Positions 1-64,000 of a stretch of 64,000 bases of DNA are shown here, one piece after another. The DNA is from Deltaproteobacteria bacterium RBG_16_64_85. GTDB lineage: Bacteria > Desulfobacterota > Deferrimicrobia > Deferrimicrobiales > Deferrimicrobiaceae. The stretch covers positions 3,669 through 67,668 of the forward strand of contig MGQW01000072.1 of assembly GCA_001798885.1 (NCBI GenBank), in the 5' to 3' direction. The translations under genes and the position numbers were made by a program. The notes beneath the pieces are model-generated. The model was not told the origin of the DNA, did not search any database, and saw only the letters and a list, made by a program, of their open reading frames with translations. Numbering within the stretch: position 1 is the stretch's first letter; each line of letters begins with the position of its first letter.

Positions 1-266
1 CCGGAAGGGAGGAGATCCCCTCGCGGTCAAAGAGGGAGGCCGCCTAAAGGTCGTTCTGAAGTGTGGGAACTTTCCGTATACTATCTCCATGGTTGCTTTA
101 TATGACTGATTTACTGTTTTTAATATATCTTGTCAAGACTTTTCATGGCCACTCAGGTCATACCATCACTTCATGTTATATAACCATTTCTTAATGTGGA
201 TTTACAGATCGGTCCAGGAGTGGGGAATTCTGTCCGAAATCAGGGTGTACGCGGTATCATAATCTT

Positions 267-1010
267 ATGGAAAAATCAATCCTCGGACGGCGGGGGGGGG
301 CTCCGCTCATCGTGGCGCATCGCGGGGCGCCGGATCGCGCCCTGGAAAACTCCCTCGCCGGAATCGCCCTTGCCGCGGCCGACGGCGCCGACATGATCGA
401 GTTCGACGTCCGCCTGACCTCCGACGGCGAGCCGGTGGTCCTTCACGATGCCCGTACGGGGCGAACGGCGAAAAAGGACCTTCCCGTCGCCTCGACTCCC
501 TCGGCGCGTCTGCGGGAGATCCAGCTCAAGAACGGGGAGCCGATACCGTTTCTCGCCGACGTGCTGGAACTCCTCCGGGGGAAGATCCCGATCAACATCC
601 ATGTCAAGACTCCCGGGGGGGTGGCCGCCGTGTGCCGGGTCCTCTCGGGCGCGGGATACGAGGGGAAAGTGGCGCTTTCTTCCGGCTTGCGGAAAGAGTG
701 CCTGGCGGCACGCTCGCTGCGCCCCGATCTCCCCTGCGGGCTCGTCACGGACCGTCCCTCCGCCTCCGACATCGCCTTCTGCCTCCGGCATTCGCTCCCT
801 TCGATCCATCCGGATCACCGGAGGCTCTCTCTCCTTCGCGTCTGGAAGGTGAAACGAGCGGGGCTGCTGCTGATCCCCTACACGGTGAACGATCCGAAAG
901 TTTTTTTCCGCCTGGCCGACGGCGGCGCGGACGGCGTCTTCTCGAACTGTGCCGGAGTCCTGCGGGCGGCGTGGCGGGAGCGGACCGCCGCGGGAACGGG
1001 TGATCCATAG
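267..1010 (+). CDS. glycerophosphodiester phosphodiesterase (GDPD) family protein
   Basis: 247-aa ORF. N-terminal LIVAHRGAP..ENSLAGI..MIEFDVRLTSDGEPVVLHD matches the GDPD catalytic signature. Confidence 0.85.
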   Translation: MEKSILGRRGGAPLIVAHRGAPDRALENSLAGIALAAADGADMIEFDVRLTSDGEPVVLHDARTGRTAKKDLPVASTPSARLREIQLKNGEPIPFLADVLELLRGKIPINIHVKTPGGVAAVCRVLSGAGYEGKVALSSGLRKECLAARSLRPDLPCGLVTDRPSASDIAFCLRHSLPSIHPDHRRLSLLRVWKVKRAGLLLIPYTVNDPKVFFRLADGGADGVFSNCAGVLRAAWRERTAAGTGDP

Positions 1011-1043
1011 CACCGTGCGCATCGCGCCAGGGGCGCCCGGTAC

Positions 1044-1189
1044 CGGCTCCGCCGTACCCTCCCGCAGTATGCGCCTTCCGTTAGGTGCACGTACCGCCGC
1101 GGCTGCAAGTTCCCTTTCCTCGCGGGATGCCGCATCGGAGAGGAAGCCCCCTGCGAGGAATCCAGCGGAACCTGGAAACGCAGCCGATC
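1044..1189. repeat. GC-rich structured intergenic repeat, copy 1 (shares modules with 9622..9950 and 47702..47849)
   Basis: 1071..1189 aligns with 9777..9950 (gcgccttccgtt...ggagaggaagccccc.gcgaggaatcc.gcggaacc.ggaaacgcagccgatc). 1044..1080 resembles the tail of the 9622..9770 module. Internal inverted repeat TTCCTCGCGGG / CCCTGCGAGGAA. Confidence 0.7.
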
Positions 1190-1219
1190 GCGGCGACGAG
1201 AACGCAACGACGGACGGAC

Positions 1220-2188
1220 TCAGCGGCCGAGGTTCCCGGCGAGGATGTATTCCTTCGCGGAGTTGACCGCCGTTGCGGCCTCTCCCGACCCCGCTGTGAT
1301 CAGCAGGACTTTTCCCGGGTAGGTGACGATGTCGCCTGCCGCGAAGACTCCCGGCAGGTTGGTGGACATGTCGGGGGCGACGGCGATCCCGCTCCCAACG
1401 ATGTTCAGGCCCCACTGGCGGAACGGCTCCAGGTTGGTGAGCATACCGATCGAGAGGACGATCGCGTCGACCGCGATCTCCTCCTCCTTGCCGCTCCGCT
1501 CGTTCCAGATCACCGCGCCGGTGACGTGGTCCTCACCGAGGACGGCCTTCAGGGTGAAGTAGGGGAACTTCACGTTGACACTGGAGGCAAGGAGCCTGTC
1601 GACCATCGCCTCGTGGGCCTGGAACCTGTACATCCGGTGGGCCAGGGTGACCTCCGAGGCGATTCCCTCGAGGGAGAGCGCCCAGTCCACGGCGCTGTTC
1701 CCCCCGCCCACGATGAGGACCTTCTTTCCGCGGAGCGCCTCGAAGGACCTGAGGTAGTAGTGGATTCCGTGCCCCTCCATGTCGATGAGGTGCGGGATAT
1801 CGAGCTTGCGGGGGACGAAGGCGCCGCACCCTACCGCGATGATGGCCGTCTGCGCGTAATGGATCCCGTTGACCGTCGTCAGTTCGATCACTCGCTCACC
1901 AAGGACGCGGAGCCCGGTGACCCGCTCGGAAAGGACGATCGTGGGCCGGTATTGCATCGTCTGCTCGGTGAGCAGCCGGACCAGGTCGGCGGCGACGATC
2001 TTCGGGTGGCCGGCCACGTCGAAGATCTCCTTCTCCGGGTACATGGAAATGAGCCGACCGCCCACCTGGGGGTACATTTCGATGAGCTTGGTCCGGCAAT
2101 CCCGGAGACCCGCGTAGTAGGCGGCATAGAGCCCCACCGGCCCGGCGCCGACGACGGTGATGTCGTACAACTCGCTTCGCAGCACCAT
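1220..2188 (-). CDS. ferredoxin-NADP+ reductase / thioredoxin-reductase-like flavoprotein
   Basis: ORF 1220..2245. YDITVVGAGPVGLYAAYYAG dinucleotide-binding motif near the N-terminus, and a second GGGNSAVDWA motif. ATG at 2188 preferred over the upstream GTG at 2245. Confidence 0.8.
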   Translation of the reverse strand: MVLRSELYDITVVGAGPVGLYAAYYAGLRDCRTKLIEMYPQVGGRLISMYPEKEIFDVAGHPKIVAADLVRLLTEQTMQYRPTIVLSERVTGLRVLGERVIELTTVNGIHYAQTAIIAVGCGAFVPRKLDIPHLIDMEGHGIHYYLRSFEALRGKKVLIVGGGNSAVDWALSLEGIASEVTLAHRMYRFQAHEAMVDRLLASSVNVKFPYFTLKAVLGEDHVTGAVIWNERSGKEEEIAVDAIVLSIGMLTNLEPFRQWGLNIVGSGIAVAPDMSTNLPGVFAAGDIVTYPGKVLLITAGSGEAATAVNSAKEYILAGNLGR

Positions 2189-2295
2189 GGCGCATAATAT
2201 AGCAGAAGAATTGCCGAAAACGCCGGCGTTTCCTTTTACCGGCACTTGCCGGCCGCCTATGGTATAGTCTTACGAATTGCCCGCGGGAGAGACGA

Positions 2296-3345
2296 TTGAC
2301 GGAGTTGAGATATCTGCCGGTGGCCTGGAAGCGGGGGACCGATTTCCTCGGCAGCCGGTACGCGATCCTTTGCGGAGCCATGACCTGGGTGTCCGAGTCC
2401 AACCTCGTATCCGCCATTTCGAACGAGGGGGGGTTCGGGGTCCTCGCCGGGGGAAACATGCCCCCGGACCTGCTGGCGAAGGAAATCGAAGCCACCCGCC
2501 GGAAGACGAGGTTCCCCTTCGGGGTCAACCTGATCACGGTCGCCCCGAACTTCCGGGAACAGATCGACGTGGTCGTCCGGGAAAAGGCCCCGTTCGTCTT
2601 TTTCGCAGGGAGCATCCCTTCGGGGAAAGACATCGAGCAGGTCAAGGTTTCCGGGGCCAAGCTGATCTGCTTCGCTCCGGTGCTCTCCCTCGCCAGGCGA
2701 CTCATCAAGCAGGGGGTGGACGCCCTGGTCATCGAGGGGAACGAGGCGGGCGGCCACATCGGGCCCGTCGCCACATCCGTCCTCGCGCAGGAATTTCTCC
2801 TGAGCATCACCGAGGTTCCCATCTTCGTGGCGGGGGGGATCGGCACGGGGGAGATGATCGCCCAGTACCTCATGCTTGGCGCGGCGGGGGCCCAGCTGGG
2901 GACACGGTTCGTCGTGGCGGAGGAGTGCGTGGCGCATCCCCGTTTCAAGGAGGCGTTCATCAAGGCCCAGGCCCGGGACGCCATGCCGAGCTCGCAGTTC
3001 GACGCGTCGCTTCCGACCATCCCGGTGCGCGCCATCTTGAACGAGGGGACGAAGGACTTCAACCGCCTCCAGTTCGAGCTTCTGAGCAAGGTCAAGTCCG
3101 GCGAGATTCCCCGCGAGGAGGCCCAGGTCAAGCTCGAGGAGTTCTGGGTCGGCGCCCTGCGCCGCGCCGTGGTGGACGGGGACATCGAGCATGGCTCCCT
3201 GATGGCGGGCCAAAGCGTTGCCTTCGTCAAGAAGATCCAGCCCGTGCGCGAAATCATCGAAGACCTGGTGTCCGCGGCGGAGCGCAAACTGGCCGATCTG
3301 GCAAACGGTGGACCGCAACCCGCCGGCGGTCAACTTCGCCGATAA
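2296..3345 (+). CDS. NAD(P)H-dependent flavin oxidoreductase (nitronate monooxygenase / FabK-like)
   Basis: 349-aa ORF. ILCGAMTWVSESNLVSAISNEGGFGVLAGG and EGNEAGGHIG are typical of the NMO/FabK TIM-barrel family. Non-ATG (TTG) start. Confidence 0.8.
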   Translation: MTELRYLPVAWKRGTDFLGSRYAILCGAMTWVSESNLVSAISNEGGFGVLAGGNMPPDLLAKEIEATRRKTRFPFGVNLITVAPNFREQIDVVVREKAPFVFFAGSIPSGKDIEQVKVSGAKLICFAPVLSLARRLIKQGVDALVIEGNEAGGHIGPVATSVLAQEFLLSITEVPIFVAGGIGTGEMIAQYLMLGAAGAQLGTRFVVAEECVAHPRFKEAFIKAQARDAMPSSQFDASLPTIPVRAILNEGTKDFNRLQFELLSKVKSGEIPREEAQVKLEEFWVGALRRAVVDGDIEHGSLMAGQSVAFVKKIQPVREIIEDLVSAAERKLADLANGGPQPAGGQLRR

Positions 3346-3396
3346 GCGCGTAGAACGTTTTTCCGACACTTTCCCACAACCAGAAGGAGTCGCTCC

Positions 3397-4026
3397 ATGT
3401 TCCGCATTCTCCCGACTGACCAGGAATTTTTCGTCCTGTTCGAGAAAGCGTCGAAGAACATCCGGGAAGGTGCCGAGCTCCTCAAGAACCTCCTGGACAA
3501 CTTCGAGAACGTCAAGGAGATGGCTCGTCAGATCGAAGAGGTCGAGCACCGGGGAGACGCGATCACCCACGACATCGTCAAGAAGCTGAACACGACCTTC
3601 ATCACCCCGATCGATCGCGAGGACATCCTGGCGCTCGCCTCGTCGCTCGACGACATCATCGACCTGATCCACTCTACCTCCACGCGCATCACCCTTTACA
3701 AAATTACCGAGTCGACCCCCCAGGCCAAGGAGCTGGGGTTCCTGATCCTCAAGTCCGTACGGGAGCTCCACCGCGGGATCTCCCACATGGGGAAGAACAT
3801 GGGGAAGAGGATGGACGGGGTGTACGAGCACTGCGTCGAGGTGCACTCGCTGGAGAACGAGGCGGACCGCGTCTGCCGCGACGCGATCGCCTACCTCTTC
3901 GAGCACGAGAAGGACCCGATCACGATCCTCAAGTGGAAGGAGGTCTACGAGACCCTGGAGACGGCCACCGATCGCTGCGAGGACGCCGCAAACGTACTCG
4001 AAGGGGTAGCGCTCAAGAATGCCTGA
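3397..4026 (+). CDS. DUF47 (PhoU-like) phosphate-transport accessory protein
   Basis: 209-aa helical ORF that overlaps the following PiT gene by 8 nt, the usual DUF47-PiT pairing. Confidence 0.8.
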   Translation: MFRILPTDQEFFVLFEKASKNIREGAELLKNLLDNFENVKEMARQIEEVEHRGDAITHDIVKKLNTTFITPIDREDILALASSLDDIIDLIHSTSTRITLYKITESTPQAKELGFLILKSVRELHRGISHMGKNMGKRMDGVYEHCVEVHSLENEADRVCRDAIAYLFEHEKDPITILKWKEVYETLETATDRCEDAANVLEGVALKNA

Positions 4027-5026
4027 GAGCTCGTTCGCGCTCCTTGCGCTGGTCATCGTTGCGGCGCTCGTATTCGACTTCATCAACGGCTTCCACGACA
4101 CCGCCAACGCGATCGCCACCTGCATCTCGACCCGCGCTCTCTCGATCCGGGACGCTATCCTCATGGCCGCGGGGCTGAACTTCGTCGGGGCGCTGGTCTC
4201 CACGCACGTGGCCACGACGATCGGCAAGGAGATCGTCGACCCGTCGCAGGTGACCCAGGTCGTCGTCCTGTCCGCCCTGATCGGCGCCATCTTCTGGGAC
4301 CTCCTCACCTGGCGCTACGGGATCCCGTCCTCCTCCTCGCACGCGATCATCGGCGGGCTCATCGGGGCGGTGGTGGCGGAACGGGGATGGGGCGTACTCA
4401 AATGGGAAGGGATCACGAAGATCCTTGCGGCGATCGTCATCTCTCCGCTGGCGGGGACGCTGATCGCCTTCCTCATCATGGTCGGCATCTTCTGGATCTT
4501 CCGGGGCTATCACCCCTCCCCCCTGAACCGGGGGTTCCGAAAGCTCCAGATCGTGTCGGCCGCCTTCATGGCGTTCTCCCACGGCTCCAACGACGCGCAG
4601 AAGTCGATGGGCGTCATCACGCTGGCGCTCACCTCGTACGGGGCGATCCATACCTTTCACATCCCGCTTTGGGTAATCCTCTCCTGCGCCGTCTCGATGG
4701 CCGTGGGGACGGCGATGGGGGGATGGCGGATCATCAAGACGGTCGGGACCGATATCGTGAAACTTTCGCCCGTCCACGGCTTCTGCGCGGAAACGTCGTC
4801 GGCGGGAGTCATCCTCACCGCCTCCGCGATGGGGATCCCCATCAGCACCACCCACGTCATCACCTCGGCCATCCTGGGCGTCGGCCTTTCCCAGGGACAC
4901 CGGAGGGTGAACTGGATGGTGGGCGCAAGGATCGTGTGGGCCTGGATCCTCACCATCCCGGCCGCCGCCGCCGCCGGGTACTTCTCCTACGACATCCTCG
5001 GGCCGCTCTTCCTCCTCCATCGATAG
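4019..5026 (+). CDS. inorganic phosphate transporter, PiT family
   Basis: 335-aa polytopic ORF with FINGFHDTANAIAT and a repeated GSNDAQK signature. Confidence 0.9.
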   Translation: MPESSFALLALVIVAALVFDFINGFHDTANAIATCISTRALSIRDAILMAAGLNFVGALVSTHVATTIGKEIVDPSQVTQVVVLSALIGAIFWDLLTWRYGIPSSSSHAIIGGLIGAVVAERGWGVLKWEGITKILAAIVISPLAGTLIAFLIMVGIFWIFRGYHPSPLNRGFRKLQIVSAAFMAFSHGSNDAQKSMGVITLALTSYGAIHTFHIPLWVILSCAVSMAVGTAMGGWRIIKTVGTDIVKLSPVHGFCAETSSAGVILTASAMGIPISTTHVITSAILGVGLSQGHRRVNWMVGARIVWAWILTIPAAAAAGYFSYDILGPLFLLHR

Positions 5027-5052
5027 CGGCCGCCCGCAAGGAGGTTCAGACG

Positions 5053-5466
5053 ATGATCCGAAAGATCCAGCACATCGGCGTAGCGGTCCGGAAGCTCGAC
5101 GACGCCATTCCATTTTACCGCGACGTCCTGGGGCTCGACCTGGTCGGCATCGAGGAAGTCGCCGAGCAGAAGATCCGGGCGGCGGTGTTCCGCGTGGGGG
5201 AGAGCACCATCGAGGTGATCGAGTCGACCTCGCCGGACGGCCCGGTCGGGAAGTTCCTCGAGAAGAACGGGGAGGGGATCCACCACCTCTGCTTCCAGGT
5301 GGAGGACGCGGCCGCGGCGCTCGCCCGCGCAAAGGAGAAGGGGGCCCGCCTGATCGACGAAACCCCGAGAGTCGGCGTGCACGGCATGAAGATCGGCTTT
5401 CTCCACCCGAAGTCGACGTTCGGCGTCCTGACCGAGTTCGCCCAGGAGGGGGACGACCGCCCGTGA
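5053..5466 (+). CDS. methylmalonyl-CoA epimerase / VOC (glyoxalase) family protein
   Basis: In-frame ATG at 5053 inside ORF 4387..5466. MIRKIQHIGVAVRKLDDAIPFYRDVLGL...GIHHLCFQVED is typical of the epimerase family. Confidence 0.75.
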   Translation: MIRKIQHIGVAVRKLDDAIPFYRDVLGLDLVGIEEVAEQKIRAAVFRVGESTIEVIESTSPDGPVGKFLEKNGEGIHHLCFQVEDAAAALARAKEKGARLIDETPRVGVHGMKIGFLHPKSTFGVLTEFAQEGDDRP

Positions 5467-7598
5467 GTACCTCTTCCCCCGCTCCGGCTTCCGTCCGAAC
5501 GCTGCTTTTGTGCTTCCATAACCACCAGCCGGTGGGGAACTTCGATTTCGTCCTCGAGGAGGCAAGCAGGAACGCCTACCTGCCGTTTCTCGAGACCCTC
5601 GAGCGCTTTCCCGGGATCAAGCTGACCCTCCACTATTCGGGCTTTCTCCTCCATTGGCTCGCCGACAACCGACCGGACATCCTGCGGCTCCTCAAGGAGT
5701 TGGCGTCCCGGGGACAGGTGGAGATTATCGGCGGAGGGATGTACGAGCCGATCCTCGCGCTCCTCCCCGAGCGGGACCGGCTGGGCCAGGTGCGCGCCCT
5801 GGCGGAGAGCGTCCGGACCTTTTTCGGGAGGCGGCCGGAGGGTGCCTGGCTCGCCGAGCGGGTCTGGGAACCCGACCTGGTGGCGCCGCTCTCAGCGGCG
5901 GGAGTGAAGTATTTCCCCTTGGACGATTACCATTTCCTGCGGGCGGGGCTGGAGCCCATGGAGCTGGACGGAGTCTACCTCACCGAGGCCGGCGGCGCGT
6001 CGGTTCGCGTGTTCCCGGGAAGCGAGCTCCTCCGGTACCTGATTCCGTTCGGCGACGTGGAGGAGACGCTGCGCGCCATCGACCGGATGACGTCGAGGGA
6101 TGTTCCTTACCCGGCGGCGATCTTCGCGGACGACGGGGAGAAGTTCGGCGTCTGGCCCGGGACGCGGAAAAGCGTTTACGAGGAGGGGTGGCTCCGGCGC
6201 TTCTTCGAGGGGATCTGGGCGAGGCGGGACGGATTCACGACCATGACCTTCGGGGAATACGCCGCCCGAGCGCCGGTGCGGGGAAGGGTCTATCTTCCCA
6301 CCTGCTCCTACATCGAGATGGGGGAATGGGCTCTTCCGCCGGGCCGGGCCGCGCGGTTCGGGGACCTGCTCCGCGACTTCCGCGCGGGCGGGATGGCGGA
6401 GATGAAGCCGTTCGTACAGGGGGGATTTTTCCGGAACTTCCTGCGCAAGTACGAGGAGGCCAACCAGCTCCACAAGCGGATGTGGTGGGTAAGCGGAAGG
6501 GTGGAGGAGGCCGCCCGCAAGGGCGCCGACGCTGCGGGGCGGGATTTCCTCTACCGGGCCCAGTGCAACGATGCCTACTGGCACGGGGTTTTCGGCGGGT
6601 TGTACCTGAACCACCTCCGCGAGGCGGCCTACCGGAACCTGCTCCGTGCGGAAGAGGCGTCGGACCGTGTGCTTCACGCCGGCAAGACCCGCTGGACGGA
6701 AACCGTCCGGGGCGACCTCGACCTCGACGGCGGGGCGGAGGTGCTCCTGAAGACGCCCGCCCTCACGCTCCTCGTCCACGCGCACGACGGCGGCGCCATC
6801 ACGGAGATTTCGCTCCCTCCGCGGGGAGTGACGCTCGGGCACGTCCTGACCCGGCGGGAGGAGGGGTACCACGCGAAGCTCCGGAAGGCGGGCGGGTCGT
6901 TCGACGGCTCGACCAGCATCCACGACATCATCGTCCTCAAGGACCCGTCGGTGCTCTCGGCGCTGTCGGTCGACCCCTGGCAGCGGGCCTCCTTCCGGGA
7001 GGCGATCTACCGGGAGGAGGATCCCTTGGAGAGGATTCTCGGGGATGCCGTTTCCCCCCTGTGCGCCACCGCGGGCAGGGAAACACGCGTGGAGATCACC
7101 CGCAGCGGCCCGCGGATCGTCCTCTCCCAGCACTTGCCGCTCTCGGCTCCGGGGGTCGAGCTCACGCTGGAAAAAGTGCTGAAGGTCAACGCGGGGGACG
7201 AGGGGTTCCACGTCCGGTACCGCCTCATCAACCAGGGGAAGGAGACGGTCTCCGGCAGGTTCGCTTCGGAGTGGAACCTGAACTTCCTTTCGGGGAGCGG
7301 GCCGGACCGAAGATATGAAGGGGTGGGGCAGGATGCGGCGCTTTCCTCCCGCGGCGTGACGGCCGTCCTGCGGGAGTTCCGGATCGTGGACGGATGGCGT
7401 AAGGTGTCGGTCAACGCGAAGACGGACCGGGAGTTCGCGCTCCTGCGCTATCCGGTGGAGACCGCATCGCTGTCGGAGTCGGGTGTGGAAAAGCTCCACC
7501 AGGGGGTTTGCCTGCGGCTTCTTTTCCCCATCCGCATTCCTCCCGGAGATAATGAACAGTATTCATTGTTTTGGTCCGTATTTTCTATTGCCCCCTGA
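5463..7598 (+). CDS. glycoside hydrolase family 57 protein (alpha-amylase / 4-alpha-glucanotransferase type)
   Basis: 711-aa ORF. N-terminal LLLCFHNHQPVGNF...LTLHYSG matches the GH57 conserved region. GTG start overlaps the preceding stop (GTGA). Confidence 0.85.
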   Translation: MSTSSPAPASVRTLLLCFHNHQPVGNFDFVLEEASRNAYLPFLETLERFPGIKLTLHYSGFLLHWLADNRPDILRLLKELASRGQVEIIGGGMYEPILALLPERDRLGQVRALAESVRTFFGRRPEGAWLAERVWEPDLVAPLSAAGVKYFPLDDYHFLRAGLEPMELDGVYLTEAGGASVRVFPGSELLRYLIPFGDVEETLRAIDRMTSRDVPYPAAIFADDGEKFGVWPGTRKSVYEEGWLRRFFEGIWARRDGFTTMTFGEYAARAPVRGRVYLPTCSYIEMGEWALPPGRAARFGDLLRDFRAGGMAEMKPFVQGGFFRNFLRKYEEANQLHKRMWWVSGRVEEAARKGADAAGRDFLYRAQCNDAYWHGVFGGLYLNHLREAAYRNLLRAEEASDRVLHAGKTRWTETVRGDLDLDGGAEVLLKTPALTLLVHAHDGGAITEISLPPRGVTLGHVLTRREEGYHAKLRKAGGSFDGSTSIHDIIVLKDPSVLSALSVDPWQRASFREAIYREEDPLERILGDAVSPLCATAGRETRVEITRSGPRIVLSQHLPLSAPGVELTLEKVLKVNAGDEGFHVRYRLINQGKETVSGRFASEWNLNFLSGSGPDRRYEGVGQDAALSSRGVTAVLREFRIVDGWRKVSVNAKTDREFALLRYPVETASLSESGVEKLHQGVCLRLLFPIRIPPGDNEQYSLFWSVFSIAP

Positions 7599-7665
7599 TT
7601 TGCAAAACGGTATGTTAAGGCAATTTCGGATCGGTGCTGAACTACCATTCAGAAGGAGGGAGACG

Positions 7666-8943
7666 ATGAGAGTCGCGAGAGGATTGTCCGTACTGGTGGT
7701 CCTGATGTTCTCGGCCACGTCGGCGATGGCGGCCGGATTCCGACTTCCCGAGGCGGGGGCCAAAGCGATGGGGATGGGGTTCGCCTTCACCGCGCAGGCG
7801 GACGACCCTTCCGCGATCTATTTCAATCCCGCGGGCATCGTCCAGCTCGAGGGGAGCAACTTCAAGGGTGGTATCACCTACGTGAAGGAAAACGGGGGAA
7901 CATTCACCGGCACGACGCCCCTCACCGGCGGGGCAACCGTAGCCGAGACGCAGAAGGACCTGAATTTCTTCATCCCGAACCTGTTTTTCACGAGGAAGGC
8001 TTCCCCGAACTTCGCCTACGGCGTCGGCGTTTTCTCGCCGTTCGGTCTGGGCCAGGAGTACGAGAACCCCAACACGAGCATCTTCCGGAACCAGACCACA
8101 AAGATCGACCTGATGACGATTGTCGTCAACCCCACGGTGGCGTGGAAGGTCAACGAGGTCCTGTCGATCGGTGCGGGGATCGATTTCATGTACGGGAGTG
8201 CAATATTGGAGAAAACCCCTTTCAGCGTCGCATTGGGAGGCAATCTCTACAATTCGAAACTGGAAGGAAACGGGGATGCCTGGGGATACAACTTCGGGAT
8301 ATTGCTTACGCCATCGAAGGATTTGAAAGTGGGAGTTTCCTACAGGAGTCCATTTTCATTGGAGGTCAAAGACGGGGATGTGGAAATCAGAAATATCAAT
8401 GGCCCCACGTCCGCCACTTTTTTCGGAGGGGCGACCTCATTTGACACCAAGGGATCCGCGACAATCAACATGCCGGCGACCGCTACGATCGGAGTTGCCT
8501 ACACAGTCAACCGGCTGACCCTTGAAGTGGACGCAGACTGGACCTTCTGGCACAGTTTCCATAGTCTTGATATCAACATAAAGGATGAAAGGCCTCCTGT
8601 CCTGGTGGATACTACCACGGCGAAAAACTGGAAAGACGTGGTGGCGTTGCATGTCGGGGGAGAATACCGTGTATCGGATCCTTTGGCGCTCAGGCTCGGG
8701 TTCCGCTACGATCCCACGCCGGTCCCGGCCGAGACGATGGGTCCCGAGCTTCCCGACGCCGACAAATTGTATTACACCGCCGGGGTGGGATACAAATTGA
8801 GGAACTGGACGTTCGATATTGCTTACATGTACGTAGACAAGAAGGACAGAACGGTGAACAATCAGACCGCCTCCGCAGGTTTCAACGGCACATGGACGGG
8901 AGATGCTCACCTCGTGGCGCTCGACGTCGGGTACAAGTTCTAA
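7666..8943 (+). CDS. outer-membrane transport protein, FadL/TodX (OMPP1) family
   Basis: ATG 7666 preceded by AGGAGGGAG. Signal peptide MRVARGLSVLVVLMFSATSAMA, then AGFRLPEAGAKAMGMGFAFTAQADDPSAIYFNPAG. C-terminal ...DVGYKF beta-barrel signature. Confidence 0.8.
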   Translation: MRVARGLSVLVVLMFSATSAMAAGFRLPEAGAKAMGMGFAFTAQADDPSAIYFNPAGIVQLEGSNFKGGITYVKENGGTFTGTTPLTGGATVAETQKDLNFFIPNLFFTRKASPNFAYGVGVFSPFGLGQEYENPNTSIFRNQTTKIDLMTIVVNPTVAWKVNEVLSIGAGIDFMYGSAILEKTPFSVALGGNLYNSKLEGNGDAWGYNFGILLTPSKDLKVGVSYRSPFSLEVKDGDVEIRNINGPTSATFFGGATSFDTKGSATINMPATATIGVAYTVNRLTLEVDADWTFWHSFHSLDINIKDERPPVLVDTTTAKNWKDVVALHVGGEYRVSDPLALRLGFRYDPTPVPAETMGPELPDADKLYYTAGVGYKLRNWTFDIAYMYVDKKDRTVNNQTASAGFNGTWTGDAHLVALDVGYKF

Positions 8944-8970
8944 ACGCCCGGCGCAAGCCAGGAACTCCGA

Positions 8971-9001
8971 GGGGGCGGCCATTCGGTCGCCCCCTTTTTT
9001 T
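8971..9001 (+). terminator. rho-independent terminator after the FadL-like gene
   Basis: GGGGGCG-gccattcggt-CGCCCCC stem followed by a run of 8 T. Confidence 0.7.
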
Positions 9002-9087
9002 CCGAATCCATCCGCGCCTCTTCCGCTTCTAAAGGTCGATTTCGGACTTCTATAAGGTACATCCACAACATTTAAGGAGGTGCAAGG

Positions 9088-9609
9088 ATGCCTGCGATGG
9101 TAAAAAGCCGTGCGCCGGAGTTCACTCTGGACGGGGTGGTCGGGAAAGAGTTCAAGACGGTAAAGCTGACCGATTACAAGGGGAAGTGGGTCGTTCTCTT
9201 CTTCTACCCGCTCGATTTCACCTTCGTATGCCCCACCGAGATCCTCGAGTTCTCCCGCAGGGAGAGGGACTTCCTCCGGGAGGACTGCCAGATCCTCGGC
9301 GTGAGCGTCGACAGCAAGTACTCCCACCTGGCATGGGTCGAGCACGGGCTTGGGGAGATCTCCTTCCCGCTTCTGGCCGACATCCGCAAGCAGACGGCCC
9401 GCGATTACGGCGTTCTCCTCGAGGATGCCGGCGTCTCCCTTCGCGGCACGTTCATCATCGACCCCGAGGGGGTCATCCGGTGGATGCTCGTCCACGATCT
9501 GGGCATCGGCCGAAGCGTGGAGGAGGTGCTCCGCGTCCTGCAGAGTCTGAAGACGGGGGAGTTGTGCCCCGCGGAATGGCGGCCGGGGAAGGCGTTCATC
9601 CGCGCCTGA
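9088..9609 (+). CDS. 2-Cys peroxiredoxin (AhpC/Prx family)
   Basis: 173-aa ORF with DFTFVCPTEI peroxidatic Cys motif. AAGGAGG RBS upstream. Confidence 0.9.
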   Translation: MPAMVKSRAPEFTLDGVVGKEFKTVKLTDYKGKWVVLFFYPLDFTFVCPTEILEFSRRERDFLREDCQILGVSVDSKYSHLAWVEHGLGEISFPLLADIRKQTARDYGVLLEDAGVSLRGTFIIDPEGVIRWMLVHDLGIGRSVEEVLRVLQSLKTGELCPAEWRPGKAFIRA

Positions 9610-9621
9610 GGGGCGTGCCGC

Positions 9622-9950
9622 CTGCGCCGCCTCGGAGGGGGGCTCCGTTCGTGGCTTCTCGCCGTGCGGTGGACCCGCACGGCTGCGCTTTACCTCACTG
9701 CGCCCCCCTCCTGCGGCGGCTCCGCCGAACCCCCTGCAGTTTGCACCTTCCGCTTGTGGCACGCACCACCCGCGAAGCGCCTTCCGTTGAGGGCGCGTAC
9801 CGCTGTGGGTACGAGTTCCCTGTCTCCGCGGGATGACGCAGCGGGGGGTTCCTCGCAGCGGCCTGTGGAGCGAGGTGCGGATTGCGGCGAGCGTAGCGGA
9901 GAGGAAGCCCCCCGCGAGGAATCCCGCGGAACCAGGAAACGCAGCCGATC
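9622..9950. repeat. composite GC-rich structured intergenic repeat, copy 2 (module X 9622..9770, module Y 9777..9950)
   Basis: 9622..9727 is near-identical to the reverse complement of 47745..47849. 9777..9950 aligns with 1071..1189 but has an extra roughly 55-nt insert. Nested inverted repeats (CCGTGCGG/CCGCACGG, GGAGGGGGGC/GCCCCCCTCC, TCCGCGGGAT/ATCCCGCGGA). Confidence 0.75.
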
Positions 9951-9980
9951 CCGCCGGGGTGCGTATGTGGCGGGGCGGGG

Positions 9981-10460
9981 CTAGAGCGCGGAGAGCTCCT
10001 TCTCGATCAGTTGGACGTGGCCCTTTTCGAAAGCTGCGAGGTGGTCGAACACCTTCTTCACGTCCGGGCTTTTCGACTTCGAAGAGGCGTCGCTGAACAG
10101 CCCCAAGGCTTCCTTCTCGAGCGAGAGCGCCAGCTCCAGGACTTCCTTCTTCCCCTTCAGTTTCGCGATCTTTCCGAGCAGCTCCTTGTGGGTGTCCTGC
10201 ACCAGCTCGTCGATGTCGGGAAGTCCTTCCCTGCCGAGAATGTCCTTGTAGGGGGCCCAGCACTCGGAGCGCACGTTCTCGTCGAATTCGTTCTCCAGGA
10301 TGAGAAAGTGCCCCTTCTCGTCCATCGCGAGCTTTTCGAGGGTCTTCCGGAGCGATTCGTCCGCGACGAGCTTCCGGGCGCGCTTGTAGAAGACGTACGC
10401 GGCGATCTCGGACTCGATCCCCAGGTTCAGATACTTGAGCGCCTCTTCGCTGAATTTCAT
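9981..10460 (-). CDS. ferritin-like / rubrerythrin-type di-iron protein (no rubredoxin domain)
   Basis: ATG 10460 inside ORF 9981..10607. 159 aa with two E...EKGH pairs (ESEI..MDEKGH and LEKEA..FEKGH). Confidence 0.75.
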   Translation of the reverse strand: MKFSEEALKYLNLGIESEIAAYVFYKRARKLVADESLRKTLEKLAMDEKGHFLILENEFDENVRSECWAPYKDILGREGLPDIDELVQDTHKELLGKIAKLKGKKEVLELALSLEKEALGLFSDASSKSKSPDVKKVFDHLAAFEKGHVQLIEKELSAL

Positions 10461-10612
10461 CGATGGGGTCCTCCGGCGATAGTGGATGAGGCAGCGCCAA
10501 GAATACCACGGCGGGAGAGGCACGTTCAACCCCGGCGGGGCTGCGCTGCCTCCCTCGGTTTCACCTGCCGGGGCTTCGTTTTCGCGGCGCACGGCCGCGG
10601 CCCTCACACCGC

Positions 10613-10828
10613 TCAGGTGCCCCCGTAGCCGATGGTCACCTTGCCTTCTTCCAGGAGGACCGGCACGTCGCGGCCCCCCCGGGTCAAGGACGTCATCTCG
10701 GCCATCGCCGCCTTGTCGTGCTGCACATCCTTGTACGTCACCTCCGCACCGGCCTTCTCGTAGTCCCTACGAGCTTGGATGGTGTAGGGTCAGCTGTCCT
10801 TCCCGAAGATCGTCACCTTTCGCTGCAT
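10613..10828 (-). CDS. glutaredoxin-like thioredoxin-fold protein with in-frame TGA (candidate selenocysteine, U-P-Y-T redox motif)
   Basis: ATG 10828 with AGGAGG 6 nt upstream. Reads MQRKVTIFGKDS-TGA(10790..10792)-PYTIQARRDYEKAGAEVTYKDVQHDKAAMAEMTSLTRGGRDVPVLLEEGKVTIGYGGT-stop. The TGA is where Grx-like proteins carry the first Cys of CPYC. Coding-like codon usage continues after the TGA. CCCTAC-N13-GTAGGG hairpin starts 1 nt after the TGA. Confidence 0.6.
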
Positions 10829-10830
10829 GT

Positions 10831-11916
10831 CTAGCCTCCTACTCCTGCCATGGCTCTCAGTCGTTGGATGCGCAGCTCCGTCGGCGGGTGCGTGGACATC
10901 AGCGCGGAGGAATCGGCCGTGAACGTGCGGAGCGGGTTCACGATGAACAGGTGCTGGGTGCCCCGGTTCTCCCCCGGCACCTCCGCCCCTTCCCGGGAGA
11001 TTTTCTCCAGCGCGGAAGCCAGCCCCAGCGGGTTTCGCGTGAACTCCGCCCCCGCGGCGTCGGCGTGGTACTCCCGCTGCCGGGAGATGCTCATCTGGAG
11101 CAGCCGGGCGGCCAGCGGGGCGAGCACTGCGAGCACGATTCCCAGGAGCAGGAAGGCGACGTTTCCACGGCCTCCCCCCCCGCCCCCGCTTCGTCCCCTT
11201 CCCCGGAAGAAAAACGTGTCGCGCAGGAACAGGTCCGAGAGCAGGACGATGGCGCCGACGAGCACGACCGCGTTGACATTGTACAGCGTGTCGCGGCTTT
11301 TCACATGCGCCATCTCGTGGGCGATGACGCCCTGGAGCTCCTCCCGGCTCAGTCGGCCAAGGAGACCCGTGGTCACCGTGATCGTTGCCTCTTCCGGCTT
11401 CCTCCCCGTGGCGAAGGCGTTGATTCCCTGTGCGTCCATCACGTACACTTTCGGCATGGGCAGTCCCGCCGCGATTTTCATCTCCTCGACGACGTTCCGA
11501 AGCTGCTGATGTTCCTCGGGATCGGCTTCCCTGGCATCGTGGATCGAGAGGACGATCGAGGAACCGCTGAAGTAGGCGGTGGAAGCCAGGATGGCGTACA
11601 GGATCAGGGCGAGGGATAGCCCGAGCTCGAGACTTCCGTAGGCTTTCCCGATGACCCCCCCGAGCCCGAAAAAGGCGACGAGCAGAAGAAGGAAAAGGAG
11701 CCTCGACATGCGCACGTTGCTCGCCGCGGCCTCGTTGAAGGGAAGCATCTGCACGGGGCGCAGGGACGAGAACCCCCTGTGCGCGAAAGGCTCCTGGCAG
11801 AGGTTGCAGTAGACCGCGTCGGCGGGATTTTGCGTCCCGCACTTGGGACACGATCGCCCGAAGGTTTGGGGGACATTCCGATCTCGAGTCTCGCGTCGAG
11901 GAGTGTCCCCCCCCAT
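10831..11916 (-). CDS. htpX: M48-family zinc metalloprotease HtpX with N-terminal zinc-ribbon
   Basis: 361-aa ORF. CPKCGTQNPADAVYCNLCQ ribbon, TM helices, HEMAHV zinc-binding motif. Confidence 0.85.
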   Translation of the reverse strand: MGGDTPRRETRDRNVPQTFGRSCPKCGTQNPADAVYCNLCQEPFAHRGFSSLRPVQMLPFNEAAASNVRMSRLLFLLLLVAFFGLGGVIGKAYGSLELGLSLALILYAILASTAYFSGSSIVLSIHDAREADPEEHQQLRNVVEEMKIAAGLPMPKVYVMDAQGINAFATGRKPEEATITVTTGLLGRLSREELQGVIAHEMAHVKSRDTLYNVNAVVLVGAIVLLSDLFLRDTFFFRGRGRSGGGGGGRGNVAFLLLGIVLAVLAPLAARLLQMSISRQREYHADAAGAEFTRNPLGLASALEKISREGAEVPGENRGTQHLFIVNPLRTFTADSSALMSTHPPTELRIQRLRAMAGVGG

Positions 11917-11920
11917 GGGT

Positions 11921-12469
11921 TTACCTCAGGTCGGCTTTCGGGACGGCCTTGTCTTCCTCTCCGGCGGTGAAATATTCCGAGGGCCTGAAGTCGAACACCG
12001 ATGCGATCACGTTGGAGGGGATCGACTGGATCGTATTATTGTACGTCATTACCGAATCGTTGTAGTACTGGCGCGCGAAGGAGATCTTGTTCTCGGTGCC
12101 GGTCAGCTCTTCCTGCAGCGACGCCACGTTTTGGTTGGCTTTGAGATCCGGGTAGTTCTCCGCGACGGCGAAGAGGCTTTTCAGCGATTCCGTGAGAGCG
12201 TTCTCCGCCTCGGCCTGCGCGGCGGCCCCCTTTGCGGAGACGGCCGTGCCCCTCGCCTCGACCACACGGGTAAGCGTCTCCTGTTCATAGGTCATGTAGT
12301 CCTTGACGACCTCGACAAGGTTGGGGATGAGGTCGTGGCGGCGCTTCAGCTGCACCTCGATCTGGTGCCAGGCGTTCTGGATCTGGTTGCGCAGCCGGAC
12401 GAGCCGGTTGTACGTCCCGACGAACCAGGCCACGACGGCCACCGCGACGATTGCCGGAATCCAATGCAT
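11921..12469 (-). CDS. lemA: LemA family protein
   Basis: 182-aa ORF with N-terminal TM helix then YNRLVRLRNQIQNAWHQIEVQLKRRHDLIPNLVEVVK. 4 nt upstream of htpX. Confidence 0.9.
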   Translation of the reverse strand: MHWIPAIVAVAVVAWFVGTYNRLVRLRNQIQNAWHQIEVQLKRRHDLIPNLVEVVKDYMTYEQETLTRVVEARGTAVSAKGAAAQAEAENALTESLKSLFAVAENYPDLKANQNVASLQEELTGTENKISFARQYYNDSVMTYNNTIQSIPSNVIASVFDFRPSEYFTAGEEDKAVPKADLR

Positions 12470-12537
12470 GTCTCTGGTCTCCCCGTTGGTTTTTTCCCGA
12501 CGGACCGCTATTCCCCGGCCAGTCTAACGGATGTAAG

Positions 12538-14901
12538 ATGAATGTCAACTTGAAGCCCTCTTCCGACAAAAACAGGGACGCAAAGCCTTCGGGCGGCCCG
12601 CTGTTTCCCGAGCTCCTGGCTCCAGCGGGCTCCGTGGAGGCGTACTTCGCCGCGGTATCGGCGGGGGCGGACGCGGTCTACCTCGGCCTCCAGAAGTTCA
12701 GCGCCCGCGAGCGGGCGGAGAACTTCACGCTGGAGGAGCTCTGCCGCGTCCTGCCGCACGCGCGGCAGCGCGGGGTTCGCGTCTACCTTGCGATGAACAC
12801 CGTCCTCACGGAGGCCGACCTCCCCGAGGCGATCGCGATGCTGCACCAGGCGGCGCCCCTTCTCCCCGACGCCGTCATCGTGCAGGACCTGGGCCTCCTG
12901 CGGATCGTGCGAGAGTTCTTCCCCGGGATCTCTCTCCATGTCAGCACGCAGGCAGGGTGCGCCTCGGCCGCGGCCGCGGGGGAATTCGCCCGACTGGGAG
13001 CGGAACGGGTGATCCTGGAACGCCACCTGCGGCTCGAGGAGGTGCGGCAGATCGTCGCCCGATCCCGGGTCGACGTCGAGATCTTCGTGCACGGCGCGAT
13101 GTGCTACTCCTATTCGGGGAAGTGCTTCTTCTCCTCCTATCTCGGGGGCAAGTCCGGCAACCGCGGGGCGTGCGTGCAGCCGTGCCGGCGCCTCTACGGA
13201 CATGAAGGGGGGGAGGAGGCGGTTTTTTCGACGCGCGACCTTTCCCTGGTCGATCTCCTCCCGGAGCTCGTCCCGCTGGGGTTTGCCGCCTTCAAGATCG
13301 AAGGGCGGATGCGAAGCGCGGAGTACGTCGCCGGCGTGGTGTCCGCCTACCGGACCGCACTGGACCTCATCCGCTCGGGAAAGCCCGCGGAGGGTGTCGC
13401 AGAGGGAAGGAAGATCCTGTCCGAAGTGATCGGCCGGGAAGAAACGCGGGGGCTCACGGGGGGGGCGTTCCCCGGCGAGGTCGTCGCGGGGGGAAGCACC
13501 GGGAACGTGGGGGAACTGCTGGGCGCCATCCGCGAGGTTCGCGACGGGTGGGCGTTTCTCCCCGGAGAGGTGCCTGTTTCGCGGGGAGACCGGCTCCGGG
13601 TGCAGTTCCAGAGCGACGGCTCGGGGAAGGGCTTCACGGCGCTTTCGATGAGGGCCGATCCGCGCGGCTTCTACGTGACGGTTCCTTTCCCCGTTTCCCC
13701 GGGGGATCTCCTGTTCCGCGTGGGAGGCGGAGGACGCGCGGAGATCACCCGCCAGGCCAGGAAGGAAATGGATGCGATCCGGCCGGAGGGGGCGCGCTTC
13801 CACGTTGTCGTCGGGGAGACGGTCGTCGCCGTCGAAGCGGCTTACGGGAGGGTGAAGCAATCGTTCTCCTTCCGTATTTCGGGAGGGAGGGACTCCGCGG
13901 GGAGCAGGCTTCCACCCGACGCCGAAGGAAAGCTGGCGGCCGTCTACCACTGCGACCTCCCGCTGGGGGAGATCCGCGTCGAGGGGCACGGCGCCGGGGT
14001 TTCCTGGCCCGACGTGGAGGCCCTGTTCGTCAAGGCCGCCCGGAAGTTCGACAAGGATTTCTATCTCGCAGGAAAGGAGCTGCGCCTCTCCATCCTCCCC
14101 GCGCTCCGTGTGGCGGGGAACCGACAGGAGAAGATTCCGGCGGTTTTCTTTACCGGCTGCCGGGCCGACCAGCTGGCGTACCTTCCCGCGGGAGAAGAGA
14201 TCGTTCCCGTTGTGGAATTTTCCCGCGGGCTCGCGCGGGATCCCTCTCCGGCCGGCCAGGGAGCGTTCCGGAACCGGGCCTACCTCCGGCTGCCGGCGCC
14301 CTTCCTGGAGGCCGACGCCGCGTTTCTCCGGCGGACCGTCAAGGAAGCGGTCCGAAAGGGGCACCGGCGATGGGTGGTTTCCGACGTCGGCCATTTCGGG
14401 CTATTCTCCGGGTTCGACCTGCGGCGGGAAGTGACCCTGATCAGCGATTCCTACCTGTATGCCTTCAACATGGGGGCGCTGTCCGTCCTGTCCCGGATGG
14501 GCGCTTCGCGGATGGTCCTCCCCATCGAGGCGCCGCTTTCCTCCCTCCGGGCGGTGGGAAAATATCTGCACGGGCTGGGAATCGCGGTGGCCTACGCATC
14601 CATCCCCCTCATGATTTCCCGGCTGGTCCCCGCCGGTGGGGTCCGGGGAGGGGAAGTCGTGAGTCCGAGGGCGGAACGGTTCACCGTCGAGGTGGACGAA
14701 CGGGGTTCGACCCTCCGGCCCGTGCGGCCGTTCTCCGCCTCCGGGGCCCTGCACGAGATCCGCGCCGCGGGGATTCAGGATTTTTACGTGGACGTGCGGC
14801 ACGTTCCCCCGCAAGAGATCGGGGCGATCTTTATCGCACTGCGGGAGGACCGGAAGATCCCCGATGCGTCCACCTTCAACCTCTTCCGGGGTAATTTCTG
14901 A
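12538..14901 (+). CDS. U32 family peptidase-like protein (long, two-lobed form with Fe-S Cys motif)
   Basis: ATG 12538 inside ORF 12451..14901 (avoids overlap with lemA). ELLAPAGS...ADAVYLG N-terminus and CYSYSGKC-x15-C-VQP-C cysteine cluster. Confidence 0.85.
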   Translation: MNVNLKPSSDKNRDAKPSGGPLFPELLAPAGSVEAYFAAVSAGADAVYLGLQKFSARERAENFTLEELCRVLPHARQRGVRVYLAMNTVLTEADLPEAIAMLHQAAPLLPDAVIVQDLGLLRIVREFFPGISLHVSTQAGCASAAAAGEFARLGAERVILERHLRLEEVRQIVARSRVDVEIFVHGAMCYSYSGKCFFSSYLGGKSGNRGACVQPCRRLYGHEGGEEAVFSTRDLSLVDLLPELVPLGFAAFKIEGRMRSAEYVAGVVSAYRTALDLIRSGKPAEGVAEGRKILSEVIGREETRGLTGGAFPGEVVAGGSTGNVGELLGAIREVRDGWAFLPGEVPVSRGDRLRVQFQSDGSGKGFTALSMRADPRGFYVTVPFPVSPGDLLFRVGGGGRAEITRQARKEMDAIRPEGARFHVVVGETVVAVEAAYGRVKQSFSFRISGGRDSAGSRLPPDAEGKLAAVYHCDLPLGEIRVEGHGAGVSWPDVEALFVKAARKFDKDFYLAGKELRLSILPALRVAGNRQEKIPAVFFTGCRADQLAYLPAGEEIVPVVEFSRGLARDPSPAGQGAFRNRAYLRLPAPFLEADAAFLRRTVKEAVRKGHRRWVVSDVGHFGLFSGFDLRREVTLISDSYLYAFNMGALSVLSRMGASRMVLPIEAPLSSLRAVGKYLHGLGIAVAYASIPLMISRLVPAGGVRGGEVVSPRAERFTVEVDERGSTLRPVRPFSASGALHEIRAAGIQDFYVDVRHVPPQEIGAIFIALREDRKIPDASTFNLFRGNF

Positions 14902-16924
14902 CTTGGCGGCGATAGAAAAGGTCCGCAACATCGGGATCATCGCCCACATCGACGCCGGGAAGACGACGTTCACGGAGCGTGTGCTGTTCTACGCGGGGGT
15001 CACCCACCGCATGGGGGAGGTCCACGAGGGGGACGCCCAGATGGACTACCTCCCGCAGGAGCGGGAGCGCGGGATCACGATCACGGCGGCGGTGACCCAG
15101 TTTTCCTGGCTGGGGGCGGAGGTCCACCTGATCGACACGCCGGGACACGTCGACTTCACGATCGAGGTGGAACGCTCGCTGCGTGTGCTGGATGCCGCCG
15201 TGGTGATCTTCGAGGGGGTGGCCGGCGTGGAGGCGCAGTCCGAGGTGGTATGGAGACAGGCGGACCGGCACCGTGTCCCCCGCCTGGCCTTCATCAACAA
15301 GATCGACCGTCCGGGCGCGGACTTCGACCGGGTGATCGCGGAGATGAAGAAGAATCTGGGCGCCCGGGGGGTGCCGGTGACCGTTCCGCTCTTCCTGGAC
15401 GGGGCATTCCGATCCGTGGCCGACCTCCTCACCATGGAGCGGCTGGAGTTTTCGGAAAACGGCGAGGGGTCGGAAGTCCGGCGAGCGCCCTTGTCGGACG
15501 AAGAGAAAACGGGCGTCGCCCGCTATCGCGAGGCACTGCTGGAGGCGGCGGCCGACGCCGACGACGCCGTTGCGGAAAAATTCCTTGCCGGCGAGGAGAT
15601 CCCCCTCCCGCTGCTCCGGGGGGCGGTGCGCAAAGGCACGATCGCTGCACGTTTCTTCCCCGTGTACGCCGGCGCCGCGCTACGCAACAAGGGGATTCAG
15701 CCGGTGATGGACGGGATCGTCCACTTCCTGCCGTCCCCCGTGGAGGCCCCCCCCATGAGAGGGGACAATCCCCGAACGGGAGTCCCCGCGAAACGGGAAC
15801 CCAGCCCGCAGGCCCCCTTCTCGGCGCTCGTGTTCAAGGTGCTGATCGAAGAGGGGCGCCGCACGGTCTACCTTCGGGTCTACTCCGGAAAGGTGTCGGA
15901 AGGGGACGTGGTGTACAACGCAACGACCGGCGGGGAAGAAAAGATCGCGCGCCTGTTCCGCATCCACGCGGCGAAGAAGGAGCGGATCGAGGAGGCGAGG
16001 GCGGGGGACATCGTCGGAGCCATGGGGGTGAAATCGGCGCGCACCGGCGACACGCTCTCCGATCCGAAGGTTCCCATCGTCTACGAATCCATCGAGATCC
16101 GGAAGCCGGTGGTGTCGATCGCCGTGGAGCCGAGGACCCTTCGCGACATGGACCGCCTGAGGGACACGCTGGACAACATCATCGACGAGGATCCCACCCT
16201 TTCGTGCAGGGAGGACGCCGACACCGGCCAGATCCTCCTGTCGGGAATGGGAGAGCTCCACCTGGAAGTGCTGGTGGAGCGGCTGGCGCGGGACTTCGGG
16301 CTCGCCGTCCGCACGGGGAAGCCGCAGGTCGTCTACCGGGAGACGGTCTCCGAGGCGGGCGAGGCGGAGACGGTCTTCGAGCGGGAGATTGCGGAGCGGC
16401 TGGTGAGCGTCAAGATCGCCCTCTCCGTGCGGCCTGCCCCCCGCGGCTCCGGCGTGAAGATCTCCGACCGGCTGCGGCTGCTTTCCCTTCCCCAGGAGGC
16501 GGCCGACGCGGTGGAGCAGGGGGTCCGCGAAGGGACGTTCACGGGCATCCTCGGGTACCCCGTGGACGACGTAACGGTGGAGGTCTCCCACGTGGAGTTC
16601 CTCTCCGGGACCGCGTCGCCGCTTGTGGCCAAGGTGGCGGCCGTTCGAGCCTTCCTCATCGCCTGCGAGAAGGGGAGGCCGTACCTGCTGGAGCCGATCA
16701 TGGAGGTGGAGATCCATGTGCCGGACGAGTTCCTCGGCGGAGTCATCGGCGACATCAACTCCCGGAGGGGGCGCGTGACCCTGGTGGACCGGCGGCAGGA
16801 GGCGAGCCTCCTCAGCGCCCAGGTGCCGCTGAAGGAAATGTTCGGGTACGTGACGGCCCTCCGTTCCCTGTCGCAGGGGAGGGGGACGTACCTGATGAAA
16901 TTCTCGCACTACGATCGGGCCTAG
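14864..16924 (+). CDS. elongation factor G family GTPase (paralog outside an str operon)
   Basis: 686-aa ORF. NIGIIAHIDAGKTT, DTPGHVDF, INKIDR G-motifs and full EF-G domain length. An alternative TTG start at 14903, 1 nt after the U32 stop, would give a canonical N-terminal length. Confidence 0.85.
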   Translation: MRPPSTSSGVISDLAAIEKVRNIGIIAHIDAGKTTFTERVLFYAGVTHRMGEVHEGDAQMDYLPQERERGITITAAVTQFSWLGAEVHLIDTPGHVDFTIEVERSLRVLDAAVVIFEGVAGVEAQSEVVWRQADRHRVPRLAFINKIDRPGADFDRVIAEMKKNLGARGVPVTVPLFLDGAFRSVADLLTMERLEFSENGEGSEVRRAPLSDEEKTGVARYREALLEAAADADDAVAEKFLAGEEIPLPLLRGAVRKGTIAARFFPVYAGAALRNKGIQPVMDGIVHFLPSPVEAPPMRGDNPRTGVPAKREPSPQAPFSALVFKVLIEEGRRTVYLRVYSGKVSEGDVVYNATTGGEEKIARLFRIHAAKKERIEEARAGDIVGAMGVKSARTGDTLSDPKVPIVYESIEIRKPVVSIAVEPRTLRDMDRLRDTLDNIIDEDPTLSCREDADTGQILLSGMGELHLEVLVERLARDFGLAVRTGKPQVVYRETVSEAGEAETVFEREIAERLVSVKIALSVRPAPRGSGVKISDRLRLLSLPQEAADAVEQGVREGTFTGILGYPVDDVTVEVSHVEFLSGTASPLVAKVAAVRAFLIACEKGRPYLLEPIMEVEIHVPDEFLGGVIGDINSRRGRVTLVDRRQEASLLSAQVPLKEMFGYVTALRSLSQGRGTYLMKFSHYDRA

Positions 16925-16940
16925 AAGCGCTGGAGGCGGA

Positions 16941-17414
16941 ATGAAGACCTTCGACGAGGAGTTCTACAAGCAGCGCGTGAACACGTTTCCCTTCGTGAAG
17001 CTCATGGGGATGCGGCTCCTGTCCTCGGGCGGCGGAAAGAGCGTGATGGAGTGCAGGATCCGGCCGGTCCTGAAAAATTCGGGGGGGACGCTGCACGGCG
17101 GAGTGATCGGGGCGCTGGTCGACATGTCGGTGGCCACCGCGCTGCGGAGCGTGATGCCGCTCTCTTCGAGGATGACCACCGTGGAGTACAAGGTGAACTT
17201 TTTAGAGTCCGTCCCCGAGGGGACGGTCACAGCGCACGGGAACATCCTCCGGCTCGGGAGGACGATCGCGGCAGGGGCCACGGAGATCCGGAACGAGGCG
17301 GGCGAGGTCGTCGCCTTCGGCTCGGCGACCTACTATATCCTGAACGTCCGGTCCGCGGCGGAGACCCCTGCTATAATGGAGAGGAAAACGACGCGGGGGA
17401 GGAAGCCGAAATGA
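16941..17414 (+). CDS. PaaI-family hotdog-fold thioesterase
   Basis: 157-aa ORF with GGTLHGGVIGALVDMSVATA motif. Confidence 0.8.
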   Translation: MKTFDEEFYKQRVNTFPFVKLMGMRLLSSGGGKSVMECRIRPVLKNSGGTLHGGVIGALVDMSVATALRSVMPLSSRMTTVEYKVNFLESVPEGTVTAHGNILRLGRTIAAGATEIRNEAGEVVAFGSATYYILNVRSAAETPAIMERKTTRGRKPK

Positions 17415-17626
17415 CCAGGGAAGGGCTCATCAAACCGGAAATGATGGTGGGGGACGTCCTCAAGGAGTACCCCGCCGTCCGGGGAAAGGTCAAGGAGCTC
17501 TTCGGAGCGGAGTGCCTGCAGTGCCGCTCGAACCGGCTGGAGACGATCCTCTATACGTCCTGGCACAAGGGGCTGGATCCCGCACAGGTCTGCCGCGAGC
17601 TGAACGCCGTCCTCAAGGCGAAATAG
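17411..17626 (+). CDS. DUF1858-like small redox-disulfide protein
   Basis: ATG 17411 overlaps the previous stop (ATGA). 71 aa, MVGDVLKEYPAVRGKVKELFGAECLQC with a CxxC motif. Confidence 0.65.
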   Translation: MTREGLIKPEMMVGDVLKEYPAVRGKVKELFGAECLQCRSNRLETILYTSWHKGLDPAQVCRELNAVLKAK

Positions 17627-18503
17627 CGACGTACCGGTCCCCCTCGCGGGCCGCTTCTCCCCTTGCGAGCATTCCTTCCAGGTGCTTGGACAAAAGCGCC
17701 CACTCTCCGTAATCGAACCACGGGCCCGGATGCCCTTCCCCGTAGATGATCCTGCGGTCGATGATCTCCCTTATGCTGTGCGGCTGCCGCAGGAAATCGC
17801 GCAGCGTCTCTTCCCGGCGGTCGATGTGAGAGAGGTACGCGTCCATCTTGGGGCCGATGTTTCCCCGGTGGACGGCGATCTCGTGGGAGACGACATGGAT
17901 CCCGGAGCCGATCTCCGCCAGCCGTTTCGCAGAGCGGCGGAACGCCTCGATGCCTCCGGGCTTGTCGCCGTACCAGGGACCGAAATCGGTGAGGTCGTAG
18001 TCGGCGAGAAACAGGACACCGACGGAGGGAAACAGGAGGCACAGATGGCCGGGGGTGTGCCCGGGCGCGATCACGGCGACCGCCTCGGTGCGGCCGAACC
18101 GAAGGCGCTCCCCGTCGGCGATCCGCCGGGCGATCCGGCGGGGCCGGAAGGAAAATTTCTCCGTGAGCAGATTCCGGAAGAACGGGTCCCACTCCGACCC
18201 CACGACGCCGTATCGGTCCAGCAGGACCTCCAAGGATTCCAGCGCGGGCGCGTCCTCCTCCGTCGCCCACACCTCCACCTCCGGCAGCAGGTGGAGGAAG
18301 TGAAAATGGTCCTCGTGGTAGTGGGTCATCACGATGACCCTCAATCCCTCTTCCTTCTTCAGGCGGAGGATGTCCTGGAGGTCCGATCCGCAGTCGAACA
18401 GCACCCCGCCCCCGTCGCGAAGATAGAGCGAATGGGCGTACGGATACCGCCCGCCCTTGCCGCCCTCGATCAGCCATATCCGTTCGGTGAGCCGCTGGAT
18501 CAT
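17613..18503 (-). CDS. MBL-fold metallo-hydrolase
   Basis: ATG 18503 (AGAGGGAGG upstream) inside ORF 17613..18605. VIVMTHYHEDHFHF is the HxHxDH motif. Confidence 0.8.
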   Translation of the reverse strand: MIQRLTERIWLIEGGKGGRYPYAHSLYLRDGGGVLFDCGSDLQDILRLKKEEGLRVIVMTHYHEDHFHFLHLLPEVEVWATEEDAPALESLEVLLDRYGVVGSEWDPFFRNLLTEKFSFRPRRIARRIADGERLRFGRTEAVAVIAPGHTPGHLCLLFPSVGVLFLADYDLTDFGPWYGDKPGGIEAFRRSAKRLAEIGSGIHVVSHEIAVHRGNIGPKMDAYLSHIDRREETLRDFLRQPHSIREIIDRRIIYGEGHPGPWFDYGEWALLSKHLEGMLARGEAAREGDRYVAISP

Positions 18504-18730
18504 CCGCCTCCCTCTATTGCGTTCCGTTTCGCCGCAACCGGCTCCGCTGCCTCGCAGGGGGGCCTGTCCCCCGGTTGCATTATGCGCCTCGGACGGAAGG
18601 CGCATACCACAGGAGAGTCCGGCGCAGCGGGCCCTTCCCGCGGTGCAGCGCCTTCCGTGCCTGTGGCGCGTGATTCGCCGAATCGGGTTATGATGGTGGA
18701 TATTTTACGCAGGGAGGATGGGCGCCGCAT

Positions 18731-19147
18731 ATGCGAAAAATCCTGCTGCTCCCGTTTTGCCTGGCCCGGCCGGCGCAGGAAGAGATCGAGCGGATGGCCG
18801 CCGAAAGCGGCTACGCGGTGGTCGTCGCGCGCTCGACCGCGAAGGCGCTGAACGAGGTGCGCCGGCACATGGGACCCGGCAGCGGGGAGCCGGTGCGGAT
18901 CGTGGGCGTGGTGTGCGACGGGAGGGCGAAGAAGGTCTGGGCGGGGCTCCTGCTCCTGAAGGTCCGCCAGTGGGGAAAAAAGGCGCTGGGTCTCAAGGTC
19001 CGCAGGATCGAGCTGGCACGCGTGGGGATCGTCGGAGGGACCAAGGCGCTCTTCGGCCGAAGGAGCTGCAACGTGGGATTCAATCTTGCCGACGAGGAGG
19101 GGTTGCGGCGCGCCCTGTCCGGCGGCGACACCTACATGCGTTTTTAG
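18731..19147 (+). CDS. hypothetical protein
   Basis: 138-aa ORF filling the gap between the MBL hydrolase and murJ. No motif recognised. Its stop overlaps the murJ stop by 4 nt (convergent). Confidence 0.4.
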   Translation: MRKILLLPFCLARPAQEEIERMAAESGYAVVVARSTAKALNEVRRHMGPGSGEPVRIVGVVCDGRAKKVWAGLLLLKVRQWGKKALGLKVRRIELARVGIVGGTKALFGRRSCNVGFNLADEEGLRRALSGGDTYMRF

Positions 19148-20748
19148 GCAGGCGGCGCGGAAGGGGGTTCTGCCTCGGGCGGCCCGGGAGGATGGAAGAC
19201 GTCGCTCCTTCTCCGGATCGATTTTGCCGTCCCGCTGCGCAACAGGAGGGCGCAGAGGAAGTAGACCGCCGCGATGACCGCCCCTCCGGCGGCGAAGCGG
19301 AGGACCGCCCCCGGAAACGTTTCCCAGGAAACCCACCGGGAGGAAATTCCCATCGCATACGATCCGGCAAGGGCGGCGGCTCCCCCCGACAACGCCATCT
19401 TCGAGTACTCGAGGATCTGCCCGAGCCCCTTCTTCCCTACGGTCTTCCCCATGAGGATTCCGTAGAGCGCCGTGGCGTGGAGGAAAATGCCGATGCTGCT
19501 TGCCAGCGCCAGTCCGAAGACGCCCAAATTCTGCCGGAGGAAGTAGTAGGCGGGAAGGCTCAAAAGCCACGCTCCGGTCCCGACCAGCGTGGGGGTCCAG
19601 GTGTCCTTCATGGCGAAGAACCCGCGCGAGGCGATCGCCTGCCCGCACCAGAACGGGATCCCGATGGCGAAGGCGGTAAGGGCGGAGGCGGTCGAAATCG
19701 TGTCGTCGATGGTGAACGCGCCGCGCTTGAAGACGGCCAGCACGACCTCCCGGGAGAGGACGCCGGTGATCGCGGCCGCCGCGCAGGAGACGAAGAAGAC
19801 CCACCGAAGCGTCGCCGACAGCGTTTCCCACATCGCCTCCTTCTCTCCCCGCGCGGCCTGCGCCGAAAGGAACGGGTAGGAGGCCACCCCCGATGCCTGG
19901 CCGAAGATGCCGATGGGCACCTGCATCAGCCGCCGCGCGTTGTTGAGCCAGGTGATCGCCCCCGCCAGGAGGAACGAGCCGAAGAGCCGGGTCATCCACT
20001 CGTCGACGACCACCAGGGAGAACCCGAGCATGATCGGGATCGAGAGCCGGACGAACTCCCGGAACCCGGGGTCGGCGAAGTCGAGCCGCGGGGAAAATTC
20101 CAGGCCCGACCTGCGGGCCCCGTAGAGCTGAATGGCGAAGTTCCCGAGGAACGAACCGATGAGGACTCCCCAGGCGAATCCGGCCATCCCGAGGAAAGGT
20201 CCCAGGGCAAGCCCCCCGGCGATGATCCCGGCATTGTAGATCAGCGGAGCGGTGGCGGGGAGGAAGAACTGGTTCCGTGCGTACTGGACGGCCATCAGCA
20301 GCCCTCCCAGGTAGAAGAAGATCTGCGCGGGGAGGACGATCCGCGTGAGCCTTGCGGCGATGGCGATCTGGTCCGGCGGGAACCCGGGGGCGATCAATGG
20401 AATCAAACGTTCTGCGAGGAATTCCCCGAGGATCACGAAGAAGAGCATCGCGACGCCCATGATGGTGGCGATCGTCGAGAAGGAACGATGCCCTTCGGCC
20501 TCCCTTCCCTCCGCGAGGGTTCGGGCGAAGATCGGGATGAACGTGATCGAAAGGGCCCCGCCCGCAAGGAGATAGTTGAGGAAATCGGGGATCGTGAAGG
20601 CGGCGAAGAAAGCATCGGTCTCGGGGGTCGCCCCGTGCTGGTAGGCGATGACCGCGTCGCGGGCGTACCCCAGGATGCGGCTCAGGAAAACGGACGCCAT
20701 CATGAGGGCCGCCGCGCGGCCCATCTGTTTCCGGGCGGAAGGGGACAT
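19144..20748 (-). CDS. murJ: lipid II flippase MurJ (MviN)
   Basis: 534-aa polytopic ORF. N-terminal ASVFLSRILGYARDAVIAYQHGATPETDAFFAAFTIPDFL is the MurJ signature. Confidence 0.9.
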   Translation of the reverse strand: MSPSARKQMGRAAALMMASVFLSRILGYARDAVIAYQHGATPETDAFFAAFTIPDFLNYLLAGGALSITFIPIFARTLAEGREAEGHRSFSTIATIMGVAMLFFVILGEFLAERLIPLIAPGFPPDQIAIAARLTRIVLPAQIFFYLGGLLMAVQYARNQFFLPATAPLIYNAGIIAGGLALGPFLGMAGFAWGVLIGSFLGNFAIQLYGARRSGLEFSPRLDFADPGFREFVRLSIPIMLGFSLVVVDEWMTRLFGSFLLAGAITWLNNARRLMQVPIGIFGQASGVASYPFLSAQAARGEKEAMWETLSATLRWVFFVSCAAAAITGVLSREVVLAVFKRGAFTIDDTISTASALTAFAIGIPFWCGQAIASRGFFAMKDTWTPTLVGTGAWLLSLPAYYFLRQNLGVFGLALASSIGIFLHATALYGILMGKTVGKKGLGQILEYSKMALSGGAAALAGSYAMGISSRWVSWETFPGAVLRFAAGGAVIAAVYFLCALLLRSGTAKSIRRRSDVFHPPGPPEAEPPSAPPA

Positions 20749-20872
20749 CGATGTGACTATAATCGAAGCGGGTGGGGCGCTCCACTGGAAAAAACCCGCG
20801 CTTGATGCGGGTCAAGGAGGGGGAAGCCCCCAAGGCATAGGGTGGGATTGAAAACAGCCAAGGAGAATCGGA

Positions 20873-21955
20873 ATGGGCCTCTTCGGAAAAAAGGAACGGG
20901 CGAACACGGTTACGGAGGAGACCGTCCTTGCGGCGCTGGGGAACGTCATGGACCCCGAGCTGGGGAAGGACCTGGTGACCCTGAACATGATCCGCAACGT
21001 GGCGGTGTCGGAAGGTACGGTCTCGCTCGATCTCGTTCTGACCACTCCCGCCTGCCCGATGAAGTCGGAGATCGCGGCGGCGGTGGAAGGGGCCGTGAGG
21101 TCGATCCCCGGGGTTTCCGCGGTGGACGTGCGCGTTTCCGCGGACGTGCGGGCCGCGAAGGACCCGATGGAGGGAAGGCGCCCCGTCCCCGGCGTGCGGA
21201 ACATCCTGGCGGTCGCGTCGGGCAAGGGCGGGGTCGGCAAATCCACGATGAGCGTGAACATCGCGGTGGCGCTGCAGCGGGCGGGAGCCCGCGTGGGACT
21301 GCTCGACGCCGACATCTACGGCCCCTCGATCCCCACGCTCCTGTCCCTGAAAGGCCACCAGCTGAAGGGAGAGGACGGGATGATCCTCCCCGCGGAGCAC
21401 AACGGGATGAAGGTGCTCTCCATCGGGTTCATGCTTGAGGATGACACCCCCGTCATCTGGCGGGGACCGATGCTGATGAAGGTCCTGGAGCAGTTCCTCC
21501 ACGGCACGAAGTGGGGGGAGCTGGACTACCTTGTCATCGACCTTCCCCCCGGCACAGGGGACGTGCAGCTCTCCCTCGTCCAGATGACCCCGGTCGCGGG
21601 GGCCATCGTCGTGACGACGCCGCAGGACCTGGCGCTGATCGACGTGAAGAAGGCGGTCCGGATGTTCGAGAAGGTGGGGATCCCCGTCCTGGGCGTGATC
21701 GAGAACATGAGCTACTTCCTGTGCCCGCACTGCGCGGGCAGGAGCGAGATCTTCGGCCACGGCGGGGCAGAGGAGACCTGCAAGCAGATGGGGCTCCGGT
21801 TCCTCGGCGAGGTTCCCCTGCAGATGGAGCTGCGGGAAGCCTCGGACGAGGGCCACCCCCTCGTCTCACGGAATCCGGATGCGCCTGCCGCGCGCGCCAT
21901 CGAGAAGGCGGCATCCGGGGCGGCAGCCGCACTCGCTGTCCTGGAGGCGGTTTAG
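20873..21955 (+). CDS. Mrp/NBP35 (ApbC) family Fe-S cluster carrier ATPase
   Basis: 360-aa ORF. N-terminal DUF59-like domain, then AVASGKGGVGKST deviant Walker A and CPHC motif. Confidence 0.9.
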   Translation: MGLFGKKERANTVTEETVLAALGNVMDPELGKDLVTLNMIRNVAVSEGTVSLDLVLTTPACPMKSEIAAAVEGAVRSIPGVSAVDVRVSADVRAAKDPMEGRRPVPGVRNILAVASGKGGVGKSTMSVNIAVALQRAGARVGLLDADIYGPSIPTLLSLKGHQLKGEDGMILPAEHNGMKVLSIGFMLEDDTPVIWRGPMLMKVLEQFLHGTKWGELDYLVIDLPPGTGDVQLSLVQMTPVAGAIVVTTPQDLALIDVKKAVRMFEKVGIPVLGVIENMSYFLCPHCAGRSEIFGHGGAEETCKQMGLRFLGEVPLQMELREASDEGHPLVSRNPDAPAARAIEKAASGAAAALAVLEAV

Positions 21956-22554
21956 CCCTCCATCTCGCGGGCGGGGTAGGAGAAGTACTCGTGGGTCTGG
22001 ATGTTCGCCCAGAACTCCTCCAGATCCTTCGTCAGGACGAGCAGGTCGTGACGGACCCCGATCTGGTCGCGCACGTGCCCTCGAAGCACGGCCTCCTGCC
22101 TGAACCCCAGCTTCTCGAAGACTTTCTTCGCCCCCTGCTGGGTCTCCATCATCTCCGCCACGATCTTCTCCAGGCCGGACTTGAGGGCATGGAGGAACAG
22201 CTCGTTCGCGAGGACGCTCCCCAGCCCCTTCCTCTGGTATTCCGGGGCGATCACGATCCGGATGGTGCCCACGTGCTTCATCCAGCCGCCGAGGTTCTTG
22301 TGGAGCGTGGCGTCCGCAACCACATCGTTTCCCTTCCACGCGAGGATGGGGAAGACTTTCTCGTAGTTCAGCTCGGTCGCCCAGCGCTCGACGACGGAGG
22401 GATCGGTGACGTTGTCCTTCAGGAACAACCGGTCGGATTCGGGGAGCCTCGCGAAGAACGCGAAAAGCGCGTCCTTGTCCTTTTTCTCGAAGGGGCGCAG
22501 CACCACCGTGCTCCCGTCCTTGACCTTCACCTCTTTCGGATATTCCTGTGCCAT
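21952..22554 (-). CDS. GNAT family N-acetyltransferase
   Basis: ATG 22554 with AAGGAGG upstream, inside ORF 21952..22587. EYQRKGLGSVL acetyl-CoA binding motif. Confidence 0.8.
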   Translation of the reverse strand: MAQEYPKEVKVKDGSTVVLRPFEKKDKDALFAFFARLPESDRLFLKDNVTDPSVVERWATELNYEKVFPILAWKGNDVVADATLHKNLGGWMKHVGTIRIVIAPEYQRKGLGSVLANELFLHALKSGLEKIVAEMMETQQGAKKVFEKLGFRQEAVLRGHVRDQIGVRHDLLVLTKDLEEFWANIQTHEYFSYPAREMEG

Positions 22555-22721
22555 GTCGCGGGTCCTCCTTCCAAAGGATGATGGCAAAGATAAAATAGCG
22601 TTTTGAAATTATAATTGCCCGCTTCGCGGTTGTCAATGTCCCCCGTCTCCGTATTGCGCGCCCGTTCTTTTTTCCATATAAAAGATACGAATGCCCCGAC
22701 GAGGGGGGCAATGGAGGGACC

Positions 22722-23510
22722 ATGGGAGGAAAGGTCATCGTCGCGAGGGACGGGAAGGTGGCGACCGTCACGCTCTCGAACCCGGCGAAAAAGAATGCGC
22801 TCAACCTGAAAATCCTCGGAGAGCTCCGAAAAACGTTTGAGAGTCTGGCGGCGGAGGATGTCCGGTGCGTCGTCCTGCGGGGCGAAGGCCGGGAGGCGTT
22901 CTGCGCGGGGTACGACATCACGGCGATCCCCGCAGGGGGGTCCGGCGAGGCGCAGGTACTGCTCTCCTCGAACCCCTTCGACGACATGATCCGCACGGTG
23001 GAATCGTTTCCCGCCCCGGTGATCGGCATGCTCAACGGGTTCGCCTTCGGCGGCGGCCTGGAACTGGCGGTCGCCTGCGACATCCGCGTGGCCTCGGACC
23101 AGGCGGCCTTCGGGATGACCCCGGCCCGCCTCGGGATCATCTACCGGCCGGCGGGGCTCATGCGGTTTGTCCACGTGATCGGCCTGCCCGCCACCAAGGA
23201 GCTCTTCTACACCGCGCGCAAGGTGAGCGCCCGCCGCGCCGTGGATCTGCGGCTCGTCAACCGCGTCTGCCCCCCCGAGGAGCTTGAGCAGGTGACGTAC
23301 GAAATGGCGCGGGAGATCACGGACAACGCGCCGCTCTCCATCCGCGGCACCAAGCGGATTCTTTCCATGTGCATGGTGTTCCGCGGACTGCCCCCGGGCG
23401 AGGCGGAAGAGGCCGAGGCGTTCATCCGCCGATGCATGGAGAGCGGGGACCTGATCGAGGGGAAGAAGGCGTTTCTTTCGAAGCGGAAGCCCAGGTTCAC
23501 CGGCAGGTAG
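22722..23510 (+). CDS. enoyl-CoA hydratase/isomerase (crotonase) family protein
   Basis: 262-aa ORF. FCAGYDI and GFAFGGGLELAVACDIRVA crotonase signatures. Confidence 0.85.
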   Translation: MGGKVIVARDGKVATVTLSNPAKKNALNLKILGELRKTFESLAAEDVRCVVLRGEGREAFCAGYDITAIPAGGSGEAQVLLSSNPFDDMIRTVESFPAPVIGMLNGFAFGGGLELAVACDIRVASDQAAFGMTPARLGIIYRPAGLMRFVHVIGLPATKELFYTARKVSARRAVDLRLVNRVCPPEELEQVTYEMAREITDNAPLSIRGTKRILSMCMVFRGLPPGEAEEAEAFIRRCMESGDLIEGKKAFLSKRKPRFTGR

Positions 23511-23599
23511 GCGCGACAGGCGCCGGATCGTTCGACGTCCCGCCCCGCGTCCCCGGCGCTCGTTCCGTTCCTTCCACCCGGATCCTCGGTTCGTGGCTT

Positions 23600-23634
23600 A
23601 AAAAAAACCCCCGGCTCCTTTCGGGGGCCGGGGG
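23600..23634 (-). terminator. rho-independent terminator ending the porin-cytochrome operon
   Basis: On the minus strand, CCCCCGGC-loop-GCCGGGGG followed by 8 T. It lies 46 nt after the decahaem gene stop. Confidence 0.7.
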
Positions 23635-23679
23635 TTCTCGAACCGGTGATGCTCTTAAGGTCGGTTTCCCGACCTTCTC

Positions 23680-26208
23680 CTATGGAGCTACGAATTCCAG
23701 CGACAGCTGCGGCACTGTGACACCCGCCACGCCGCGCGGCTCCCTGATCGACCCGCCCATCGCGATGAAGTGGCTTCTTGCCGTGTCGGAATCGTGGCAA
23801 TGACCGCACGCCGATGTCGCCGGCGTGTTCACCAGGTCGGTGGCGTTCGGCACGCTGGCCCGGGCCGCGTTGATATTAGCCGCGGTATTATCCGCGCCCG
23901 TAGTGGTTTTCGCGGTAGTCAGAAAACGGCCGGTCGTCTGGATGTTCTGGTACAGGTTGTTCAAGTGGCACTTCCCGCAGTGGGTCAGGTCGCCGGGAAA
24001 GGCGATCTCGTCCCCTTGGAGGAGGACGCCGTCCAGGCGGTTGCGGATGTCCACGAAGTTGGTGGTCCGCTTGGCGGCCCCGTGCAGCCCGTGGATCAGC
24101 TCCTTGAAGTTGTTGGAGACTTCGGGGTACTGCAGCGGATTGCTCCCGAAGAGGGCCACGATGTCGGGGTTGATCGGGCTGGCCGTGATGGTGCGGCCGC
24201 TGGAGGACAGGTTGGGGTTGTGGCACATCACGCAGACCTGCGCGTTGCTGACGCGGTTCCCGCCGTGCCCCTCGAAGATCTCGTGGCACTCCAGGCAGCC
24301 GACCGGCGTCCCGGTAATCGGATTGTTGCTGTTGGTGTAACCGCTCTCGACGGCCACGCGGCGGACCCGGTCGCCGGTGACCGGTTTCACGACCGAGAAG
24401 GTGTGGCGGCCGACGTTATCCAGTCCAGGGATGCCATCCACGTCCGCCCCGTTGGTCTGGGTGAAATACCCCTGGAGGGCGACCGCCCGCATTTGCGCGC
24501 CGACCGGGAACGCGTTCGCCCTCTGTACCGAATATTGCGTGAACCCGACGTTGTCGAACGCGACGATCGGCAGGCCGATGATGGAGAGACTCTCCGGCTG
24601 CCCCGCGGTCCTGCCGAGGTTGTTGTAGTCAAGGGGTTCTGCGACCCCGTCCTGCGGCAGCGCATAGGCGAACAGGAAGCTCGGGCCGCCGCTGAAACCG
24701 CTGGGACGGGTGATCGTGGTGCTGCCGAGATTCACGAAAGCGCCGTCCTTCTTGATCCAGAACTTGATCGTCGCCACGTTGGTGCCCTCGTCCACCGTGA
24801 CGTTGTCGATCCCGTACTCGAAGCTTACCAGCGTGCCGGGAAGCTGCGGGTTGTTGGGCGTCGCGTTCTCTGTGGCGTGGGCTTCCTTTATGGCAAGCAG
24901 CGTACCCGATGGCGGATGGCAAAAAACGCAATTGGCGTCAGTCGTTTGGATGCTGCCTATGCCGTGACCGCCGCCGGTCGCGAAGTTGACGTTGACGTGG
25001 CAAGAGCCGCACCCCGTGCGCGTCGGCCGGTTCTGCCAGTTGGCGTAGGTGTTGTCGGCATCCGTCCCCTGGTGGCACCTCGTGCAGTTCCGGATGTCCT
25101 GGGGATAGGTCACCTCGCTGAAGTTGCCGAGTTCGCCGATATTCTGGACGAGGCCGGGGGTGTTGGGGGTGTGGTTGTGGATCTTGTGCACGAGGTTGAC
25201 CAGGTTGGCGTTATCCCAGCCCCCGCCGGCCGGGTTGCCGGCGATCTCGAGCTTGGCATTGTGGCAGATCTGGCAGAACTTGTATTCGCGGCGGCCGCCG
25301 CCGTGGATCGCCAGCGGGTCGTGGCACACGTTGCAGGCTGAGGTGGAGACGTCGTTCTTGGCGGGATACGCGCCCGGCGCCGGAATCGCACCCGTCCCCC
25401 CGCCGACCGGGGGCACCACGTCCAGGAATGCGTTCGCGGCCGGCCTTCTGCGGGACGTCGTGTGGTAGTACGTGTCGGTCGTGAAGAGATTGAGAGTTGC
25501 CGTATTGAGCGTATTGGGATTTCCTATTGAAAACTGTGTTCCCGCCCGCACGAGCACGTTATCGGCGTAACCGTCCGAAACGCGGACGGCGGTGGTCGGG
25601 AAGGTATAGGAGTAGACGCCGGTGGCGGGAGTTCCGGTAAAGACCGCTCCGGCGGCTCCGTCGGGCCGGTTCGCTCTGAAGGGCCCGCTGCCGCTCGCCC
25701 CGGGGGTTAACACGAAGCCGTTCCACTCGTCGGCGCCCCCGTTCGTGCCGGGAACCATCTTGGCGAGGAGGAACGACACGAAGGCGAGATTGTCATTGAT
25801 CCCGGAGCCGGACTTGGTACGCAGGTCGATGCTGGGGGTGATGTCGACTCCGTTGGCGTCGCTCGCAGCGAAGGTGAAGTTCACCGTTACGGGAACGTTG
25901 TCCCCGCTGGGCGCGCCGAAGTCGACGGAAGTGATGGTGATCGTTGCGGAACCGGTGGGCAGGGGGTTCCCGGTCGTCGGGTTGAGGCGGTGCATCGCGT
26001 GGACGCTGAACGGTTGCCCCGCGGAGTGGCAGAGGAAGCAGGTCTCATTCGACTGGAGCGCCGGCCCGGGACCGCCGGGAGGACCGGGAGGGCCGGCGGC
26101 GCCGGGAGCGCCGGGAGCGCCGGCGGCGCCATCCGAACCGCTGCATCCGAAGAACAGGAGCGGCACGATCAGCGAGAAAAGCCCTAACCATAAAAGCGTC
26201 TTCCTCAT
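23680..26208 (-). CDS. decahaem c-type cytochrome lipoprotein (outer-surface type)
   Basis: 842-aa ORF. Lipoprotein signal ...LLFFGC, a Gly/Ala/Pro linker, and 10 CXXCH motifs (CFLCH, CNVCH, CQICH, CTRCH, CGSCH, CVFCH, CLECH, CVMCH, CGKCH, CGHCH). Confidence 0.9.
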   Translation of the reverse strand: MRKTLLWLGLFSLIVPLLFFGCSGSDGAAGAPGAPGAAGPPGPPGGPGPALQSNETCFLCHSAGQPFSVHAMHRLNPTTGNPLPTGSATITITSVDFGAPSGDNVPVTVNFTFAASDANGVDITPSIDLRTKSGSGINDNLAFVSFLLAKMVPGTNGGADEWNGFVLTPGASGSGPFRANRPDGAAGAVFTGTPATGVYSYTFPTTAVRVSDGYADNVLVRAGTQFSIGNPNTLNTATLNLFTTDTYYHTTSRRRPAANAFLDVVPPVGGGTGAIPAPGAYPAKNDVSTSACNVCHDPLAIHGGGRREYKFCQICHNAKLEIAGNPAGGGWDNANLVNLVHKIHNHTPNTPGLVQNIGELGNFSEVTYPQDIRNCTRCHQGTDADNTYANWQNRPTRTGCGSCHVNVNFATGGGHGIGSIQTTDANCVFCHPPSGTLLAIKEAHATENATPNNPQLPGTLVSFEYGIDNVTVDEGTNVATIKFWIKKDGAFVNLGSTTITRPSGFSGGPSFLFAYALPQDGVAEPLDYNNLGRTAGQPESLSIIGLPIVAFDNVGFTQYSVQRANAFPVGAQMRAVALQGYFTQTNGADVDGIPGLDNVGRHTFSVVKPVTGDRVRRVAVESGYTNSNNPITGTPVGCLECHEIFEGHGGNRVSNAQVCVMCHNPNLSSSGRTITASPINPDIVALFGSNPLQYPEVSNNFKELIHGLHGAAKRTTNFVDIRNRLDGVLLQGDEIAFPGDLTHCGKCHLNNLYQNIQTTGRFLTTAKTTTGADNTAANINAARASVPNATDLVNTPATSACGHCHDSDTARSHFIAMGGSIREPRGVAGVTVPQLSLEFVAP

Positions 26209-26320
26209 CTTTTCCTCCTTTGGTCTGGTTGGTTGTTAACAACGGTGAAGCATGACAATCGATAACGGGTCCGCGCCCGCGCGCACGACATATTGAGGTC
26301 CTCCTGCCCGTCGATGGGAA

Positions 26321-26349
26321 AGCCCCCGCCGGAGCGGGGGCTTTTTTTC
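26321..26349. terminator. GC-rich hairpin between the 12-haem and 10-haem genes
   Basis: AGCCCCCGC-cgga-GCGGGGGCT. The T-run is on the plus strand and the A-run on the minus, so for the minus-strand operon it is at best a weak or partial terminator or a processing site. Confidence 0.4.
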
Positions 26350-26371
26350 GGATCCTTTCCTGCCGGCCCGG

Positions 26372-29278
26372 TCACGGCCGGGTGAGCAACGTGGGCGTGC
26401 CTGCGGCGGCCGGGTCCAGGTCCCGGATGGAGTCGTAGAGAAGCTGGAGGACGTACCTCGGGTTGTGCACGTAGCCGCACGGCTCCTTCTGGACGACCTG
26501 GTAGTTGTAGGCCGCCCGGAGCAGCTTGGCATCGAAGACGTTGTACCGGTTTGCGAAGACCGCCTCGTTCGCGTCGACGTTGCCGTTCCCGTTGTTGTCC
26601 TTGAACCAGTATGGGTATGTTGCCGGGTCGTAGGCGATCTGCGCCGGCCGGTTCGCCGCCGCATACGCCTGGATGGCAATCAGCAGCCGGTTCACGACGT
26701 TGTCGGTGCCATTGACGCCGGTGCCCCAGATCTCACGGTAGATCCCCTCGGTTACGTTTCCGTTCCCGTTGTAGTCGGTCCCCCCCAGTGGAGGGAACCT
26801 GATCGACCGGAAGCGGGCCGCATCGGCGGCGTTGTCCGGCACCGGGACCGACAGGTGGCAGACCGCGCAGTACTCCGTCTTCGGAAACATCGTGTGGTTG
26901 TTCTCGTTCAGGTCGGCCGTCCTGCCCATGTGGCACTCGATGCACGTGTCGCGGGCGGGGGTGTGGACGAGCCTTCCCGAGTAGACCTGGTTGTCGTATT
27001 CGTAGCCGCCCCTGACCTCGGTGCCGAAGAAGGTCGCCGCGGCGGCGAAATAGTGGATGTTGATGAACGTCAGGTTGTTGATCGAGTTGTCCAGGGGATC
27101 GTTCGCGATGGCGGTGTCCACCTGGACCTTGGAGGCCTGGCCCTGGTGGCAGACCATGCACAGGTTGCTGGCATCGGCCAGGGTCTTCCCTACCCCTGAG
27201 GGGAAGACCACGTTGTCGAGCGCGTCGCCGGCGGCGCGCCGGGCGTACCGCGTGGTCCCGTCGCCGTCACTGCTGTGGCAGGCGGCGCAGGAGATCTTGC
27301 TGCCCAGCTTGGCGGAGGTGTTGACGACCCCGTCCTTCACGAAGTCGATGTAGCCGTACTTGCTATGGCACTTGGCGCAGGAGGTCGGAATGGACCCGTC
27401 CACGTCCCAGTGGCGGAACGGCTCGCCGGTGAAGTCGGCGTGGCCCGACCTCGACCATTCCGCGAGCGGCTTGACGTACTTGGGACTCGCGGGGTCGTTG
27501 CTGTGGCACGGGGTCGTGCCGTAGCAGGAGCTGACCATCGCGGCGTTCACCTTGAGCTGCCCGTTGTCGTAGGCCACGACGTTCACGCTGGGCCAGATGA
27601 TGTTGAACGAGTGATTGTGGATGTCCCCTTCCTGCAGCCCGAGCCCGAAGGTCTTGCGGATCGCCGATGAGGAGGTTTTGGGCATGTGGCAGGTCGAGCA
27701 CCGGCCGACGCCGGTCCCCTCAGGGTCGTAGGGAGCCTGGGCCATGACGGCCTCTTCTCCGATGTGCCGGACCACCGCGGTCCGGACGGCGGCGGGGTTG
27801 GACTTGACGTCGTTGGGCGTCAGGCTGAAATCGTCAGCGTGGCAAGCGAGGCACAGGCTGTTGTCGGAATCCTTCGTCGCGAACGTCACGCCATCCCGGG
27901 TGACGGAATCCTTGATCTGGTGGTCGTCTCCGGGGTTCGCCTTCGGGTTCCCAGCTGCTTTATGCGGATTGTGGCATCCCCAGCAGGTGGTGTCGGTGCT
28001 CTTGTCGGGCCCGTGCGGCCCCTGCTCCAGGTCGGTCCACGCCTGGTGGTGCTGCAGGGATGCGATGTACTTCGGAAAGTTGTATCCCAAGTACCAGTTC
28101 CGGTATGCCGTATAAATGCTCAGCGTGGGGGACGCGGCGCCGTAGTATGCCGTCGTTGTGTTGAGGATGACGAAGGGATTTCCCGCGGAGTTGTCGATCG
28201 AACTTTCGCCCGGGAACGGGAACGTAAGGACGCCCCCGACCAGGCGGGCCGGGAACTCGAGGTTGAGCGACATCCCCGCCAGCGTGGCGTTCCCCTCGCC
28301 GCGCTGGTGGCAGTTGCCGCAAACTTGGTCGGCGAGCCGGATGCCGGCGACCCCGAGGCGCTCGAGATTCGCGGGATTGGTGATGAAGGCCGGGTTCCCG
28401 CTGCTGTTCACGTGCTGGGCGCCCGGCCCATGGCAAGCCTCGCACCCGATGTTGAGCTCGACGTAGCCGGAGACGACCTCGGAGACGTTGGCGCCGGCGT
28501 ATGCCTGGGTCTGGGAGGCGAGGGACAGCCCGGTCTGGTGGCAACCCGCGCACCGGTTCTCCCAGGACCTCGCCGTCCCCAGCTTGGTCGCCGTCGCGTT
28601 CAGCGCGCCGAACTGGGCGACCAGGTTGTCGGTGCCGTAGGCCTGCGTGTACCGGGGGGTGTTCGTCCCGCTGTACCAATGGGTGGCGTTGTACGCCTCG
28701 TACTTTTTCGTGACCTCGTTGTACTGGACGGGGGAGATGTAGTAGCTCTTGCCGACCTTGGTGTGGTACCGTTGCTTCCAGTACCCGTTTCCGCCCTGCG
28801 TCCTCTGGACCTCGAACTCCACGCCGGCGATGCTGATGATGTGCTTCCCGTTGACGATTTTGAGGATCGGTGCGTTGGGGCGGCTGTTCTTCAGGGCGGT
28901 CCCGTTCGCGTTCGCCTCGATGAGGCTGTCGGTGGCAGGGCTGTTGAAGTCGAGCGTGTCCTTGAAGTCGTCCTGCCCGTTCCCGTTCGCGTCGTTGACG
29001 AAGATGGCGTCGCCAAGCTCGGCCACGGTCTTCAGCGGCGCGTTGTGGAGCGACTTCGACCAGCCGGTGAACTGGTCCGGGTGGCAGTTCTTGCACGCTT
29101 CCGAACCGATGTAGCCGCCGGCGGCGGCGAGGGCCGGGTCTCCCTTCTGGACCGTCCCCGTCGGGGTGACTCCCGGACCGATCGCCCCTTCGCGGTTCCC
29201 GGACCCGCCGCAACTGGCCAGGAGGGCCAGAAGGAGAAAACTTGCGGTGACGGTGATGTGCATTCCGATCCTTTTCAT
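26372..29278 (-). CDS. dodecahaem c-type cytochrome lipoprotein
   Basis: ATG 29278 (GGAGGG upstream) inside ORF 26372..29317. Signal ...LLALLASCGG. 12 CXXCH motifs plus one C-YGTTP-CH. Confidence 0.9.
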   Translation of the reverse strand: MKRIGMHITVTASFLLLALLASCGGSGNREGAIGPGVTPTGTVQKGDPALAAAGGYIGSEACKNCHPDQFTGWSKSLHNAPLKTVAELGDAIFVNDANGNGQDDFKDTLDFNSPATDSLIEANANGTALKNSRPNAPILKIVNGKHIISIAGVEFEVQRTQGGNGYWKQRYHTKVGKSYYISPVQYNEVTKKYEAYNATHWYSGTNTPRYTQAYGTDNLVAQFGALNATATKLGTARSWENRCAGCHQTGLSLASQTQAYAGANVSEVVSGYVELNIGCEACHGPGAQHVNSSGNPAFITNPANLERLGVAGIRLADQVCGNCHQRGEGNATLAGMSLNLEFPARLVGGVLTFPFPGESSIDNSAGNPFVILNTTTAYYGAASPTLSIYTAYRNWYLGYNFPKYIASLQHHQAWTDLEQGPHGPDKSTDTTCWGCHNPHKAAGNPKANPGDDHQIKDSVTRDGVTFATKDSDNSLCLACHADDFSLTPNDVKSNPAAVRTAVVRHIGEEAVMAQAPYDPEGTGVGRCSTCHMPKTSSSAIRKTFGLGLQEGDIHNHSFNIIWPSVNVVAYDNGQLKVNAAMVSSCYGTTPCHSNDPASPKYVKPLAEWSRSGHADFTGEPFRHWDVDGSIPTSCAKCHSKYGYIDFVKDGVVNTSAKLGSKISCAACHSSDGDGTTRYARRAAGDALDNVVFPSGVGKTLADASNLCMVCHQGQASKVQVDTAIANDPLDNSINNLTFINIHYFAAAATFFGTEVRGGYEYDNQVYSGRLVHTPARDTCIECHMGRTADLNENNHTMFPKTEYCAVCHLSVPVPDNAADAARFRSIRFPPLGGTDYNGNGNVTEGIYREIWGTGVNGTDNVVNRLLIAIQAYAAANRPAQIAYDPATYPYWFKDNNGNGNVDANEAVFANRYNVFDAKLLRAAYNYQVVQKEPCGYVHNPRYVLQLLYDSIRDLDPAAAGTPTLLTRP

Positions 29279-29306
29279 GTAGAAACCCTCCGTCGGTGGA
29301 TATCGG

Positions 29307-30044
29307 TTAAAAGTCATGGCAGACCCGGCACGAGCGGTTGTTGCTCTTGGACCGGATGCGGTTCGCCTTGAAATCCTTCGGATGCGGGTTGACGCGCAGG
29401 TTCCCCGTCCTGGCCGAGTGGCAGGTGAGGCAGACGTCCCCCTCGGGATGGCACGACTGGCACGACGCCAGGTTGCGCCTGGCCTCGGCGGCGTGCCCGT
29501 CCGGGAAGGAGGCGGTGTACCGCTGCCCCGACGGGGCGCTCAGGTTGTGGTCCTTGACCGACCGGTTGGCGAGCCCAAGCCGCGTGTGGCAGTTCGAGCA
29601 GAATTGCTGCTCGTGGCAGCGGGCGCACTGCTGCTGGTTCGTCTGGGCCTGCATCGGGTGGATGGAGACCCAGTCGCTGCGGTGGCTGTCGGGCTTGATG
29701 TCCCGCTTGTACTGGCTCCGGGAGAGATTCGCGTTGATGCCCCCGCCCTTGTGGCAGTCCTGGCATGTCCCCTGGTCGTGGCATTCAGCGCAAAGGGCGT
29801 CGGGCCGCGATGCGAGGACCCGGTGCTCCTTGTCCCAACCGCTGCCGTGGTTCGGCTGGATCCCGGAATCCTTGTGGCATTCGGCGCATTCGGGGAGCTT
29901 CAGCTCCCGGTAGGCCTTGTGGTCCTCCCGGCCGAACGCCGTGACCGCGATCATGACCGCCGGGAGAAGGATCAGGAAGATGCGAATCAGCGGATTTTTC
30001 AAGTGTCTTTCCTCCTCTATCGACCGGGCGTCAGAAGCGTACAT
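29307..30044 (-). CDS. periplasmic octahaem c-type cytochrome
   Basis: 245-aa ORF with an N-terminal hydrophobic segment and 8 CXXCH motifs (CAECH x2, CQDCH, CARCH, CSNCH, CQSCH, CLTCH, CRVCH). Its start overlaps the porin-like gene stop by 14 nt. Confidence 0.9.
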   Translation of the reverse strand: MYASDARSIEEERHLKNPLIRIFLILLPAVMIAVTAFGREDHKAYRELKLPECAECHKDSGIQPNHGSGWDKEHRVLASRPDALCAECHDQGTCQDCHKGGGINANLSRSQYKRDIKPDSHRSDWVSIHPMQAQTNQQQCARCHEQQFCSNCHTRLGLANRSVKDHNLSAPSGQRYTASFPDGHAAEARRNLASCQSCHPEGDVCLTCHSARTGNLRVNPHPKDFKANRIRSKSNNRSCRVCHDF

Positions 30045-31290
30045 CCAAGGCGACCCGTCCCGAGAATTCGTTCTCGGACTGGCGGGTCACCTTGTCTTCC
30101 ACCCGGAGCCTGGCGGTCATGTTCTTCCGCACCTCGTACGATCCCCCCGCCCAGTACTTCTTCGCCGAGAAGTCGTCCGTCATCGAATCCCTCTGGAAGA
30201 CGTCGTAGGCGACCCCCGCTGCGAGGTTTGCTTTCTTGAAGGTGTAGTCGGCCGAGAGGTCGAGGCCGGTCAGGTCCCCGGGGTATCCCCGGCGGACGTC
30301 CACGGCCGCCCGGATCCCGAGCCCCTCGACCTGCTTCGGACGGAACCGGGCGCCCAGGGAGCCGATGTCCGCCGTCGGGCCTTCATAGTCGGCCCGGGTG
30401 TAGGAGCCGAAGAGGGTCACCTGGGGAGTGACGATGTAATCCACCCGCCCCAGTACTTCCTTGTACCGTGTGACCGCAAAGACCGTGAAGATCGAGTCGG
30501 CGTCGAAGTTGGGGTACGACTGGAAGTACTCCCCCGTGATCGTGAGCAGGCTGGTGAAGGGGATGAGCTTTACGCCCGCGAGGAGCTCGCTGCTGGCCTC
30601 GTGCAGGATGTCGTAGCGCCAGTCCACGTAGGCCTTCGCCTTCTTGTAGAATCCCTGGTCGGCGTGGACTCCCAGCATCTCCCGGACAATGTCGGTATCG
30701 TTGTACTTCCGCAGGTAGCTCAGCTCGATATTCGTGTTGTGGAGGACCGTCCCGTCCTTGAGGAACGACGCGCCCGCCGAGGCCCCGAGGAGGAAGTCCC
30801 CGGCCCGGCTCAGGTCGGTGGTTTCCCGGAACCGCACGTCGTACCCGGCGAAGGCCGAGAGCGCCACGGGACCCAGGTTGCGTGCGTCGACCCTGACGCC
30901 GTCGATCGTCCCCGCACCCGCGCCCACGACGACGAATTGCCGCCCCAGCCGGATGTCCCCGCGGCTCCCCGGAAGGGCGTAGTTCACGTAAAGGTAGTAG
31001 AGCCGGCCCAGGATATCGTCCGAGTCGCTGAAGACTCCATCTTGGCCGGCGCCGAGCTGCTTGGAGACCCGGCCGTACCCAAAGGCGCTGAACCGGCCGG
31101 CGTTGTCGATCGCCGTCGCGCCGATCTTGAGGTACTCCACGACGTCGCTCTGGTTTTTATCCAGGAACGGGTCGTTGTACCAGAGGTACTGCGTCGAGCT
31201 CTGGAACCGGACGTCCGCCGCGCGGGCCGGCCCCGGAGCCAGGAAGAGAAGGAGAAGCACGACGGGGAAGAGCCATCTCTTTCCTTTCAT
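30031..31290 (-). CDS. porin-like outer-membrane beta-barrel protein (no haem motifs)
   Basis: 419-aa ORF. Signal peptide ending PARA-AD, alternating hydrophobic pattern rich in Y/G/D/R, C-terminal ...ALDVRF. First gene of the cytochrome operon. Confidence 0.75.
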   Translation of the reverse strand: MKGKRWLFPVVLLLLFLAPGPARAADVRFQSSTQYLWYNDPFLDKNQSDVVEYLKIGATAIDNAGRFSAFGYGRVSKQLGAGQDGVFSDSDDILGRLYYLYVNYALPGSRGDIRLGRQFVVVGAGAGTIDGVRVDARNLGPVALSAFAGYDVRFRETTDLSRAGDFLLGASAGASFLKDGTVLHNTNIELSYLRKYNDTDIVREMLGVHADQGFYKKAKAYVDWRYDILHEASSELLAGVKLIPFTSLLTITGEYFQSYPNFDADSIFTVFAVTRYKEVLGRVDYIVTPQVTLFGSYTRADYEGPTADIGSLGARFRPKQVEGLGIRAAVDVRRGYPGDLTGLDLSADYTFKKANLAAGVAYDVFQRDSMTDDFSAKKYWAGGSYEVRKNMTARLRVEDKVTRQSENEFSGRVALDVRF

Positions 31291-31297
31291 TACGCCC

Positions 31298-31423
31298 CTA
31301 CCTCCTGTTGGTGTGAACGCGGAATGCGCGCTGAAAGCGGAAGAGTGAAGATCCTTTTCCGGCAGGATGTGCTGACCTTCGACGGTTATCGTCGACGATG
31401 GCGAGTACTTTCTTTTGTGGCAT
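31298..31423 (-). pseudogene. relic of a response-regulator 5' end / 41-codon upstream ORF ending 7 nt before the porin ATG
   Basis: MPQKKVLAIVDDN... matches MPQKKVLVVDDDN of the REC-PilZ gene at 36281 and then diverges. The TAG lies inside the porin RBS region (aacAGGAGGTAGgggcgtaATG). Confidence 0.5.
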
Positions 31424-31436
31424 GTCGCTTTATGCT

Positions 31437-31451
31437 AGCAAGTTGTATGCC
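31437..31451 (-). promoter_or_regulatory. sigma-54-type -24/-12 element upstream of the Pcc operon
   Basis: The minus strand reads GGCATacaacTTGCT, against consensus GGCAC-N5-TTGCW, with correct GG-to-GC spacing. About 135 nt upstream of the porin ATG. Conserved in copy B. Confidence 0.5.
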
Positions 31452-31546
31452 CTGAAAGAGAAGGATGCACCTAACTATAATTACTTGAAAAACAAGAAGT
31501 TAGCAATTCATCAGGCGATGCGGAAATGCCGGTTGGTTGAAATGGT

Positions 31547-31579
31547 GGGCAAATTCCCGATCGGCTTGGGGATTTTCCC
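31547..31579 (-). promoter_or_regulatory. candidate enhancer (UAS): two 12-bp imperfect palindromes 21 bp apart
   Basis: On the minus strand, GGGAAAATCCCC and GGGAATTTGCCC with a start-to-start distance of 21 nt, about 100 to 140 nt upstream of the -24/-12 element. An A/T-rich tract lies between them and the promoter. Conserved in copy B. Confidence 0.4.
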
Positions 31580-31866
31580 GTACGGCCCCTAGATCCATCC
31601 AAGGTGTTGCACTTGTACATGAATTCCTCTTCGAGGAAAGCAAGACCGCGCCCCCGGCCCGGGATTCTTCTCCGTCCATCCATAGGGGTGCGTGAACCCT
31701 TGCCGCGAGAAAATAAGTGCCCCGATGGGGTTTATGAAGGGCTAAAATAAAAAAATATGCCGTTCCGGACGCCAACCATCCCAAAGACCGCTTTTTCCCG
31801 GATAGGCGAGGAGATAAGAGGGCGCGATCCCACCGGCACCCAGCGGATGGGAACGCGTCGAAAAAA

Positions 31867-32769
31867 ATGAAGCGCTGGTTGATCCTTTCGATGTGCTTGC
31901 TGGCCGTTTCAGGTTGTTCCCGGGAGGAAAAACCGTCTCAGGCGAAGGTCCCCCCGCGGGAACAATTCCTGATCGGGTTGATTCCCGAGCTGAACATCTT
32001 CAAGCAGCTCGAGCGGTACGAGCCCATGGCCGGTTATCTCTCCGGGAAAACAGGCTTGAGGGTCACGCTGAAAATCTTCCCGCGGTACGGGAACATCATC
32101 GACAATTTCCGGCTGGCGGGGATGGACGGCGCCTTTTTCGGAAGCTTCGCCTACGCGCTGGCCCACGCGAAGCTGGGCGTGGAAGTCCTCGCGCGCCCGT
32201 TGGCTCTCGACAACGCTTCGACCTACCACGGGTTGATCTTCGTGAGGAAGGACAGCGGGATAAAAACCTTCCGGGACATGAAGGGGAAGCGGTTCGCCTT
32301 CGTGGACAAGGCGACGACCGCCTACCTTCTCACGCGTGCGTACTTTCATTCTCACGGGATATCGAATTGCAAAGTATACCTGGGGGAATGCTATTTCGCC
32401 GGGACGCACGAGGACGTCGTCTTCGACGTGCTCAATAACAAGGCCGATATCGGAGCCGCCAAGAATACCGTTTTCAACCGGCTCGCGAAGGCGGACCCCC
32501 GGATTGCGAACGAGCTGGTGATCCTGGAAAAATCCCCCGAAGTGCCGGAGAACGGCCTCGCCCTCCGGAAGGAGATCGACGAATCCTTGCGAATCCGGAT
32601 GAGGGATACGCTGCTGAACATGCACCTGGATCCGGAAGGGAAGAAGGTGCTGGAGCAGTTCGGTGCGCAGAAATTCATCGAAACCGCGAACGCGGATTAC
32701 GCCATCGTCGTGAAGTATGCGGAAGAGATCCACCAGAACCTCGCCACTTACGACTACATCAACGACTGA
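31867..32769 (+). CDS. PhnD-like (phosphate/phosphonate type) periplasmic substrate-binding lipoprotein, orphan
   Basis: 300-aa ORF with lipobox LLAVSGC. Type-2 SBP-like sequence. No permease or ATPase gene nearby. Its stop overlaps the kinase start (TGATG). Confidence 0.75.
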   Translation: MKRWLILSMCLLAVSGCSREEKPSQAKVPPREQFLIGLIPELNIFKQLERYEPMAGYLSGKTGLRVTLKIFPRYGNIIDNFRLAGMDGAFFGSFAYALAHAKLGVEVLARPLALDNASTYHGLIFVRKDSGIKTFRDMKGKRFAFVDKATTAYLLTRAYFHSHGISNCKVYLGECYFAGTHEDVVFDVLNNKADIGAAKNTVFNRLAKADPRIANELVILEKSPEVPENGLALRKEIDESLRIRMRDTLLNMHLDPEGKKVLEQFGAQKFIETANADYAIVVKYAEEIHQNLATYDYIND

Positions 32770-34220
32770 TGAAAAGAAAGATCGTCCTAGGACTAACCGT
32801 TTATTCCGTTGTCTTCCTGCTGGCCGGCGTGTACGTCGTCCACACCATCCGCACCGCCACGGCGGATCTCGACCGGCTGATCACGCTCCACCAGGTGGAA
32901 ATCCTGCGGGAGCACTATCTCGTCCAGATCCAGCGGATCCAGACGGATCTGACCCTGAAGGACACGAGCCACGAGAGGACGTTCGATACCGTGTTCCGCA
33001 ATATCGTCAACATGGGGGACATCATCGATACCTGCTTCGACTGCCATCATTCCGAGCAGGGGACGGAAAGGCTCAAGGAGCTGAAGAGGCGGACGAAGGA
33101 GTACAAGGAGGGCCTGAGCAGGGTCCTGACCATTCGCGCCAACCCCTCGCGGCTGAAGGCGGAGGCGGAGGCTGCCTTCCAGGTCGGGGAGGAGCTGACC
33201 ACAAGAGTCCGGGACATGATCGACATCACGACCTCCCGGCTCGGGGAGATTACCAAAAAGGCGATGAACAGGATCGAGCTCACCAAGAACATCCTCTACG
33301 GGCTCGTGGCGCTTGGTCCATTGGTATCCGCGTTCCTCGGGTTCATCTTCATCTCGGGACTGACGCGCCCCGTCAAGGTCCTGCTGGAGTCCACCCGGAA
33401 GCTGAAAGGCGGGGATCTGGAGCACCGCGTGGAGGGGCTGAAGGACGAGTTCGGCGAGCTGGCCACCTCGTTCAACGAGATGGCGACTTCCCTGAAGGAG
33501 CAGATGTTGAAGATGCAGCGCACGGAGAAGATGGTGATCGTAGGCGAGCTGGCGGCGGGGCTGGCCCATGAGATCAAGAATCCGCTCGCGGGAATCAAGG
33601 TGGCGATGCAGGTCCTGTCCGAAGAAGCCGGCCTGTCCGAGGAAGACCGGGGGGTTGTAAAGAAGGTGGGCCAGGAGGTCGCGCGACTCGAATCGCTGAT
33701 GAAAAACTTCCTGAACTTCACCCGGCCGGCGAAACCCCAGATGTCGGAACTGAACGTCAACAACCTGATCAATACCATCCTCACCTTCTACGTGAAGAGC
33801 CGGTCGATCTCGCCGGGCCGACCCGACGGGATCCGGATCGAGAAGGATCTTCAACCGCTTCCGGACACGATGGCCGACCCGATGCAGCTGCAGCAGATTT
33901 TCCTGAACCTCGTCCTGAACGCCCTCGACGCCATGCCGGGCGGAGGGACACTGGGAGTCCGGACGTTCCTCGAAGAAGGGTCCGACCTCATCCATATCGA
34001 GATCTCGGACACGGGCAGGGGGATCAGTGATGAGAACGCCGACAAGATCTTCCAGCCGTTCTTCACCACCAAGCCCAAGGGGACCGGGCTGGGGCTCGCG
34101 ATCTCCAGGCAGTTGATCGAGCAGCACGGAGGCTCCATAACGGCAACAGGGAAACCGTCCGGCGGAACCGTATTTAAAATTCAACTGCCCCTGAAAACCG
34201 CTGCCGGGTCGACGGCATGA
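32769..34220 (+). CDS. sensor histidine kinase with periplasmic CXXCH (haem-c) motif, HAMP, HisKA and HATPase domains
   Basis: 483-aa ORF. TM1 at residues 5-24, TM2 around 178-200, CFDCH at residues 89-93 (nt 33033..33047) between them. HEIKNPLAGI H-box, plus N and G boxes (DTGRGI, GTGLGL). Confidence 0.9.
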   Translation: MKRKIVLGLTVYSVVFLLAGVYVVHTIRTATADLDRLITLHQVEILREHYLVQIQRIQTDLTLKDTSHERTFDTVFRNIVNMGDIIDTCFDCHHSEQGTERLKELKRRTKEYKEGLSRVLTIRANPSRLKAEAEAAFQVGEELTTRVRDMIDITTSRLGEITKKAMNRIELTKNILYGLVALGPLVSAFLGFIFISGLTRPVKVLLESTRKLKGGDLEHRVEGLKDEFGELATSFNEMATSLKEQMLKMQRTEKMVIVGELAAGLAHEIKNPLAGIKVAMQVLSEEAGLSEEDRGVVKKVGQEVARLESLMKNFLNFTRPAKPQMSELNVNNLINTILTFYVKSRSISPGRPDGIRIEKDLQPLPDTMADPMQLQQIFLNLVLNALDAMPGGGTLGVRTFLEEGSDLIHIEISDTGRGISDENADKIFQPFFTTKPKGTGLGLAISRQLIEQHGGSITATGKPSGGTVFKIQLPLKTAAGSTA

Positions 34221-35608
34221 AGACAAAAGGCCGTGTTTTCCTCCTGGACGACGACGACCTCATCGTATCCATGCTTGCGAGGGCGTTGAAGGGCGAGGGG
34301 TACGACGTCCAAGCGGAAACCGATCCGGGCGAGGCCGTCGAAAAAATTCGGTCGTTCTCCCCCGACATCGTCATGCTCGACCTCAAGCTGCCCGGCATCA
34401 GCGGGATGGACATCCTGAAGGAGATCACGAACCAAAGGATCGGGACCCAGGTGGTGATGCTGACGTCGGACGACAGCGCGGAAAGCGCGGTGAAGGCGAT
34501 GAAATCAGGGGCTGTGGATTACCTGACCAAGCCCTTCGACATGGACCTGGTCAAGATCGTCGTCGCATCGATCGTGGAGAAAGGGAACCTGAAGCAGGAG
34601 GTCGAATACCTCCGGAAGATCAGCTCCGACCTGGTTTACAACGAGATCATCGGGGGTACCGGGGTCGTCAAGAAGTTGAAGGAGAAGGCCGAGAAGCTGG
34701 CGCAGGCCGGCGTTCCCTCGGTGCTGATCACCGGGGAAAACGGGACCGGCAAGGAGATGTTCGCGAGGTACATCCACCACGCGATGCACGGCGAGGGTCC
34801 CGGCGGGTACGCGCCGTTCGTCGGGGTGAATTGCGCCGCGATTCCGGAGTCCCTCATCGAGAGCGAGCTCTTCGGCCACGAAAAGGGGTCGTTCACCGAC
34901 GCCAAGACGGAGAAGAAGGGCGTCTTCGAGCTGGCCTCCCAGGGGTCCATCCTCCTGGACGAGATCGGGGAGATGAAGCCGAACCTCCAGGCCAAGCTCC
35001 TCCGGGTGCTCGAGGAGAGGAAGGTGCGGCACGTGGGGGGGAAACACGACATCCCCATCGACGCGACCGTGTTCACCACCACCAATCGGAACCTCGAGGA
35101 GGCGGTGGAAAAGGGGGAGTTCCGGATCGACCTGTATTACCGGCTGAACGTCTTTTCCCTGCACATCCCCCCGCTCCGGGAGCGGCAGGAAGACATCCTT
35201 CCCCTCGCGCGGTATTTTCTCGAATTTTTCTCCACAAAGTACAATCGTTCGGCCATCAAGGGCTTTTCCCCGGAGGCGGAGAAGCTCCTGCTCTCCTACG
35301 GCTGGCCGGGAAACGTGAGGGAGCTCAGGAACGTCGTCGAAAGGATCGTCGTCCTGGAGAGCGACGAGAGGGTCCTCCCCGATCATCTCCCGAAGGAGAT
35401 CCTGTTCGGGAAAGGGGGTGCGAGAACGGTGTCCGCAGGCTCCGGAATCACCCTCCCCGATGCGGGACTGTCGCTCGACGATGTGGAAAAAAGCCTCATC
35501 CTCCAGGCGCTCGAGAAAACCGGGGGCAACAAGACCCAGGCTGCGAAGCTCCTGGGCGTCACGTACGACTCCCTCCGCTACCAGATCAAGAAGTTCGGGC
35601 TGGAGTAA
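34217..35608 (+). CDS. sigma-54-dependent response regulator (NtrC/Fis family enhancer-binding protein)
   Basis: 463-aa ORF. REC domain, AAA+ with GENGTGKE Walker A, ESELFGHEKGSFTDA (GAFTGA-type loop), C-terminal Fis-type HTH. ATGA overlap with the kinase gene. Confidence 0.9.
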   Translation: MKTKGRVFLLDDDDLIVSMLARALKGEGYDVQAETDPGEAVEKIRSFSPDIVMLDLKLPGISGMDILKEITNQRIGTQVVMLTSDDSAESAVKAMKSGAVDYLTKPFDMDLVKIVVASIVEKGNLKQEVEYLRKISSDLVYNEIIGGTGVVKKLKEKAEKLAQAGVPSVLITGENGTGKEMFARYIHHAMHGEGPGGYAPFVGVNCAAIPESLIESELFGHEKGSFTDAKTEKKGVFELASQGSILLDEIGEMKPNLQAKLLRVLEERKVRHVGGKHDIPIDATVFTTTNRNLEEAVEKGEFRIDLYYRLNVFSLHIPPLRERQEDILPLARYFLEFFSTKYNRSAIKGFSPEAEKLLLSYGWPGNVRELRNVVERIVVLESDERVLPDHLPKEILFGKGGARTVSAGSGITLPDAGLSLDDVEKSLILQALEKTGGNKTQAAKLLGVTYDSLRYQIKKFGLE

Positions 35609-35609
35609 G

Positions 35610-36281
35610 TCAGCAGGAAAGGAACTTCAGGCCCGCCGTGACGCAGTCCTGGGCAGTGGCGACCCACACCACTTCGGCGGTGGCTTCCGGAGGGACGAGT
35701 TTCAGAACCGGATCGTTTCCGGCGGCGACATGGGCCCGGACGCCTTGTCCCACTCTCAGGGGATATTCCGTTCGAAGCCTTAAGCCCCCCGTACCGACAT
35801 CCACAATCTGGCCGCTCAGGTTATGAAGGTCGTACTGGGCTTCTTCGGGAGCGGGCTCTAGGATCGAGATGCGCAGGGGGATGCGGCAGATGTGCCTCGC
35901 ATGTTTCCTTTTCTGTGCGTATTCGCCGGTGCTCTTCAAAATGCCGTGAACCTCGGAGAGGTCGAACGGCTTCTCCAGGAATTGCACCGCCCCGCCGTTG
36001 TAAGCGCGTTGCCGGTTCACTTCGCTGGCGTCCCCGCTCATGATGATCACGGTTGCGCCCGGCGAGATCTTGTCGATCTCCTCGAGGATCTCGAAACCGC
36101 TCATGTCCGGCAGGTGAATGTCGAGGAACACGTAATCGAAACGCTGCCTGCGAAGCTCGGCGAGCGCATCCGCTGCGTTTCCGACGATACAGGTATCGAG
36201 ATCCAGGCCAGTAAAGTCTTTTTCAAGCGCCCAGCAGATCAGGTTATCGTCGTCGACGACGAGCACTTTCTTCTGTGGCAT
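35610..36281 (-). CDS. response-regulator receiver + PilZ domain protein
   Basis: ATG 36281 inside ORF 35610..36353. VLVVDDD...FLDIHLPDMSG receiver motifs. C-terminal RKHAR (RxxxR) and DVGTGGLRL (DxSxxG-like) PilZ motifs. Confidence 0.8.
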   Translation of the reverse strand: MPQKKVLVVDDDNLICWALEKDFTGLDLDTCIVGNAADALAELRRQRFDYVFLDIHLPDMSGFEILEEIDKISPGATVIIMSGDASEVNRQRAYNGGAVQFLEKPFDLSEVHGILKSTGEYAQKRKHARHICRIPLRISILEPAPEEAQYDLHNLSGQIVDVGTGGLRLRTEYPLRVGQGVRAHVAAGNDPVLKLVPPEATAEVVWVATAQDCVTAGLKFLSC

Positions 36282-36294
36282 GTCGCTTCCTACC

Positions 36295-36309
36295 AGCAAG
36301 TTGCATGCC
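36295..36309 (-). promoter_or_regulatory. sigma-54-type -24/-12 element upstream of REC-PilZ gene
   Basis: The minus strand reads GGCATgcaacTTGCT. Only 13 nt separate the motif from the ATG, so the transcript would be nearly leaderless. Uncertain. Confidence 0.35.
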
Positions 36310-36404
36310 CAGAAAGAGGAGGATGCGCCTAACTGCAATTCCTTTGAAAACAAGAAGTTTGCAATTCATCCGACGATGCCGCAATACCGGTTGGTGGACA
36401 TAGT

Positions 36405-36437
36405 AGGCAAATTCCCACTCGGCTTGGGGATTTTCCC
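36405..36437 (-). promoter_or_regulatory. candidate enhancer palindromes, copy B
   Basis: On the minus strand, GGGAAAATCCCC and GGGAATTTGCCT, 21 nt start-to-start, at the same relative position as in copy A. Confidence 0.35.
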
Positions 36438-36617
36438 ATACGGCCCCTCGTCCATCCAAGGCATGGCACCAGAAAAGATCCAGGAGCCCCCTCTCCGAAA
36501 CGGTTGATTTCGGCGCCCGGTTTGCGTATCCTGATACGGCTTTCCGCCAGGGATACCGCCGGCAGAATCCGCACCGCAATAACCGATAGAACACTCAACT
36601 TGGTGAGGAGGACGCAC

Positions 36618-36779
36618 GTGGGAAGGAACATCGTTCAGAAGATCATCGATGTGCACCATGCGGGAGGGGAAAAGAAGCCCGGCAAGGAGATCGCCATCCG
36701 TATCGCGCAGGGCGACCAGGTCGAGATCCTCCTGGCCGGCGGGCGGCTGGCCTACACGAATGAGAAAGGGTCCTTCTGA
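36618..36779 (+). CDS. small ORF (53 aa); N-terminus resembles the start of aconitase-family proteins (possible gene relic)
   Basis: GTG 36618 with GAGGAGG upstream. (M)GRNIVQKIIDVHHAGGEKKPGKEIAIRI... with high GC3. The resemblance to aconitase N-termini (..N.VQKI...H...GE.KPG.EIA.RIDQ) is from memory and is lost after about 30 residues. Confidence 0.35.
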   Translation: MGRNIVQKIIDVHHAGGEKKPGKEIAIRIAQGDQVEILLAGGRLAYTNEKGSF

Positions 36780-36938
36780 TTGGCCCGCGACGACTGGAAA
36801 TATTACGACGACGAAATGGAGGAAGGGGAGGAGGAGAAGAAGGCTCTCCTCCCCGAGAAACAGTGTAAACACTGCCTCCACTGGGTTCCGCAGGAGGCGC
36901 CGTCCTGCTCCTGGTGCGGGAAGCCGTTCGAGGAGTAG
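36780..36938 (+). CDS. small zinc-ribbon protein (CxxC-N12-CxxC)
   Basis: TTG 36780 (or ATG 36816) to TAG 36936..36938. ...EKQCKHCLHWVPQEAPSCSWCGKPFEE. Coding-like codon usage. Below the ORF-track size cut-off. Confidence 0.4.
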   Translation: MARDDWKYYDDEMEEGEEEKKALLPEKQCKHCLHWVPQEAPSCSWCGKPFEE

Positions 36939-36954
36939 GGACGGTCCCTGTTTT

Positions 36955-38949
36955 TCACTCGATCAGCGCATACCGGGGCAGGACGCTCGAGGGAATTTCC
37001 TCCACGAACCGGGACGGTTTCGATAATACCGTCCCCGACGCCCGCTCGTAGATGTTGACCGGGTAGGTCATCACCAGAAGGTCCTTGGCCCGCGTGGCGG
37101 CAACGTATAGGAGCCGCCGTTCCTCCTCCATCTCCTCCTCGTCCTCCGCCGCCCGGGAGAGCGGCAGTTTCCCGTCCAGGACCCAGAGGATGAAGACCGC
37201 CTTCCACTCCAGCCCCTTGGCCGAGTGGATCGTGGAGAGCGTCAGGAACTCCTCCTCCCCGTCCGGCGCGGCGATGTCCCCCACGGACGCCTGGGGCGGC
37301 TCGAGCGTGATCTCCGAGAGAAACTCCGAAAGCGTCCCGTAGCGGGCACACAGCGATTCCAGGTGGTCGAGATCCTTGAGCCGCCGCGGGTAGTCGTCGA
37401 ACCGCGCTTCCATCAGGGGCCGATAGTACGCGATCACCCTCGCAACCATCTCCGTCACCGGGAGGCTTCCCGTGCCGGCATCGGCCCGGGGGCCTGCCAG
37501 CCCGGCCAGCAGGCTCGCCAGCCGCCCCGCCTCCTCCGACCGTTTCCGCGTTTTCAGGGAAGAGAGGACGGGGAGAAGGGACGCCTCCTCGTACGCCTTC
37601 CGGGAGAGGTCGGCGCCCGCCTTCCTCCCGATGCCCGGCACGAGCAGGAGCGCCCGCGAGAGGCTTAAAGAGTCCCTCGGATTCTCGATCAGCCGCAGGT
37701 GGGCGATCACGTCCTTGACGTGGGCCGTCTCCAGGAACTTGAATCCTCCGAACTTCCGGTACGGGATGTGTCGTTTGGCGAGCTCCACCTCGAGGTCGAA
37801 GGACAGGTAGGCGGCGCGGAACAGGACGGCGATCTCGCTCAAGGGGATCCCCTCCTCCTCGTACAGCTCGAGGATCCGGTCGGCGACATAGGCGGACTGG
37901 ATCCGCTCGCCAGGGGCGGACATCAGGACAGCCTTCTCTCCCCCGGTGCGGGAGGTGAACAGGCGCTTGGGAAATTTCTCCCTCGCCCCCGCGATGATCT
38001 CGTTGGTGACGTCCAGGATCGGCTGCCGGCTGCGGTAGTTTTCTTCCAGAAACACCACCTTGGCACCGGGAAAGTCGGACGGGAAGTCCATGATGTTCCG
38101 GAAGTTCGCGCCGCGGAACGAATAGATGCTCTGGGAGTCGTCCCCCACCGCCATCACGTTGTCGTGGACCGCGGCCAGGAGGCGCAGGATCTCCGCCTGG
38201 ATCCGGTTGGTGTCCTGGTATTCGTCCACCAGGACGTGCCCGTAGGTCCCCGAGACGGCGCGGCGGATCGCCTCGTTCTCCCGCAGGAGGGACGCCAGGC
38301 GGAGCAGGAGGTCGTCGTAGTCCATCAGGTTCCGCTCCCGCTTCGTCTCCCCGTACAGGCGGGAGATCTCGAGGATGTCGTCCAGGCAGTAGAGGAAGTG
38401 GGGCGTCTCCTTCTCCACGGCCGTGGCAATGTCCTCTTCACGATTCGCCGCCCGGCTGAACAGGTCCGCAAGCGTCTCTTTCCTGGGGAAGCGAACGGTC
38501 CGGTGCCCCCCGTGGACCTCCTGCCGCAGCAACCCGATGAGGTCCGCGGAATCGGCGCGGTCCAGGATGGTGAAGTTCTCGCCGTACCCGGCCGCGCTCG
38601 CGTAGCGCCGCAGCAGGCTGTTGGCGAAGGCGTGGAACGTCCCCCCGGAGACTTTCTCGCATCGCCGGTCCAGGAGCAGCGCGGCCCTCCGGAGCATCTC
38701 CTCCGCGGACCTGCGCGTGAAGGTGAGCAGCAGGATGGAAGCGGGGGAGTGGCCAAGCTCCACCAGCCTGGCGACCCGGTAGATGAGCGTGCGCGTCTTT
38801 CCCGTTCCCGCCCCGGCGATGACCAGGAGCGGTCCGTCGCCGTGGAGGACCGCCTCCGCCTGCCGCGGGTTCAGGGCCTTCCCGTAGTCGACCTTCCCCC
38901 CGCCTTCGGGGATCTCCCGGATGAAATATTTTTTCGGCATGCGGGTCAT
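36955..38949 (-). CDS. UvrD/PcrA/Rep family ATP-dependent DNA helicase
   Basis: ORF 36955..39072. LNPRQAEAV...VIAGAGTGKTRTL Walker A, DEYQDTN motif II. ATG 38949 (or 38940) chosen because the upstream residues look non-coding. Confidence 0.9.
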   Translation of the reverse strand: MTRMPKKYFIREIPEGGGKVDYGKALNPRQAEAVLHGDGPLLVIAGAGTGKTRTLIYRVARLVELGHSPASILLLTFTRRSAEEMLRRAALLLDRRCEKVSGGTFHAFANSLLRRYASAAGYGENFTILDRADSADLIGLLRQEVHGGHRTVRFPRKETLADLFSRAANREEDIATAVEKETPHFLYCLDDILEISRLYGETKRERNLMDYDDLLLRLASLLRENEAIRRAVSGTYGHVLVDEYQDTNRIQAEILRLLAAVHDNVMAVGDDSQSIYSFRGANFRNIMDFPSDFPGAKVVFLEENYRSRQPILDVTNEIIAGAREKFPKRLFTSRTGGEKAVLMSAPGERIQSAYVADRILELYEEEGIPLSEIAVLFRAAYLSFDLEVELAKRHIPYRKFGGFKFLETAHVKDVIAHLRLIENPRDSLSLSRALLLVPGIGRKAGADLSRKAYEEASLLPVLSSLKTRKRSEEAGRLASLLAGLAGPRADAGTGSLPVTEMVARVIAYYRPLMEARFDDYPRRLKDLDHLESLCARYGTLSEFLSEITLEPPQASVGDIAAPDGEEEFLTLSTIHSAKGLEWKAVFILWVLDGKLPLSRAAEDEEEMEEERRLLYVAATRAKDLLVMTYPVNIYERASGTVLSKPSRFVEEIPSSVLPRYALIE

Positions 38950-39083
38950 TCTATCCCGAGCGGTCTCCCGACAGACAGGTTTCCGCGGGGGATTCCCGGG
39001 CGGCGCCGGGGATTTTCGGTCTTGACAGTGTGGAAGAGCCGCAAGGAAACGGCCGCCCGAAGTGAAAGACAAAGGTTCAGCGG

Positions 39084-39413
39084 TTATTTGCCCGGGGGCA
39101 TCCCCGGGGAAGGCCCTTGCGGGGACGCGGGGCCGGGAATTGCCGGGATCGGCGTCCCGCCCTTCATCAGCGTGGGCGAGGACCTGCCGCCGGCGAAGTA
39201 GGCGAGGAAGAGGGAGGTCAGCATGAACACGATCGCCGCCCCCGCCGTCAGCTTCCCCAGGAAACTGGTTGGGCCGCTCGATCCGAACAGGGTCTGGGAC
39301 GACCCGCCGCCGAACACGGCGCCGATGTCGGTGCCCTTCCCCGTCTGCAGGAGGATGATCAGAATCAAGGCCACGGATACGATCACATGAAGGACGATGA
39401 CCAGGGTGTACAT
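39084..39413 (-). CDS. secG: preprotein translocase subunit SecG
   Basis: 109-aa ORF. LILIILLQTGKG....FGG motif typical of SecG. Confidence 0.9.
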   Translation of the reverse strand: MYTLVIVLHVIVSVALILIILLQTGKGTDIGAVFGGGSSQTLFGSSGPTSFLGKLTAGAAIVFMLTSLFLAYFAGGRSSPTLMKGGTPIPAIPGPASPQGPSPGMPPGK

Positions 39414-39435
39414 ATCGTTTTCTCGGGTTCCTCCG

Positions 39436-40188
39436 TTAATTGAACTTTACGATGCCTGCGAACGCGTTCGCCTTGAGGCTTGCCCCGCCGACGAGTGCAC
39501 CGTCGATGTCCGCCTTCGACATCAGGTCGGCGATGTTTTCCGGTTTGACGGACCCTCCGTAAAGAATACGGACCGCATCGGCGGGATCGGCTCCCCATCG
39601 TTCCTTCAGGATCCCGCGCAGGAAGGCGTGGACCTCCTGTGCCTGTTCGGGGGTGGCCGTCTTTCCCGTCCCGATCGCCCAGACCGGCTCGTAGGCGACG
39701 ACGATCTTCGGCGCCTCCGCCCCCGCGATCCCTTCGAGCCCCGCTCGCAGCTGCCGTCCCGACACCTCGAACGTTTTCCCCGCTTCCCGCTCCTGGAGCG
39801 TCTCCCCCAGGCACAGGATGGGGATGAGCCCGGCGGCGAGCGCGGCCTTTACCTTCAGGTTCACGGAATCGTCGGACTCGGAGAAATATTGCCTCCGCTC
39901 CGAATGGCCGATGATCGCGTACCGCGCGCCGGCGTCCCTCACCATCGCGGGGGAGACCTCCCCCGTGTAGGCGCCTTCCGTGGCAAAGTGGACGTTCTGG
40001 GACGCCACCCCGACGTTCGTCCCTCCGGTCAGGGATGCCACCACGCTCAGCGACGGGAAGGGAGGCGCCAGGACGATCTCGACCCCCGCGACGCCCGAGA
40101 CCAGGGGAAGAAACTCCTTCACGAAGGCCGCGGACTCCCCCGCCGTCTTGTACATCTTCCAGTTGCCGGCGATGAGGGGGGTGCGCAT
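39436..40188 (-). CDS. tpiA: triose-phosphate isomerase
   Basis: 250-aa ORF. IAGNWKMY, AIIGHSERR, AYEPVWAIGTG signatures. Confidence 0.95.
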   Translation of the reverse strand: MRTPLIAGNWKMYKTAGESAAFVKEFLPLVSGVAGVEIVLAPPFPSLSVVASLTGGTNVGVASQNVHFATEGAYTGEVSPAMVRDAGARYAIIGHSERRQYFSESDDSVNLKVKAALAAGLIPILCLGETLQEREAGKTFEVSGRQLRAGLEGIAGAEAPKIVVAYEPVWAIGTGKTATPEQAQEVHAFLRGILKERWGADPADAVRILYGGSVKPENIADLMSKADIDGALVGGASLKANAFAGIVKFN

Positions 40189-40192
40189 CCCC

Positions 40193-41236
<1,044 letters not shown>

Positions 41237-41249
41237 TTAAAGGAATTAA

Positions 41250-41277
41250 ATTATACTCCCTTATGCCTCCCTGTCAA
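41250..41277 (-). promoter_or_regulatory. consensus sigma-70 promoter for gap-tpiA-secG
   Basis: The minus strand reads TTGACA-N16-TATAAT (both hexamers perfect), 52 nt upstream of the gap ATG, which has an AGGAGG RBS. Confidence 0.6.
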
Positions 41278-41331
41278 ATCGGTCGGGGGCAGCCCAGCCT
41301 CCTCAGCTCCAGGTCGCCGATCGGGTCGTTT

Positions 41332-41360
41332 TTGCCCGCCCGTTCCATCACCTGTATAAT
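41332..41360 (+). promoter_or_regulatory. candidate sigma-70 promoter for the 2-hydroxyacid dehydrogenase gene
   Basis: TTGCCC-N17-TATAAT with TG immediately 5' of the -10 hexamer. About 150 nt upstream of the ATG at 41512. Confidence 0.3.
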
Positions 41361-41511
41361 TACCAGAGATAAGGGTCTATAGATATTATCCGATGACAGT
41401 CCGATTCCGGTAACGTATTGTTGCTCCATCTGCATCCGGCTTGCAACCGGCGGCTCGCAGGAGCCTTGGCGAGCGCCGCGGCTGAAGCCGGGCTTCTTGT
41501 CCTTTACGCGC

Positions 41512-42510
41512 ATGCGTTATTTGGAGCAGGAGAAAGGCTTGGGTGCATCGCTCCCTAAAGTGGTTGTGACCCGGCGGCTGCCGGGGGTTTCCCTGTCACG
41601 TCTGGCTTCGCTGGCCGCCGTCGCCGCCCCTCCCCCGGATTCTCCCCTGCCCCGGGAGGAACTGCTTCGGCAGGTTCCGGGGGCTGCCGGCATCCTCTGC
41701 ACCCTCGCGGACCGGATCGACGCGACCCTCATGGACGCGGCCGGCCCGGGGCTGAAGGTCGTCTCCAACTATGCGGTCGGCGTCAATAACGTCGACGTGG
41801 CGGAGGCCGGCCTCCGCGGCATCCGCGTGTGCAACACGCCGGACGTCCTCACGGAGGCGACCGCCGACCTCGGGTTCGCGCTGCTGTTGGCGGCCGCCAG
41901 GAGGTTTTCCGAGGCGGAAGGAGCCCTGCGCGCGGGGAAATTCACCGGTTGGGATCCGTGGGGGTTCCTGGGAGTCCCCGTCTACGGCAGGACGCTCGGA
42001 ATCGTCGGGATGGGGAAGATCGGCAGCGCCATCGCGGTCCGCGCGACAGGGTTCGGGATGCGCATCCTCTACCACAACCGGCAGCCGCTTTCCCCGGAGC
42101 GGGAGAGGGTACTTCGCTCGGAGTACCGGAAGCTCGATGATTTGCTCGCCGAAAGCGATTTCGTCGTCCTGAGCATTCCCCTCACCGGGGAAACGCACGG
42201 GCTCATCCACCGGGATCGGCTGGGGAAGATGAAGGCGACGGCGGTCCTGGTGAACATCTCCCGCGGGGAGGTGGTGGAGGAGGGCGCCCTGGCGAAGGCG
42301 CTCGCGGAGAGGAAGATCTTTGCCGCGGGCCTCGACGTCTACGAGAAGGAGCCGGTGGTGCACCCGGACCTGCTGGCCGCTCCCTCCGCGGTGCTCCTTC
42401 CGCACGTAGGGAGCGCAACCCTGGAAACGCGGGAGCGGATGGGGCGGCTGGCCATGGAAAACCTGCTCGCGGTCCTTGCGGGGACGAAGCCCCCCTGCGC
42501 CGTCAATTAA
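41512..42510 (+). CDS. D-isomer-specific 2-hydroxyacid dehydrogenase (glyoxylate/hydroxypyruvate reductase type)
   Basis: ORF 41497..42510. GIVGMGKIGSAIA NAD motif and the catalytic R..E..H region (ISRGEVV...LPHVGSAT). Start uncertain (TTG 41497, ATG 41512 or TTG 41539). Confidence 0.85.
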   Translation: MRYLEQEKGLGASLPKVVVTRRLPGVSLSRLASLAAVAAPPPDSPLPREELLRQVPGAAGILCTLADRIDATLMDAAGPGLKVVSNYAVGVNNVDVAEAGLRGIRVCNTPDVLTEATADLGFALLLAAARRFSEAEGALRAGKFTGWDPWGFLGVPVYGRTLGIVGMGKIGSAIAVRATGFGMRILYHNRQPLSPERERVLRSEYRKLDDLLAESDFVVLSIPLTGETHGLIHRDRLGKMKATAVLVNISRGEVVEEGALAKALAERKIFAAGLDVYEKEPVVHPDLLAAPSAVLLPHVGSATLETRERMGRLAMENLLAVLAGTKPPCAVN

Positions 42511-43030
42511 ACCCGAATCCCTTCCTCTTCAGGAGATCGACCGGATCGAAGGAGCCGGTCCGGGAGAAAGGGATATGGACGACCCCGATGACCGGAGCGT
42601 TCACGCCCACGGAGCCGTTGAACTCGTAGTCGATGCGCCGGGCCTGCAGTACGTGCCGGACCGCATCCTGGAAGGATTCCGGGGGAAGCTTGAGGGGAAC
42701 CCTGACCGTCGTCACCTGGGAAGCCTCGATCCGTATGTCCGAGCGGTAATCCCCCTCGGCGACCGTCTCTCGCCCGAGGATCGCTGCATAGGCGACTCGG
42801 GCGATGTCCAGCGGATAGTCGTTGGGGTTGTTCACCTCGAGGGTCAGGGTGAATTCCCACGGCCCCTTTAGATCGTTGAGAGGGTTCGACGCGAGCGACA
42901 CGTCCGCAACACGGACCTTCGGGGACTTGAACGCCTCCTTGAGGAGCGGCCTGCAGGAGGTCGCCGCGAGGGAGAAGGCGAGCAGGACAAGGAAGGAGAG
43001 AAAGCGTTTGGCGATCCGCATTACCGACAT
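42503..43030 (-). CDS. LEA type-2 (Hin1/NDR1-like) family lipoprotein
   Basis: ATG 43030 or 43021 inside ORF 42503..43084. Signal ...FSLAATSC. KVRVADVSL...FTLTLEVNNPNDYPLDI is typical of the LEA_2 fold. Confidence 0.7.
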   Translation of the reverse strand: MSVMRIAKRFLSFLVLLAFSLAATSCRPLLKEAFKSPKVRVADVSLASNPLNDLKGPWEFTLTLEVNNPNDYPLDIARVAYAAILGRETVAEGDYRSDIRIEASQVTTVRVPLKLPPESFQDAVRHVLQARRIDYEFNGSVGVNAPVIGVVHIPFSRTGSFDPVDLLKRKGFGFN

Positions 43031-44597
43031 CCGCGTTCCGCTGGAATTCCCGGAGGAAGATCTCCTTTCGCGCGTTCTGACCATTATAGGGGTCCCCGGG
43101 GAGGAGGTGGAGTATTTTTCCGTCCTCCGGCGGGGCCTCGACGCCCGGCGAAAGGGGGGGATCCTCCGGGTCTACGCGGTGGAATTCTCCCTGTGCACGG
43201 CCGGCCTGGAGGAGGCGGTCTGCTCCCGCCTGGGCTCCGCGCGGAGGGTACCGCCGGCGCCCGACCTGTTCCCGGCAGGAAGGGTCCGCAAGCCCGCGGT
43301 GCGGCCGGTGGTCGTCGGAGCGGGACCCGCCGGCCTGTTCGCCGCGTGGACACTTGCCCGTTACGGCGCCTCCCCGCTTCTTCTCGAGCGCGGCAGCCCC
43401 GTCGAGGAGCGATCGCGCCACGTGGCGGATTTCTGGAAGAGGGGGACCATCGACCCCAACAGCAACGTCCAGTTCGGCGAAGGGGGCGCGGGGACGTTCT
43501 CCGACGGAAAGCTCACGACGCGCATCGGCGACCCGCTCGTTTCCCACGTGGTCGGGATCTTCGGGGAGTTCGCGGGGCTGCCCGGCCTGCGGACGGAAGC
43601 CAAGCCACACGTCGGGACCGACCGCCTGAAGGGCTTCTGCCGCCGGATGCGGGAGGAGCTGGTTTCGCTGGGTGCCGAGGTCCGTTTCGGGGCGCTGGTT
43701 GCGGAGGTGGCGGCCGAAGGGGGACGGGTGCGGGCCGTCCGCCTTGCGGGAGGGGAGGAAATCCCGTGCGCGGACCTCGTGCTCGCCATCGGGCACTCGG
43801 CGAGGGACACACTCAGGATGTTGCTCTCCCGGGGGGTGAGGATGTCCGCCAAGGCGTTCGCCGTCGGCTTCCGGGTGGAGCACCCGCAGGGGCTCATCGA
43901 CCGGATCCAGTACGGCAGGGCCTCGGAGAGGGCCGTCCTTCCCCCCGCCGATTACCGGCTGGCGGCGCGCGCCCCCTCGGGCCGGGGGATCTATTCCTTC
44001 TGCATGTGCCCAGGGGGAGAGGTAATGGCCGCGTCCTCCGGGCCGGGCGGGATTCCCGTCAACGGGATGAGCGGGCACGGGCGTACTTCCGGGTTCGCCA
44101 ACAGCGGGATCGTGGCCACGGTGTCCGGGGAGGACTTCGGCGAGGGCGACGTTTTCGCCGGCGTCCAATTCCAGGAACTGGTCGAGGCGCGCGCCTTCCG
44201 GAAGGGGGGAGGGAATTTCGGGGTCCCCGCGATGAATCTGATGGGGTTCCTCGAAGGGAGGGACCTGAACCTGTCCCGTGGAAGGGTGCTGGCCCCCCGG
44301 GTAGCCCGGGCGAACCTCTCCGGGATCCTGCCGAGGAAAGTGGAAGAGGATCTCCGGTTCGGACTGCGGGCGTTCGGGAAGACGCTGCGCGGGTTCCTCA
44401 CCCAGGAGGGAACGCTCTACGCCGTGGAGTCCCGGACCTCTTCCCCCGTCCGCATGGAACGGGAGAATTATGAATCGGTTACCTTGAAAGGGCTGTATCC
44501 TGTGGGAGAGGGGGCGGGGCACGCCGGCGGGATCGTATCCTCCGCCGTGGACGGGATCCGGGGTGCCCTCCGCATCCTCGAGAAATTCTCCACATAA
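43008..44597 (+). CDS. NAD(P)/FAD-dependent oxidoreductase (COG2509-like)
   Basis: TTG 43008 gives (M)AIRITDIRVPLEF..., the usual N-terminus of this family. VVVGAGPAGLFAA FAD motif, GEGGAGTFSDGKL. Confidence 0.8.
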   Translation: MAIRITDIRVPLEFPEEDLLSRVLTIIGVPGEEVEYFSVLRRGLDARRKGGILRVYAVEFSLCTAGLEEAVCSRLGSARRVPPAPDLFPAGRVRKPAVRPVVVGAGPAGLFAAWTLARYGASPLLLERGSPVEERSRHVADFWKRGTIDPNSNVQFGEGGAGTFSDGKLTTRIGDPLVSHVVGIFGEFAGLPGLRTEAKPHVGTDRLKGFCRRMREELVSLGAEVRFGALVAEVAAEGGRVRAVRLAGGEEIPCADLVLAIGHSARDTLRMLLSRGVRMSAKAFAVGFRVEHPQGLIDRIQYGRASERAVLPPADYRLAARAPSGRGIYSFCMCPGGEVMAASSGPGGIPVNGMSGHGRTSGFANSGIVATVSGEDFGEGDVFAGVQFQELVEARAFRKGGGNFGVPAMNLMGFLEGRDLNLSRGRVLAPRVARANLSGILPRKVEEDLRFGLRAFGKTLRGFLTQEGTLYAVESRTSSPVRMERENYESVTLKGLYPVGEGAGHAGGIVSSAVDGIRGALRILEKFST

Positions 44598-44610
44598 GGA
44601 CGGTGCGTCG

Positions 44611-45576
44611 ATGGGAAAAACGAAGTTCGTCAAGGACATAAAGGAAGGGGAGCAGATCCGGGACCTGTTCCTGGTGGGCAGCAAGACGCAGCTCGTGAGC
44701 AACGCGGGGAAGCCCTACTTGAACCTCTCCCTGCGCGACCGGACGGGGCAGTTCGAGGGCCGCGTCTGGGACCGCGCGGAGGAGATCGGGAAGCGGTTCG
44801 ACCGGGACGACATCGTCGAGATCAGCGGGACGGCCATCCAGTACCAGGGGCGGATGCAGATGAAGGTCCACGACGTTCAGAAGGTCGCGGGCGCGAAGCC
44901 GGACCTGGGCGATTTCCTTCCGGTGACGAAGCGCGGGATCGATCCCCTCTGGCGGCAGCTGCGGGAGCTTGTGGCGGGGGTCGCGGACCCCGGCCTGCGG
45001 AAGCTGCTCGAGAGCGTATTTCCCGATCCGCCCGGGACGGACATGGCGCGCCGCTTCCGGCAGGCGCCGGGCGGGAAGAGCCTGCACCACGACTACATCG
45101 GCGGACTGCTGGAGCACACGGTGTCGGTGGCCGTCATCTCCCGCTTCCTCGCCTCGCACTACGAAGGGGTGGACGGCGACCTCCTGGTGGCGGGGGCGCT
45201 CCTCCACGACATCGGGAAGGTGGAGGAGCTCGCGTACGAGGGGACGTTCGACTACACCGACGAAGGCCGGCTGCTCGGGCACATCTACCTGGGCGCGGAG
45301 TGGGTCTCCCGCGGTTGCGAGAAGATCGCGGGATTCCCGCCCGAAAGAAAGTTGCTCCTCACGCACATGATCCTGTCCCATCACGGGGAGCTGGAGTTCG
45401 GCTCCCCCCGGCGGCCCAAGACGCTCGAGGCGATCCTGCTTCATTTCGTTGAGAACATGGACGCCAAGGCCAACGCCTTCACCGAGGCGATCGAGGACCT
45501 GCGGGAGGGGGCCCGCTGGACGGAGTACAACCGGATGTTCGAGCGGTACCTCTTCTCCGGGAAATTCGACAAGTAA
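44611..45576 (+). CDS. OB-fold + HD-domain 3'-5' exonuclease (YhaM-like)
   Basis: ATG 44611 inside ORF 44563..45576. The N-terminal OB fold is (NAGKPYLNLSLRDRTG.FEGRVW). The HD domain is (GGLLEHT...LLHDIGK). Confidence 0.8.
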   Translation: MGKTKFVKDIKEGEQIRDLFLVGSKTQLVSNAGKPYLNLSLRDRTGQFEGRVWDRAEEIGKRFDRDDIVEISGTAIQYQGRMQMKVHDVQKVAGAKPDLGDFLPVTKRGIDPLWRQLRELVAGVADPGLRKLLESVFPDPPGTDMARRFRQAPGGKSLHHDYIGGLLEHTVSVAVISRFLASHYEGVDGDLLVAGALLHDIGKVEELAYEGTFDYTDEGRLLGHIYLGAEWVSRGCEKIAGFPPERKLLLTHMILSHHGELEFGSPRRPKTLEAILLHFVENMDAKANAFTEAIEDLREGARWTEYNRMFERYLFSGKFDK

Positions 45577-45656
45577 CCCGCCGGAAATCCCGCTGGATAT
45601 CGTTATGGTGAGTGTGCGATAATAAGTTAAGCAACTTATGGGACATTGGGGGATTT

Positions 45657-45917
45657 ATGCCGACTCGGGCGCACGTTGTGCTTCCGGAGGATCTGCTTCT
45701 TCGGATCGACAAGATGATCGGCAAAAGGAAGCGAAGCCGTTTCCTCGTGGAGGCTGCGGAGGAAAAGCTGGAACGGGACCGATTATTGGCCGCCATTGAT
45801 ACTGCGGCCGGCGCCTGGAAGCCTGAGGATCATCCCGAATGGAAAAGGAAGGGAGGGGCTGTTGCCGCCGTCCGTGAAATGCGGAGAGAGTGGGACCGCC
45901 GCGGTAAAAAGGTTTGA
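45657..45917 (+). CDS. ribbon-helix-helix type II antitoxin (VapB-like)
   Basis: ATG 45657. 86 aa, MPTRAHVVLPEDLLLRIDKMIGKRKRSRFLVEAAEEKL is an RHH motif. Its stop overlaps the toxin start (TTGA). Confidence 0.7.
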   Translation: MPTRAHVVLPEDLLLRIDKMIGKRKRSRFLVEAAEEKLERDRLLAAIDTAAGAWKPEDHPEWKRKGGAVAAVREMRREWDRRGKKV

Positions 45918-46297
45918 GAGGTTACCTGCTCGACACGACATTTCTGATACGCTTTTTACGGGGTGAGGAGGCGGCGGTTTCCTGGATGCGTAGGATGGCC
46001 GAAGAGGGTCACTTCCTGGCCTGTTCCGCAGTGAACGTAGCAGAAATTTATTCGGGAATGAAAGAGAGGGAACGGCCGGCAACGGAGGCGTTGATCGGGG
46101 CGCTGCGGTGTTTTCCGGTATCCTTTGATGTGGCGCGTCAGGCGGGAGAGTGGCGGGCAAAATACCGGGCCAAAGGGCGTGAGGTTTCCCTGCCGGACGC
46201 CATTATCGGAGCGACGTCGCATATCCATCGTCTCGTCCTTGTGACCGACAACAAGAAAGATTTCCCCATGCCCGGCCTGACAATTTTCTCTCCGTAG
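45914..46297 (+). CDS. vapC: PIN-domain toxin (VapC-like)
   Basis: 127-aa ORF. LLDTTFLI (first acidic residue), AEIYSG, and LPDAIIGATS...LVTDNKKDF conserved PIN acidic positions. Confidence 0.85.
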   Translation: MRGYLLDTTFLIRFLRGEEAAVSWMRRMAEEGHFLACSAVNVAEIYSGMKERERPATEALIGALRCFPVSFDVARQAGEWRAKYRAKGREVSLPDAIIGATSHIHRLVLVTDNKKDFPMPGLTIFSP

Positions 46298-46330
46298 ACC
46301 GGGGTCCAATCCGATCAGGCTTGAGCAGGA

Positions 46331-47701
46331 TTACCCCACCTCGGCGTAGGGGCGAAGGCGGAACGTGACGCCTTCGATCGATTCGGCAAGACGCCGGACG
46401 GCGTCGTGGTCCAGGTCCGGCAGGGCCACGGCGGTGGCTACGACCGACGGGATGTGGCGAGGTGCCTCCCGGAGGAAGTCGAGGAGAGCGGGGAACGACG
46501 CCGCCCCATAGCGGTTGGGGCAGATCCTGGCGTACGTCCCGGCGTCCGGCGCGTTGAGCGAGACGGAGAGGGCGTCCACCAGGCCCGAGAGCTCCGGCAG
46601 AACATTGCGGCCATGCACCAGGTTCGCCAGCCCGTCGGTGTTGATCCGGATCTTCGCGCCCTTGCCTTTCAGCGTCTTCGCGATCGCCTTGACGTCGGCA
46701 AGCCGCAGGAACGGCTCCCCGAACCCGCAGAAGACGATCTCGTCAACCTCCGTAGGGTCGCCCACCTCCGCGACGACCTCTTCGACGGAAGGCTCCCCCG
46801 GCAGCTTCAGGTAGTGCCCTTTTACGTAGTAGTCGTCCCGCTTTGCGCAGAAAGTGCAGGTGTTGGTGCACCGGTTGGTGATGTTGAGGTACAGGGAGTT
46901 GCGGATCTTGTAGGAGACGCGGACCTCCTCCTCCGCCGGGATGCGGAAGATCCGCAAGGCGGAAAGGGTCGCGACCCGGCCGACGTCCTCCCCGGCGACC
47001 CCCTTGATCTCGCCGATCTTTTTCGCCACCAGCGGGACATAGGCCGGCTCGTTCGTCTTCCCCCGGTAGGGCAGCGGGGCCAGGAACGGGCAGTCCGTTT
47101 CGATGAGGAGCTTCTCCAGGGGGATCTTGCGGACCGCCTCCGCTTGCGTCCCGGAGCCCTTGTAGGTGATCGCGCCGGGGATGGAGATAAGGAAGTTCAT
47201 CCCGATCGCCCTGCGGGCCATTTCGCAGTCCCCGGAAAAGCAGTGGATGATCCCGCCGACATCGGCGGCGTTCTCCTCCGCCAGGATGGAGAGGATCTCG
47301 TCGTGGGCGTCCCGGTCGTGGACGATGATCGGGAGGTTCCGCCGCCGGGCGAGGCGGATCTGCTCCCGGAAGGCGGCCCGCTGGGCCTCCCGGGGGGAGC
47401 GGTCGCGGTAGAAGTCGAGGCCTGTTTCGCCGATCCCCACCACCTTGTCGCACCGGGAGAGCTCTTCCAGGCGCGCAAGGAGAGGTTCCGAGCAGGCGGA
47501 GGCATCGTGAGGGTGGAGTCCCACCGAGGCGTACACGCCCGTGTGCCGGTGGGCGATCGCGATCGCCTTTTCGCTGCTTTCGGGACCGATGCCGATCGTG
47601 ACGATGCGCGTAACCCCCGCCTCATGCGCCCGGCGGACGACTTCTCCTTCCGCGTCGCAGAGCGGTTCCAAATCCAGGTGCGCGTGCGTGTCGAAGTACA
47701 T
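46331..47701 (-). CDS. TatD-family hydrolase fused to a C-terminal radical SAM domain
   Basis: 456-aa single ORF. N-terminal YFDTHAHLD...ETDCPFLAP TatD motifs. C-terminal LNITNRCTNTCTFC (CxxxCxxC) and GFGEP radical SAM motifs. Confidence 0.85.
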   Translation of the reverse strand: MYFDTHAHLDLEPLCDAEGEVVRRAHEAGVTRIVTIGIGPESSEKAIAIAHRHTGVYASVGLHPHDASACSEPLLARLEELSRCDKVVGIGETGLDFYRDRSPREAQRAAFREQIRLARRRNLPIIVHDRDAHDEILSILAEENAADVGGIIHCFSGDCEMARRAIGMNFLISIPGAITYKGSGTQAEAVRKIPLEKLLIETDCPFLAPLPYRGKTNEPAYVPLVAKKIGEIKGVAGEDVGRVATLSALRIFRIPAEEEVRVSYKIRNSLYLNITNRCTNTCTFCAKRDDYYVKGHYLKLPGEPSVEEVVAEVGDPTEVDEIVFCGFGEPFLRLADVKAIAKTLKGKGAKIRINTDGLANLVHGRNVLPELSGLVDALSVSLNAPDAGTYARICPNRYGAASFPALLDFLREAPRHIPSVVATAVALPDLDHDAVRRLAESIEGVTFRLRPYAEVG

Positions 47702-47849
47702 GCTTCAGTTCCTCGTGTGCCGGAAGGCGCACGCCGCAGAAGGGTCCGGCGGAGCCGCCGCAGGAGGGGGGCGCAGTGAGGTAAAGCGCAGCCGTGCGGG
47801 TCCATCGCACGGCGAGCCACGAACGGAGCCCCCCTCCGAGGCGGCGCAG
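47702..47849. repeat. GC-rich structured intergenic repeat, copy 3 (inverted copy of module X at 9622..9770)
   Basis: The reverse complement of 47745..47849 is near-identical to 9622..9727. The weaker tail runs up to the tatD start codon at 47701. Confidence 0.8.
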
Positions 47850-47897
47850 CCGAAGGGGGATCCGGCGCTTCGAGGGGCCGCGATTGCTTGCATCGTC

Positions 47898-49430
47898 CTA
47901 CTCTTCGATGCGGGGGAACGCGACGGCGGACCGGGGCAGCGTGGCGCCGGATGGGAGCCCGCCCCACGCCCCGGCGGAGGCGAGGTTCATCTTCTCGACC
48001 GCGCCCGCGCAACCAAGCGCCTCCCACATTTTCTGGGCCGCGGCCGGGAGGAAGGGAGCGGAAAGCAGCACGCAGATCCGGGCGGCCTCCAGGATATTGT
48101 ACAGGACCGTCCCCAGGCGCTCCCGTTTGGCGGCGTCCTTGGCCAGCGCCCACGGGGCCGACGCGTCCACGTACCGGTTGCAGGCCTTCACAAGGTCCCA
48201 GACGGCCGAAAGCGCCTTGTGGAATTCGACCTCCTCCATGGCTCCGTCCACGGCGTTGCGGACTTCCCCGGCAAGGGCGATGAGCGAACGGTCTTCCTCG
48301 CCGGCGGGGGAGGGGACGGGCACCGTTCCGTCGAAATATTTCCCGAGCATGCCGAGCGTCCGGTTCAGCAGGTTACCGAAATCGTTGGCGAGGTCGGAGT
48401 TGATCCGGTGCACAAGGGCCTTCTTCGAGAAATCCCCGTCGAGGCCGAACGGCACCTCCCGCAGGAGGAAGTAGCGGAACGCGTCCGCACCGTAGGTCTC
48501 CACCATCTCGTACGGATCGACGACGTTTCCCAGGGACTTGCTCATCTTCTGCCCCTCGACGGTCCACCAGCCGTGTGCGAAGACGCCCAGCGGAGGGGCA
48601 ACCCCGGCCGACATCAGGAACGCCGGCCAGAAGACCGCGTGGAACCGAAGAATGTCTTTCCCCACCATGTGGACGTCCGCGGGCCAGAACGTGTCGAACC
48701 TCTCCCCGCCGTCCGGGTACCCTACGCCGGTAATGTAATTGGTGAGCGCGTCGTACCACACGTAGATCACGTGTCCCGGGTGGTCCGGGAGGGGAATCCC
48801 CCAGGCGAGGGAGGTGCGGGAGACCGAGAGGTCGTTCAGTCCCCCCTCCACGAAAGAGACAACCTCGTTCCGGCGGCTCTCCGGGCGGATGAACTTCGGG
48901 TTCTTCCCGTAGTATTCGAGGAGCGGCTTCTGGTACTTCGAGAGACGGAAAAAGAAGGAGGGCTCCTTCCGCTTCTCGACGGCCCTTCGGCACTCGGGGC
49001 ATTTCCCTTCGAGAATCTGGAGGTCGGTCCAGTACGACTCGCAGGGAGTGCAGTACCACCCCTCGTACTCCCCGAGATAGATGTCCCCGTTGCGCAGGGA
49101 CTTGCGGAACAGCTCCCGCACGGAGGCGTAATGCCTCGGCTCCGTGGTCCGGATGAAGTCGTCGTTCGTGATGTTCAGCGCGGGAGAGAGCCCCTGGAAC
49201 CGCGTGACAACGCGGTCGGCCAGCTCGCGGGGGGCAAGGCCCTGCTGAACAGCGCTCTTCTGGACCTTCTCTCCGTGCTCGTCCGTCCCCGTGAGGAAGA
49301 ACACCCTCTGTCCCTTCATCCGGTGGTACCGCGCGAGCGCGTCGCAGGCGATCGTCGTGTAGGCGTGACCGATGTGGGGAACGTCGTTGACGTAATAGAT
49401 CGGGGTGGTGATGTAGAACGTGGGCTTCAC
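47898..49430 (-). CDS. metG: methionine--tRNA ligase
   Basis: ORF 47898..49535. TTPIYYVNDVPHIGHAYT (HIGH) and KMSKSLGN (KMSKS). GTG 49430 (GAGGAGG upstream) overlaps the upstream stop (GTGA). Confidence 0.95.
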   Translation of the reverse strand: MKPTFYITTPIYYVNDVPHIGHAYTTIACDALARYHRMKGQRVFFLTGTDEHGEKVQKSAVQQGLAPRELADRVVTRFQGLSPALNITNDDFIRTTEPRHYASVRELFRKSLRNGDIYLGEYEGWYCTPCESYWTDLQILEGKCPECRRAVEKRKEPSFFFRLSKYQKPLLEYYGKNPKFIRPESRRNEVVSFVEGGLNDLSVSRTSLAWGIPLPDHPGHVIYVWYDALTNYITGVGYPDGGERFDTFWPADVHMVGKDILRFHAVFWPAFLMSAGVAPPLGVFAHGWWTVEGQKMSKSLGNVVDPYEMVETYGADAFRYFLLREVPFGLDGDFSKKALVHRINSDLANDFGNLLNRTLGMLGKYFDGTVPVPSPAGEEDRSLIALAGEVRNAVDGAMEEVEFHKALSAVWDLVKACNRYVDASAPWALAKDAAKRERLGTVLYNILEAARICVLLSAPFLPAAAQKMWEALGCAGAVEKMNLASAGAWGGLPSGATLPRSAVAFPRIEE

Positions 49431-50182
49431 GACGCCCCGTCCTCCTCGTCGCCGAACCGGAACGAGAGGTCGTCGCCCTCGCCGGCGTCGGGAGGGGGAG
49501 GGGCCGCGCCGTTCCCCGCCGCGCAGGTCCCGCACGCCTTGGCCCGCGCGTACGACTCATGCTCGTAGATGAGGCAGCACATCAGGCGCCCGCAGACCCC
49601 CGACAGCTTCGCCGGGTTCAGGGCGAGCTTCTGGTCCTTCGCCATCTTCACCGTGATGGGCTCGAAGTCGCCGAGGAAGGTGGCGCAGCAGAGGCCCAGC
49701 CCGCAGGGTCCGACCCCGCCCACCACGCGCGCCTCGTCGCGCACGCCGATCTGCCGCATCTCGATGCGCGTCCGGAGCTCGTGGGCCAGGTCCTTGACCA
49801 GCTCCCGGAAGTCGATGCGGCCGTCGGCCGTGAAGTAGAAGATCGCCTTGCTCCGGTCGAGCAGGACCTCGGTCCGCGCCAGCTTCATGGGCAGCTCCCG
49901 GGCCTCGATCCGCTTCAGGCAGAAGGAGTGGGCCTCCGCCTCGCGCCGCGCGTTTTCCTGGTGGGCGCGGATGTCGTCGGCAGTGGCGGCCCGGACGACC
50001 CTGGCGTAAGAGGACTTCTGAACGGCCGGAGCGTGGGCGTCGATCCGCTGGACGACCTCTCCCAGCACCGGTCCCCGCTCCGTCTGGACGACGGCGTAGT
50101 CCCCCCGCTTCAGGGGAGTCCCTGTGCAGTCGAAGTGGTGCATCTTGCAAACGCCCCGGAGCCTGATTCCCGCAAGATCCAT
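49427..50182 (-). CDS. PSP1 domain protein (RicT/YaaT-like)
   Basis: ATG 50182 inside ORF 49427..50212. PSP1 C-terminal region with Cys-rich GPCGLGLCC...CGRLMCC. Confidence 0.85.
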   Translation of the reverse strand: MDLAGIRLRGVCKMHHFDCTGTPLKRGDYAVVQTERGPVLGEVVQRIDAHAPAVQKSSYARVVRAATADDIRAHQENARREAEAHSFCLKRIEARELPMKLARTEVLLDRSKAIFYFTADGRIDFRELVKDLAHELRTRIEMRQIGVRDEARVVGGVGPCGLGLCCATFLGDFEPITVKMAKDQKLALNPAKLSGVCGRLMCCLIYEHESYARAKACGTCAAGNGAAPPPPDAGEGDDLSFRFGDEEDGAS

Positions 50183-50189
50183 CCGTGTT

Positions 50190-51170
50190 TCAGTCCTTTC
50201 CGTGCAACCCAAATAAAAATGCCTCCAGCGCCAGCCGCTTCTGGGCCTGGGGAGGCAATCGGGACGTGGACAGAAGCGCCTGGAACGCCAGGGTCCATTC
50301 GTAAGGGGTTTTCCGGGCGGCGACGGCGCTTAAGGGATCCCCGAAATCCTTGTTTATTATATCCGCTTTCCCCCCGGAAGATAAGAGGGCCAGGTCCCGC
50401 ACCAGGGACAGGGGCACGGCGATCTGCCCCTGCCGCTCCCCCCCTTTCCTCCACGTCTCGCCGGCTGCGGCGGCGTTCGCCGGGTCCAGGCGGGAAAACA
50501 GGCCGGCCCACATCCTGCGGCCCTCTTCCATCTCGTCGAGAAGAAGGAGCGCGCGCCCCGGGCTTCCCCCCGCGCAGGCGGCCGCCGCCCGGACCGTCCC
50601 GACGGTGTGCCGCGGGCCTGCCTCGGGGATGCCTCGGAGGATCTCCTCCACGGCATCCTCCGAGAGCGTGGAGAAGGGGATCTTCTGGCAGCGGGAGACG
50701 ATCGTGGGGGGAAGCCGGGAAAGCCGGTGGGCCACAAGCACGATGTGCGTCGCAGGCGGGGGCTCCTCGAGAGTCTTCAGCAGGGCGTTGGCCGCCTGCA
50801 GGGTCATACGGTCCGCCGGGCAGATGAGCGCCGCGCGCGCGCGGTCGGAAAACGCCTTCAGCGAGAGCTCCTCCTTGAGCCGCCGTATCCCGGCAATCTG
50901 GATGAAGTGGTTCTCCGGCGAAATCCGCAGGAGGTTGGGATGGGCGCCGGAAGCGAGCAGACGGCACTCGGGGCAGGCAAAACATCCGCCGTCGGGGGTC
51001 CGGTCGCGACAGAAAAGGGCGGCGAGGAACGCGAGCGCGGCCCTCTCCTTGCCGATCCCCTCCTCTCCATGGAAGAGGAGGCCGGGCGGGACGTTCCCCG
51101 TCTCCAGGTAGCGGCGCAGAAGGGAGATCGCCCGATCCTGCCCGCGGAGGGAGGAGAAGTTCCCTACCAT
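50190..51170 (-). CDS. holB: DNA polymerase III subunit delta'
   Basis: ATG 51170 inside ORF 50190..51512. GQDRAISLLRRYLETGNVPPGLLFHGEEGIGK and a Zn-module-like CFACPEC. Overlaps the tmk stop. Confidence 0.85.
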   Translation of the reverse strand: MVGNFSSLRGQDRAISLLRRYLETGNVPPGLLFHGEEGIGKERAALAFLAALFCRDRTPDGGCFACPECRLLASGAHPNLLRISPENHFIQIAGIRRLKEELSLKAFSDRARAALICPADRMTLQAANALLKTLEEPPPATHIVLVAHRLSRLPPTIVSRCQKIPFSTLSEDAVEEILRGIPEAGPRHTVGTVRAAAACAGGSPGRALLLLDEMEEGRRMWAGLFSRLDPANAAAAGETWRKGGERQGQIAVPLSLVRDLALLSSGGKADIINKDFGDPLSAVAARKTPYEWTLAFQALLSTSRLPPQAQKRLALEAFLFGLHGKD

Positions 51171-51796
51171 CCGAAACGTGCCGACACGGTCTCGCGGATG
51201 CGGCCGAAGACGTCGTCCGCCGGGAGGGAACCGTCGATCCGGCGGATCCGGTCCGGATCGCTCGCTTGAAGGCGCAGATATCCTTCGCGCACCTTCCGGT
51301 GGAACTCGAAGGATTCGGACTCGATGCGGTCCGGGCGGGTGCCGCGTCCGCGGATCCGGGCGGCCCCGTCCTCCGGGGACACGTCGAGGAGGAAGGTCAG
51401 GTCGGGGGAGAGCCCGCCGGACGCGAAGGCGTTCAGCCATTCGACCTGCGGACCTTCGATCCCCCGGGAGAACCCCTGGTAGGCCGTCGTGGCGTCGTAA
51501 AAGCGGTCGCACAGCACCGCCTGCCCGGAAATCAGCGCCGGCAGGATCACCCCGCGGACGTGCTGCGACCGGGCGGCTTCGTACAGGAGCAGTTCGGTTT
51601 CCGGGAAGACGGGCTCCTCCCGGGGCGACAGTAGAAGGGAGCGGATTTCGTCGGCGAGGGGAGTGCCACCCGGCTCCCGGGTGACCCGGTGGGGAATTCC
51701 CCTTTCCTTGAGATATTCGGACAGCCGCCGGACCTGGGTGGTCTTTCCGGACCCCTCGATCCCCTCAAACGTCACGAACGGTGCAGAGAGGGACAT
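51164..51796 (-). CDS. tmk: thymidylate kinase
   Basis: 210-aa ORF. FVTFEGIEGSGKTTQ P-loop, REPGGT, DRF motifs. Confidence 0.95.
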   Translation of the reverse strand: MSLSAPFVTFEGIEGSGKTTQVRRLSEYLKERGIPHRVTREPGGTPLADEIRSLLLSPREEPVFPETELLLYEAARSQHVRGVILPALISGQAVLCDRFYDATTAYQGFSRGIEGPQVEWLNAFASGGLSPDLTFLLDVSPEDGAARIRGRGTRPDRIESESFEFHRKVREGYLRLQASDPDRIRRIDGSLPADDVFGRIRETVSARFGW

Positions 51797-51884
51797 TCCT
51801 ATCGGGGCGGAGGGAAGAAGCGGCGCCGCGCGAGGAATCCCGCGATGGCGAGTGTGCTATTGGTTCTACGCGTGTCCCCGCCCG

Positions 51885-54311
51885 TCAGCATTCCGACCAC
51901 CCGCACGATCGGCACTTGAGGCACGCCTCCTGCATCTCGACCTGGCTTCCGCAGTCGGGGCAGGCGCCGCGCGCGATCTCCCGGTCCTCGGCACGGGAAG
52001 GGGCCGCCTGGGAAGAAGCGGCAAGTTCGGGATCTCCCGCGGGTCCGGGGAGTCCGGCGAACATCGTGTCGACGTTCTCCATGTACCAATCGATGGCCTT
52101 GGAGACCGCGTCCGCGCACGACAGGATCTTCCCGCCGTTTCCGCCCCAGGCGGGGAGATGACAGGAGATCCCCTTCAGCTGCTTGATGATCTGGTCGGGC
52201 TGGACCCCGGAGCGGAGGGCCAGGGACACGAGCCTCCCGATCGCCTCGGACTGGGAAGCCGCGCACCCGCCGGCCTTCCCCATCTGGTTGAAGATCTCGA
52301 AGATCCCCTGGCGGTCGCGGTTGATCGTAATGTAGAGCTTCCCGCAGCTCGTCTTCATCTCCTTGGTGACGCCCAGCAGGGTGTCGGGGCGGGGCCGCGG
52401 GGAGACGAACCCCGGCTCGGCCTCGGGGACCCCGGACGCGGCGGCCTCCTTGCGGTTGACCTCGCCGATGTTCAGCACCTGCTCGTCGCGGCTTCTGTCC
52501 CGGTAGACGGTGACGCCCTTGCAGCCCAGGCGGTAGGCCAGGACGAAGACCTTCCGGATGTCCTCCCGGGTCGCCTCGGCGGGGAAGTTGACCGTCTTGG
52601 ACACGGCGTTGTCGACGAACTTCTGGAAGGCGGCCTGCATCCGCAGGTGCGCCTCCGGGGAGATGTCGTGCGCCGTCACGAAGATCCTCCGGACCTCGTC
52701 GGGGATCCCCTCCACGTGCCGCAGCGAGCCGGACTGCGAGATCTCCTTCATCTTCTCGACCGAATAGAGCCCGCGCCGCCGCATCTCCGCCTCGAAGAGG
52801 GGGTGCCCTTCGACCAGGTGGTCGTTGTCCATCACGTTGCGGATGAACGACAGGGCGAAGACCGGCTCGATCCCGCTGCTGCAGCCGGCGATGATGCTGA
52901 TGGTCCCCGTCGGGGCGATCGTCGTCGTCGTGGCGTTGCGCCGGGGGATGCCGCCCCGCTCGGGGAAGACGCTGATCCCGTAGTTCGGGAACGGCCCCCG
53001 CTCGCGGGCCAGGTGGCAGGAGGCCGAAACCGACTCCTCCTGGAGGAAGTTCATGACCTCCTGGGCGACGGCCAGCGCCTCGTCCGAGTCGTAGGGGATG
53101 CCGAGCCGGATCAGCATGTCGGCGAATCCCATCACCCCCAGCCCGATCTTCCGGTTTCCCATCGTCATCTGCCGGATCTCGTTCAGCGGATAGTTGTTCC
53201 TGTCGATGACGTCGTCCAGGAACCGCACCGCGGCGTGGACCGCGGCCTTGAGCTTCTCGTAGTCGATCCGCGCGCCGCCGTTCTCCCCCAGGATCATGTT
53301 GGCGAGGTTGACGGAGCCCAAATTGCACGATTCGTAAGGCAAAAGAGGCTGCTCCCCGCACGGGTTCGTGCTCTCCATCGCGCCGAGCCGGGGGGTGGGG
53401 TTGTCCCGGTTGATCCGGTCCAGGAAGATGATCCCCGGCTCCCCGTTGCGCCACGCGGAGTCCACGATCTTCTCGAACACCTCGCGGGCCTTGAGCCGGG
53501 CGGCGATCTCCATGGAGTGGGGGTTGACGAGCGGGTACTCGGCGTCGGCCTCCACCGCCTTCATGAACTCCTCGGTCAGCGCCACGGAGATGTTGAAGTT
53601 GTTCAGCCGGTCGTTCTTCGTCTTGCAGGTGATGAACTCGAGGATGTCGGGGTGGTCGACCCGGAGAATCCCCATGTTGGCGCCCCGGCGGGTCCCTCCC
53701 TGCTTGATCGTCTCGGTGGCCGCGTCGAAAACGGTCATGAAGGAGATGGGGCCGGACGAGATCCCCTTGGTCGACTTGACCACGTCGTGCTTCGGGCGCA
53801 GGCGGGAGAAGGAGAATCCGGTCCCCCCGCCGCTCTTGTGGATGAGCGCGGTGTTCTTGACCGCCTCGAAGATGGATTCCATCGAGTCTTCGACGGGCAG
53901 CACGAAGCAGGCCGACAGCTGCTGCAGCTCCCGCCCCGCGTTCATGAGGGTGGGGGAATTGGGCACGAAATCCAGCCGGATCATCAGGGCATAGAACGTC
54001 TCCGCCCGCTGCAGGACGACTTCGGGGAGGGTGCCGTAGTAAAATCCTTCCGCCGCCGCGATGTTGTAAGCCACCCGGGCGATCATCTCCTCGGGCGTCT
54101 CCAGGGTATCCCCCGGGGCGCCGATCTTGAGATACCGCCGTTCGAGCACTTTCCGGGCGTTCTCGGAGACCGGCAACGGCCCGTATTTCCGGAACATCCG
54201 CTCGATCCATTCCTTCGGCGGAAGCTCGGGAACCGCCTTCCCCGCGGCGCGCGCGGTGATTTCCGGCAGAGGGGCCGGGGCAGCGACAGGGGCGGGCACG
54301 TTCAGATCCAT
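51885..54311 (-). CDS. nrdJ: adenosylcobalamin-dependent (class II) ribonucleotide reductase
   Basis: 808-aa ORF. ENARKVLERRYL, NPCGEQPL active-site region, C-terminal CPDCGS..CLKCRSCGWSEC zinc-ribbon tail. Confidence 0.95.
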   Translation of the reverse strand: MDLNVPAPVAAPAPLPEITARAAGKAVPELPPKEWIERMFRKYGPLPVSENARKVLERRYLKIGAPGDTLETPEEMIARVAYNIAAAEGFYYGTLPEVVLQRAETFYALMIRLDFVPNSPTLMNAGRELQQLSACFVLPVEDSMESIFEAVKNTALIHKSGGGTGFSFSRLRPKHDVVKSTKGISSGPISFMTVFDAATETIKQGGTRRGANMGILRVDHPDILEFITCKTKNDRLNNFNISVALTEEFMKAVEADAEYPLVNPHSMEIAARLKAREVFEKIVDSAWRNGEPGIIFLDRINRDNPTPRLGAMESTNPCGEQPLLPYESCNLGSVNLANMILGENGGARIDYEKLKAAVHAAVRFLDDVIDRNNYPLNEIRQMTMGNRKIGLGVMGFADMLIRLGIPYDSDEALAVAQEVMNFLQEESVSASCHLARERGPFPNYGISVFPERGGIPRRNATTTTIAPTGTISIIAGCSSGIEPVFALSFIRNVMDNDHLVEGHPLFEAEMRRRGLYSVEKMKEISQSGSLRHVEGIPDEVRRIFVTAHDISPEAHLRMQAAFQKFVDNAVSKTVNFPAEATREDIRKVFVLAYRLGCKGVTVYRDRSRDEQVLNIGEVNRKEAAASGVPEAEPGFVSPRPRPDTLLGVTKEMKTSCGKLYITINRDRQGIFEIFNQMGKAGGCAASQSEAIGRLVSLALRSGVQPDQIIKQLKGISCHLPAWGGNGGKILSCADAVSKAIDWYMENVDTMFAGLPGPAGDPELAASSQAAPSRAEDREIARGACPDCGSQVEMQEACLKCRSCGWSEC

Positions 54312-54403
54312 TCGTCTACTCCATCGGGACGGTATTCCCCTTGGGGAGAGTGCCTGTCCAATTGATAGGATGGCTTATCTTGTGGCCTTCCGGCGACACT
54401 CAT

Positions 54404-54431
54404 ACAAGATATGGTGCTCGCCATATCCTGT
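54404..54431. promoter_or_regulatory. 11-bp inverted repeat upstream of nrdJ (candidate operator or hairpin)
   Basis: ACAAGATATGG-tgctcg-CCATATCCTGT (10 of 11 positions complementary), 93 to 120 nt upstream of the nrdJ ATG. Confidence 0.3.
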
Positions 54432-54568
54432 CAAGAAAAACGCGGGCAAAATAAAAATTATTACCAACCATCGTATTTCAGGGTGGTTATCCAATAATAG
54501 AACATAGTTAATCAAGCATGATTCGGATGATGCGTCGGATCTTGTTCGGGAGGTCGTCTGGAAACGCC

Positions 54569-54584
54569 TTGTTTTTAAAAACAA
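54569..54584. promoter_or_regulatory. perfect 16-bp A/T palindrome in the nrdJ / cytochrome-cluster divergent region
   Basis: TTGTTTTTAAAAACAA is a perfect palindrome in an otherwise GC-rich genome. TTGTT-N6-AACAA has the 5-6-5 geometry of CRP-type sites. Confidence 0.3.
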
Positions 54585-54866
54585 TTTCCTCTGGCGTGCG
54601 GTCGGGAAGCCATCGGGCCCGCGACAGGGGCTCCTCCGCGGCCGGTCCCATCTCCTTTTAGCGAATTCTCCACCACCAGCGAAAGGACCTCCTCCAACAA
54701 ACCCCTTTTTCAAAGCGGGGGAAGGGGGGGCAAAGGCCTTTCGAAATTTCGGCTTGATTATCGTTTGGGGTTGCAGTATGTATTCAGTCGACAATGGCGA
54801 TAACGGATATCGTTTGTCGGCTTCCGTCGAAAACCACCAAATATCCGGATAAAGAAAGGCTCGTCC

Positions 54867-56921
54867 ATGGTTCCCCTGCGCAGGGACTCGTTTCGCATCC
54901 TCGTACCGGTTGTCTTCCTTGCGCTTTGCCTGTTCGCAATGGCTCCCCGTTCCGCAGCCTGGGCCCTGGACAACGGGCAATGCTACGACTGTCACGGCGA
55001 TTCCGGGATCCTTACGTGGTCGGCAAAGGAGAAGGAGGGCAACGTCAAGGCGGGGGGGCCGGAGAAGGCACATCGCAATGTGGCGCCCTTCCCCGGGATC
55101 TCCCTTCACGTCGACCCCGGCAAGTACAAGGCCTCGGTGCACTCGTACCTTTCCTGCACCACCTGCCACGGGGATATCAAGGACCTCCCCCACAACTCCC
55201 GGCTTGACCCCGTCGACTGCTCGGGCTGCCACTCCGAGGCGGCGGCGGTCTACAAGAAGAGCCGGCACGTGGTGGTGCACGGCAAGGGTGCGAAGGCGGA
55301 TACCCCGCGGTGCTTCGACTGCCACGGCGCGCACGCGATCCCGAAATCGTCCGTTTCCACTTCCCCGGTCTACTTCCGGAACCTCGCGGCGACCTGCACG
55401 CGGTGTCACGGAATCCGGGAGGTGACCGACCGGTCCGACATCCCCATCCCCGGCGCCGCCCGCATGTACGAGAAGAGCATCCATAACCGGGCGATCGTCG
55501 AAAAAGGGCTGAACAAGTCCGCCACCTGCACCGACTGCCACGGGTCGCACGATCTCAAGGACCGGCTCGACCCCTCCTCGCCCATCTTCCGGACGAACAT
55601 CCCCGCCACCTGCGGGAAGTGCCACTACGGCGTCTTCGCGATCTTCCGGGACAGCGTGCACGGGGTGGCGCTCGCCCGCGGCGTCCCCGACGCCCCGGGC
55701 TGCACGGACTGCCACGGGGAGCACGACATCCGGCAGGCGTCCGACCCCGGTTCCTCGGTTTCGTTCGAGGCGGTATCCCGGACGACGTGCCCTTCCTGCC
55801 ACTCCGCGGAGAAGCTTTCCAGCCGGTACGGGATCTCCATCGAAAAAGTGAAGGGGTACGAGGAGAGCTTCCACGGCCTCTCCCAGCGGCTGGGGGATAA
55901 GACGGTGGCCGACTGCTCCTCATGTCACGGCGTCCACGAGATCTTCCGTTCCTCCGACCCCCGCTCGACCGTCAACATGAAGAACCTCCAGGTCACCTGC
56001 GGGAAATGCCACCCCGGGGCCACGGAGAACTTCGCCAAGGGGAACATCCACGTGGGCCCGGGCGGGATCGGGGGACAGGTCAAGTTCTGGGTGGAGAAGA
56101 TCTACATCTGGATGATCGCCGTGGTTATCGGCGGGATGCTGCTCCACAACGGCGCCGACTACCTTCGGAAGCTGCAGGAGATCTACCGGAAGCGGAGGGA
56201 GTGGGAGCATCCCGGGTACGAGCGGATGAACGCCTCGGAGCGGATCCAGCACTTCCTCATCCTGACGACGTTCTTCGCCCTCGTCCTCACCGGCTTCGCC
56301 CTGAAATTCAAGTGGTCGATCCCGTTCCTCGCGGACGCGACGAACGTCGCATTGAGGGGAACGGGGCACCGGGTGGCCGCCGTCCTCATGGTGGCGACCT
56401 GCATCTACCACCTGCTGTACGTGATCTTCACGGAGAGGGGGCGCGATCAATTCGCGCGGATGATGCCCCGCCTGCAGGACGCCCGGGACGTCGTGGAGAT
56501 GCTCAAATATTATGCCGGGATCTCAGCCCGCAAGCCGAAGTTCGGCCGGTACAGCTACATCGAGAAGGCCGAGTACCTCGCGCTGGCGTGGGGATCGATC
56601 GTCATGGTCGTCACGGGGTTCCTGCTCTGGTTCCAGGGCGAGACGCTCAAGCACCTTCCCATGTGGGGGTTGGACGTGGCGACGATCGTCCACTATTACG
56701 AGGCGATCCTGGCGACCCTGGCGATCATCGTCTGGCATCTGTATTACGTGATAATCAACCCCGACTTCGCCCCGCTCTCGTTCACCTGGATCGACGGGAA
56801 ACTTTCCCGGCACCACATGGAGCGTGAGCACGCGCTCGAGCTTGAGGAAATCGACGCGGCTTCACTGCCGGGGAAGGCCCCGGCGCCGGAAACCACACGG
56901 ATCGCCCCGGAGGGATCATGA
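54867..56921 (+). CDS. fused 11-haem c-type cytochrome / FdnI-HydC-like cytochrome b membrane protein (module 1)
   Basis: 684-aa ORF. Signal peptide, then 11 CXXCH motifs, then TM helix, then a four-helix b-type domain (ERIQHFLILTTFFALVLTGFALKF ... IVHYYEAILATLAIIVWHLYYV). Confidence 0.9.
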   Translation: MVPLRRDSFRILVPVVFLALCLFAMAPRSAAWALDNGQCYDCHGDSGILTWSAKEKEGNVKAGGPEKAHRNVAPFPGISLHVDPGKYKASVHSYLSCTTCHGDIKDLPHNSRLDPVDCSGCHSEAAAVYKKSRHVVVHGKGAKADTPRCFDCHGAHAIPKSSVSTSPVYFRNLAATCTRCHGIREVTDRSDIPIPGAARMYEKSIHNRAIVEKGLNKSATCTDCHGSHDLKDRLDPSSPIFRTNIPATCGKCHYGVFAIFRDSVHGVALARGVPDAPGCTDCHGEHDIRQASDPGSSVSFEAVSRTTCPSCHSAEKLSSRYGISIEKVKGYEESFHGLSQRLGDKTVADCSSCHGVHEIFRSSDPRSTVNMKNLQVTCGKCHPGATENFAKGNIHVGPGGIGGQVKFWVEKIYIWMIAVVIGGMLLHNGADYLRKLQEIYRKRREWEHPGYERMNASERIQHFLILTTFFALVLTGFALKFKWSIPFLADATNVALRGTGHRVAAVLMVATCIYHLLYVIFTERGRDQFARMMPRLQDARDVVEMLKYYAGISARKPKFGRYSYIEKAEYLALAWGSIVMVVTGFLLWFQGETLKHLPMWGLDVATIVHYYEAILATLAIIVWHLYYVIINPDFAPLSFTWIDGKLSRHHMEREHALELEEIDAASLPGKAPAPETTRIAPEGS

Positions 56922-58174
56922 AACGGTTGCAGATGCTGTTCTTGCCCGTGGTCCTGTCCGCGGCGATGTTCCTGCAGCCCGGGACCGCAGCCGCCTCGGC
57001 CCTTGTCGGGGGGGAATGCATGGAGTGCCACGGCGACAAGACGATCGAGAAATCCCTCCCCGGCGGGGGAACGCTGTCGCTGTTCGTCGATGAGAAGGCG
57101 TACCGGGGATCCGTGCACGGAAAAGGAGCCTGCACGATGTGCCACGCCGGCGCGAAATCCCCCCACGGCAAACTGGAGAGGGTCTCTTGCGTCAAGTGCC
57201 ACCCGGACGCGGAGAAGTCCTACTCCCGGAGCACGCACGGGAAGGGACACGCGAAAGGCGCCCACGAGGCCGCATGGTGTTCCGACTGTCACGGGAAGCA
57301 CGACATCCGCAAAAGCCGGGATGCCGCCTCGAGGACGTTCCGCCTGAACATCGTGGGCGTGTGCCTCAAGTGCCACAAGGACCGCGCGATCGAGGAGCAG
57401 TACCGGCTGCCCGGCCGGCAGGTGATGGAGGCGTACGAGAAGAGCGTCCACGGGATGGCCCTCAAGAAGTCGGGCCTGCTGGGGACTGCGGTCTGCCCGG
57501 ACTGCCACGGCAACCATGCGATCCTCCCGGGGGACCAGCCACGCGCCGCCACCCACCGGCAAAACGTCCCGACGATGTGCGGGAAGTGCCACTCCGGCAT
57601 CCTGGAGCAGTATGATGGGAGCATCCACGGGAAGGGGATGCGCGGCGGGATCGCCGAGTCGCCCGTATGCACGGACTGCCACGGGGAGCACAAGATCACC
57701 AAGATCAGCGACCCGACGTCGTCGGTTTTCACCAAGAACATCCCGAAGACCTGTTCCGCCTGCCACGAAAAGGAAGGGATCTCCAGCCGGTACGCCCTGC
57801 CCAAGAAGCGGTTCGCGACCTACATGGACTCCTTTCACGGGATCGCCCTGGAGTACGGGATGACCAAGGCCGCCAACTGCGCCTCGTGCCACGGTTTCCA
57901 CGACATCCTCCCCTCGGCCGACCCGGCGTCTCGGGTGAACAAGGCGAACCTCCCCCGCACGTGCGGGAAGTGCCACCCCAACGCGGGGCCGAACTTTGCG
58001 AAGGGGATGATACACGTGGAAGTGACCCCGCAGAAGGCGATGGGGGTGTTCGCCGTGCGGGTCTTCTACACGATTTTCATTTCCGTGCTGGTGACGCTGT
58101 TCGTCCTCCACGTCGGGCTGGAGCTTTTTGGCAGGCGCCGCCGCAAACGGATGGAGGAGGGGGGAAAGGGATGA
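56918..58174 (+). CDS. 11-haem c-type cytochrome with C-terminal TM anchor (module 2, c subunit)
   Basis: 418-aa ORF with ATGA overlap with module 1. 11 CXXCH motifs. Ends CGKCHPNAGPNFAKGMIHVE + TM helix, paralogous to the module 1 c-domain. Confidence 0.9.
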   Translation: MKRLQMLFLPVVLSAAMFLQPGTAAASALVGGECMECHGDKTIEKSLPGGGTLSLFVDEKAYRGSVHGKGACTMCHAGAKSPHGKLERVSCVKCHPDAEKSYSRSTHGKGHAKGAHEAAWCSDCHGKHDIRKSRDAASRTFRLNIVGVCLKCHKDRAIEEQYRLPGRQVMEAYEKSVHGMALKKSGLLGTAVCPDCHGNHAILPGDQPRAATHRQNVPTMCGKCHSGILEQYDGSIHGKGMRGGIAESPVCTDCHGEHKITKISDPTSSVFTKNIPKTCSACHEKEGISSRYALPKKRFATYMDSFHGIALEYGMTKAANCASCHGFHDILPSADPASRVNKANLPRTCGKCHPNAGPNFAKGMIHVEVTPQKAMGVFAVRVFYTIFISVLVTLFVLHVGLELFGRRRRKRMEEGGKG

Positions 58175-58875
58175 CGTCGACGAGCGCCGAGACCCCGAAG
58201 TCCGTTTCCATCGTCCGCATGTCCTTCCTGTTCCGGGTCCAGCACGCGCTCCTCATGGTCACGCTGCTCGTGCTCGCGCTGACCGGTTTTGCCCTGATGT
58301 ACCACGAGAACTGGCTCGGGCGGAACCTGATCCACCTGGAAGGCGGTTTCCTGTACCGCGGGTTCCTCCATCGCGCAGCGGCGTCCCTCCTGATGGGCCA
58401 GCTGGTCTTCCACGCCTTCTACATGCTGTTCACCCGGGAGGGAAAGAAGGAGCTCGGAGAGTTCCTCCTGGCGCGGCGGGATTTCGCAGATTTCCTCCAG
58501 GCGATCCGATACAACCTGGGGACCGCAGGGGAGTATCCCCGGTTCGGCAAGTACGGATACAAGGAGAAGTTCCAGTACTGGGGTGCGACGCTCGGCGTCT
58601 TCTTCATCTCGGTGACCGGCCTCATCCTCTGGGCGGAGACCTTCTCGATGCGGTTCCTCCCCAAGGTCGTCCTGGACATCACGCTCATCGTCCACGGCTA
58701 CCAGGGGCTGCTGGCGTTCGTCATCCTCCTGTTCTGGCACCTGTACAACGAGCACCTGCACCCTTCCGTCTTCCCGATGAACAACGCCTGGCTGACGGGA
58801 AAGGTCGACGCGGAATGGCTCCGCCAGGAGCACCCGCTGGAGTACGAAAAACTGAAACAGGAAGGGGTTCTATGA
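58171..58875 (+). CDS. FdnI/HydC-like cytochrome b membrane subunit (module 2, b subunit)
   Basis: ATG 58171 (ATGA overlap). 234 aa, FRVQHALLMVTLLVLALTGFALMY ... IVHGYQGLLAFVILLFWHLYN ... EHPLEYEKL. Paralogous to the C-terminal half of module 1. Confidence 0.85.
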   Translation: MTSTSAETPKSVSIVRMSFLFRVQHALLMVTLLVLALTGFALMYHENWLGRNLIHLEGGFLYRGFLHRAAASLLMGQLVFHAFYMLFTREGKKELGEFLLARRDFADFLQAIRYNLGTAGEYPRFGKYGYKEKFQYWGATLGVFFISVTGLILWAETFSMRFLPKVVLDITLIVHGYQGLLAFVILLFWHLYNEHLHPSVFPMNNAWLTGKVDAEWLRQEHPLEYEKLKQEGVL

Positions 58876-59939
58876 AGGGAACGGTCCTCTATGCAGCGAT
58901 GGTCGTTGCCCTCCTGGGATCGTGCGCGCCGGGGCTGCCGCGTCGGGCGGAGGCGCTGATCTCTCTGGAGAAGTGCACCCTCTGCCACGGCAAGCCGGAG
59001 TTCCGGAAGATCCTCGTGGACGGGAAGATCCGGGATCTGTTCGCGACGGCCGACAGCCTGAAGGGCTCGGTGCACGAGATGAAGGGCTGCGTGGACTGCC
59101 ACTTCGATATCAGCGAGATTCCCCACCGGGAGCGTCCGCACCGGGTGACCTGCACCCACTGCCACTATAAGGGGAACGCCGAGGGGGCCCCCCAGTCGGA
59201 CGGCTACCTCGCATATTTCGACTCCGTTCACGGGAAGGCGATCGCCCGGGGGAACGCGAAAGCTCCACTGTGCCAGGACTGCCACGGCAGCCATTTCATC
59301 CTCAAGGCGAAGAACGATGGGTCCCTGGTCTCGCAGGGGAAAGTGGCGGAGACGTGCGGGCACTGCCACATCCAGATCTACGCCCAGTACAAGACCTCGA
59401 TCCACGGGGTGGCGGTCGCAAGGGGGATCAAGGAAGCGCCGTCGTGCACGGGATGCCACGGGGAGCACAAGATTTACGGCCGTATGGACCCCAAATCCAC
59501 CGTGTTTGCGACCCACGTGGCCGAGCAGTGCTCGACATGCCACGGCTCGGTGTCGATCATGAGCAAGTTCGGCATCGAGACGGAACAGGTGGAGACCTAC
59601 AAGGAGTCGTTCCACGGCGTGGCGAGCCAGTTCGGGTCGCGGACCGTGGCCAACTGCTCCTCCTGCCACGGCACGCACGAGATCCGGCCCGAAGCGGACC
59701 CCTTGTCCTCGGTGAACCCGAAAAACGTCCCGAAGACCTGCGGGAAGTGCCACCCCGGGGCGAACCCCAACTTCGCCGTGGGGAAAATGCACATAGACGC
59801 CAAGAAGAAGGAGGCGGGCATCGTCTACTACGTGGCTTCCTTCTTCAAATACCTCACCATCGGCACGATGCTGGCCCTCATCGTCCACATCCTGCTGGAT
59901 ATGTACGGGCGGACCAAGCGGCTTCGCGGGGAGAAGTAG
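58872..59939 (+). CDS. 9-haem c-type cytochrome with C-terminal TM anchor (module 3, c subunit)
   Basis: ATG 58872 (ATGA overlap). 355 aa with 9 CXXCH motifs. Ends CGKCHPGANPNFAVGKMHID + TM helix. Confidence 0.9.
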   Translation: MKGTVLYAAMVVALLGSCAPGLPRRAEALISLEKCTLCHGKPEFRKILVDGKIRDLFATADSLKGSVHEMKGCVDCHFDISEIPHRERPHRVTCTHCHYKGNAEGAPQSDGYLAYFDSVHGKAIARGNAKAPLCQDCHGSHFILKAKNDGSLVSQGKVAETCGHCHIQIYAQYKTSIHGVAVARGIKEAPSCTGCHGEHKIYGRMDPKSTVFATHVAEQCSTCHGSVSIMSKFGIETEQVETYKESFHGVASQFGSRTVANCSSCHGTHEIRPEADPLSSVNPKNVPKTCGKCHPGANPNFAVGKMHIDAKKKEAGIVYYVASFFKYLTIGTMLALIVHILLDMYGRTKRLRGEK

Positions 59940-59950
59940 GGAGAGAAGGG

Positions 59951-60889
59951 ATGTCCGTGGACGAAAAGAAAGAGCCTTCGCAGGAGAGCCTCGAGCGGGA
60001 GATCGACGCCGCCGTCTCCGGCGAGACGGCCGGCCTCGACCCGGCCCGGGCCGACGAGATCCGGGAAACGATCCGGCAGCGGGTCCGTGCGGAGATGGAG
60101 CGGGAAATGCGGCTCCGGACGGCGGCCGACCGGCGGGCGGAGGAGCGCAGGCTCCGGGAAGAGCGCCGCAAGGAGAAGCACCACGGGGAAGAGGAGATGT
60201 TCCAGCGGTTCAACCGGAACTTCCGCTTCCAGCACATCGTGATGTTCACCTCGGTCATCCTCCTCATCATCACGGGGATGCCGATCAAGTTTCCCAACTT
60301 CATCCTCTCCCGGTTCGTCATCAACCTGTGGGGGGGGATCCACAACTCCACCATCGTCCACCGGATCGGCGCCGGGATGCTGATCTACTTCATGGTGCAC
60401 CACTTGCTGTACACCATCCTCTCCCGGGACGGGCGCAGGGACTTCGTGCTCCTCATCCCGACGCCCAAGGACTTCCGGGACGCCGTCCAGAACATCCGCT
60501 ACTTCCTGGGGAAGGTGGGCGAGAAGCCGAGGTTCGGCCGGTTCAGCTACATCGAAAAGTTCGACTACTGGGCGGTCTACTGGGGGTGCATTATCATGAT
60601 CGGCTCCGGGGCGTTCCTCTGGGGCGAGTCGATCGCGATGAAGTACTTCCCGAAGTTCGTCCTGGACATCGCCCACGAGATGCACAGCGACGAGGCGCTG
60701 CTCGCCACCCTGGCCATCGTGATCTGGCACTTCTACAATGTCCACTTCAACCCGGACCGGTTCCCCGGGACCCTGATGTGGTGGCACGGACGGATCTCGG
60801 AGCACGAGATCAAGGAGGAGCACCCGCTCGAGTATGAGGAAATCATGGCCAGGCGCGCCAAGCAGGCGGCGGAGGTCGCCCGACAATGA
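59951..60889 (+). CDS. FdnI/HydC-like cytochrome b membrane subunit with charged N-terminal extension (module 3, b subunit)
   Basis: ATG 59951. 312 aa. An 82-aa E/R/K-rich N-terminus, then FRFQHIVMFTSVILLIITGMPIKF ... EMHSDEALLATLAIVIWHFYN ... EHPLEYEEI. Confidence 0.85.
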   Translation: MSVDEKKEPSQESLEREIDAAVSGETAGLDPARADEIRETIRQRVRAEMEREMRLRTAADRRAEERRLREERRKEKHHGEEEMFQRFNRNFRFQHIVMFTSVILLIITGMPIKFPNFILSRFVINLWGGIHNSTIVHRIGAGMLIYFMVHHLLYTILSRDGRRDFVLLIPTPKDFRDAVQNIRYFLGKVGEKPRFGRFSYIEKFDYWAVYWGCIIMIGSGAFLWGESIAMKYFPKFVLDIAHEMHSDEALLATLAIVIWHFYNVHFNPDRFPGTLMWWHGRISEHEIKEEHPLEYEEIMARRAKQAAEVARQ

Positions 60890-62937
60890 AGGAGATGTTC
60901 ACTCACGTCTGGGATGCGGTCCACCGGCACCGGAAGTCGCTTCTGATCCTGGGCGCGATCGTCCTCGGGATCGGCATCGTATTCAACGGCGCGTTCTTCG
61001 TCGCGGCGTACTTCCCGAAGTCGTGCGTTGCCTGCCACTACATGGACCCGTTCTACGCCCAGTGGAAGACGTCCAAGCACGCCGGCGTCTCCTGCATCAA
61101 GTGCCACTCCTTTTCGCCCGTCTTCATCACGGTAACGACGCTGAAATACTGGACGGGGCTGTACAACCCCCGGCCGCACGCCAAGGTCAACGACTCCTCC
61201 TGCCTCGCCTCGGGGTGCCACGCGGGCCGGATCGAGAAGGGCAAGGCGAAGCTCGGCACCAATATCACGTTCGACCACCAGGAACACATGGGGAAGCTCA
61301 AGCGCGGCGAGAAGCTGCGCTGCACGACCTGCCACTATTCGATCGTACAGGGAGAGCACATCTCCGTCGACACGAAGGTCTGCTTCCTTTGCCACTTCAA
61401 GGGAATCAGCCAGGGCCAGGCGCTGGGCGGCTGCCCGGGGTGCCACGGCACCCCGACCCGGACCGTGGATCACAGCGGCTTCCAGTTCTCCCACGAGTCG
61501 TACCTGAAGATCGGCGTCCAGTGCAGGCAGTGCCACCTCCGGGTGGCCGAAGGCGACGGCAGGGTGAACGACTCCCACTGCTACGACTGCCACGTCGGGC
61601 GGCTGGAAAAGAAGAGCGATCCGCTGGCGATCCACAGGACGCACGTCACCTACAACGCGATCCAGTGCTTCCGGTGCCACGAGCCGATCCGCCACGGCGA
61701 GGTGGAGCTGGTCAAGACCTTCGAGGTCAAATGCGAATCCTGCCACAAGCGGCTCCACAACTACCAGAAGGAGATGTACATGGGGGCGGGCGCGCGCGGC
61801 GTCCCCGACACTCCCTCCCGGATGTTCTCCGCCCAGGTGGCGTGCGACGGCTGCCACACGAAATCGGTCGAGGTCCGCGAGTCGGGGGTCGCGTTCCCCG
61901 GCGAAAAGAAGCTGACGGCGGAGCGGAAAAGCTGCGTCGCCTGCCACGGGAAGAAGTACGACCTCATGCTGGACGACTGGGTCCGGGAGTCGCGTGTTCT
62001 GACCGCCGAAATGGAGCGTGTCGTCGCCGCCGGGAAGGCGGCGGTGGGGACCGGGGAGTCGAAGTCGAAAGGCCTGTCCGGCGCCCGGGCGCTCGTCGCG
62101 GACGCCCGCGCCAACCTGAACTTCCTCCGGGCCGGGCGCGGCGCGCACAACATCGAGTATGCCTACAAGATCCTCAAAACGGGCTACGATCAGGTGTCGG
62201 CGGCCTACAGGATGGCGGGCATCGAGGGCGGACCGCCCAAGCCGGCCATTCTTGCGAGCCCGTCCTCGTATTGCATGACCCTGTGCCACCAGCGGGTTGG
62301 GCCGAAGGAGAAGCTCTTCTTCAAGGAGATGGAGGTCGACTTCCCGCATCGGCTCCATGTCCAGGACGTCGGGATCGAGTGCTCCAAGTGCCATTCGCCC
62401 GAGAAGCACAAGATGCGCATCGTCACCAAGTCCGAGTGCATGAAATGCCACCACGAGAGCAAGGACATCGATTGCGCCCACTGCCACAGGGCCCAGCAGG
62501 CCCTCTACGAGGGGAAGGTGAGGGTCTTCGGGGTCTCCCCGCAGGCGGACAGCATGGCGCAGGCGGGGACGAAGTGCGTCGAGTGCCACGAGCTCAAGAA
62601 AGGGACCCAGACGGTTTTAACCGTCAAGGCCAAGTGCGAGGAATGCCACAGCGCAAAGTACGGCAAGATGCTCCTCGACTGGAAGCAGGACATCACGAAG
62701 CGGGAGAACGCCATCGCCGTTGCGCTCGAGGAGGCGAAGGAATATGTCGCCCGCAGCAAAAAGATGGGCAACAAGGTGGACGCGGAAGAAACCCTTCTCC
62801 GGCAGGCCGAGGCCAACTACCTCGCGGTCACCAACGGGCGGGGGACCCACAACTACCGGTTGAGCGTCGAGCTCCTCAAGTCGGCGCAGGCCTCCGTGGA
62901 GAAGATCCGGAAGGAGAAGAAGCAGGCGCAGAAATAG
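60886..62937 (+). CDS. NapC/NirT-type membrane-anchored multihaem cytochrome (16 CXXCH + CX4CH + CX3CH)
   Basis: 683-aa ORF (ATGA overlap). N-terminal TM helix then CVACH..W.TSKH...CIKCH, the NapC/NirT pattern. 16 canonical motifs plus CLASGCH and CMTLCH. Confidence 0.9.
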   Translation: MKEMFTHVWDAVHRHRKSLLILGAIVLGIGIVFNGAFFVAAYFPKSCVACHYMDPFYAQWKTSKHAGVSCIKCHSFSPVFITVTTLKYWTGLYNPRPHAKVNDSSCLASGCHAGRIEKGKAKLGTNITFDHQEHMGKLKRGEKLRCTTCHYSIVQGEHISVDTKVCFLCHFKGISQGQALGGCPGCHGTPTRTVDHSGFQFSHESYLKIGVQCRQCHLRVAEGDGRVNDSHCYDCHVGRLEKKSDPLAIHRTHVTYNAIQCFRCHEPIRHGEVELVKTFEVKCESCHKRLHNYQKEMYMGAGARGVPDTPSRMFSAQVACDGCHTKSVEVRESGVAFPGEKKLTAERKSCVACHGKKYDLMLDDWVRESRVLTAEMERVVAAGKAAVGTGESKSKGLSGARALVADARANLNFLRAGRGAHNIEYAYKILKTGYDQVSAAYRMAGIEGGPPKPAILASPSSYCMTLCHQRVGPKEKLFFKEMEVDFPHRLHVQDVGIECSKCHSPEKHKMRIVTKSECMKCHHESKDIDCAHCHRAQQALYEGKVRVFGVSPQADSMAQAGTKCVECHELKKGTQTVLTVKAKCEECHSAKYGKMLLDWKQDITKRENAIAVALEEAKEYVARSKKMGNKVDAEETLLRQAEANYLAVTNGRGTHNYRLSVELLKSAQASVEKIRKEKKQAQK

Positions 62938-62963
62938 GCGCGGCGCCTTCGTTGCGGATCCAT

Positions 62964-63009
62964 GAAAACGGTCCGGGGGAAATCACCCTCCGGACCGTTT
63001 TCATTTTAT
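62964..63009. terminator. bidirectional rho-independent terminator between the cytochrome cluster and gcvH
   Basis: GAAAACGGTCCGG-loop-CCGGACCGTTTTC, a 13-bp perfect stem followed by ATTTTAT. Convergent genes on both sides. Confidence 0.7.
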
Positions 63010-63018
63010 CGGAACCGG

Positions 63019-63381
63019 TCAATCTTCGACGAACGTCTCGTACTCTTCCGCGCTCATCAGCCGCTCGATCTCCTCGGGCTCGTTGATCTCGACCTCGACG
63101 AGCCACCCTTTCCCATAGGGATCCACGTTGATCAGGGAAGGGTCTTCCACAACGGTCCCGTTGACGGCCTTGATCGTGCCCGTAATGGGGGAGACGAGCT
63201 CGACGACCGTCTTCTGCGATTCGAGCTCCCCGATCATGTCCCCCGGCTCGATGAATTTGCCGATTTCCGCGTGTGTCACGGAGACGATTTCGCCCAGTTG
63301 TTCCTGCGCGTAATCGGAAAGACCGAAGCGTGCCGTTTCCCCCATTTCGAGGACCCAGAGATGGTCCTCGGAAAATTTCAT
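63019..63381 (-). CDS. gcvH: glycine cleavage system H protein
   Basis: ATG 63381 inside ORF 63019..63609. 120 aa with lipoyl-lysine motif ELESQKTV. Confidence 0.9.
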   Translation of the reverse strand: MKFSEDHLWVLEMGETARFGLSDYAQEQLGEIVSVTHAEIGKFIEPGDMIGELESQKTVVELVSPITGTIKAVNGTVVEDPSLINVDPYGKGWLVEVEINEPEEIERLMSAEEYETFVED

Positions 63382-63464
63382 CTGCGATTCTTCCATATCA
63401 ACAATCTTACAGGAACACGGAAGAGGGTTGTCAACTTTTAGGAATCTTTCGGGGACGGTTTCCC

Positions 63465-64000
63465 CTACCCGCTCAGGACGGCCAGCGCCGTCTCCACGTT
63501 CCCCAGCGGGGCGCTCACCTGGAAACCGCTCACGCGTGTCGAGATCTCCTCGATGATCTTCCGCGCGATCTCGATGCCGACCCGGTGTCCTTCCTCCTTG
63601 GACCGGCAACGGGCCATCCGGTCCAGGATCTCCCGCGGGACGACCACGCCCGGGACCTCGTTGTTCATGAACTCGGCGTTCTTGTAGCTGACCAGCGGCC
63701 AGATCCCGGCGATGACGGGAATCCGCCGGGGGTGCCGCTCCACCCGGTCCAGGAACCGCAGGAGGGCCTCGATGTCGAACACGGGCTGCGTGATGGCGAA
63801 CTCGGCGCCGGCGTCGATCTTGCGGAAGTAGCGGTCGATCTCCCGCTCCGGGTCGACTGCGCAGGGGTTTGCGCCCACGCCGATGAGGATGCCCGTGGGA
63901 GGGGAGATCGGGTTCCCGCCGATGTCATAGCCCCGGTTCAAATTTGCCGCCACCTGCGTGAGGCCGATCGCGTCGACGTCGAAGACGCCGGTGACGTCGG
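63465..64000 (-). CDS. metF: methylenetetrahydrofolate reductase, C-terminal part (runs off the window)
   Basis: The frame is open to the window end. GANP...YFRKIDAGAEFAITQPVFD...IPVIAGIWPL is the MetF signature. Confidence 0.85.
   Translation of the reverse strand, partial: DVTGVFDVDAIGLTQVAANLNRGYDIGGNPISPPTGILIGVGANPCAVDPEREIDRYFRKIDAGAEFAITQPVFDIEALLRFLDRVERHPRRIPVIAGIWPLVSYKNAEFMNNEVPGVVVPREILDRMARCRSKEEGHRVGIEIARKIIEEISTRVSGFQVSAPLGNVETALAVLSG

Follow-up and report, generated by a model that had tools for sequence, protein, structure and literature searches.

A member of the UXX-star family 1 selenoproteins with two predicted selenocysteines and a candidate SECIS for each UGA codon

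The closest described system to the gene analysed here is UXX-star family 1, which is represented by a curated NCBIfam model (NF041114). The name "UXX-star" describes the C-terminus of the protein: selenocysteine (Sec), two residues and then the stop. In reviews from the Zhang laboratory, UXX-star family 1 is called "Distant Grx-like protein 1" (PMC9312934, PMC13188914). The first of these reviews lists the NF041114 family with a UxxT motif, and a table in the second gives this motif together with a count of two Sec residues. For the family the reviews cite the 2008 GOS paper, the main text of which does not contain the name "Distant Grx-like protein 1". For family 2 and the fusions, which have UXX-star models of their own, the review cites Haft & Tolstoy 2025. 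UXX-star families 2 and 3 and the HUGP/GUXX-star fusion (NF041211, NF047338 and NF045501) share a glutaredoxin-like domain that ends in [U/C]-x-x-stop. Family 2 is given with a GxGU motif and one Sec, and Clostridium glutaredoxin with UxxC and one Sec (PMC13188914). In the papers on UXX-star family 1 that we consulted, there was no experimental evidence for Sec incorporation or for any activity; any experimental handle on this family would be new. The member described below adds one more sequence to the family, and its main import is for annotation.

The DNA analysed is a stretch of 64 kb (hereafter, the window). On its minus strand, one frame reads MQRKVTIFGKDS-TGA-PYTIQARRDYEKAGAEVTYKDVQHDKAAMAEMTSLTRGGRDVPVLLEEGKVTIGYGGT-TGA; the first of these TGA codons is internal and lies at 10792..10790. 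A first-pass annotation had proposed this frame as a candidate selenoprotein of 71 aa, and the elements on which it built the gene (the ATG at 10828, AGGAGG 6 nt upstream, a start 2 nt past the htpX stop and the internal TGA at 10790..10792) are all in the sequence. It had placed the end of the protein at GYGGT and the stop at 10613. This end needs to be corrected. The sequence TGA-GCG-GTG-TGA at 10615..10604 translates as U-A-V-stop; thus, a C-terminal Sec-x-x-stop of the UXX-star type is present, the supposed stop is read as a second Sec codon, and the gene ends at 10604, 9 nt further. Sec72, encoded by this second UGA, lies three residues from the C-terminus (U-A-V-COOH). The first UGA falls in U-P-Y-T (residues 13-16), so that a UxxT motif occupies the site equivalent to CxxC.

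Profile searches agree with this gene model. When U was replaced by C, the product matched the Pfam glutaredoxin family PF00462 with 32.7 bits (gathering score, 22.9). The same product without the C-terminal CAV scored 93.5 bits against NF041114 over profile positions 1-67, where the curated cutoff is 72. Addition of the CAV tail raised the score to 101.4 bits and extended the match to positions 1-70 of 70, a gain of 7.9 bits and full coverage. Replacement of both Sec residues by X still left 88.1 bits (cutoff, 72). The parent subfamily model NF041212 was also passed (82.8 bits; cutoff, 66). The proposal of a glutaredoxin-fold selenoprotein with Sec at the first active-site Cys is supported. 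Because U-A-V-stop follows the second TGA and the NF041114 match extends into it, we place the gene at 10828..10604 (-), with 74 codons for amino acids, two of them for Sec. The product is very probably a 74-residue, two-Sec member of UXX-star family 1 in which each UGA is served by its own SECIS. The coordinates are collected in Table 1.

Table 1. Features of the UXX-star family 1 locus and its surroundings (window coordinates)
Feature	Position	Strand	Description or basis
Promoter-like site TTGACA-16-TAGACT	12548..12521	(-)	Promoter scan
lemA, LemA-family, first gene of putative operon	11921..12469	(-)	Pfam LemA E=1.6e-58
M48 zinc metalloprotease (HtpX-like), N-terminal zinc ribbon	10831..11916	(-)	Pfam Peptidase_M48 E=1.6e-36
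Shine-Dalgarno AGGAGG	10835..10840	(-)	6-nt spacer to ATG (sequence)
Corrected CDS, predicted UXX-star family 1 selenoprotein	10604..10828	(-)	74 aa: MQRKVTIFGKDS-U-PYT...GYGGT-U-AV, then stop
Start codon ATG	10828..10826	(-)	Sequence
First UGA, read as Sec13, first position of the CxxC-equivalent motif U-P-Y-T	10790..10792	(-)	
Probable first SECIS apical hairpin CUCGUAG-GGA-CUACGAG	10757..10773	(-)	Stem starts 19 nt after U of UGA1
Second UGA, read as Sec72, earlier taken as stop	10613..10615	(-)	
True stop codon TGA	10604..10606	(-)	Sequence; relatives vary TGA/TAG/TAA here
Predicted second SECIS hairpin CGCGGC-CGUGC-GCCGCG	10583..10599	(-)	-11.8 kcal/mol; starts 16 nt after U of UGA2
Rubrerythrin/ferritin-like gene, 159 aa	9981..10460	(-)	Pfam Rubrerythrin E=1.2e-10; position conserved in the window's clade
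AhpC/TSA peroxiredoxin gene, convergent	9088..9609	(+)	

Compared with UXX-star family 1, the window protein shows no essential difference. Its match spans the whole profile above the curated cutoff, its length is ~70 aa, and UxxT, both Sec residues and the U-x-x-stop are all present. What is specific to the window copy within the family is the LemA/HtpX-like operon context, a first SECIS hairpin peculiar to its clade, and the dipeptide AV after Sec72, which is found at 12 of 82 loci (the commonest, GV, is found at 45). The product matches a curated NCBIfam model over its full length and above the cutoff, and two reviews already list the family; the gene therefore belongs to a family that was catalogued before and is not a new candidate selenoprotein. 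The window protein falls far below the cutoffs of the related models NF041211 (44 against 100), NF047338 (46 against 97) and NF045501 (47 against 325). It also fails the glutaredoxin models TIGR02181 (32 against 90) and TIGR02180 (15 against 87), and the models TIGR02194 (14.6 against 85.75) and TIGR02196 (33.9 against 88.55) for the small glutaredoxin-like proteins of the NrdH-redoxin/YruB type. Unlike the classical glutaredoxins, which have CxxC or CxxS, the window protein has U-P-Y-T and the resolving Cys is absent. Furthermore, the C-terminal helix of classical glutaredoxins is replaced by the tail G-Y-G-G-T-U-A-V, which carries the second Sec. NrdH-redoxin and YruB proteins are similar in size and fold, but they possess CxxC and lack a C-terminal Sec/Cys tail, whereas the motif of the window protein has no second Cys.

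We then consider the relatives of the gene. A scan of one genome per species found relatives in 272 species-representative genomes from many phyla, and UXX-star family 1 is thus widespread. The best 80 of these 272, together with two metagenomic loci, were examined. All of the examined relatives are from uncultured bacteria (Acidobacteriota, "Deltaproteobacteria", NC10/Methylomirabilota, Binatia, Nitrospirota and others). In these loci, TGA is the first-site codon at 53, TGC at 18 and TGT at 12. The first-pass annotation had asked whether homologs align Cys or Sec at the column of the internal TGA, and they do (30 Cys and 53 TGA). In alignments with PDB glutaredoxins, Sec13 corresponds to the first Cys of CPYC or CPHC, and D-V-P-V corresponds to the cis-Pro loop. 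At the second site, TGA is present in 82/82 loci in which the sequence extends far enough, and it directly follows GG[TS]. A second comparison used a profile search of 1.84 billion representatives. In this search, divergent homologs with Cys at both sites were found, and these end in C-x-[VIF]-COOH (P0030, which ends ...GFPGT-C-G-V, and P0094, P0128, P0147, P0163 and P0166). Because each of the two positions has Cys counterparts, which is the standard criterion, both UGAs are called Sec. Among the 82 loci and the 150 best representative hits, the only combinations of site 1 and site 2 are U/U, C/U and C/C; the combination of Sec13 with Cys72 was not found in either set.

The fold was considered with the Cys/Cys homolog P0030, the AlphaFold2 model of which (built from a 22-sequence alignment) stands in for the window protein. 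The model has a pLDDT of 95.6 and a pTM of 0.84. Its secondary structure is beta-alpha-beta-alpha-beta-beta; the helix after beta-4 is absent and the tail is ordered. The best structural matches by Foldseek were cGrx1, a natural selenoprotein glutaredoxin from Clostridium oremlandii (PDB 7c12/7c10; TM 0.80), Grx3 from Escherichia coli (3grx; TM 0.81) and NrdH (1h75; TM 0.79), and a sequence search of the PDB returned glutaredoxins only. With cGrx1 and Grx3, the thioredoxin-fold core is shared; helix 1 has Sec or Cys at its N-terminus, and the cis-Pro (V-P) is conserved. As judged from the model, the protein is a minimal thioredoxin fold of the glutaredoxin/NrdH type without the usual C-terminal helix.

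On this fold, a mechanism can be proposed. Sec13 takes the place of the nucleophilic Cys in U-P-Y-T. Because Thr replaces the resolving Cys and the only other Sec or Cys lies on the C-terminal tail, residue 72 is the putative partner of residue 13: the two may form a diselenide in the window protein and a selenenylsulfide in the forms with Cys13. The protein would then act as a small redox carrier, for which thioredoxin reductase with its C-terminal Sec tail offers an analogy. In the mammalian enzyme, this tail is Gly-Cys-Sec-Gly and works as a mobile redox centre. There, Sec follows a glycine-rich linker and is a few residues short of the C-terminus, and the SECIS is hence outside the ORF. 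The two proteins are otherwise dissimilar. Thioredoxin reductase is a flavoprotein with an unrelated fold, the eukaryotic SECIS lies far downstream in the 3' UTR, and the redox partner Cys is adjacent to Sec in the sequence, whereas in the window protein the putative partner is 59 residues away. A catalytic rather than an accessory role of the tail residue would fit the presence of Sec72 in 82/82 loci and the fact that Sec13/Cys72 was never seen. We tentatively favour the pairing of Sec72 with residue 13 and the role of a small redox carrier, at somewhat less than even confidence. A further step, in which a natural Sec13-Sec72 diselenide oxidoreductase on a minimal glutaredoxin scaffold, together with the co-transcribed LemA/HtpX-like module for quality control of membrane proteins and the adjacent rubrerythrin-like protein, would in this lineage make up a selenium-dependent envelope/oxidative-stress system, is more speculative and seems to us rather unlikely.

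The same two-Sec protein might instead be a metal ligand. In this case, the two selenols and Thr16 would act as a chelator for soft metals or metalloids (Hg, As, Cu or Fe), and no diselenide cycling would take place. Metal binding has been suggested as an alternative role in the 2026 review (PMC13188914). The neighbours in the window's clade include a ferritin/rubrerythrin-like gene and a convergent peroxiredoxin gene, and the host is rich in multihaem cytochromes, all of which would suit such a role. However, there are no metal-resistance genes adjacent to the gene, the neighbourhood is not conserved across the family, and both the fold and the position of the motif are those of thiol-disulfide oxidoreductases. 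We consider chelation a minority possibility.

A second alternative concerns the gene model. If only the UGA at 10792..10790 is recoded and the TGA at 10615..10613 is a genuine stop, the product is a single-Sec protein of 71 aa. This is how the gene callers treat the family: in all 23 homologs from the databases, the called protein stops at GG[TS]. Moreover, the NF041114 cutoff is passed without the last three residues (93.5 bits, as described above), and a 71-aa product would arise whenever Sec insertion fails at UGA2. Nevertheless, the pattern of codons argues strongly against a stop at this position. While the codon after GG[TS] is TGA in every one of the 82 loci, the real stop, three codons further on, varies among TGA (46 loci), TAG (20) and TAA (16). 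The two codons between them encode a conserved dipeptide, [GAE][VI] (GV 45, AV 12, EV 11, others 14), and are always followed by a stop. The Cys homologs have C-x-[VIF]-COOH at the equivalent position, the CAV tail contributes 7.9 bits and completes the profile coverage, and the published table gives two Sec residues for the family (PMC13188914). Therefore, together with the hairpin described next, the single-Sec protein is highly improbable.

Because Sec72 is only two codons before the stop, the SECIS for this residue must be outside the ORF. The predicted hairpin at 10599..10583 lies wholly 3' of the stop codon. Since a MAFFT alignment of the 3' regions lost the register of the hairpin, a loop-anchored scan with three controls took the place of column-based covariation, and also of a covariance model, which would be circular here. 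A perfect hairpin of at least 5 bp, starting 8-19 nt past the U of UGA2, was present in 78 of 79 distinct sequences. The controls satisfied the same criterion far less often: 18% did so among dinucleotide shuffles, 17% among randomly chosen positions of these loci, and again 17% among sites that follow the stops of other ORFs. The loops are 3-6 nt long (GGUC, GUC, GGU, GUU, CGUGC and others). G is present in the first two positions in 78/78, and GU or GG occurs within 77/78. The hairpins themselves are diverse: there are 70 distinct sequences, with 4-6 types of base pair at each of the six stem positions. A T-rich tail follows the hairpin in just 1/78; thus, these hairpins are not intrinsic terminators. 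On this comparative evidence, 10599..10583 is the predicted SECIS for UGA2, and its assignment is more secure than that of the first SECIS. It would be a clean natural instance of a bacterial SECIS that sits wholly 3' of its ORF, with the distance from the UGA under tight constraint. The case also illustrates that C-terminal Sec codons are easily taken for stops, even after the first Sec has been spotted: the correct model has 74 aa, two Sec residues and a second SECIS beyond the stop.

The first SECIS should lie inside the ORF. The first-pass annotation had put it in CCCTAC-N13-GTAGGG, directly after the internal TGA. The complementarity of the two halves exists (10789..10784 and 10770..10765), but the base-pair probability of this stem in the folding ensemble is 0.0. 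As a SECIS, the stem is also contradicted by relatives: in 4 of 6 distinct close relatives (L003, L005, L006 and L007), the Pro codon is CCG and a G.G mismatch results. Furthermore, it overlaps and excludes an invariant hairpin, CUCGUAG-GGA-CUACGAG, for which the base-pair probability is 0.99. This latter hairpin (10773..10757) is within the MFE fold. All eight members of the window's clade share its 18 nt, GCTCGTAGGGACTACGAG, without any change, even though they differ at synonymous sites in other parts of the gene.

The codons at this place were compared between Sec and Cys forms across the family. For codons +6, +7 and +8 (nt +18 to +26 from UGA1), the third-position information was 1.27, 1.14 and 1.45 bits in 49 Sec forms. 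In contrast, it was 0.35, 0.28 and 0.46 bits in 29 Cys forms. For the Arg at this place, all 49 Sec forms use CGU, CGG or AGG, as against 19 of the 24 Cys forms that encode Arg (Fisher p=0.003). In the register of the window's clade, pairing reaches 62% of cells in Sec forms, above the 27-45% of the slid controls, while the 45% in Cys forms is no better than their own slid controls. In a second register, pairing was 63% in Sec forms versus 50% in Cys forms. These comparisons point to an RNA constraint after UGA1 that is specific to Sec forms. Covariation proper is weak at the first SECIS, and RNAalifold with 47 Sec-form sequences after UGA1 gave no consensus structure; no single register holds for the whole family. 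The MFE z-score of the region after UGA1 is unremarkable in the window (-0.98) and differs only weakly between Sec and Cys forms (p=0.053). A search of Rfam returned nothing relevant, either for the whole window at gathering thresholds or for the locus at E<=10. Thus, the hairpin at 10773..10757 is the probable first SECIS, less secure than the second. In the proposed scheme, each UGA would be recoded by its own hairpin, the first by that in the ORF (~10773..10757) and the second by that beyond the stop (10599..10583).

Two further explanations, in which no Sec is inserted at all, have almost no probability left. A pseudogene or chance ORF (a glutaredoxin gene with a nonsense mutation, or a sequence error) might be suspected, since only 12 codons of a 74-codon ORF precede the in-frame stop and no Sec machinery was found in the 64-kb window, but this reading is effectively refuted by the comparative data: four independent metagenome assemblies (L083-L086) agree over all 301 nt of the gene and its flanks, so that a sequencing error is excluded for both TGAs; in 53 loci from many phyla, the same TGA is followed by a conserved protein; and the curated family model is passed. 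Also, when sequences are compared in pairs, synonymous changes account for 36-59% of the codons that differ after UGA1. It had been expected that the frame would be kept downstream of the internal TGA, and it is indeed intact in all 82 related loci, with no disrupted ortholog among them. A reassigned code, in which UGA means Trp or Gly, could be entertained because some pipelines assumed such a code, and some public predictions for the family carry W at the first site, the second site and the final stop; these W-bearing predictions, however, run past the final TGA into non-homologous tails and are artefacts, the genome has 64% GC, the aligned residues in homologs are Cys rather than Trp or Gly, and the selenoprotein gene itself ends in TGA. 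In the window, UGA ends 19 of 44 family-supported ORFs, including gcvH, where the profile ends and a terminator follows. Therefore, UGA is not generally a sense codon here but a normal stop elsewhere.

The prediction that gene callers would miss this slot was borne out. In the public assemblies of the same sequence, the call is a 42-aa stub named "hypothetical protein" in three, and the slot is empty in one. Upstream of the two-Sec gene, the HtpX-like M48 gene ends with TAG at 10833..10831, 2 nt before the ATG of the selenoprotein. The NCBIfam HtpX models match this M48 gene, but with scores below their cutoffs. The selenoprotein gene is probably transcribed with lemA and the htpX-like M48 gene, and would be translated from its own Shine-Dalgarno sequence. 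The spacer between its stop and the rubrerythrin-like gene is 143 nt, and no minus-strand terminator was found after the selenoprotein gene. Metagenomic relatives of the window's clade have the same gene order. Across the family, no conserved neighbours were found; the largest cluster, with a 4HBT-type thioesterase, comprises 10 of ~78 loci. Because the neighbourhood is not conserved family-wide, the context gives little functional guidance.

Within the 64-kb window, ARAGORN found no tRNA genes, tRNA-Sec included. Likewise, SelA, SelB and SelD were not detected in the window by tblastn with the E. coli proteins or by Pfam scans of ~47 candidate ORFs. One relative (L017) carries selA (44% identity, E=1e-101) ~3 kb from its own copy of the gene. 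We infer that the host genome has the capacity to decode Sec.

Other possible selenoprotein genes in the window were rejected. The TGA at 63019 is the normal stop of gcvH and is followed by a terminator, a plus-strand ORF around 36777 has no family match, and the remaining candidates lie on the strand opposite to annotated genes. As for the host, its deltaproteobacteria-like character had been anticipated and is in accord with relatives in Ca. Deferrimicrobiaceae. It belongs to an uncultured lineage, as judged from its MetRS, for which the similarity is 89% with "Deltaproteobacteria bacterium" MAGs, 83% with Ca. Deferrimicrobiaceae and 63% with Deferrisoma camini. Multihaem cytochromes are abundant in this host.

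At least 14 database proteins of UXX-star selenoprotein family 1 (within P0037-P0104, the predictions assigned to this family) were predicted with a genetic code in which UGA is read as Trp. As a result of this code, both Sec positions appear as W in these predictions, and the real TGA stop is read through, so that each sequence acquires a non-homologous tail. These UGA = Trp predictions are an annotation artefact, and selenoproteins of the family are hidden by it.

In L017, a related locus from another genome (contig DASRAN010000041.1), a clear selA homolog was found at positions 1494-2846. Its product aligns with E. coli SelA across 463 aa at 44% identity (E = 1e-101), and the gene lies about 3 kb upstream of the UXX-star gene of the same genome. 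Among approximately 875 kb of loci from relatives, this selA homolog was the sole Sec-machinery gene found.

The positions of further features in the window are listed in the table.

Features of the window outside the selenoprotein coding sequence
Feature	Position	Strand	Location or basis
Promoter-like site, TTGAAC-18 nt-TATTCT	10529..10500	-	143-nt spacer from selenoprotein stop to rubrerythrin-like gene
ORF with in-frame TGA (36777..36779)	36348..36935	+	between PilZ response-regulator gene and uvrD
Large multihaem c-type cytochrome genes, cluster 1	23680..31290	-	
Large multihaem c-type cytochrome genes, cluster 2	54867..62937	+	
Single 456-aa ORF, TatD-type DNase and radical-SAM	46331..47701	-	domain matches
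Repeat of about 130 nt, copy 1	9622..9752	inverted relative to copy 2	after AhpC gene
Repeat of about 130 nt, copy 2	47721..47849	inverted relative to copy 1	between TatD/radical-SAM ORF and metG

The promoter-like site may be an internal promoter. It carries a TG two bases ahead of the -10 element, and a similar site (TTGAAC...TATCTT) occurs at the equivalent place in L003, a close relative in the same clade. The score of the site in the window is under the threshold of the promoter scanner.

The ORF with the in-frame TGA possesses 143 codons before this codon and 52 codons after it, and GC3 is high on both sides. Neither half matched any Pfam or NCBIfam family, and the ORF may be spurious. 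The TGA at 63019..63021 (-) was also considered as a C-terminal Sec codon ("...FVED-TGA-PVPIK-stop") and was rejected: it is the ordinary gcvH stop, because the profile match runs through to the last profile position, and downstream lies a terminator hairpin with the classic U tail.

The two cytochrome clusters encode MtrC/MtrF-like domains and cytochrome c7/c3 repeats, and some of the genes adjoin, or are fused to, cytochrome b561-type membrane subunits. These clusters are consistent with a metal-respiring lifestyle. In the 456-aa ORF, residues 3-252 form a complete TatD-type DNase domain and residues 272-440 a radical-SAM domain; this ORF is a putative fusion or, alternatively, two genes merged through ORF choice. 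The two copies of the repeat are both intergenic, share about 92% identity and possess GC-rich inverted termini (GCCGCCTCGGAGGGGGGC ... GCCCCCCTCCTGCGGCGGC). In appearance the repeat resembles a MITE-like element or one of the small palindromic repeats that occur between genes.

Follow-up and report, generated by a model that had tools for sequence, protein, structure and literature searches.

Does the group of genes at positions 23680-31290 of the window (the whole 64,000-nucleotide stretch analysed here) encode a conduit for electron passage through the outer membrane and, if so, to which known system does it belong? We confirmed four minus-strand open reading frames, with 0 (30031-31290), 8 (29307-30044), 12 (26372-29317) and 10 (23680-26208) CXXCH haem motifs; since shuffled versions of the cluster proteins yield about 0.01-0.06 motifs each, the observed counts lie far beyond chance. 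By gene content, homology, predicted folds and conserved gene linkage, the cluster is a variant of the known porin-cytochrome (Pcc) system, a genuine member with some unusual features. Very probably it forms a Geobacter-type Pcc conduit that passes electrons through the outer membrane, homologous to OmbB-OmaB-OmcB. The earlier note had reached the same reading, and direct homology to G. sulfurreducens ombB-omaB-omcB, beyond the matching gene order, now bears it out.

Porin, octahaem protein and 12-haem lipoprotein

The first gene (30031..31290, minus strand) encodes an OmbB-type, porin-like outer-membrane protein of 419 aa with a Sec signal peptide ending ..PGPARA before ADVRF, no cysteine, no haem motif and the C-terminus ..ALDVRF, much as it had been described. 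It aligns over its full length with G. sulfurreducens OmbB (41% identity, 412 columns, E 2e-98), its family comprises 358 cluster representatives at E<=1e-10, and a 78% identical porin (locus L007) carries the label Candidatus Deferrimicrobiaceae. A strand count had been suggested as a check. The AF2 model is a 22-stranded beta-barrel (mean pLDDT 88) whose Foldseek neighbours are outer-membrane barrels only, 24-strand usher pores ranking first, and so the doubt raised in the earlier note, that this might be no transmembrane barrel, is eased.

The second gene encodes an OmaB-type periplasmic octahaem cytochrome with a signal peptide without a lipobox, 43% identical to OmaB over the full length, with 8 of 8 CXXCH motifs aligned (E 8e-71). 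The eight motifs of the earlier note stand, but its length of 245 aa and its 14-nt overlap with the porin stop depend on reading the gene from ATG 30044. A GAGGAGG sequence is located 8 nt before TTG 30002, homologues begin at the equivalent position, and independent gene calls on identical contigs give 231 aa; the most likely start is TTG 30002, which would place the 231-aa gene at 29307..30002 (minus strand). With this start the overlap is probably not real, and the spacer to the porin gene becomes 28 nt.

The third gene (26372..29278, minus strand) starts at ATG 29278 with a GGAGGG ribosome-binding site and encodes a surface lipoprotein cytochrome with the lipobox LLASC, 12 CXXCH motifs and one CX5CH; independent calls on identical contigs agree on 968 aa, and the 968-aa lipoprotein with 12 CXXCH motifs proposed earlier holds. 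Its family matches the OmcB family with an hhalign probability of 100% (E 1e-47, 452 columns), residues ~422-966 (~550 residues) being homologous to OmcB residues 134-715. The atypical CX5CH (C585..C591-H592) lines up with OmcB haem 7 and could bring the total to 13 haems. As judged by alignment, however, the protein is only partly OmcB-like: its N-terminal ~400 residues have no OmcB counterpart, which counts against the main reading, and residues ~24-420 make up an additional module of four haems that resembles OcwA (PDB 6i5b) collinearly.

Comparison with the reference locus L085, tetR-ombB-omaB-omcB-tetR-ombC-omaC-omcC in the published order and with a surface cytochrome named OmcB by NCBI, supports homology behind the gene order claimed for the window (41% OmbB, 43% OmaB, OmcB probability 100%). 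The same succession of porin, ~230-aa 8/9-haem protein and large 8-13-haem protein repeats in ~60 loci from Geobacteraceae, Nitrospirota, Syntrophales and Deferrimicrobia-like genomes, and the octahaem gene follows the porin gene in nearly all of the 62 homologous loci examined.

The decahaem gene and the extent of the operon

The fourth gene (23680..26208, minus strand) encodes an 842-aa protein with a lipobox-like FFGC, a (G-X-Y)10 linker and then the haems, and the count of 10 CXXCH motifs agrees with the decahaem lipoprotein of the earlier note. The HMM check proposed there for an MtrC/OmcA-like identity gave a TIGR03507 score of 307 bits against a cut-off of 209, along with PF22113, and a Foldseek comparison of the AlphaFold model (pLDDT 83) with the PDB hit MtrC, OmcA and MtrF alone (E 1e-16 to 3e-19). 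On profile and predicted fold, the product is a true OmcA/MtrC-family decahaem of a subfamily with one N-terminal haem, five in domain II and four in domain IV (1+5+4). This layout, with an extra N-terminal haem and the canonical tenth missing, is common to at least 42 of 50 aligned sequences. The strong terminator reported after the gene was recovered by scan and folding: a GC-rich stem followed by T8 lies at 23598..23629 (minus strand), and the scanned segment 23629-23606 folds at -27 kcal/mol (z = -4.1) before U8.

The tightly packed four-gene operon stands in part, as genes 1-3 are close, with 28-nt spacers, but gene 4 lies 163 nt off behind a hairpin and has its own strong ribosome-binding site. 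The 11-bp GC-rich hairpin in this spacer (26319..26344, minus strand; -28 kcal/mol, z = -2.4) shows an A-tract, an 8-bp GC stem and then only UUU; it may terminate transcription weakly or in part, or it may stabilise the RNA. In the closest relatives c10-type genes are linked to the cluster at other positions, the decahaem gene lying on the opposite side of the porin gene. The gap, the hairpin and the shifted position make it uncertain that gene 4 belongs to the same transcript and complex; from this layout a four-gene operon is plausible, and gene 4 may be partly independent or a separate transcription unit.

A possible, though on balance doubtful, reading is that genes 1-3 alone form the conduit while the OmcA/MtrC-type gene is independently transcribed and its product, a loosely associated surface cytochrome, does not interact with the porin complex; the decahaem could then work with a different conduit, or as a reductase free on the surface or in the extracellular space. 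Besides the spacer and ribosome-binding site, this is favoured by the varying position of the gene (in L005 and L006 it lies upstream of the porin gene, in L011 downstream), by its absence from other Deferrimicrobia-like loci, where the fourth gene is a different, 9-haem one, and by a survey of Desulfuromonadia in which MtrC-like proteins lie mostly outside porin-cytochrome operons (PMC11492766). However, a hairpin without a U-tract makes read-through likely, and c10-type genes still adjoin the porin cluster in three related genomes despite rearrangement. Furthermore, in four distant loci the third gene is itself a full-scoring, canonical OmcA/MtrC family member (420-445 bits) and the sole surface cytochrome after the porin and periplasmic pair, so this porin type can partner MtrC-type surface cytochromes.

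Promoter and regulatory context

A pattern search located a σ54-type -24/-12 element, GGGCATACAACTTGCT, at 31437..31452 on the minus strand (31452-31437), 147-162 nt upstream of the porin ATG. Three of its 11 specified consensus positions deviate and such matches are no commoner in the window than in shuffles, so that its credibility rests on context. A near-identical element occurs at 36295-36310, and the cluster promoter region (31377..31598, minus strand) is a duplicated copy of ~220 nt, ~88% identical by k-mer comparison and MAFFT, whose source at 36240-36460 comprises the upstream region and first 14 codons of a response-regulator/PilZ gene. The region also holds an AT-rich stretch and two palindrome-like boxes, GGGAAAATCCCC / GGGAATTTGCCC, 21 nt apart, which are candidate activator sites. 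We propose that the cluster captured its promoter through duplication of this nearby one, in which case the cluster and the response-regulator/PilZ gene would probably answer the same signal. Translation and alignment identify a remnant 41-codon ORF (MPQKKVLAIVDDN..., 31298..31423, minus strand) as a vestige of the response-regulator 5' end that came with the duplication; it ends in a stop codon overlapping the ribosome-binding site of the porin gene, AGGAGGTAG, and probably forms the operon mRNA 5' leader, any function of its own being speculative.

Divergent from the cluster, candidate regulatory genes assigned by Pfam occupy 31867..35608 on the plus strand: a periplasmic phosphonate-binding-type protein (31867-32769), a HAMP histidine kinase (32769-34220) and an NtrC-type σ54 activator (34217-35608), the last encoded between the two promoter copies. 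In 13 distant loci the porin gene has an NtrC homologue, 55-60% identical, directly upstream, and 6 of these loci carry a TGGCAT-N5-TTGC site between -156 and -205, a distance like that of the window element. Together, the site, the divergent NtrC/kinase pair and the 13 NtrC-linked loci lend support to the earlier suggestion that a σ54 promoter takes the place of a TetR regulator; the neighbouring kinase and NtrC-type two-component system would drive transcription from it.

Electron path, its direction and known systems

The assembly, topology and direction of electron flow that we infer, like the co-regulation outlined above, would be as follows, with localisation and activity predicted from sequence. 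As in characterised homologues, the 22-strand barrel would sit in the outer membrane, the soluble octahaem protein would be exported to the periplasm and enter the barrel lumen from inside, and the 968-aa lipoprotein would cap the barrel on the outer side. With the octahaem protein in the lumen and this cap in place, the haems of the two cytochromes, ~20 in all, are proposed to line up in an unbroken chain across the membrane. In Shewanella, OmcA receives electrons from MtrC; on this model the OmcA/MtrC-type decahaem may be an added surface terminal reductase fed by the 12-haem protein, or it may instead cap this porin and octahaem module as an alternative to that protein.

In this uncultured Deferrimicrobiaceae (MBNT15) bacterium, the conduit most likely serves to export respiratory electrons to Fe(III), Mn(IV) or other insoluble acceptors outside the cell. 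The phylum is predicted to reduce iron, with no outer-membrane conduit described for it there (PMC9386147), and the purified Geobacter complex moves electrons across liposome membranes, its deletion impairing Fe(III) reduction (PMC4282303). The window also contains, at a distance of 23 kb, a CbcL-like cluster for an inner-membrane cytochrome b/c.

The same machinery might run in reverse, drawing electrons from Fe(II) outside the cell, from a cathode-like mineral or from a syntrophic partner and feeding them into the respiratory chain, aerobic or other. In principle a porin-cytochrome conduit can work both ways, and Mtr-type relatives serve Fe(II) oxidisers (PMC4245776, PMC6148476); many of the homologous clusters come from Nitrospirota and Syntrophales, which are not known as metal reducers, and the phylum is described as facultatively aerobic (PMC9386147). 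We nevertheless judge uptake unlikely: OmbB-OmaB-OmcB, the closest characterised homologue, acts in Fe(III) reduction (PMC4282303), the additional surface cytochrome is of the OmcA/MtrC terminal-reductase family, the abundance of MBNT15 shows a correlation with iron and its genomes are read as those of iron reducers (PMC9386147), and no Cyc2-type or MtoA-type oxidation marker was seen within the window. Least probable by far is an ordinary diffusion porin beside periplasmic cytochrome genes, with no trans-membrane wire: by sequence the porin itself matches nothing in Pfam, NCBIfam or the PDB and some homologues carry the weak general-porin domain PF13609, but OmbB, its full-length homologue, co-purifies with OmaB and OmcB (PMC4282303), the porin and octahaem genes are near-invariantly adjacent and diverge in parallel across ~60 loci, two lipoprotein cytochromes come next in the cluster, and 22 strands exceed the 16-18 of general porins.

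Read as an electron-exporting Pcc conduit, the cluster shares with OmbB-OmaB-OmcB and OmbC-OmaC-OmcC (GSU2739-2737 and GSU2733-2731) the order porin, periplasmic octahaem, surface lipoprotein cytochrome. OmcB and the 12-haem protein have in common the ~550 homologous residues, 12 canonical haem motifs and a similar lipoprotein N-terminus, C-G-(G)S-x-N-[KR]-E-G-x-I-G, whereas the window cytochrome is longer (968 against 742 aa), has a non-OmcB N-terminal four-haem module and shows CX5CH at one OmcB haem site. Unlike the G. sulfurreducens locus, a tandem duplicate in Desulfuromonadia, the cluster is present in single copy in a Deferrimicrobiota (MBNT15) lineage, includes the additional OmcA/MtrC-family decahaem gene and has a σ54 promoter and NtrC-type two-component system instead of a TetR (OrfR/OrfS) gene. 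The ExtABCD, ExtEFG and ExtHIJKL conduits likewise combine an outer-membrane barrel, a periplasmic multihaem cytochrome and one or more surface lipoproteins, and ExtABCD too has two surface lipoprotein cytochromes (PMC6148476), but their periplasmic partners are dodecahaem, their lipoproteins pentahaem and their gene orders different, and the search against them gave no specific sequence match, only a sub-threshold 26-residue hit to the ExtKL model.

Barrel, inner cytochrome and surface lipoprotein cytochrome also recur in Shewanella MtrCAB/OmcA (PDB 6r2q, 4lm8, 4lmh, 3pmq). Both HMM and predicted fold put the fourth protein in the same OmcA/MtrC family, although the Shewanella decahaems differ from its 1+5+4 arrangement, which has the extra N-terminal haem and is without the canonical tenth. 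It carries the OmcA/MtrC-family G-X-Y-rich linker after the lipid anchor, and the Shewanella proteins have a similar one. The periplasmic partner, with 8 haems rather than 10, is not MtrA-like, nor is the porin MtrB-like: it has no PF11854 (MtrB-like) hit and 22 predicted strands, against 26 in the MtrCAB crystal structure. Older sequence-based predictions for the MtrB-type barrel gave 28 (PMC4245776).

Finally, the 12-haem protein resembles the Thermincola potens nonahaem OcwA (PDB 6i5b), a terminal reductase of the cell surface to which OmhA (6qvm) is related. The profile of the 12-haem family matches OcwA in four collinear segments, namely haem 1, haems 2-4, a stretch in the middle and the C-terminal helices (E 4.5e-22). 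This similarity is local and low, however; the OcwA host is Gram-positive, without an outer-membrane barrel, and the window protein is nearly twice as long, with a C-terminal half that is clearly OmcB-type.

Gene layout and the porin-octahaem core

Four co-directional genes on the minus strand occupy positions 23680-31290 and carry the haem counts originally read from the sequence. They encode the porin (30031-31290; 419 aa, no cysteine), the octahaem protein (29307-30044; 245 aa from the ATG, 8 CXXCH), the 12-haem lipoprotein (ORF 26372-29317; 981 aa, 12 CXXCH) and the 10-haem lipoprotein (23680-26208; 842 aa, 10 CXXCH), against a background of ~0.01-0.06 CXXCH motifs in shuffled versions of the same proteins. 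The length of 968 aa given earlier for the third product is right, as translation really begins at the ATG at 29278, which a GGAGGG ribosome-binding site precedes. Separate gene predictions made on identical contigs from sediment and aquifer metagenomes also give 968 aa for gene 3, and 231 aa for gene 2. The latter length corresponds to the most likely start of gene 2, TTG 30002, located 8 nt after GAGGAGG, and homologues of gene 2 begin at the equivalent position. With this start favored, the 14-nt overlap described between genes 1 and 2 is probably not real and stems from reading gene 2 from the upstream ATG.

Spacers measure 28 nt between genes 1 and 2, 28 nt between genes 2 and 3, and 163 nt between genes 3 and 4. 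The last of these contains an 11-bp hairpin (26319-26344, minus strand; -28 kcal/mol) flanked by A7 and U3, without a proper U-tract. Read on the plus strand, this hairpin would make a good terminator; no plus-strand gene ends there. The strong terminator proposed after gene 4 is convincing, both by fold energy (-27 kcal/mol, z = -4.1) and by the eight U that follow the hairpin.

The porin has a cleavable signal peptide (..PARA, followed by ADVRF at the mature end) and a C-terminus ending in ..LDVRF, and the octahaem protein has a signal peptide without a lipobox. The porin returned no match in Pfam (E<=0.1), NCBIfam or PDB sequences; the octahaem protein returned none in NCBIfam or PDB, and in Pfam only the generic Cytochrome_C7 and Paired_CXXCH_1. 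Since these libraries gave no specific match, both families were assigned through homologue searches and direct comparison. Reference proteins were located with an approximate OmcB sequence as probe, which is 97% identical to the protein that NCBI names OmcB of Geobacter sulfurreducens and 40-57% identical to the third gene product of Geobacteraceae loci; later comparisons drew solely on that database entry and on its locus, L085, whose gene order is the published tetR-ombB-omaB-omcB-tetR-ombC-omaC-omcC.

Comparison with the OmbB/OmaB/OmcB and MtrC/OmcA families gave a match for each of the four proteins. The porin is 41% identical to OmbB end to end (E 2e-98), and the octahaem protein is 43% identical to OmaB (E 8e-71, 8/8 CXXCH aligned). 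The family of the 968-aa protein matches the OmcB family with an hhalign probability of 100% (E 1e-47), residues ~422-966 only, to OmcB 134-715, and the 842-aa protein scores 307 bits against TIGR03507, the OmcA/MtrC family (cut-off 209, residues 104-821). On the strength of the OmbB, OmaB and OmcB comparisons, the cluster is a true homologue of the characterized porin-cytochrome (Pcc) complex. The earlier note's interpretation as an OmbB-OmaB-OmcB-type conduit is thus supported by direct homology of all three proteins, the third over residues ~422-966. An assignment of the porin/periplasmic pair to the Mtr type (MtrAB/PioAB/MtoAB) is rejected, with no match to the MtrB/PioB (PF11854) or MtrA families; the octahaem protein has no DmsE/MtrA (TIGR03508) match, and its eight haems differ from the MtrA-type decahaem.

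The AlphaFold (AF2) model of the porin, built with 43 homologues as input, has 22 beta-strands at a mean pLDDT of 88. Its Foldseek neighbors in the PDB are outer-membrane barrels only, led by the 24-strand pilus ushers FimD and PapC, and published predictions for Pcc porins range from 18 to 22 strands (PMC4245776). The model speaks against a barrel not large enough to sheath a cytochrome, the outcome that had been named as refuting the conduit. A homologue search returned 269 relatives of the porin, one of which, 78% identical, is labelled Candidatus Deferrimicrobiaceae. An exhaustive profile search gave 358 cluster representatives, out of 1.84 billion, at E <= 1e-10; because nearly all full-length members are 390-450 aa long, the family is by this measure compact and specific.

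In Geobacter, normal Fe(III) reduction depends on the Pcc complex, which passes electrons through the membrane of liposomes (PMC4282303). By analogy with this behavior, demonstrated for the Geobacter proteins only, the proteins of the present cluster would form an electron-conducting complex. Its composition, the direction of electron flow and the role of the 842-aa protein are likewise matters that we infer.

Two dissimilar surface lipoproteins

The 968-aa protein combines a lipobox (LLASC) and 12 CXXCH with an unusual build. Pairwise, it is 24% identical to OmcB over the C-terminal ~340 residues only, and its N-terminal ~400 residues, which hold four haem motifs as well as a beta-rich insert devoid of haem, have no OmcB counterpart. 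Its family profile is also collinear, in four segments (E 4.5e-22), with OcwA of Thermincola (6i5b), a nonahaem surface reductase, and matches OmhA more weakly. These alignments depict a chimera-like protein, an enlarged OmcB/OcwA-like variant of the surface cytochrome, or cap, that would sit on the barrel. Thirteen haems are possible in it, because a CX5CH motif (CYGTTPCH; 27505-27528, minus strand, residues 585-592) lies at the position of OmcB haem 7, where a relative in locus L011, with 13 motifs in all, has a canonical CXXCH. The mature N-termini of the two proteins are alike, reading C-G-G-S-G-N-R-E-G-A-I-G-P-G in the 968-aa protein (29180-29210, minus strand) and C-G-S-E-N-K-E-G-S-I-G-T-G in OmcB (L085 10060-10100), and the next ~100-400 residues are unrelated. 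Such a segment could be a conserved docking or sorting element.

The 842-aa protein belongs to a different family. Beyond its TIGR03507 match, it scores 128 bits against PF22113 in two stretches, representing two MtrC/MtrF domain II/IV modules. Its AlphaFold (AF2) model (pLDDT 83) alternates beta-rich and helical segments, and the only significant Foldseek matches in the PDB are MtrC, OmcA and MtrF (E 3e-19 to 2e-16, target TM 0.53-0.65). The predicted model has the four-domain OmcA/MtrC fold of beta-barrel, pentahaem, beta-barrel and pentahaem, and the haems are distributed as 1+5+4 rather than in the canonical 5+5. In alignment with canonical members, the protein shows one additional CXXCH, at residue 57, and lacks the final canonical site.

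This layout recurs in at least 42 of 50 aligned homologues and is that of a populous 1+5+4 subfamily. Its members share a lipobox-like FFGC or FYGC, 7-11 G-X-Y triplets and an extra haem ~30-35 residues past the lipid-anchor cysteine; domain II holds five haems and domain IV four, the canonical tenth, or last, haem being lost. In the 842-aa protein, alignment with homologues places the N-terminus with the (G-X-Y) linker and the extra haem at 26035-26145 on the minus strand. The collagen-like linker is nearly universal among the homologues, so that it is ruled out as a special feature of this protein; a similar linker also occurs in Shewanella MtrC and OmcA.

A duplicated promoter region and putative sigma-54 control

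The earlier note proposed a sigma-54-type promoter rather than a TetR-type regulator. The second half of this claim stands: TetR genes (orfR/orfS) are present in L085, whereas none flanks the window cluster. Such genes are typical of Geobacter loci and do not define the complex functionally. As for the promoter, GGGCATACAACTTGCT at 31452-31437 fits the -24/-12 pattern at 8/11 specified positions, which by itself is not above chance in shuffles of the window, and it is the context that supports it. The divergent neighbors of the cluster encode a periplasmic binding protein, a HAMP histidine kinase and an NtrC-type sigma-54 activator (34217-35608). In 13 distant loci, a homologue of this activator (54-61% identical) is encoded immediately ahead of the porin gene, and 6 of these 13 carry TGGCAT-N5-TTGC at -156 to -205. 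The context in its favor consists of the neighboring NtrC-type activator gene, the duplicate of the element at a second gene, and the conservation elsewhere of both the linkage to NtrC and the sites.

That second gene encodes a response-regulator/PilZ protein (RR-PilZ; 35610-36281, ATG at 36281). A duplication of ~220 nt, ~88% identical, joins 31377-31598 and 36240-36460, both on the minus strand, such that the Pcc promoter region duplicates the sequence that precedes RR-PilZ. The duplicated segment carries the -24/-12 element together with the first 14 codons of the RR-PilZ gene, and its two copies flank the gene for the NtrC-type activator. Since no exact copies of the element occur in 84 related loci, the duplication is specific to the window's species. 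The boxes GGGAAAATCCCC and GGGAATTTGCCC, found in both upstream regions, are candidate binding sites for an NtrC-type activator, and from this arrangement it is reasonable to suppose that a single system would control both the conduit and the PilZ regulator.

The duplicated 5' end of RR-PilZ has left a remnant ORF of 41 codons (MPQKKVLAIVDDNRRR...; 31298-31423, minus strand), whose TAG stop overlaps the Shine-Dalgarno sequence of the porin gene. The predicted sigma-54 start lies only ~3 nt before its ATG, which would leave the remnant ORF almost without a leader; start and ATG are spaced in the same way at the parent RR-PilZ gene.

Relatives, cellular context and known conduits

A scan for homologous porin loci, restricted to one genome per species, yielded 157 loci. 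The closest belong to 'Deltaproteobacteria'/Deferrimicrobiaceae MAGs (porin 59-79% identical), and most others, at 36-42% identity, to Geobacteraceae, other Desulfuromonadales, Nitrospirota and Syntrophales. The Geobacteraceae loci, whose octahaem proteins are 41-49% identical to that of the window, include those of cultured Geobacter, Geotalea, Geomonas, Citrifermentans and Pelotalea. Of 62 loci examined, nearly all have, within ~20-40 nt after the porin gene, an 8-/9-haem gene of ~225-300 aa; the gene after this pair is usually large, with 8-13 haem motifs. This third gene is much more variable, in agreement with earlier reports that the surface lipoprotein is often replaced in omcB-type clusters (PMC6148476; PMC4245776).

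In four distant loci (L020, L044, L056 and L074) from Syntrophales-like and Geobacteraceae MAGs, the gene immediately after those for an OmbB-type porin and a 9-haem periplasmic protein encodes a canonical 5+5 OmcA/MtrC protein (TIGR03507, 420-445 bits). We found no description of such Pcc/Mtr hybrid clusters in the literature searched. Because the OmcA/MtrC gene follows directly in these loci, the OmbB-type barrel is, judging from gene order, naturally partnered with MtrC-type caps. Among the closest relatives, one or more decahaem genes of the window's OmcA/MtrC type are located before the porin gene (L005, L006) or after the OmcB-like gene (L011), and in other relatives the fourth gene is of another kind, with 9 haems. 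In the closest long relative (L006 1-14000, porin 79% identical), all genes are co-directional and encode, in order, a kinase, an NtrC-type regulator, two MtrC-type decahaem proteins, the porin, the octahaem protein and the 12-haem protein; as this order differs from that of the window, the locus has been rearranged between the two.

A second cytochrome cluster of four genes lies 23 kb from the conduit cluster (54867-62937, plus strand). Its products are a CbcL-like protein of 684 aa, in which a cytochrome b561 domain is joined to a part with 11 CXXCH; a second 11-CXXCH protein, of 418 aa; a cytochrome b561-domain protein of 539 aa; and a 683-aa protein with 16 CXXCH. The cluster is a candidate for the inner-membrane/periplasmic feed into the conduit and is similar to 'cluster 1' in the genome paper on Ca. 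Deferrimicrobium, where Deferrimicrobiota (MBNT15), the candidate phylum of the host, were predicted to respire iron and the outer-membrane step was left as a 'hypothetical Fe(III) reductase' (PMC9386147). The porin-cytochrome cluster offers a concrete, testable candidate for this step. No prior description of one in MBNT15/Deferrimicrobia was found in the literature searched, which is not proof that none exists.

These findings do not overturn current understanding. They indicate that the OmbB/OmaB module, best known from Geobacter, is distributed over several phyla and that it is genetically coupled to MtrC-type cytochromes. Recent surveys treat the MtrC and Pcc types as separate, unrelated pathways, or place MtrC-like proteins outside porin operons (PMC12133095, PMC11492766). 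The coupling supports the modular view of a conserved socket with a swappable cap, already suggested for Geobacter clusters (PMC6148476), and the duplicated, putative sigma-54 promoter provides a small example of regulatory capture. A bolder reading, which we regard as improbable, would make the OmbB/OmaB socket a universal adaptor that accepts unrelated surface cytochromes as interchangeable caps. One locus would here supply two caps at once, an OmcB/OcwA chimera and an MtrC-type decahaem protein. The latter would have given up the distal, tenth haem in exchange for one at the N-terminus, which would plug into the complex on a flexible G-X-Y tether, giving a branched Geobacter/Shewanella hybrid conduit under a sigma-54 promoter copied from the gene of a c-di-GMP-related (PilZ) regulator.

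Set beside the Geobacter Pcc, the cluster shares an OmbB-type porin, an OmaB-type octahaem gene directly after it and an OmcB-type lipoprotein, and in its core it represents the OmbB/OmaB family in a new lineage without departing from the ordinary. What makes it a variant is its enlarged OmcB/OcwA-like cap, together with an additional MtrC-type decahaem protein of 1+5+4 layout and putative sigma-54/NtrC control through a duplicated promoter.

Follow-up and report, generated by a model that had tools for sequence, protein, structure and literature searches.

In enhancer promoters of the NtrC-glnAp2 type, tandem dyads some 100-150 bp upstream serve as activator sites, and an IHF bend is often present. 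In Geobacter sulfurreducens the sigma-54 response regulator BccR is encoded divergently from, and is required for, the electron-transfer cytochrome operon cbcBA (doi 10.1101/2021.04.15.440034). The AioXSR and ArxXSR systems, each consisting of a PhnD-like periplasmic sensor, a histidine kinase and a sigma-54 activator, control arsenite oxidase genes (PMC5908839, PMC6011840), and a PhnD-type system is not mentioned in the paper on the sigma-54 regulome of Desulfovibrio (PMC4641369). The porin-cytochrome clusters ombB-omaB-omcB and ombC-omaC-omcC of G. sulfurreducens are tandem duplicates, each with its own regulator gene (PMC4282303).

Conduit regulation in uncultured metal-respiring bacteria is largely unknown. 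In the locus described here, from an uncultured iron-cycling groundwater bacterium, a promoter copy probably puts conduit genes under the control of a neighbouring sensor system. The locus offers a concrete, testable wiring diagram, in which a PhnD-family periplasmic sensor would signal through a kinase to a sigma-54 activator and from there to two promoters, one for a c-di-GMP-type signalling protein (REC-PilZ) and one for the porin-cytochrome genes.

Gene content of the locus

The window, i.e. the whole 64-kb stretch of DNA that was analysed, contains a minus-strand conduit gene cluster that begins with a gene for a porin-like outer-membrane beta-barrel (30031..31290). The AlphaFold2 model of this protein, made with a 29-sequence alignment, shows a signal helix and 22 strands (mean pLDDT 85.9, pTM 0.74); the protein itself matches no Pfam or NCBIfam family and its ~40%-identical homologs carry PF13609. 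The multihaem cytochrome cluster (23680..30044, minus strand) encodes, going by CxxCH counts, an 8-haem cytochrome (29307-30044), for which only generic cytochrome c7 matches were found in Pfam and NCBIfam, a 12-haem lipoprotein cytochrome (26372-29317) and a 10-haem lipoprotein cytochrome of the OmcA/MtrC family (23680-26208; Pfam MtrC domains; TIGR03507 at 307 bits versus a cut-off of 209). The lipoboxes of the two lipoproteins are LLASC and LFFGC. A predicted porin-like barrel with an adjacent 8-haem cytochrome and outer multihaem lipoproteins is the gene content by which Pcc-type conduits are recognised.

The sensor operon (31867..35608, plus strand), with overlapping stop and start codons, encodes a PhnD/PtxB-type binding protein (31867-32769; PF12974), a HAMP histidine kinase (32769-34220) and an NtrC/AtoC-type sigma-54 activator (34217-35608; PF00158 with E=1.6e-60, Fis-type HTH). 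Convergent with the activator gene, an arrangement that is kept across phyla, lies the gene for a REC-PilZ protein (35610..36281, minus strand; Pfam REC and PilZ). Among solved structures the binding protein is nearest to PtxB (E=2.5e-30) and PhnD, with ArrX and AioX reaching only 1e-14 to 1e-12. The loop of the activator that contacts sigma-54 reads GSFTDA, the canonical form being GAFTGA; all close orthologs have G(A/S)FTDA, with the F and the T kept. This non-canonical loop counts against sigma-54-dependent activation by this protein, though it is family-wide. No RpoN box was found in the window or in the loci of close relatives, and among all loci searched it occurred only in those of unrelated Anaerolineae.

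The duplicated block

The region 31382..31612 (minus strand, copy A), divergent from the sensor operon and fused upstream of the porin leader, had been described in a sequence-only reading as a collinear paralog of 36241..36469 (minus strand, copy B), and the alignments bear this out. A repeat search of the window returned 31384-31590 and 36242-36448 as an ungapped direct repeat of 207 nt with 85% identity; BLASTN aligned the copies over 229 nt (84.3% identity, E=2e-67), and a MAFFT alignment set the limits of homology at ~31612 and ~31382. This similarity is far beyond chance, and the repeat sequence is unchanged in 20 independent assemblies of the same population. The sensor operon is encoded between the two copies. 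Copy A comprises two palindromes, an A/T-rich tract, a -24/-12 element and the first 13 codons of REC-PilZ. The proposal that the duplication extends into the start of the REC-PilZ coding sequence likewise held, the relic N-terminus agreeing with REC-PilZ at 11 of 13 residues.

Orthologs of copy B, the putative original REC-PilZ promoter, were found in L191, L207, L209, L225 and L226. Syntenic orthologs of copy A occur in L103-106, L115, L125 and L225, and copy A is retained in six related lineages. In L125 the block precedes an MtrC-family gene and not a porin gene, which counts against the explanation favoured below.

A repeated, conserved non-coding element could also be something other than a promoter. 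It might be a mobile repeat, encode a small protein antisense to the block, or form a structured RNA such as a riboswitch, and public annotations of many assemblies do place a 64-aa antisense ORF at 31398-31592. That ORF is broken in all other copies. Rfam gave nothing meaningful, neither for the whole window at gathering thresholds nor for both blocks at E up to 10, and in the RNAalifold analysis of the block alignment 0 of 45 pairs showed a compensatory change, with an unfavourable covariation term. The block is present in only two copies within 64 kb and copy B holds a fixed orthologous position across phyla, unlike a mobile element. We therefore give these non-promoter explanations a negligible probability.

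Origin of the second copy

The combination of the operon with a convergent REC gene recurs in about 25 loci from Deferrimicrobiaceae, Acidobacteriota and Nitrospirota, and in this layout two 12-bp palindromes and a -24/-12 element precede the REC gene. L021, a nearer outgroup (porin 79% identical), has the porin cluster without the block and shows a sigma-70-like TTGATA-16-GATAAT instead. Its sensor and REC-PilZ genes are located apart from this cluster in the same genome and have only one copy of the promoter, which is 71-75% identical to every A and B copy. By this comparison, copy B reads as the ancestral, native promoter of REC-PilZ and copy A as a lineage-specific duplicate fused to the porin-cytochrome leader.

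The recipient part of the fusion can still be recognised as well. The ancestral porin leader with its AGGAGG Shine-Dalgarno sequence (31291..31353, minus strand) is common to relatives without the block and is 86.5% identical to that of L021 over the last 52 nt. L021 and L103-L106 share the last ~165 nt of the leader, of which the window retains the last ~64-90 nt. The earlier proposal that the conduit operon captured the promoter of a signalling gene is upheld by the conserved REC promoters, by the confinement of the palindrome pairs to such promoters, by L021, which lacks the block, and by the retention of copy A in six lineages with nearly invariant motifs.

In the most probable course of events, an ancestor of the clade of the window would have duplicated the whole promoter together with 13 or more of the initial REC-PilZ codons. 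If the promoter/REC-PilZ/sensor unit was duplicated in tandem and part of it was then deleted, exactly the direct repeats observed would be left. The duplicate would have landed in front of the porin-cytochrome genes, in place of the segment in which the outgroup has its sigma-70-like promoter, and later deletions of unequal size would have shortened the junction in separate lineages (118 nt in the window). Donor promoter, recipient leader and an intermediate junction (L225) can all be recovered from relatives, the deletions that trimmed the junction can be traced lineage by lineage, and the displaced sigma-70-like promoter is still found in the outgroup, which makes the locus an unusually legible natural case of regulon growth by promoter duplication.

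Putative activator sites and A/T-rich tract

Motif searches recovered, in both copies, the two 12-bp palindromes 21 nt apart that had been reported upstream of the promoter. Putative activator site 1, GGGAAAATCCCC, lies at 31568..31579 (minus strand) and does not vary at any of its 12 positions in eight copies; putative site 2, GGGAATTTGCCC (31547..31558, minus strand; 1/12 positions variable in eight copies), is an inverted copy of site 1 that begins 21 bp after it. Relative to the predicted start, the site centres are at roughly -148 and -127. The corresponding sites of copy B are 36426-36437, again GGGAAAATCCCC, and 36405-36416 (minus strand), and in both copies GGGAATTTGCC(C/T) begins 21 nt downstream of GGGAAAATCCCC. 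Orthologous REC promoters carry GGTGAAATCACC, a member of the family of sites that includes GGGAAAATCCCC. A regular-expression search over 786 kb of loci located paired palindromes of the GGTGAAATCACC/GGGAAAATCCCC family only at REC promoters and in copy A. Among the matches listed in a metagenome pattern scan for the palindrome pair, the relevant ones were L115, L125, L191, L207, L209 and L213, most others being unrelated low-complexity sequence.

The association of these sites with the adjacent activator bears on whether both copies might be real sigma-54 promoters that are served by another enhancer-binding protein, the product of a gene outside this locus. Genomes of this bacterial group usually contain genes for many sigma-54 activators. 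However, the activator gene and the palindrome family of the REC promoter travel together across phyla and through rearrangements, and the palindrome drifts with the activator lineage, being GGTGAAATCACC in Nitrospirota and GGGAAAATCCCC here. Service by a different activator is therefore most unlikely in our view.

The A/T-rich tract noted earlier in the promoter block has a core of 31% G+C, compared with 64% in the window. Within it, between the activator sites and the promoter, lies an IHF-like site, AAACAAGAAGTTA (31490..31502, plus strand), with one mismatch to WATCAANNNNTTR. The site is kept in all copy-A orthologs; such matches number seven in the 128 kb of window sequence (both strands counted). 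IHF may bind at AAACAAGAAGTTA, as far as this resemblance goes.

The -24/-12 element

A sigma-54-type -24/-12 element, GGGCATACAACTTGCT, was found at 31437..31452 (minus strand), with GG at 31451-31450 and GC at 31439-31438; its counterpart in copy B is GGGCATGCAACTTGCT at 36295-36310 (minus strand). The motif GGCAT-N5-TTGCT, for which exact -24/-12 spacing had been claimed in both copies, was indeed located by the motif scan at 31437-31451 and 36295-36309, the sole two matches in 64 kb (0.22 expected), and the degenerate pattern GGCAY-N5-TTGCW returned the same two only. Since the two are paralogous, they are not independent evidence. Orthologous REC promoters conform to TGGYAYN5TTGCW, and the element is present at most 130 nt upstream in 23 of the 26 REC genes that are convergent to activator orthologs, in several phyla.

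Conservation within the block is concentrated in these motifs. Comparing eight A and B copies, we found 2 of 40 motif positions variable (1 of 16 in the -24/-12 element) versus 50 of 124 spacer positions (~40%; Fisher p=9e-6). The near-invariance of the palindromes and the -24/-12 element alongside variable spacers makes both promoters look functional. Part of this conservation could stem from recent gene conversion and not from independent selection on copy A, because the similarity between A and B copies (82-93% identity) is about that seen between orthologs.

The obvious counter-proposal is that copy A is a silent, decaying scar of the tandem duplication and deletion, with the conduit transcribed from another promoter or by read-through. 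The relic coding part is clearly decaying, junctions and ORF lengths vary by lineage, and the A and B copies differ at positions -11 to -1. The promoter part behaves differently: among the A copies of four to six lineages the palindromes are variable at 0 of 24 positions and the -24/-12 element at 1 of 16, against 20-70% for flanks and spacers, and all three independent deletions spared the promoter and at least the first six codons. Neither other source of transcription is apparent. The segment with the sigma-70-like promoter of L021 is gone here, a simple scan for sigma-70-like sites from the block to the porin gene (minus strand) predicted none, although non-consensus promoters can escape such a scan, and read-through is not possible because the upstream neighbour is divergent. 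Taken together, this makes a silent copy A quite improbable.

Predicted transcription start

If the C of the GC is placed at -12, as is usual for sigma-54 promoters, transcription from copy A is predicted to start at about 31426 (31424..31428, minus strand), 3 nt before the relic ATG, and from copy B at about 36284, with the ATG at 36281. The sequence-only reading did not touch on this proximity of start site and ATG. The ATG follows the -12 C at a distance of 14 nt, which is also the mode among orthologs; in 13 of 23 orthologous loci it is 12-15 nt (binomial p=2e-14 versus a uniform distribution). So short a distance points to a nearly leaderless transcript: both the REC-PilZ mRNA and the copy-A transcript are predicted to be of the leaderless type, with a UTR of ~3 nt and without a Shine-Dalgarno sequence. 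For a sigma-54 promoter, a start this close to the AUG (~3 nt) is unusual and counts against sigma-54-dependent expression from the block; the literature searched gave no direct precedent for sigma-54-driven leaderless mRNAs. If confirmed, sigma-54 promoters 14 nt from the start codon in many orthologs would represent a new class of leaderless transcripts. An SD-like GGTAGGAAG in copy B might have pointed to additional expression by read-through, but this idea was discarded as the sequence is missing from copy B of L225.

Tentatively, and with somewhat less than even confidence, the block can be read as a self-contained sigma-54 leaderless cassette that recurs in Deferrimicrobiaceae, Acidobacteriota and Nitrospirota, with the AUG 14 nt past the -12 element, an mRNA beginning essentially at the start codon and translation independent of a Shine-Dalgarno sequence. 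Promoter and start codon would then functionally overlap, so that any duplication keeping the promoter must carry the AUG along, and the conduit transcript would consequently open with a translated relic ORF that delivers ribosomes to the porin start.

The relic reading frame

The 41-codon relic ORF whose TAG had been placed inside the ribosome-binding site of the porin gene is present at 31298..31423 (minus strand). Its codons 1-13 (31385-31423) derive from REC-PilZ: it begins MPQKKVLAIVDDN, which matches MPQKKVLVVDDDN of REC-PilZ at 11 of 13 residues. Its TAG is inside AGGAGGTAGgggcgtaATG, the porin Shine-Dalgarno sequence, 7 nt before the porin ATG. The TAG and the TAATG at the porin start are also found in L021, without a relic; because L021 has the same stops, the stop-in-RBS geometry is older than the capture.

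The suggestion that the relic ORF acts as a translationally coupled leader is unsupported as a conserved function, since its length and frame vary and the stops also exist in L021. The ORF ends after 23 codons in L125, far from the next gene, has 41 codons in the window and forms an in-frame porin extension of 59 or 73 codons in L103-106 and L225; in the shared leader segment the reading frame differs between L225 and L105. A functional leader would add to our best explanation: ribosomes would load on the 5'-terminal AUG and couple to the porin start, in the window by terminating at the UAG that lies within the Shine-Dalgarno sequence, and in the relatives through in-frame reading. The AUG and the first 6 codons are present in every A copy, and REC-PilZ itself has to be translated from an AUG in this same context, with no Shine-Dalgarno sequence. 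In the window, L103-106 and L225, the frame that begins at the relic AUG is open as far as the porin start. Nevertheless, peptide, length and frame are all unconserved, the porin gene carries its own strong AGGAGG, and leader folding is no stronger than that of shuffled sequences (z = -1.5 and +1.0). The leader is almost stop-free in any case, with L225 open in two of three frames and 9% of shuffles open. That the relic ATG of L103-106 and L225 is in frame with the porin ATG, with no stop between them, looked at first like selection but was discounted, given a leader nearly stop-free in two of three frames, varying frames and older stops at the porin start. A functional leader thus seems unlikely.

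Proposed regulation of the conduit genes

The likely explanation, and the one we favour, is that the conduit captured a duplicated sigma-54 promoter of REC-PilZ and is co-induced with that gene by the adjacent sensor. The activator, once phosphorylated, would occupy the pair of 12-bp palindromes that lies ~125-150 bp upstream, looping of the DNA would be made possible by the A/T-rich tract with its IHF-like site, and the activator would open sigma-54 holoenzyme at GGCAT-N5-TTGCT, transcription beginning ~3 nt before the ATG. The conduit genes and REC-PilZ would in this way respond together to the ligand of the binding protein. Of the initial statement that the Pcc operon is driven by a duplicated sigma-54-type promoter, the duplication, the motif architecture and the selective conservation of the motifs stand on sequence and comparative evidence, and we infer sigma-54 dependence, binding by this particular activator and that the block drives the operon.

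Comparison with described systems

The locus resembles BccR-cbcBA in having a REC/AAA+/HTH sigma-54 activator divergent from a multihaem cytochrome operon with a -24/-12 promoter. The differences are that the presumed target here is an outer-membrane porin-cytochrome cluster, whereas that in Geobacter is an inner-membrane bc complex, that a dedicated kinase and a periplasmic binding protein are present, and that the presumed link would have been made by duplicating the promoter of another gene. With AioXSR and ArxXSR the locus shares the gene order binding protein-kinase-activator, PF12974 and, as presumed target, a divergent respiratory operon with a sigma-54-type promoter. The conserved primary target here is, however, a REC(-PilZ) gene and not an oxidase, and the binding protein falls outside the AioX/ArxX/ArrX arsenic-oxyanion subfamily, nearer to PtxB/PhnD, so that the analogy is one of architecture only.

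The promoter block itself is organised like those of the NtrC-glnAp2 type: two helical turns separate its two dyads, the spacer is A/T-rich with an IHF-like site, and the core has GG at -24 and GC at -12. Almost no 5' UTR and no Shine-Dalgarno sequence are predicted, however, whereas the classical examples have ordinary leaders. As regards gene content, the ombB-omaB-omcB clusters are alike in combining a porin-like protein with periplasmic 8-haem and outer multihaem cytochromes and in local duplication. The unit duplicated here is a 230-bp promoter and not a set of structural genes, and the regulator is a sigma-54 activator, in contrast to OrfR/OrfS of Geobacter.

Duplication of a predicted REC promoter ahead of a conduit cluster

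Pairwise alignment showed that on the minus strand the block 31612-31382 (copy A, upstream of a porin gene) is colinear with 36469-36241 (copy B), which continues into the gene of a REC-PilZ protein (223 aa, 35610-36281). BLASTN gave 84.3% identity over 229 nt (E=2e-67), and a repeat search found an ungapped direct repeat of 207 nt (85% identity, copy-to-copy distance 4858 bp). Both copies carry, in this order, GGGAAAATCCCC and, 9 nt further, GGGAATTTGCC(C/T), an A/T-rich tract (G+C content 31%, whole window 64%), GGCAT-N5-TTGCT and, 14 nt after the latter, ATG CCA CA(A/G) AAG AAA GT. Every element listed in the sequence-only reading (palindromes, A/T tract, -24/-12 element, REC start and relic ORF) was indeed present. 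The two copies contain the sole matches to GGCAY-N5-TTGCW in the 64 kb, and both blocks are 100% identical across 20 independent assemblies of one population (Rifle aquifer MAG GCA_001798055.1).

Downstream of copy A, on the minus strand, lie genes for a porin-like protein of 419 aa (no family match; a signal helix and a 22-strand barrel according to AlphaFold2, pLDDT 86), an 8-haem cytochrome, a 12-haem lipoprotein cytochrome and a 10-haem OmcA/MtrC-family lipoprotein, which together form a porin-cytochrome-type conduit cluster. In the OmcA/MtrC-family cytochrome the lipobox is directly followed by a collagen-like PGAPGAAGPPGPPGGPGP linker, encoded by five tandem 9-nt units (26066-26130), and the homologs of this cytochrome in two of the relatives' loci fetched for comparison (L021 and L125) have similar linkers. 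A G+C-rich hairpin with a T-run behind it (~26320-26350, minus strand) separates the 981-aa and 842-aa cytochrome genes, and the last cytochrome gene may be transcribed on its own. Divergent from copy A, on the plus strand, are the genes of a PhnD/PtxB-family periplasmic binding protein, a HAMP histidine kinase and an NtrC/AtoC-type sigma-54 activator, with overlapping stop and start codons. This sensor operon and the REC-PilZ gene are bracketed by copies A and B. The activator (plus strand) and REC-PilZ (minus strand) genes are convergent, with stop codons 1 nt apart (35605-35613); the arrangement leaves no space for terminators and is equally tight in L023, L225 and L226. Induced transcription of REC-PilZ would continue into the activator and kinase genes in antisense orientation, with feedback as a possible outcome.

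The block had no Rfam match, none of 45 predicted base pairs showed compensatory changes, and the leader folds were unremarkable, which argues against a structured RNA. An antisense ORF of 64 (or 56) aa annotated in public assemblies (31398-31592, plus strand) is interrupted in all other block copies and is a spurious gene call. A mobile element was rejected since the orthologous position is fixed across phyla.

Conservation of the predicted REC promoter across phyla

Scanning the activator protein against one genome per species yielded 80 loci, in about 25 of which it is 56-82% identical; these belong to Deferrimicrobiaceae, Acidobacteriota, Nitrospirota and unclassified 'Deltaproteobacteria', and have in common the layout of binding protein, kinase, activator and a convergent REC or REC-PilZ gene. 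TGGYAY-N5-TTGCW was found within 130 nt upstream of the REC gene in 23 of 26 loci, with a pair of 12-bp dyads farther upstream (e.g. GGTGAAATCACC-N10-GGTGATTTCACC in Nitrospirota, GGTAATATCACC / GGTGTTATCACC in L023 and GGGAAAATCCCC / GGGAATTTGCCC in the window's clade). A regular expression for the dyad pairs matched REC promoters and copy A alone in 786 kb of fetched loci. The main reason to regard the palindromes as putative binding sites of the activator, and the predicted -24/-12 element as real, is that the activator and this family of sites are co-inherited across phyla. The sigma-54 contact loop of the activator is GSFTDA, in line with the G(A/S)FTDA form seen throughout the family. 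Copy B, as predicted from this distribution, is an ancient conserved promoter.

Probable lineage-specific capture by the conduit cluster

At the same place next to the binding-protein gene, and again divergent from it, copy A is found in L103/L104 (porin identity 89%), L105/L106 (porin 87%) and L115, and the full layout with copies A and B is found in L225 (GCA_040961535.1; REC-PilZ 87%, porin 66%). In L125 (1-1720, minus strand) an orthologous copy A, which retains 14 relic codons of REC-PilZ, precedes an MtrC-family lipoprotein cytochrome gene instead of a porin gene; what the cluster contains downstream of the putatively captured promoter therefore varies by lineage. The block is absent from the conduit cluster of L021 (GCA_040960215.1, porin 79%), where only about the last 165 nt of the leader are in common with L103-L106, preceded by an additional MtrC-like gene, a G+C hairpin that carries a T-run, and TTGATA-16-GATAAT, a sigma-70-like sequence. 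The same assembly has the sensor operon and REC-PilZ (83%) on another contig (L226) with a single promoter copy, which shares 71-75% identity with each of the A and B copies. The A and B copies are mutually 82-93% identical. L023 (activator 82%) has the REC promoter only. This distribution places the duplication after the split from the L021/L226 and L023 lineages and before the window, L103, L105, L125 and L225 diverged. The proposal that the conduit operon captured the sigma-54 promoter of a signalling gene thus gains support from comparative evidence.

In the more distant relative L022 the conduit cluster has its own sigma-54-like elements (7891-7906 and 13480-13583), TGGTGTAATTATTGCG upstream of the porin gene and TGGCATGGGCGTTGCT with TTGCCAAAATGGCAA-type dyads upstream of an MtrC-like gene, the latter adjoining an IS3-like fragment. 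Downstream, the cluster is followed by a homologous binding-protein gene.

The direct repeats enclose exactly one promoter/REC-PilZ/sensor-operon unit, and a tandem duplication of this unit followed by internal deletion would yield the observed arrangement. In L225, which has the longest junction, the block is followed by 13 relic codons, a stretch of about 30 nt (GCAGAAGGTCAGCCCATCCTGCCGGAAAAG) that the window and L125 have as well, roughly another 20 nt and then the long L021-type porin leader. Relative to this version the window lacks ~118 nt (junction CCGGAAAAG|GATCTTCAC), so that it keeps only the last ~64-90 nt of the L021-type leader up to the deletion junction at ~31354, and from L103-106 74 nt are missing, relic codons 7-13 among them (junction AAAGTA|GAGGCG); L225 for its part has lost 29 nt of the ancestral leader. 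Three independent deletions, as reconstructed here, trimmed the region, each time sparing the promoter and the first six codons.

Comparison of eight block copies, five A (L115 being about the same as L103) and three B (L207 being identical to L191), revealed variable positions at 0/12 in activator site 1, 1/12 in site 2 and 1/16 in the -24/-12 element, against 4/9 in the spacer between the sites, 32/94 from the sites to -24, 6/10 from -11 to -1 and 28/30 in the left flank. Comparison of the motifs with the remaining core gave Fisher p=9e-6. Among A copies alone, the two sites vary at 0/24 positions and the core element at 1/16, and every A copy has an IHF-like AAACAAGAAGTTA in the A/T tract. 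No sigma-70-like site was predicted on the minus strand between block and porin, and read-through is excluded because the upstream neighbour is divergent. The conserved motifs, together with these two observations, make it likely that copy A is the functional promoter of the conduit cluster. The motif conservation could partly be due to gene conversion: GCATCC in the window (31462-31470 / 36320-36328) and GTCGAATG in L225 (5363+ and 10247+) occur in both copies of the genome concerned and not in the orthologs, and copies A and B of L225 are more alike (88.9%) than the A copies of L225 and the window (84.2%), which suggests occasional conversion between copies 4.9 kb apart.

Predicted near-leaderless geometry and the relic ORF

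In both copies 14 nt separate the C of the -12 element (copy A, 31438; copy B, 36296) from the ATG that follows, and the usual sigma-54 geometry predicts a transcription start ~3 nt ahead of the AUG. A Shine-Dalgarno sequence is absent from copy A and from copy B of L225. In 13 of 23 orthologous promoters, from several phyla, the distance between the -12 C and the start codon is 12-15 nt (mode 14) and a Shine-Dalgarno sequence is missing (binomial p=2e-14 for the spacing versus a uniform spread). Sites of this geometry are 36281-36310 and 31423-31452 in the window and those in L025, L026, L031, L035, L038, L039, L046, L052, L057, L058, L062, L225 and L226; most of the remaining promoters have leaders of at least 37 nt, several with a recognisable AGGAGG-type Shine-Dalgarno, and L023 has 22 nt. 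With REC N-termini of the MKKILIVDD type, there is no room for a start codon farther downstream. Given this short spacing, the missing Shine-Dalgarno and the lack of room, the REC gene is predicted to give a leaderless-type mRNA from a sigma-54 promoter. We found no precedent in the literature for sigma-54-driven leaderless mRNAs, and a conserved sigma-54 leaderless cassette is put forward tentatively, the odds being somewhat against it.

If the leaderless prediction is right, the AUG of the relic ORF is probably translated. In the window this ORF has 41 codons, 13 of them from REC-PilZ (MPQKKVLAIVDDN), and its TAG lies inside the porin Shine-Dalgarno (AGGAGGTAGgggcgtaATG); in L125 it has 23 codons and stops ~130 nt ahead of the next gene. 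The relic and porin ATGs are in frame without a stop over 177 nt in L103-106 (L103 1330-1510; L105 3322-3500) and 219 nt in L225 (10404-10623), where initiation at the relic ATG would extend the porin N-terminally by 59 or 73 aa ahead of the signal peptide. Three points argue against selection for these features. L225 and L105 read the common leader segment in different frames (indels of 74 and 29 nt compensate), the L225 leader is open in two of three frames and 9% of shuffles stay open, and the porin start AGGAGGTAGGGGCGTAATG has TAG and TAATG in the other two frames, identically in the relic-free L021. A ribosome starting at the relic AUG would therefore reach the porin start by a geometry that is inherited, not evolved. 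No conserved relic peptide was found across the compared loci. The suggested role of the relic ORF as a translationally coupled leader is unsupported as a conserved function, as neither length, frame nor peptide is conserved.

Comparison with known systems

Promoter duplication is a known evolutionary route of regulon growth, and the window promoter is, by prediction, functionally a standard enhancer-dependent sigma-54 promoter. The novelty lies in how cleanly the event can be reconstructed in an uncultured lineage and in the predicted near-leaderless geometry. The closest precedents are BccR-cbcBA of Geobacter, in which a sigma-54 response regulator is divergent from a cytochrome operon and required for it (doi 10.1101/2021.04.15.440034), and the three-component sensors AioXSR/ArxXSR, in which a periplasmic sensor resembling PhnD is combined with a kinase and a sigma-54 activator (PMC5908839, PMC6011840). 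The binding protein of the window is nearer to PtxB/PhnD than to AioX/ArrX, and the likeness to AioXSR/ArxXSR is therefore architectural only.
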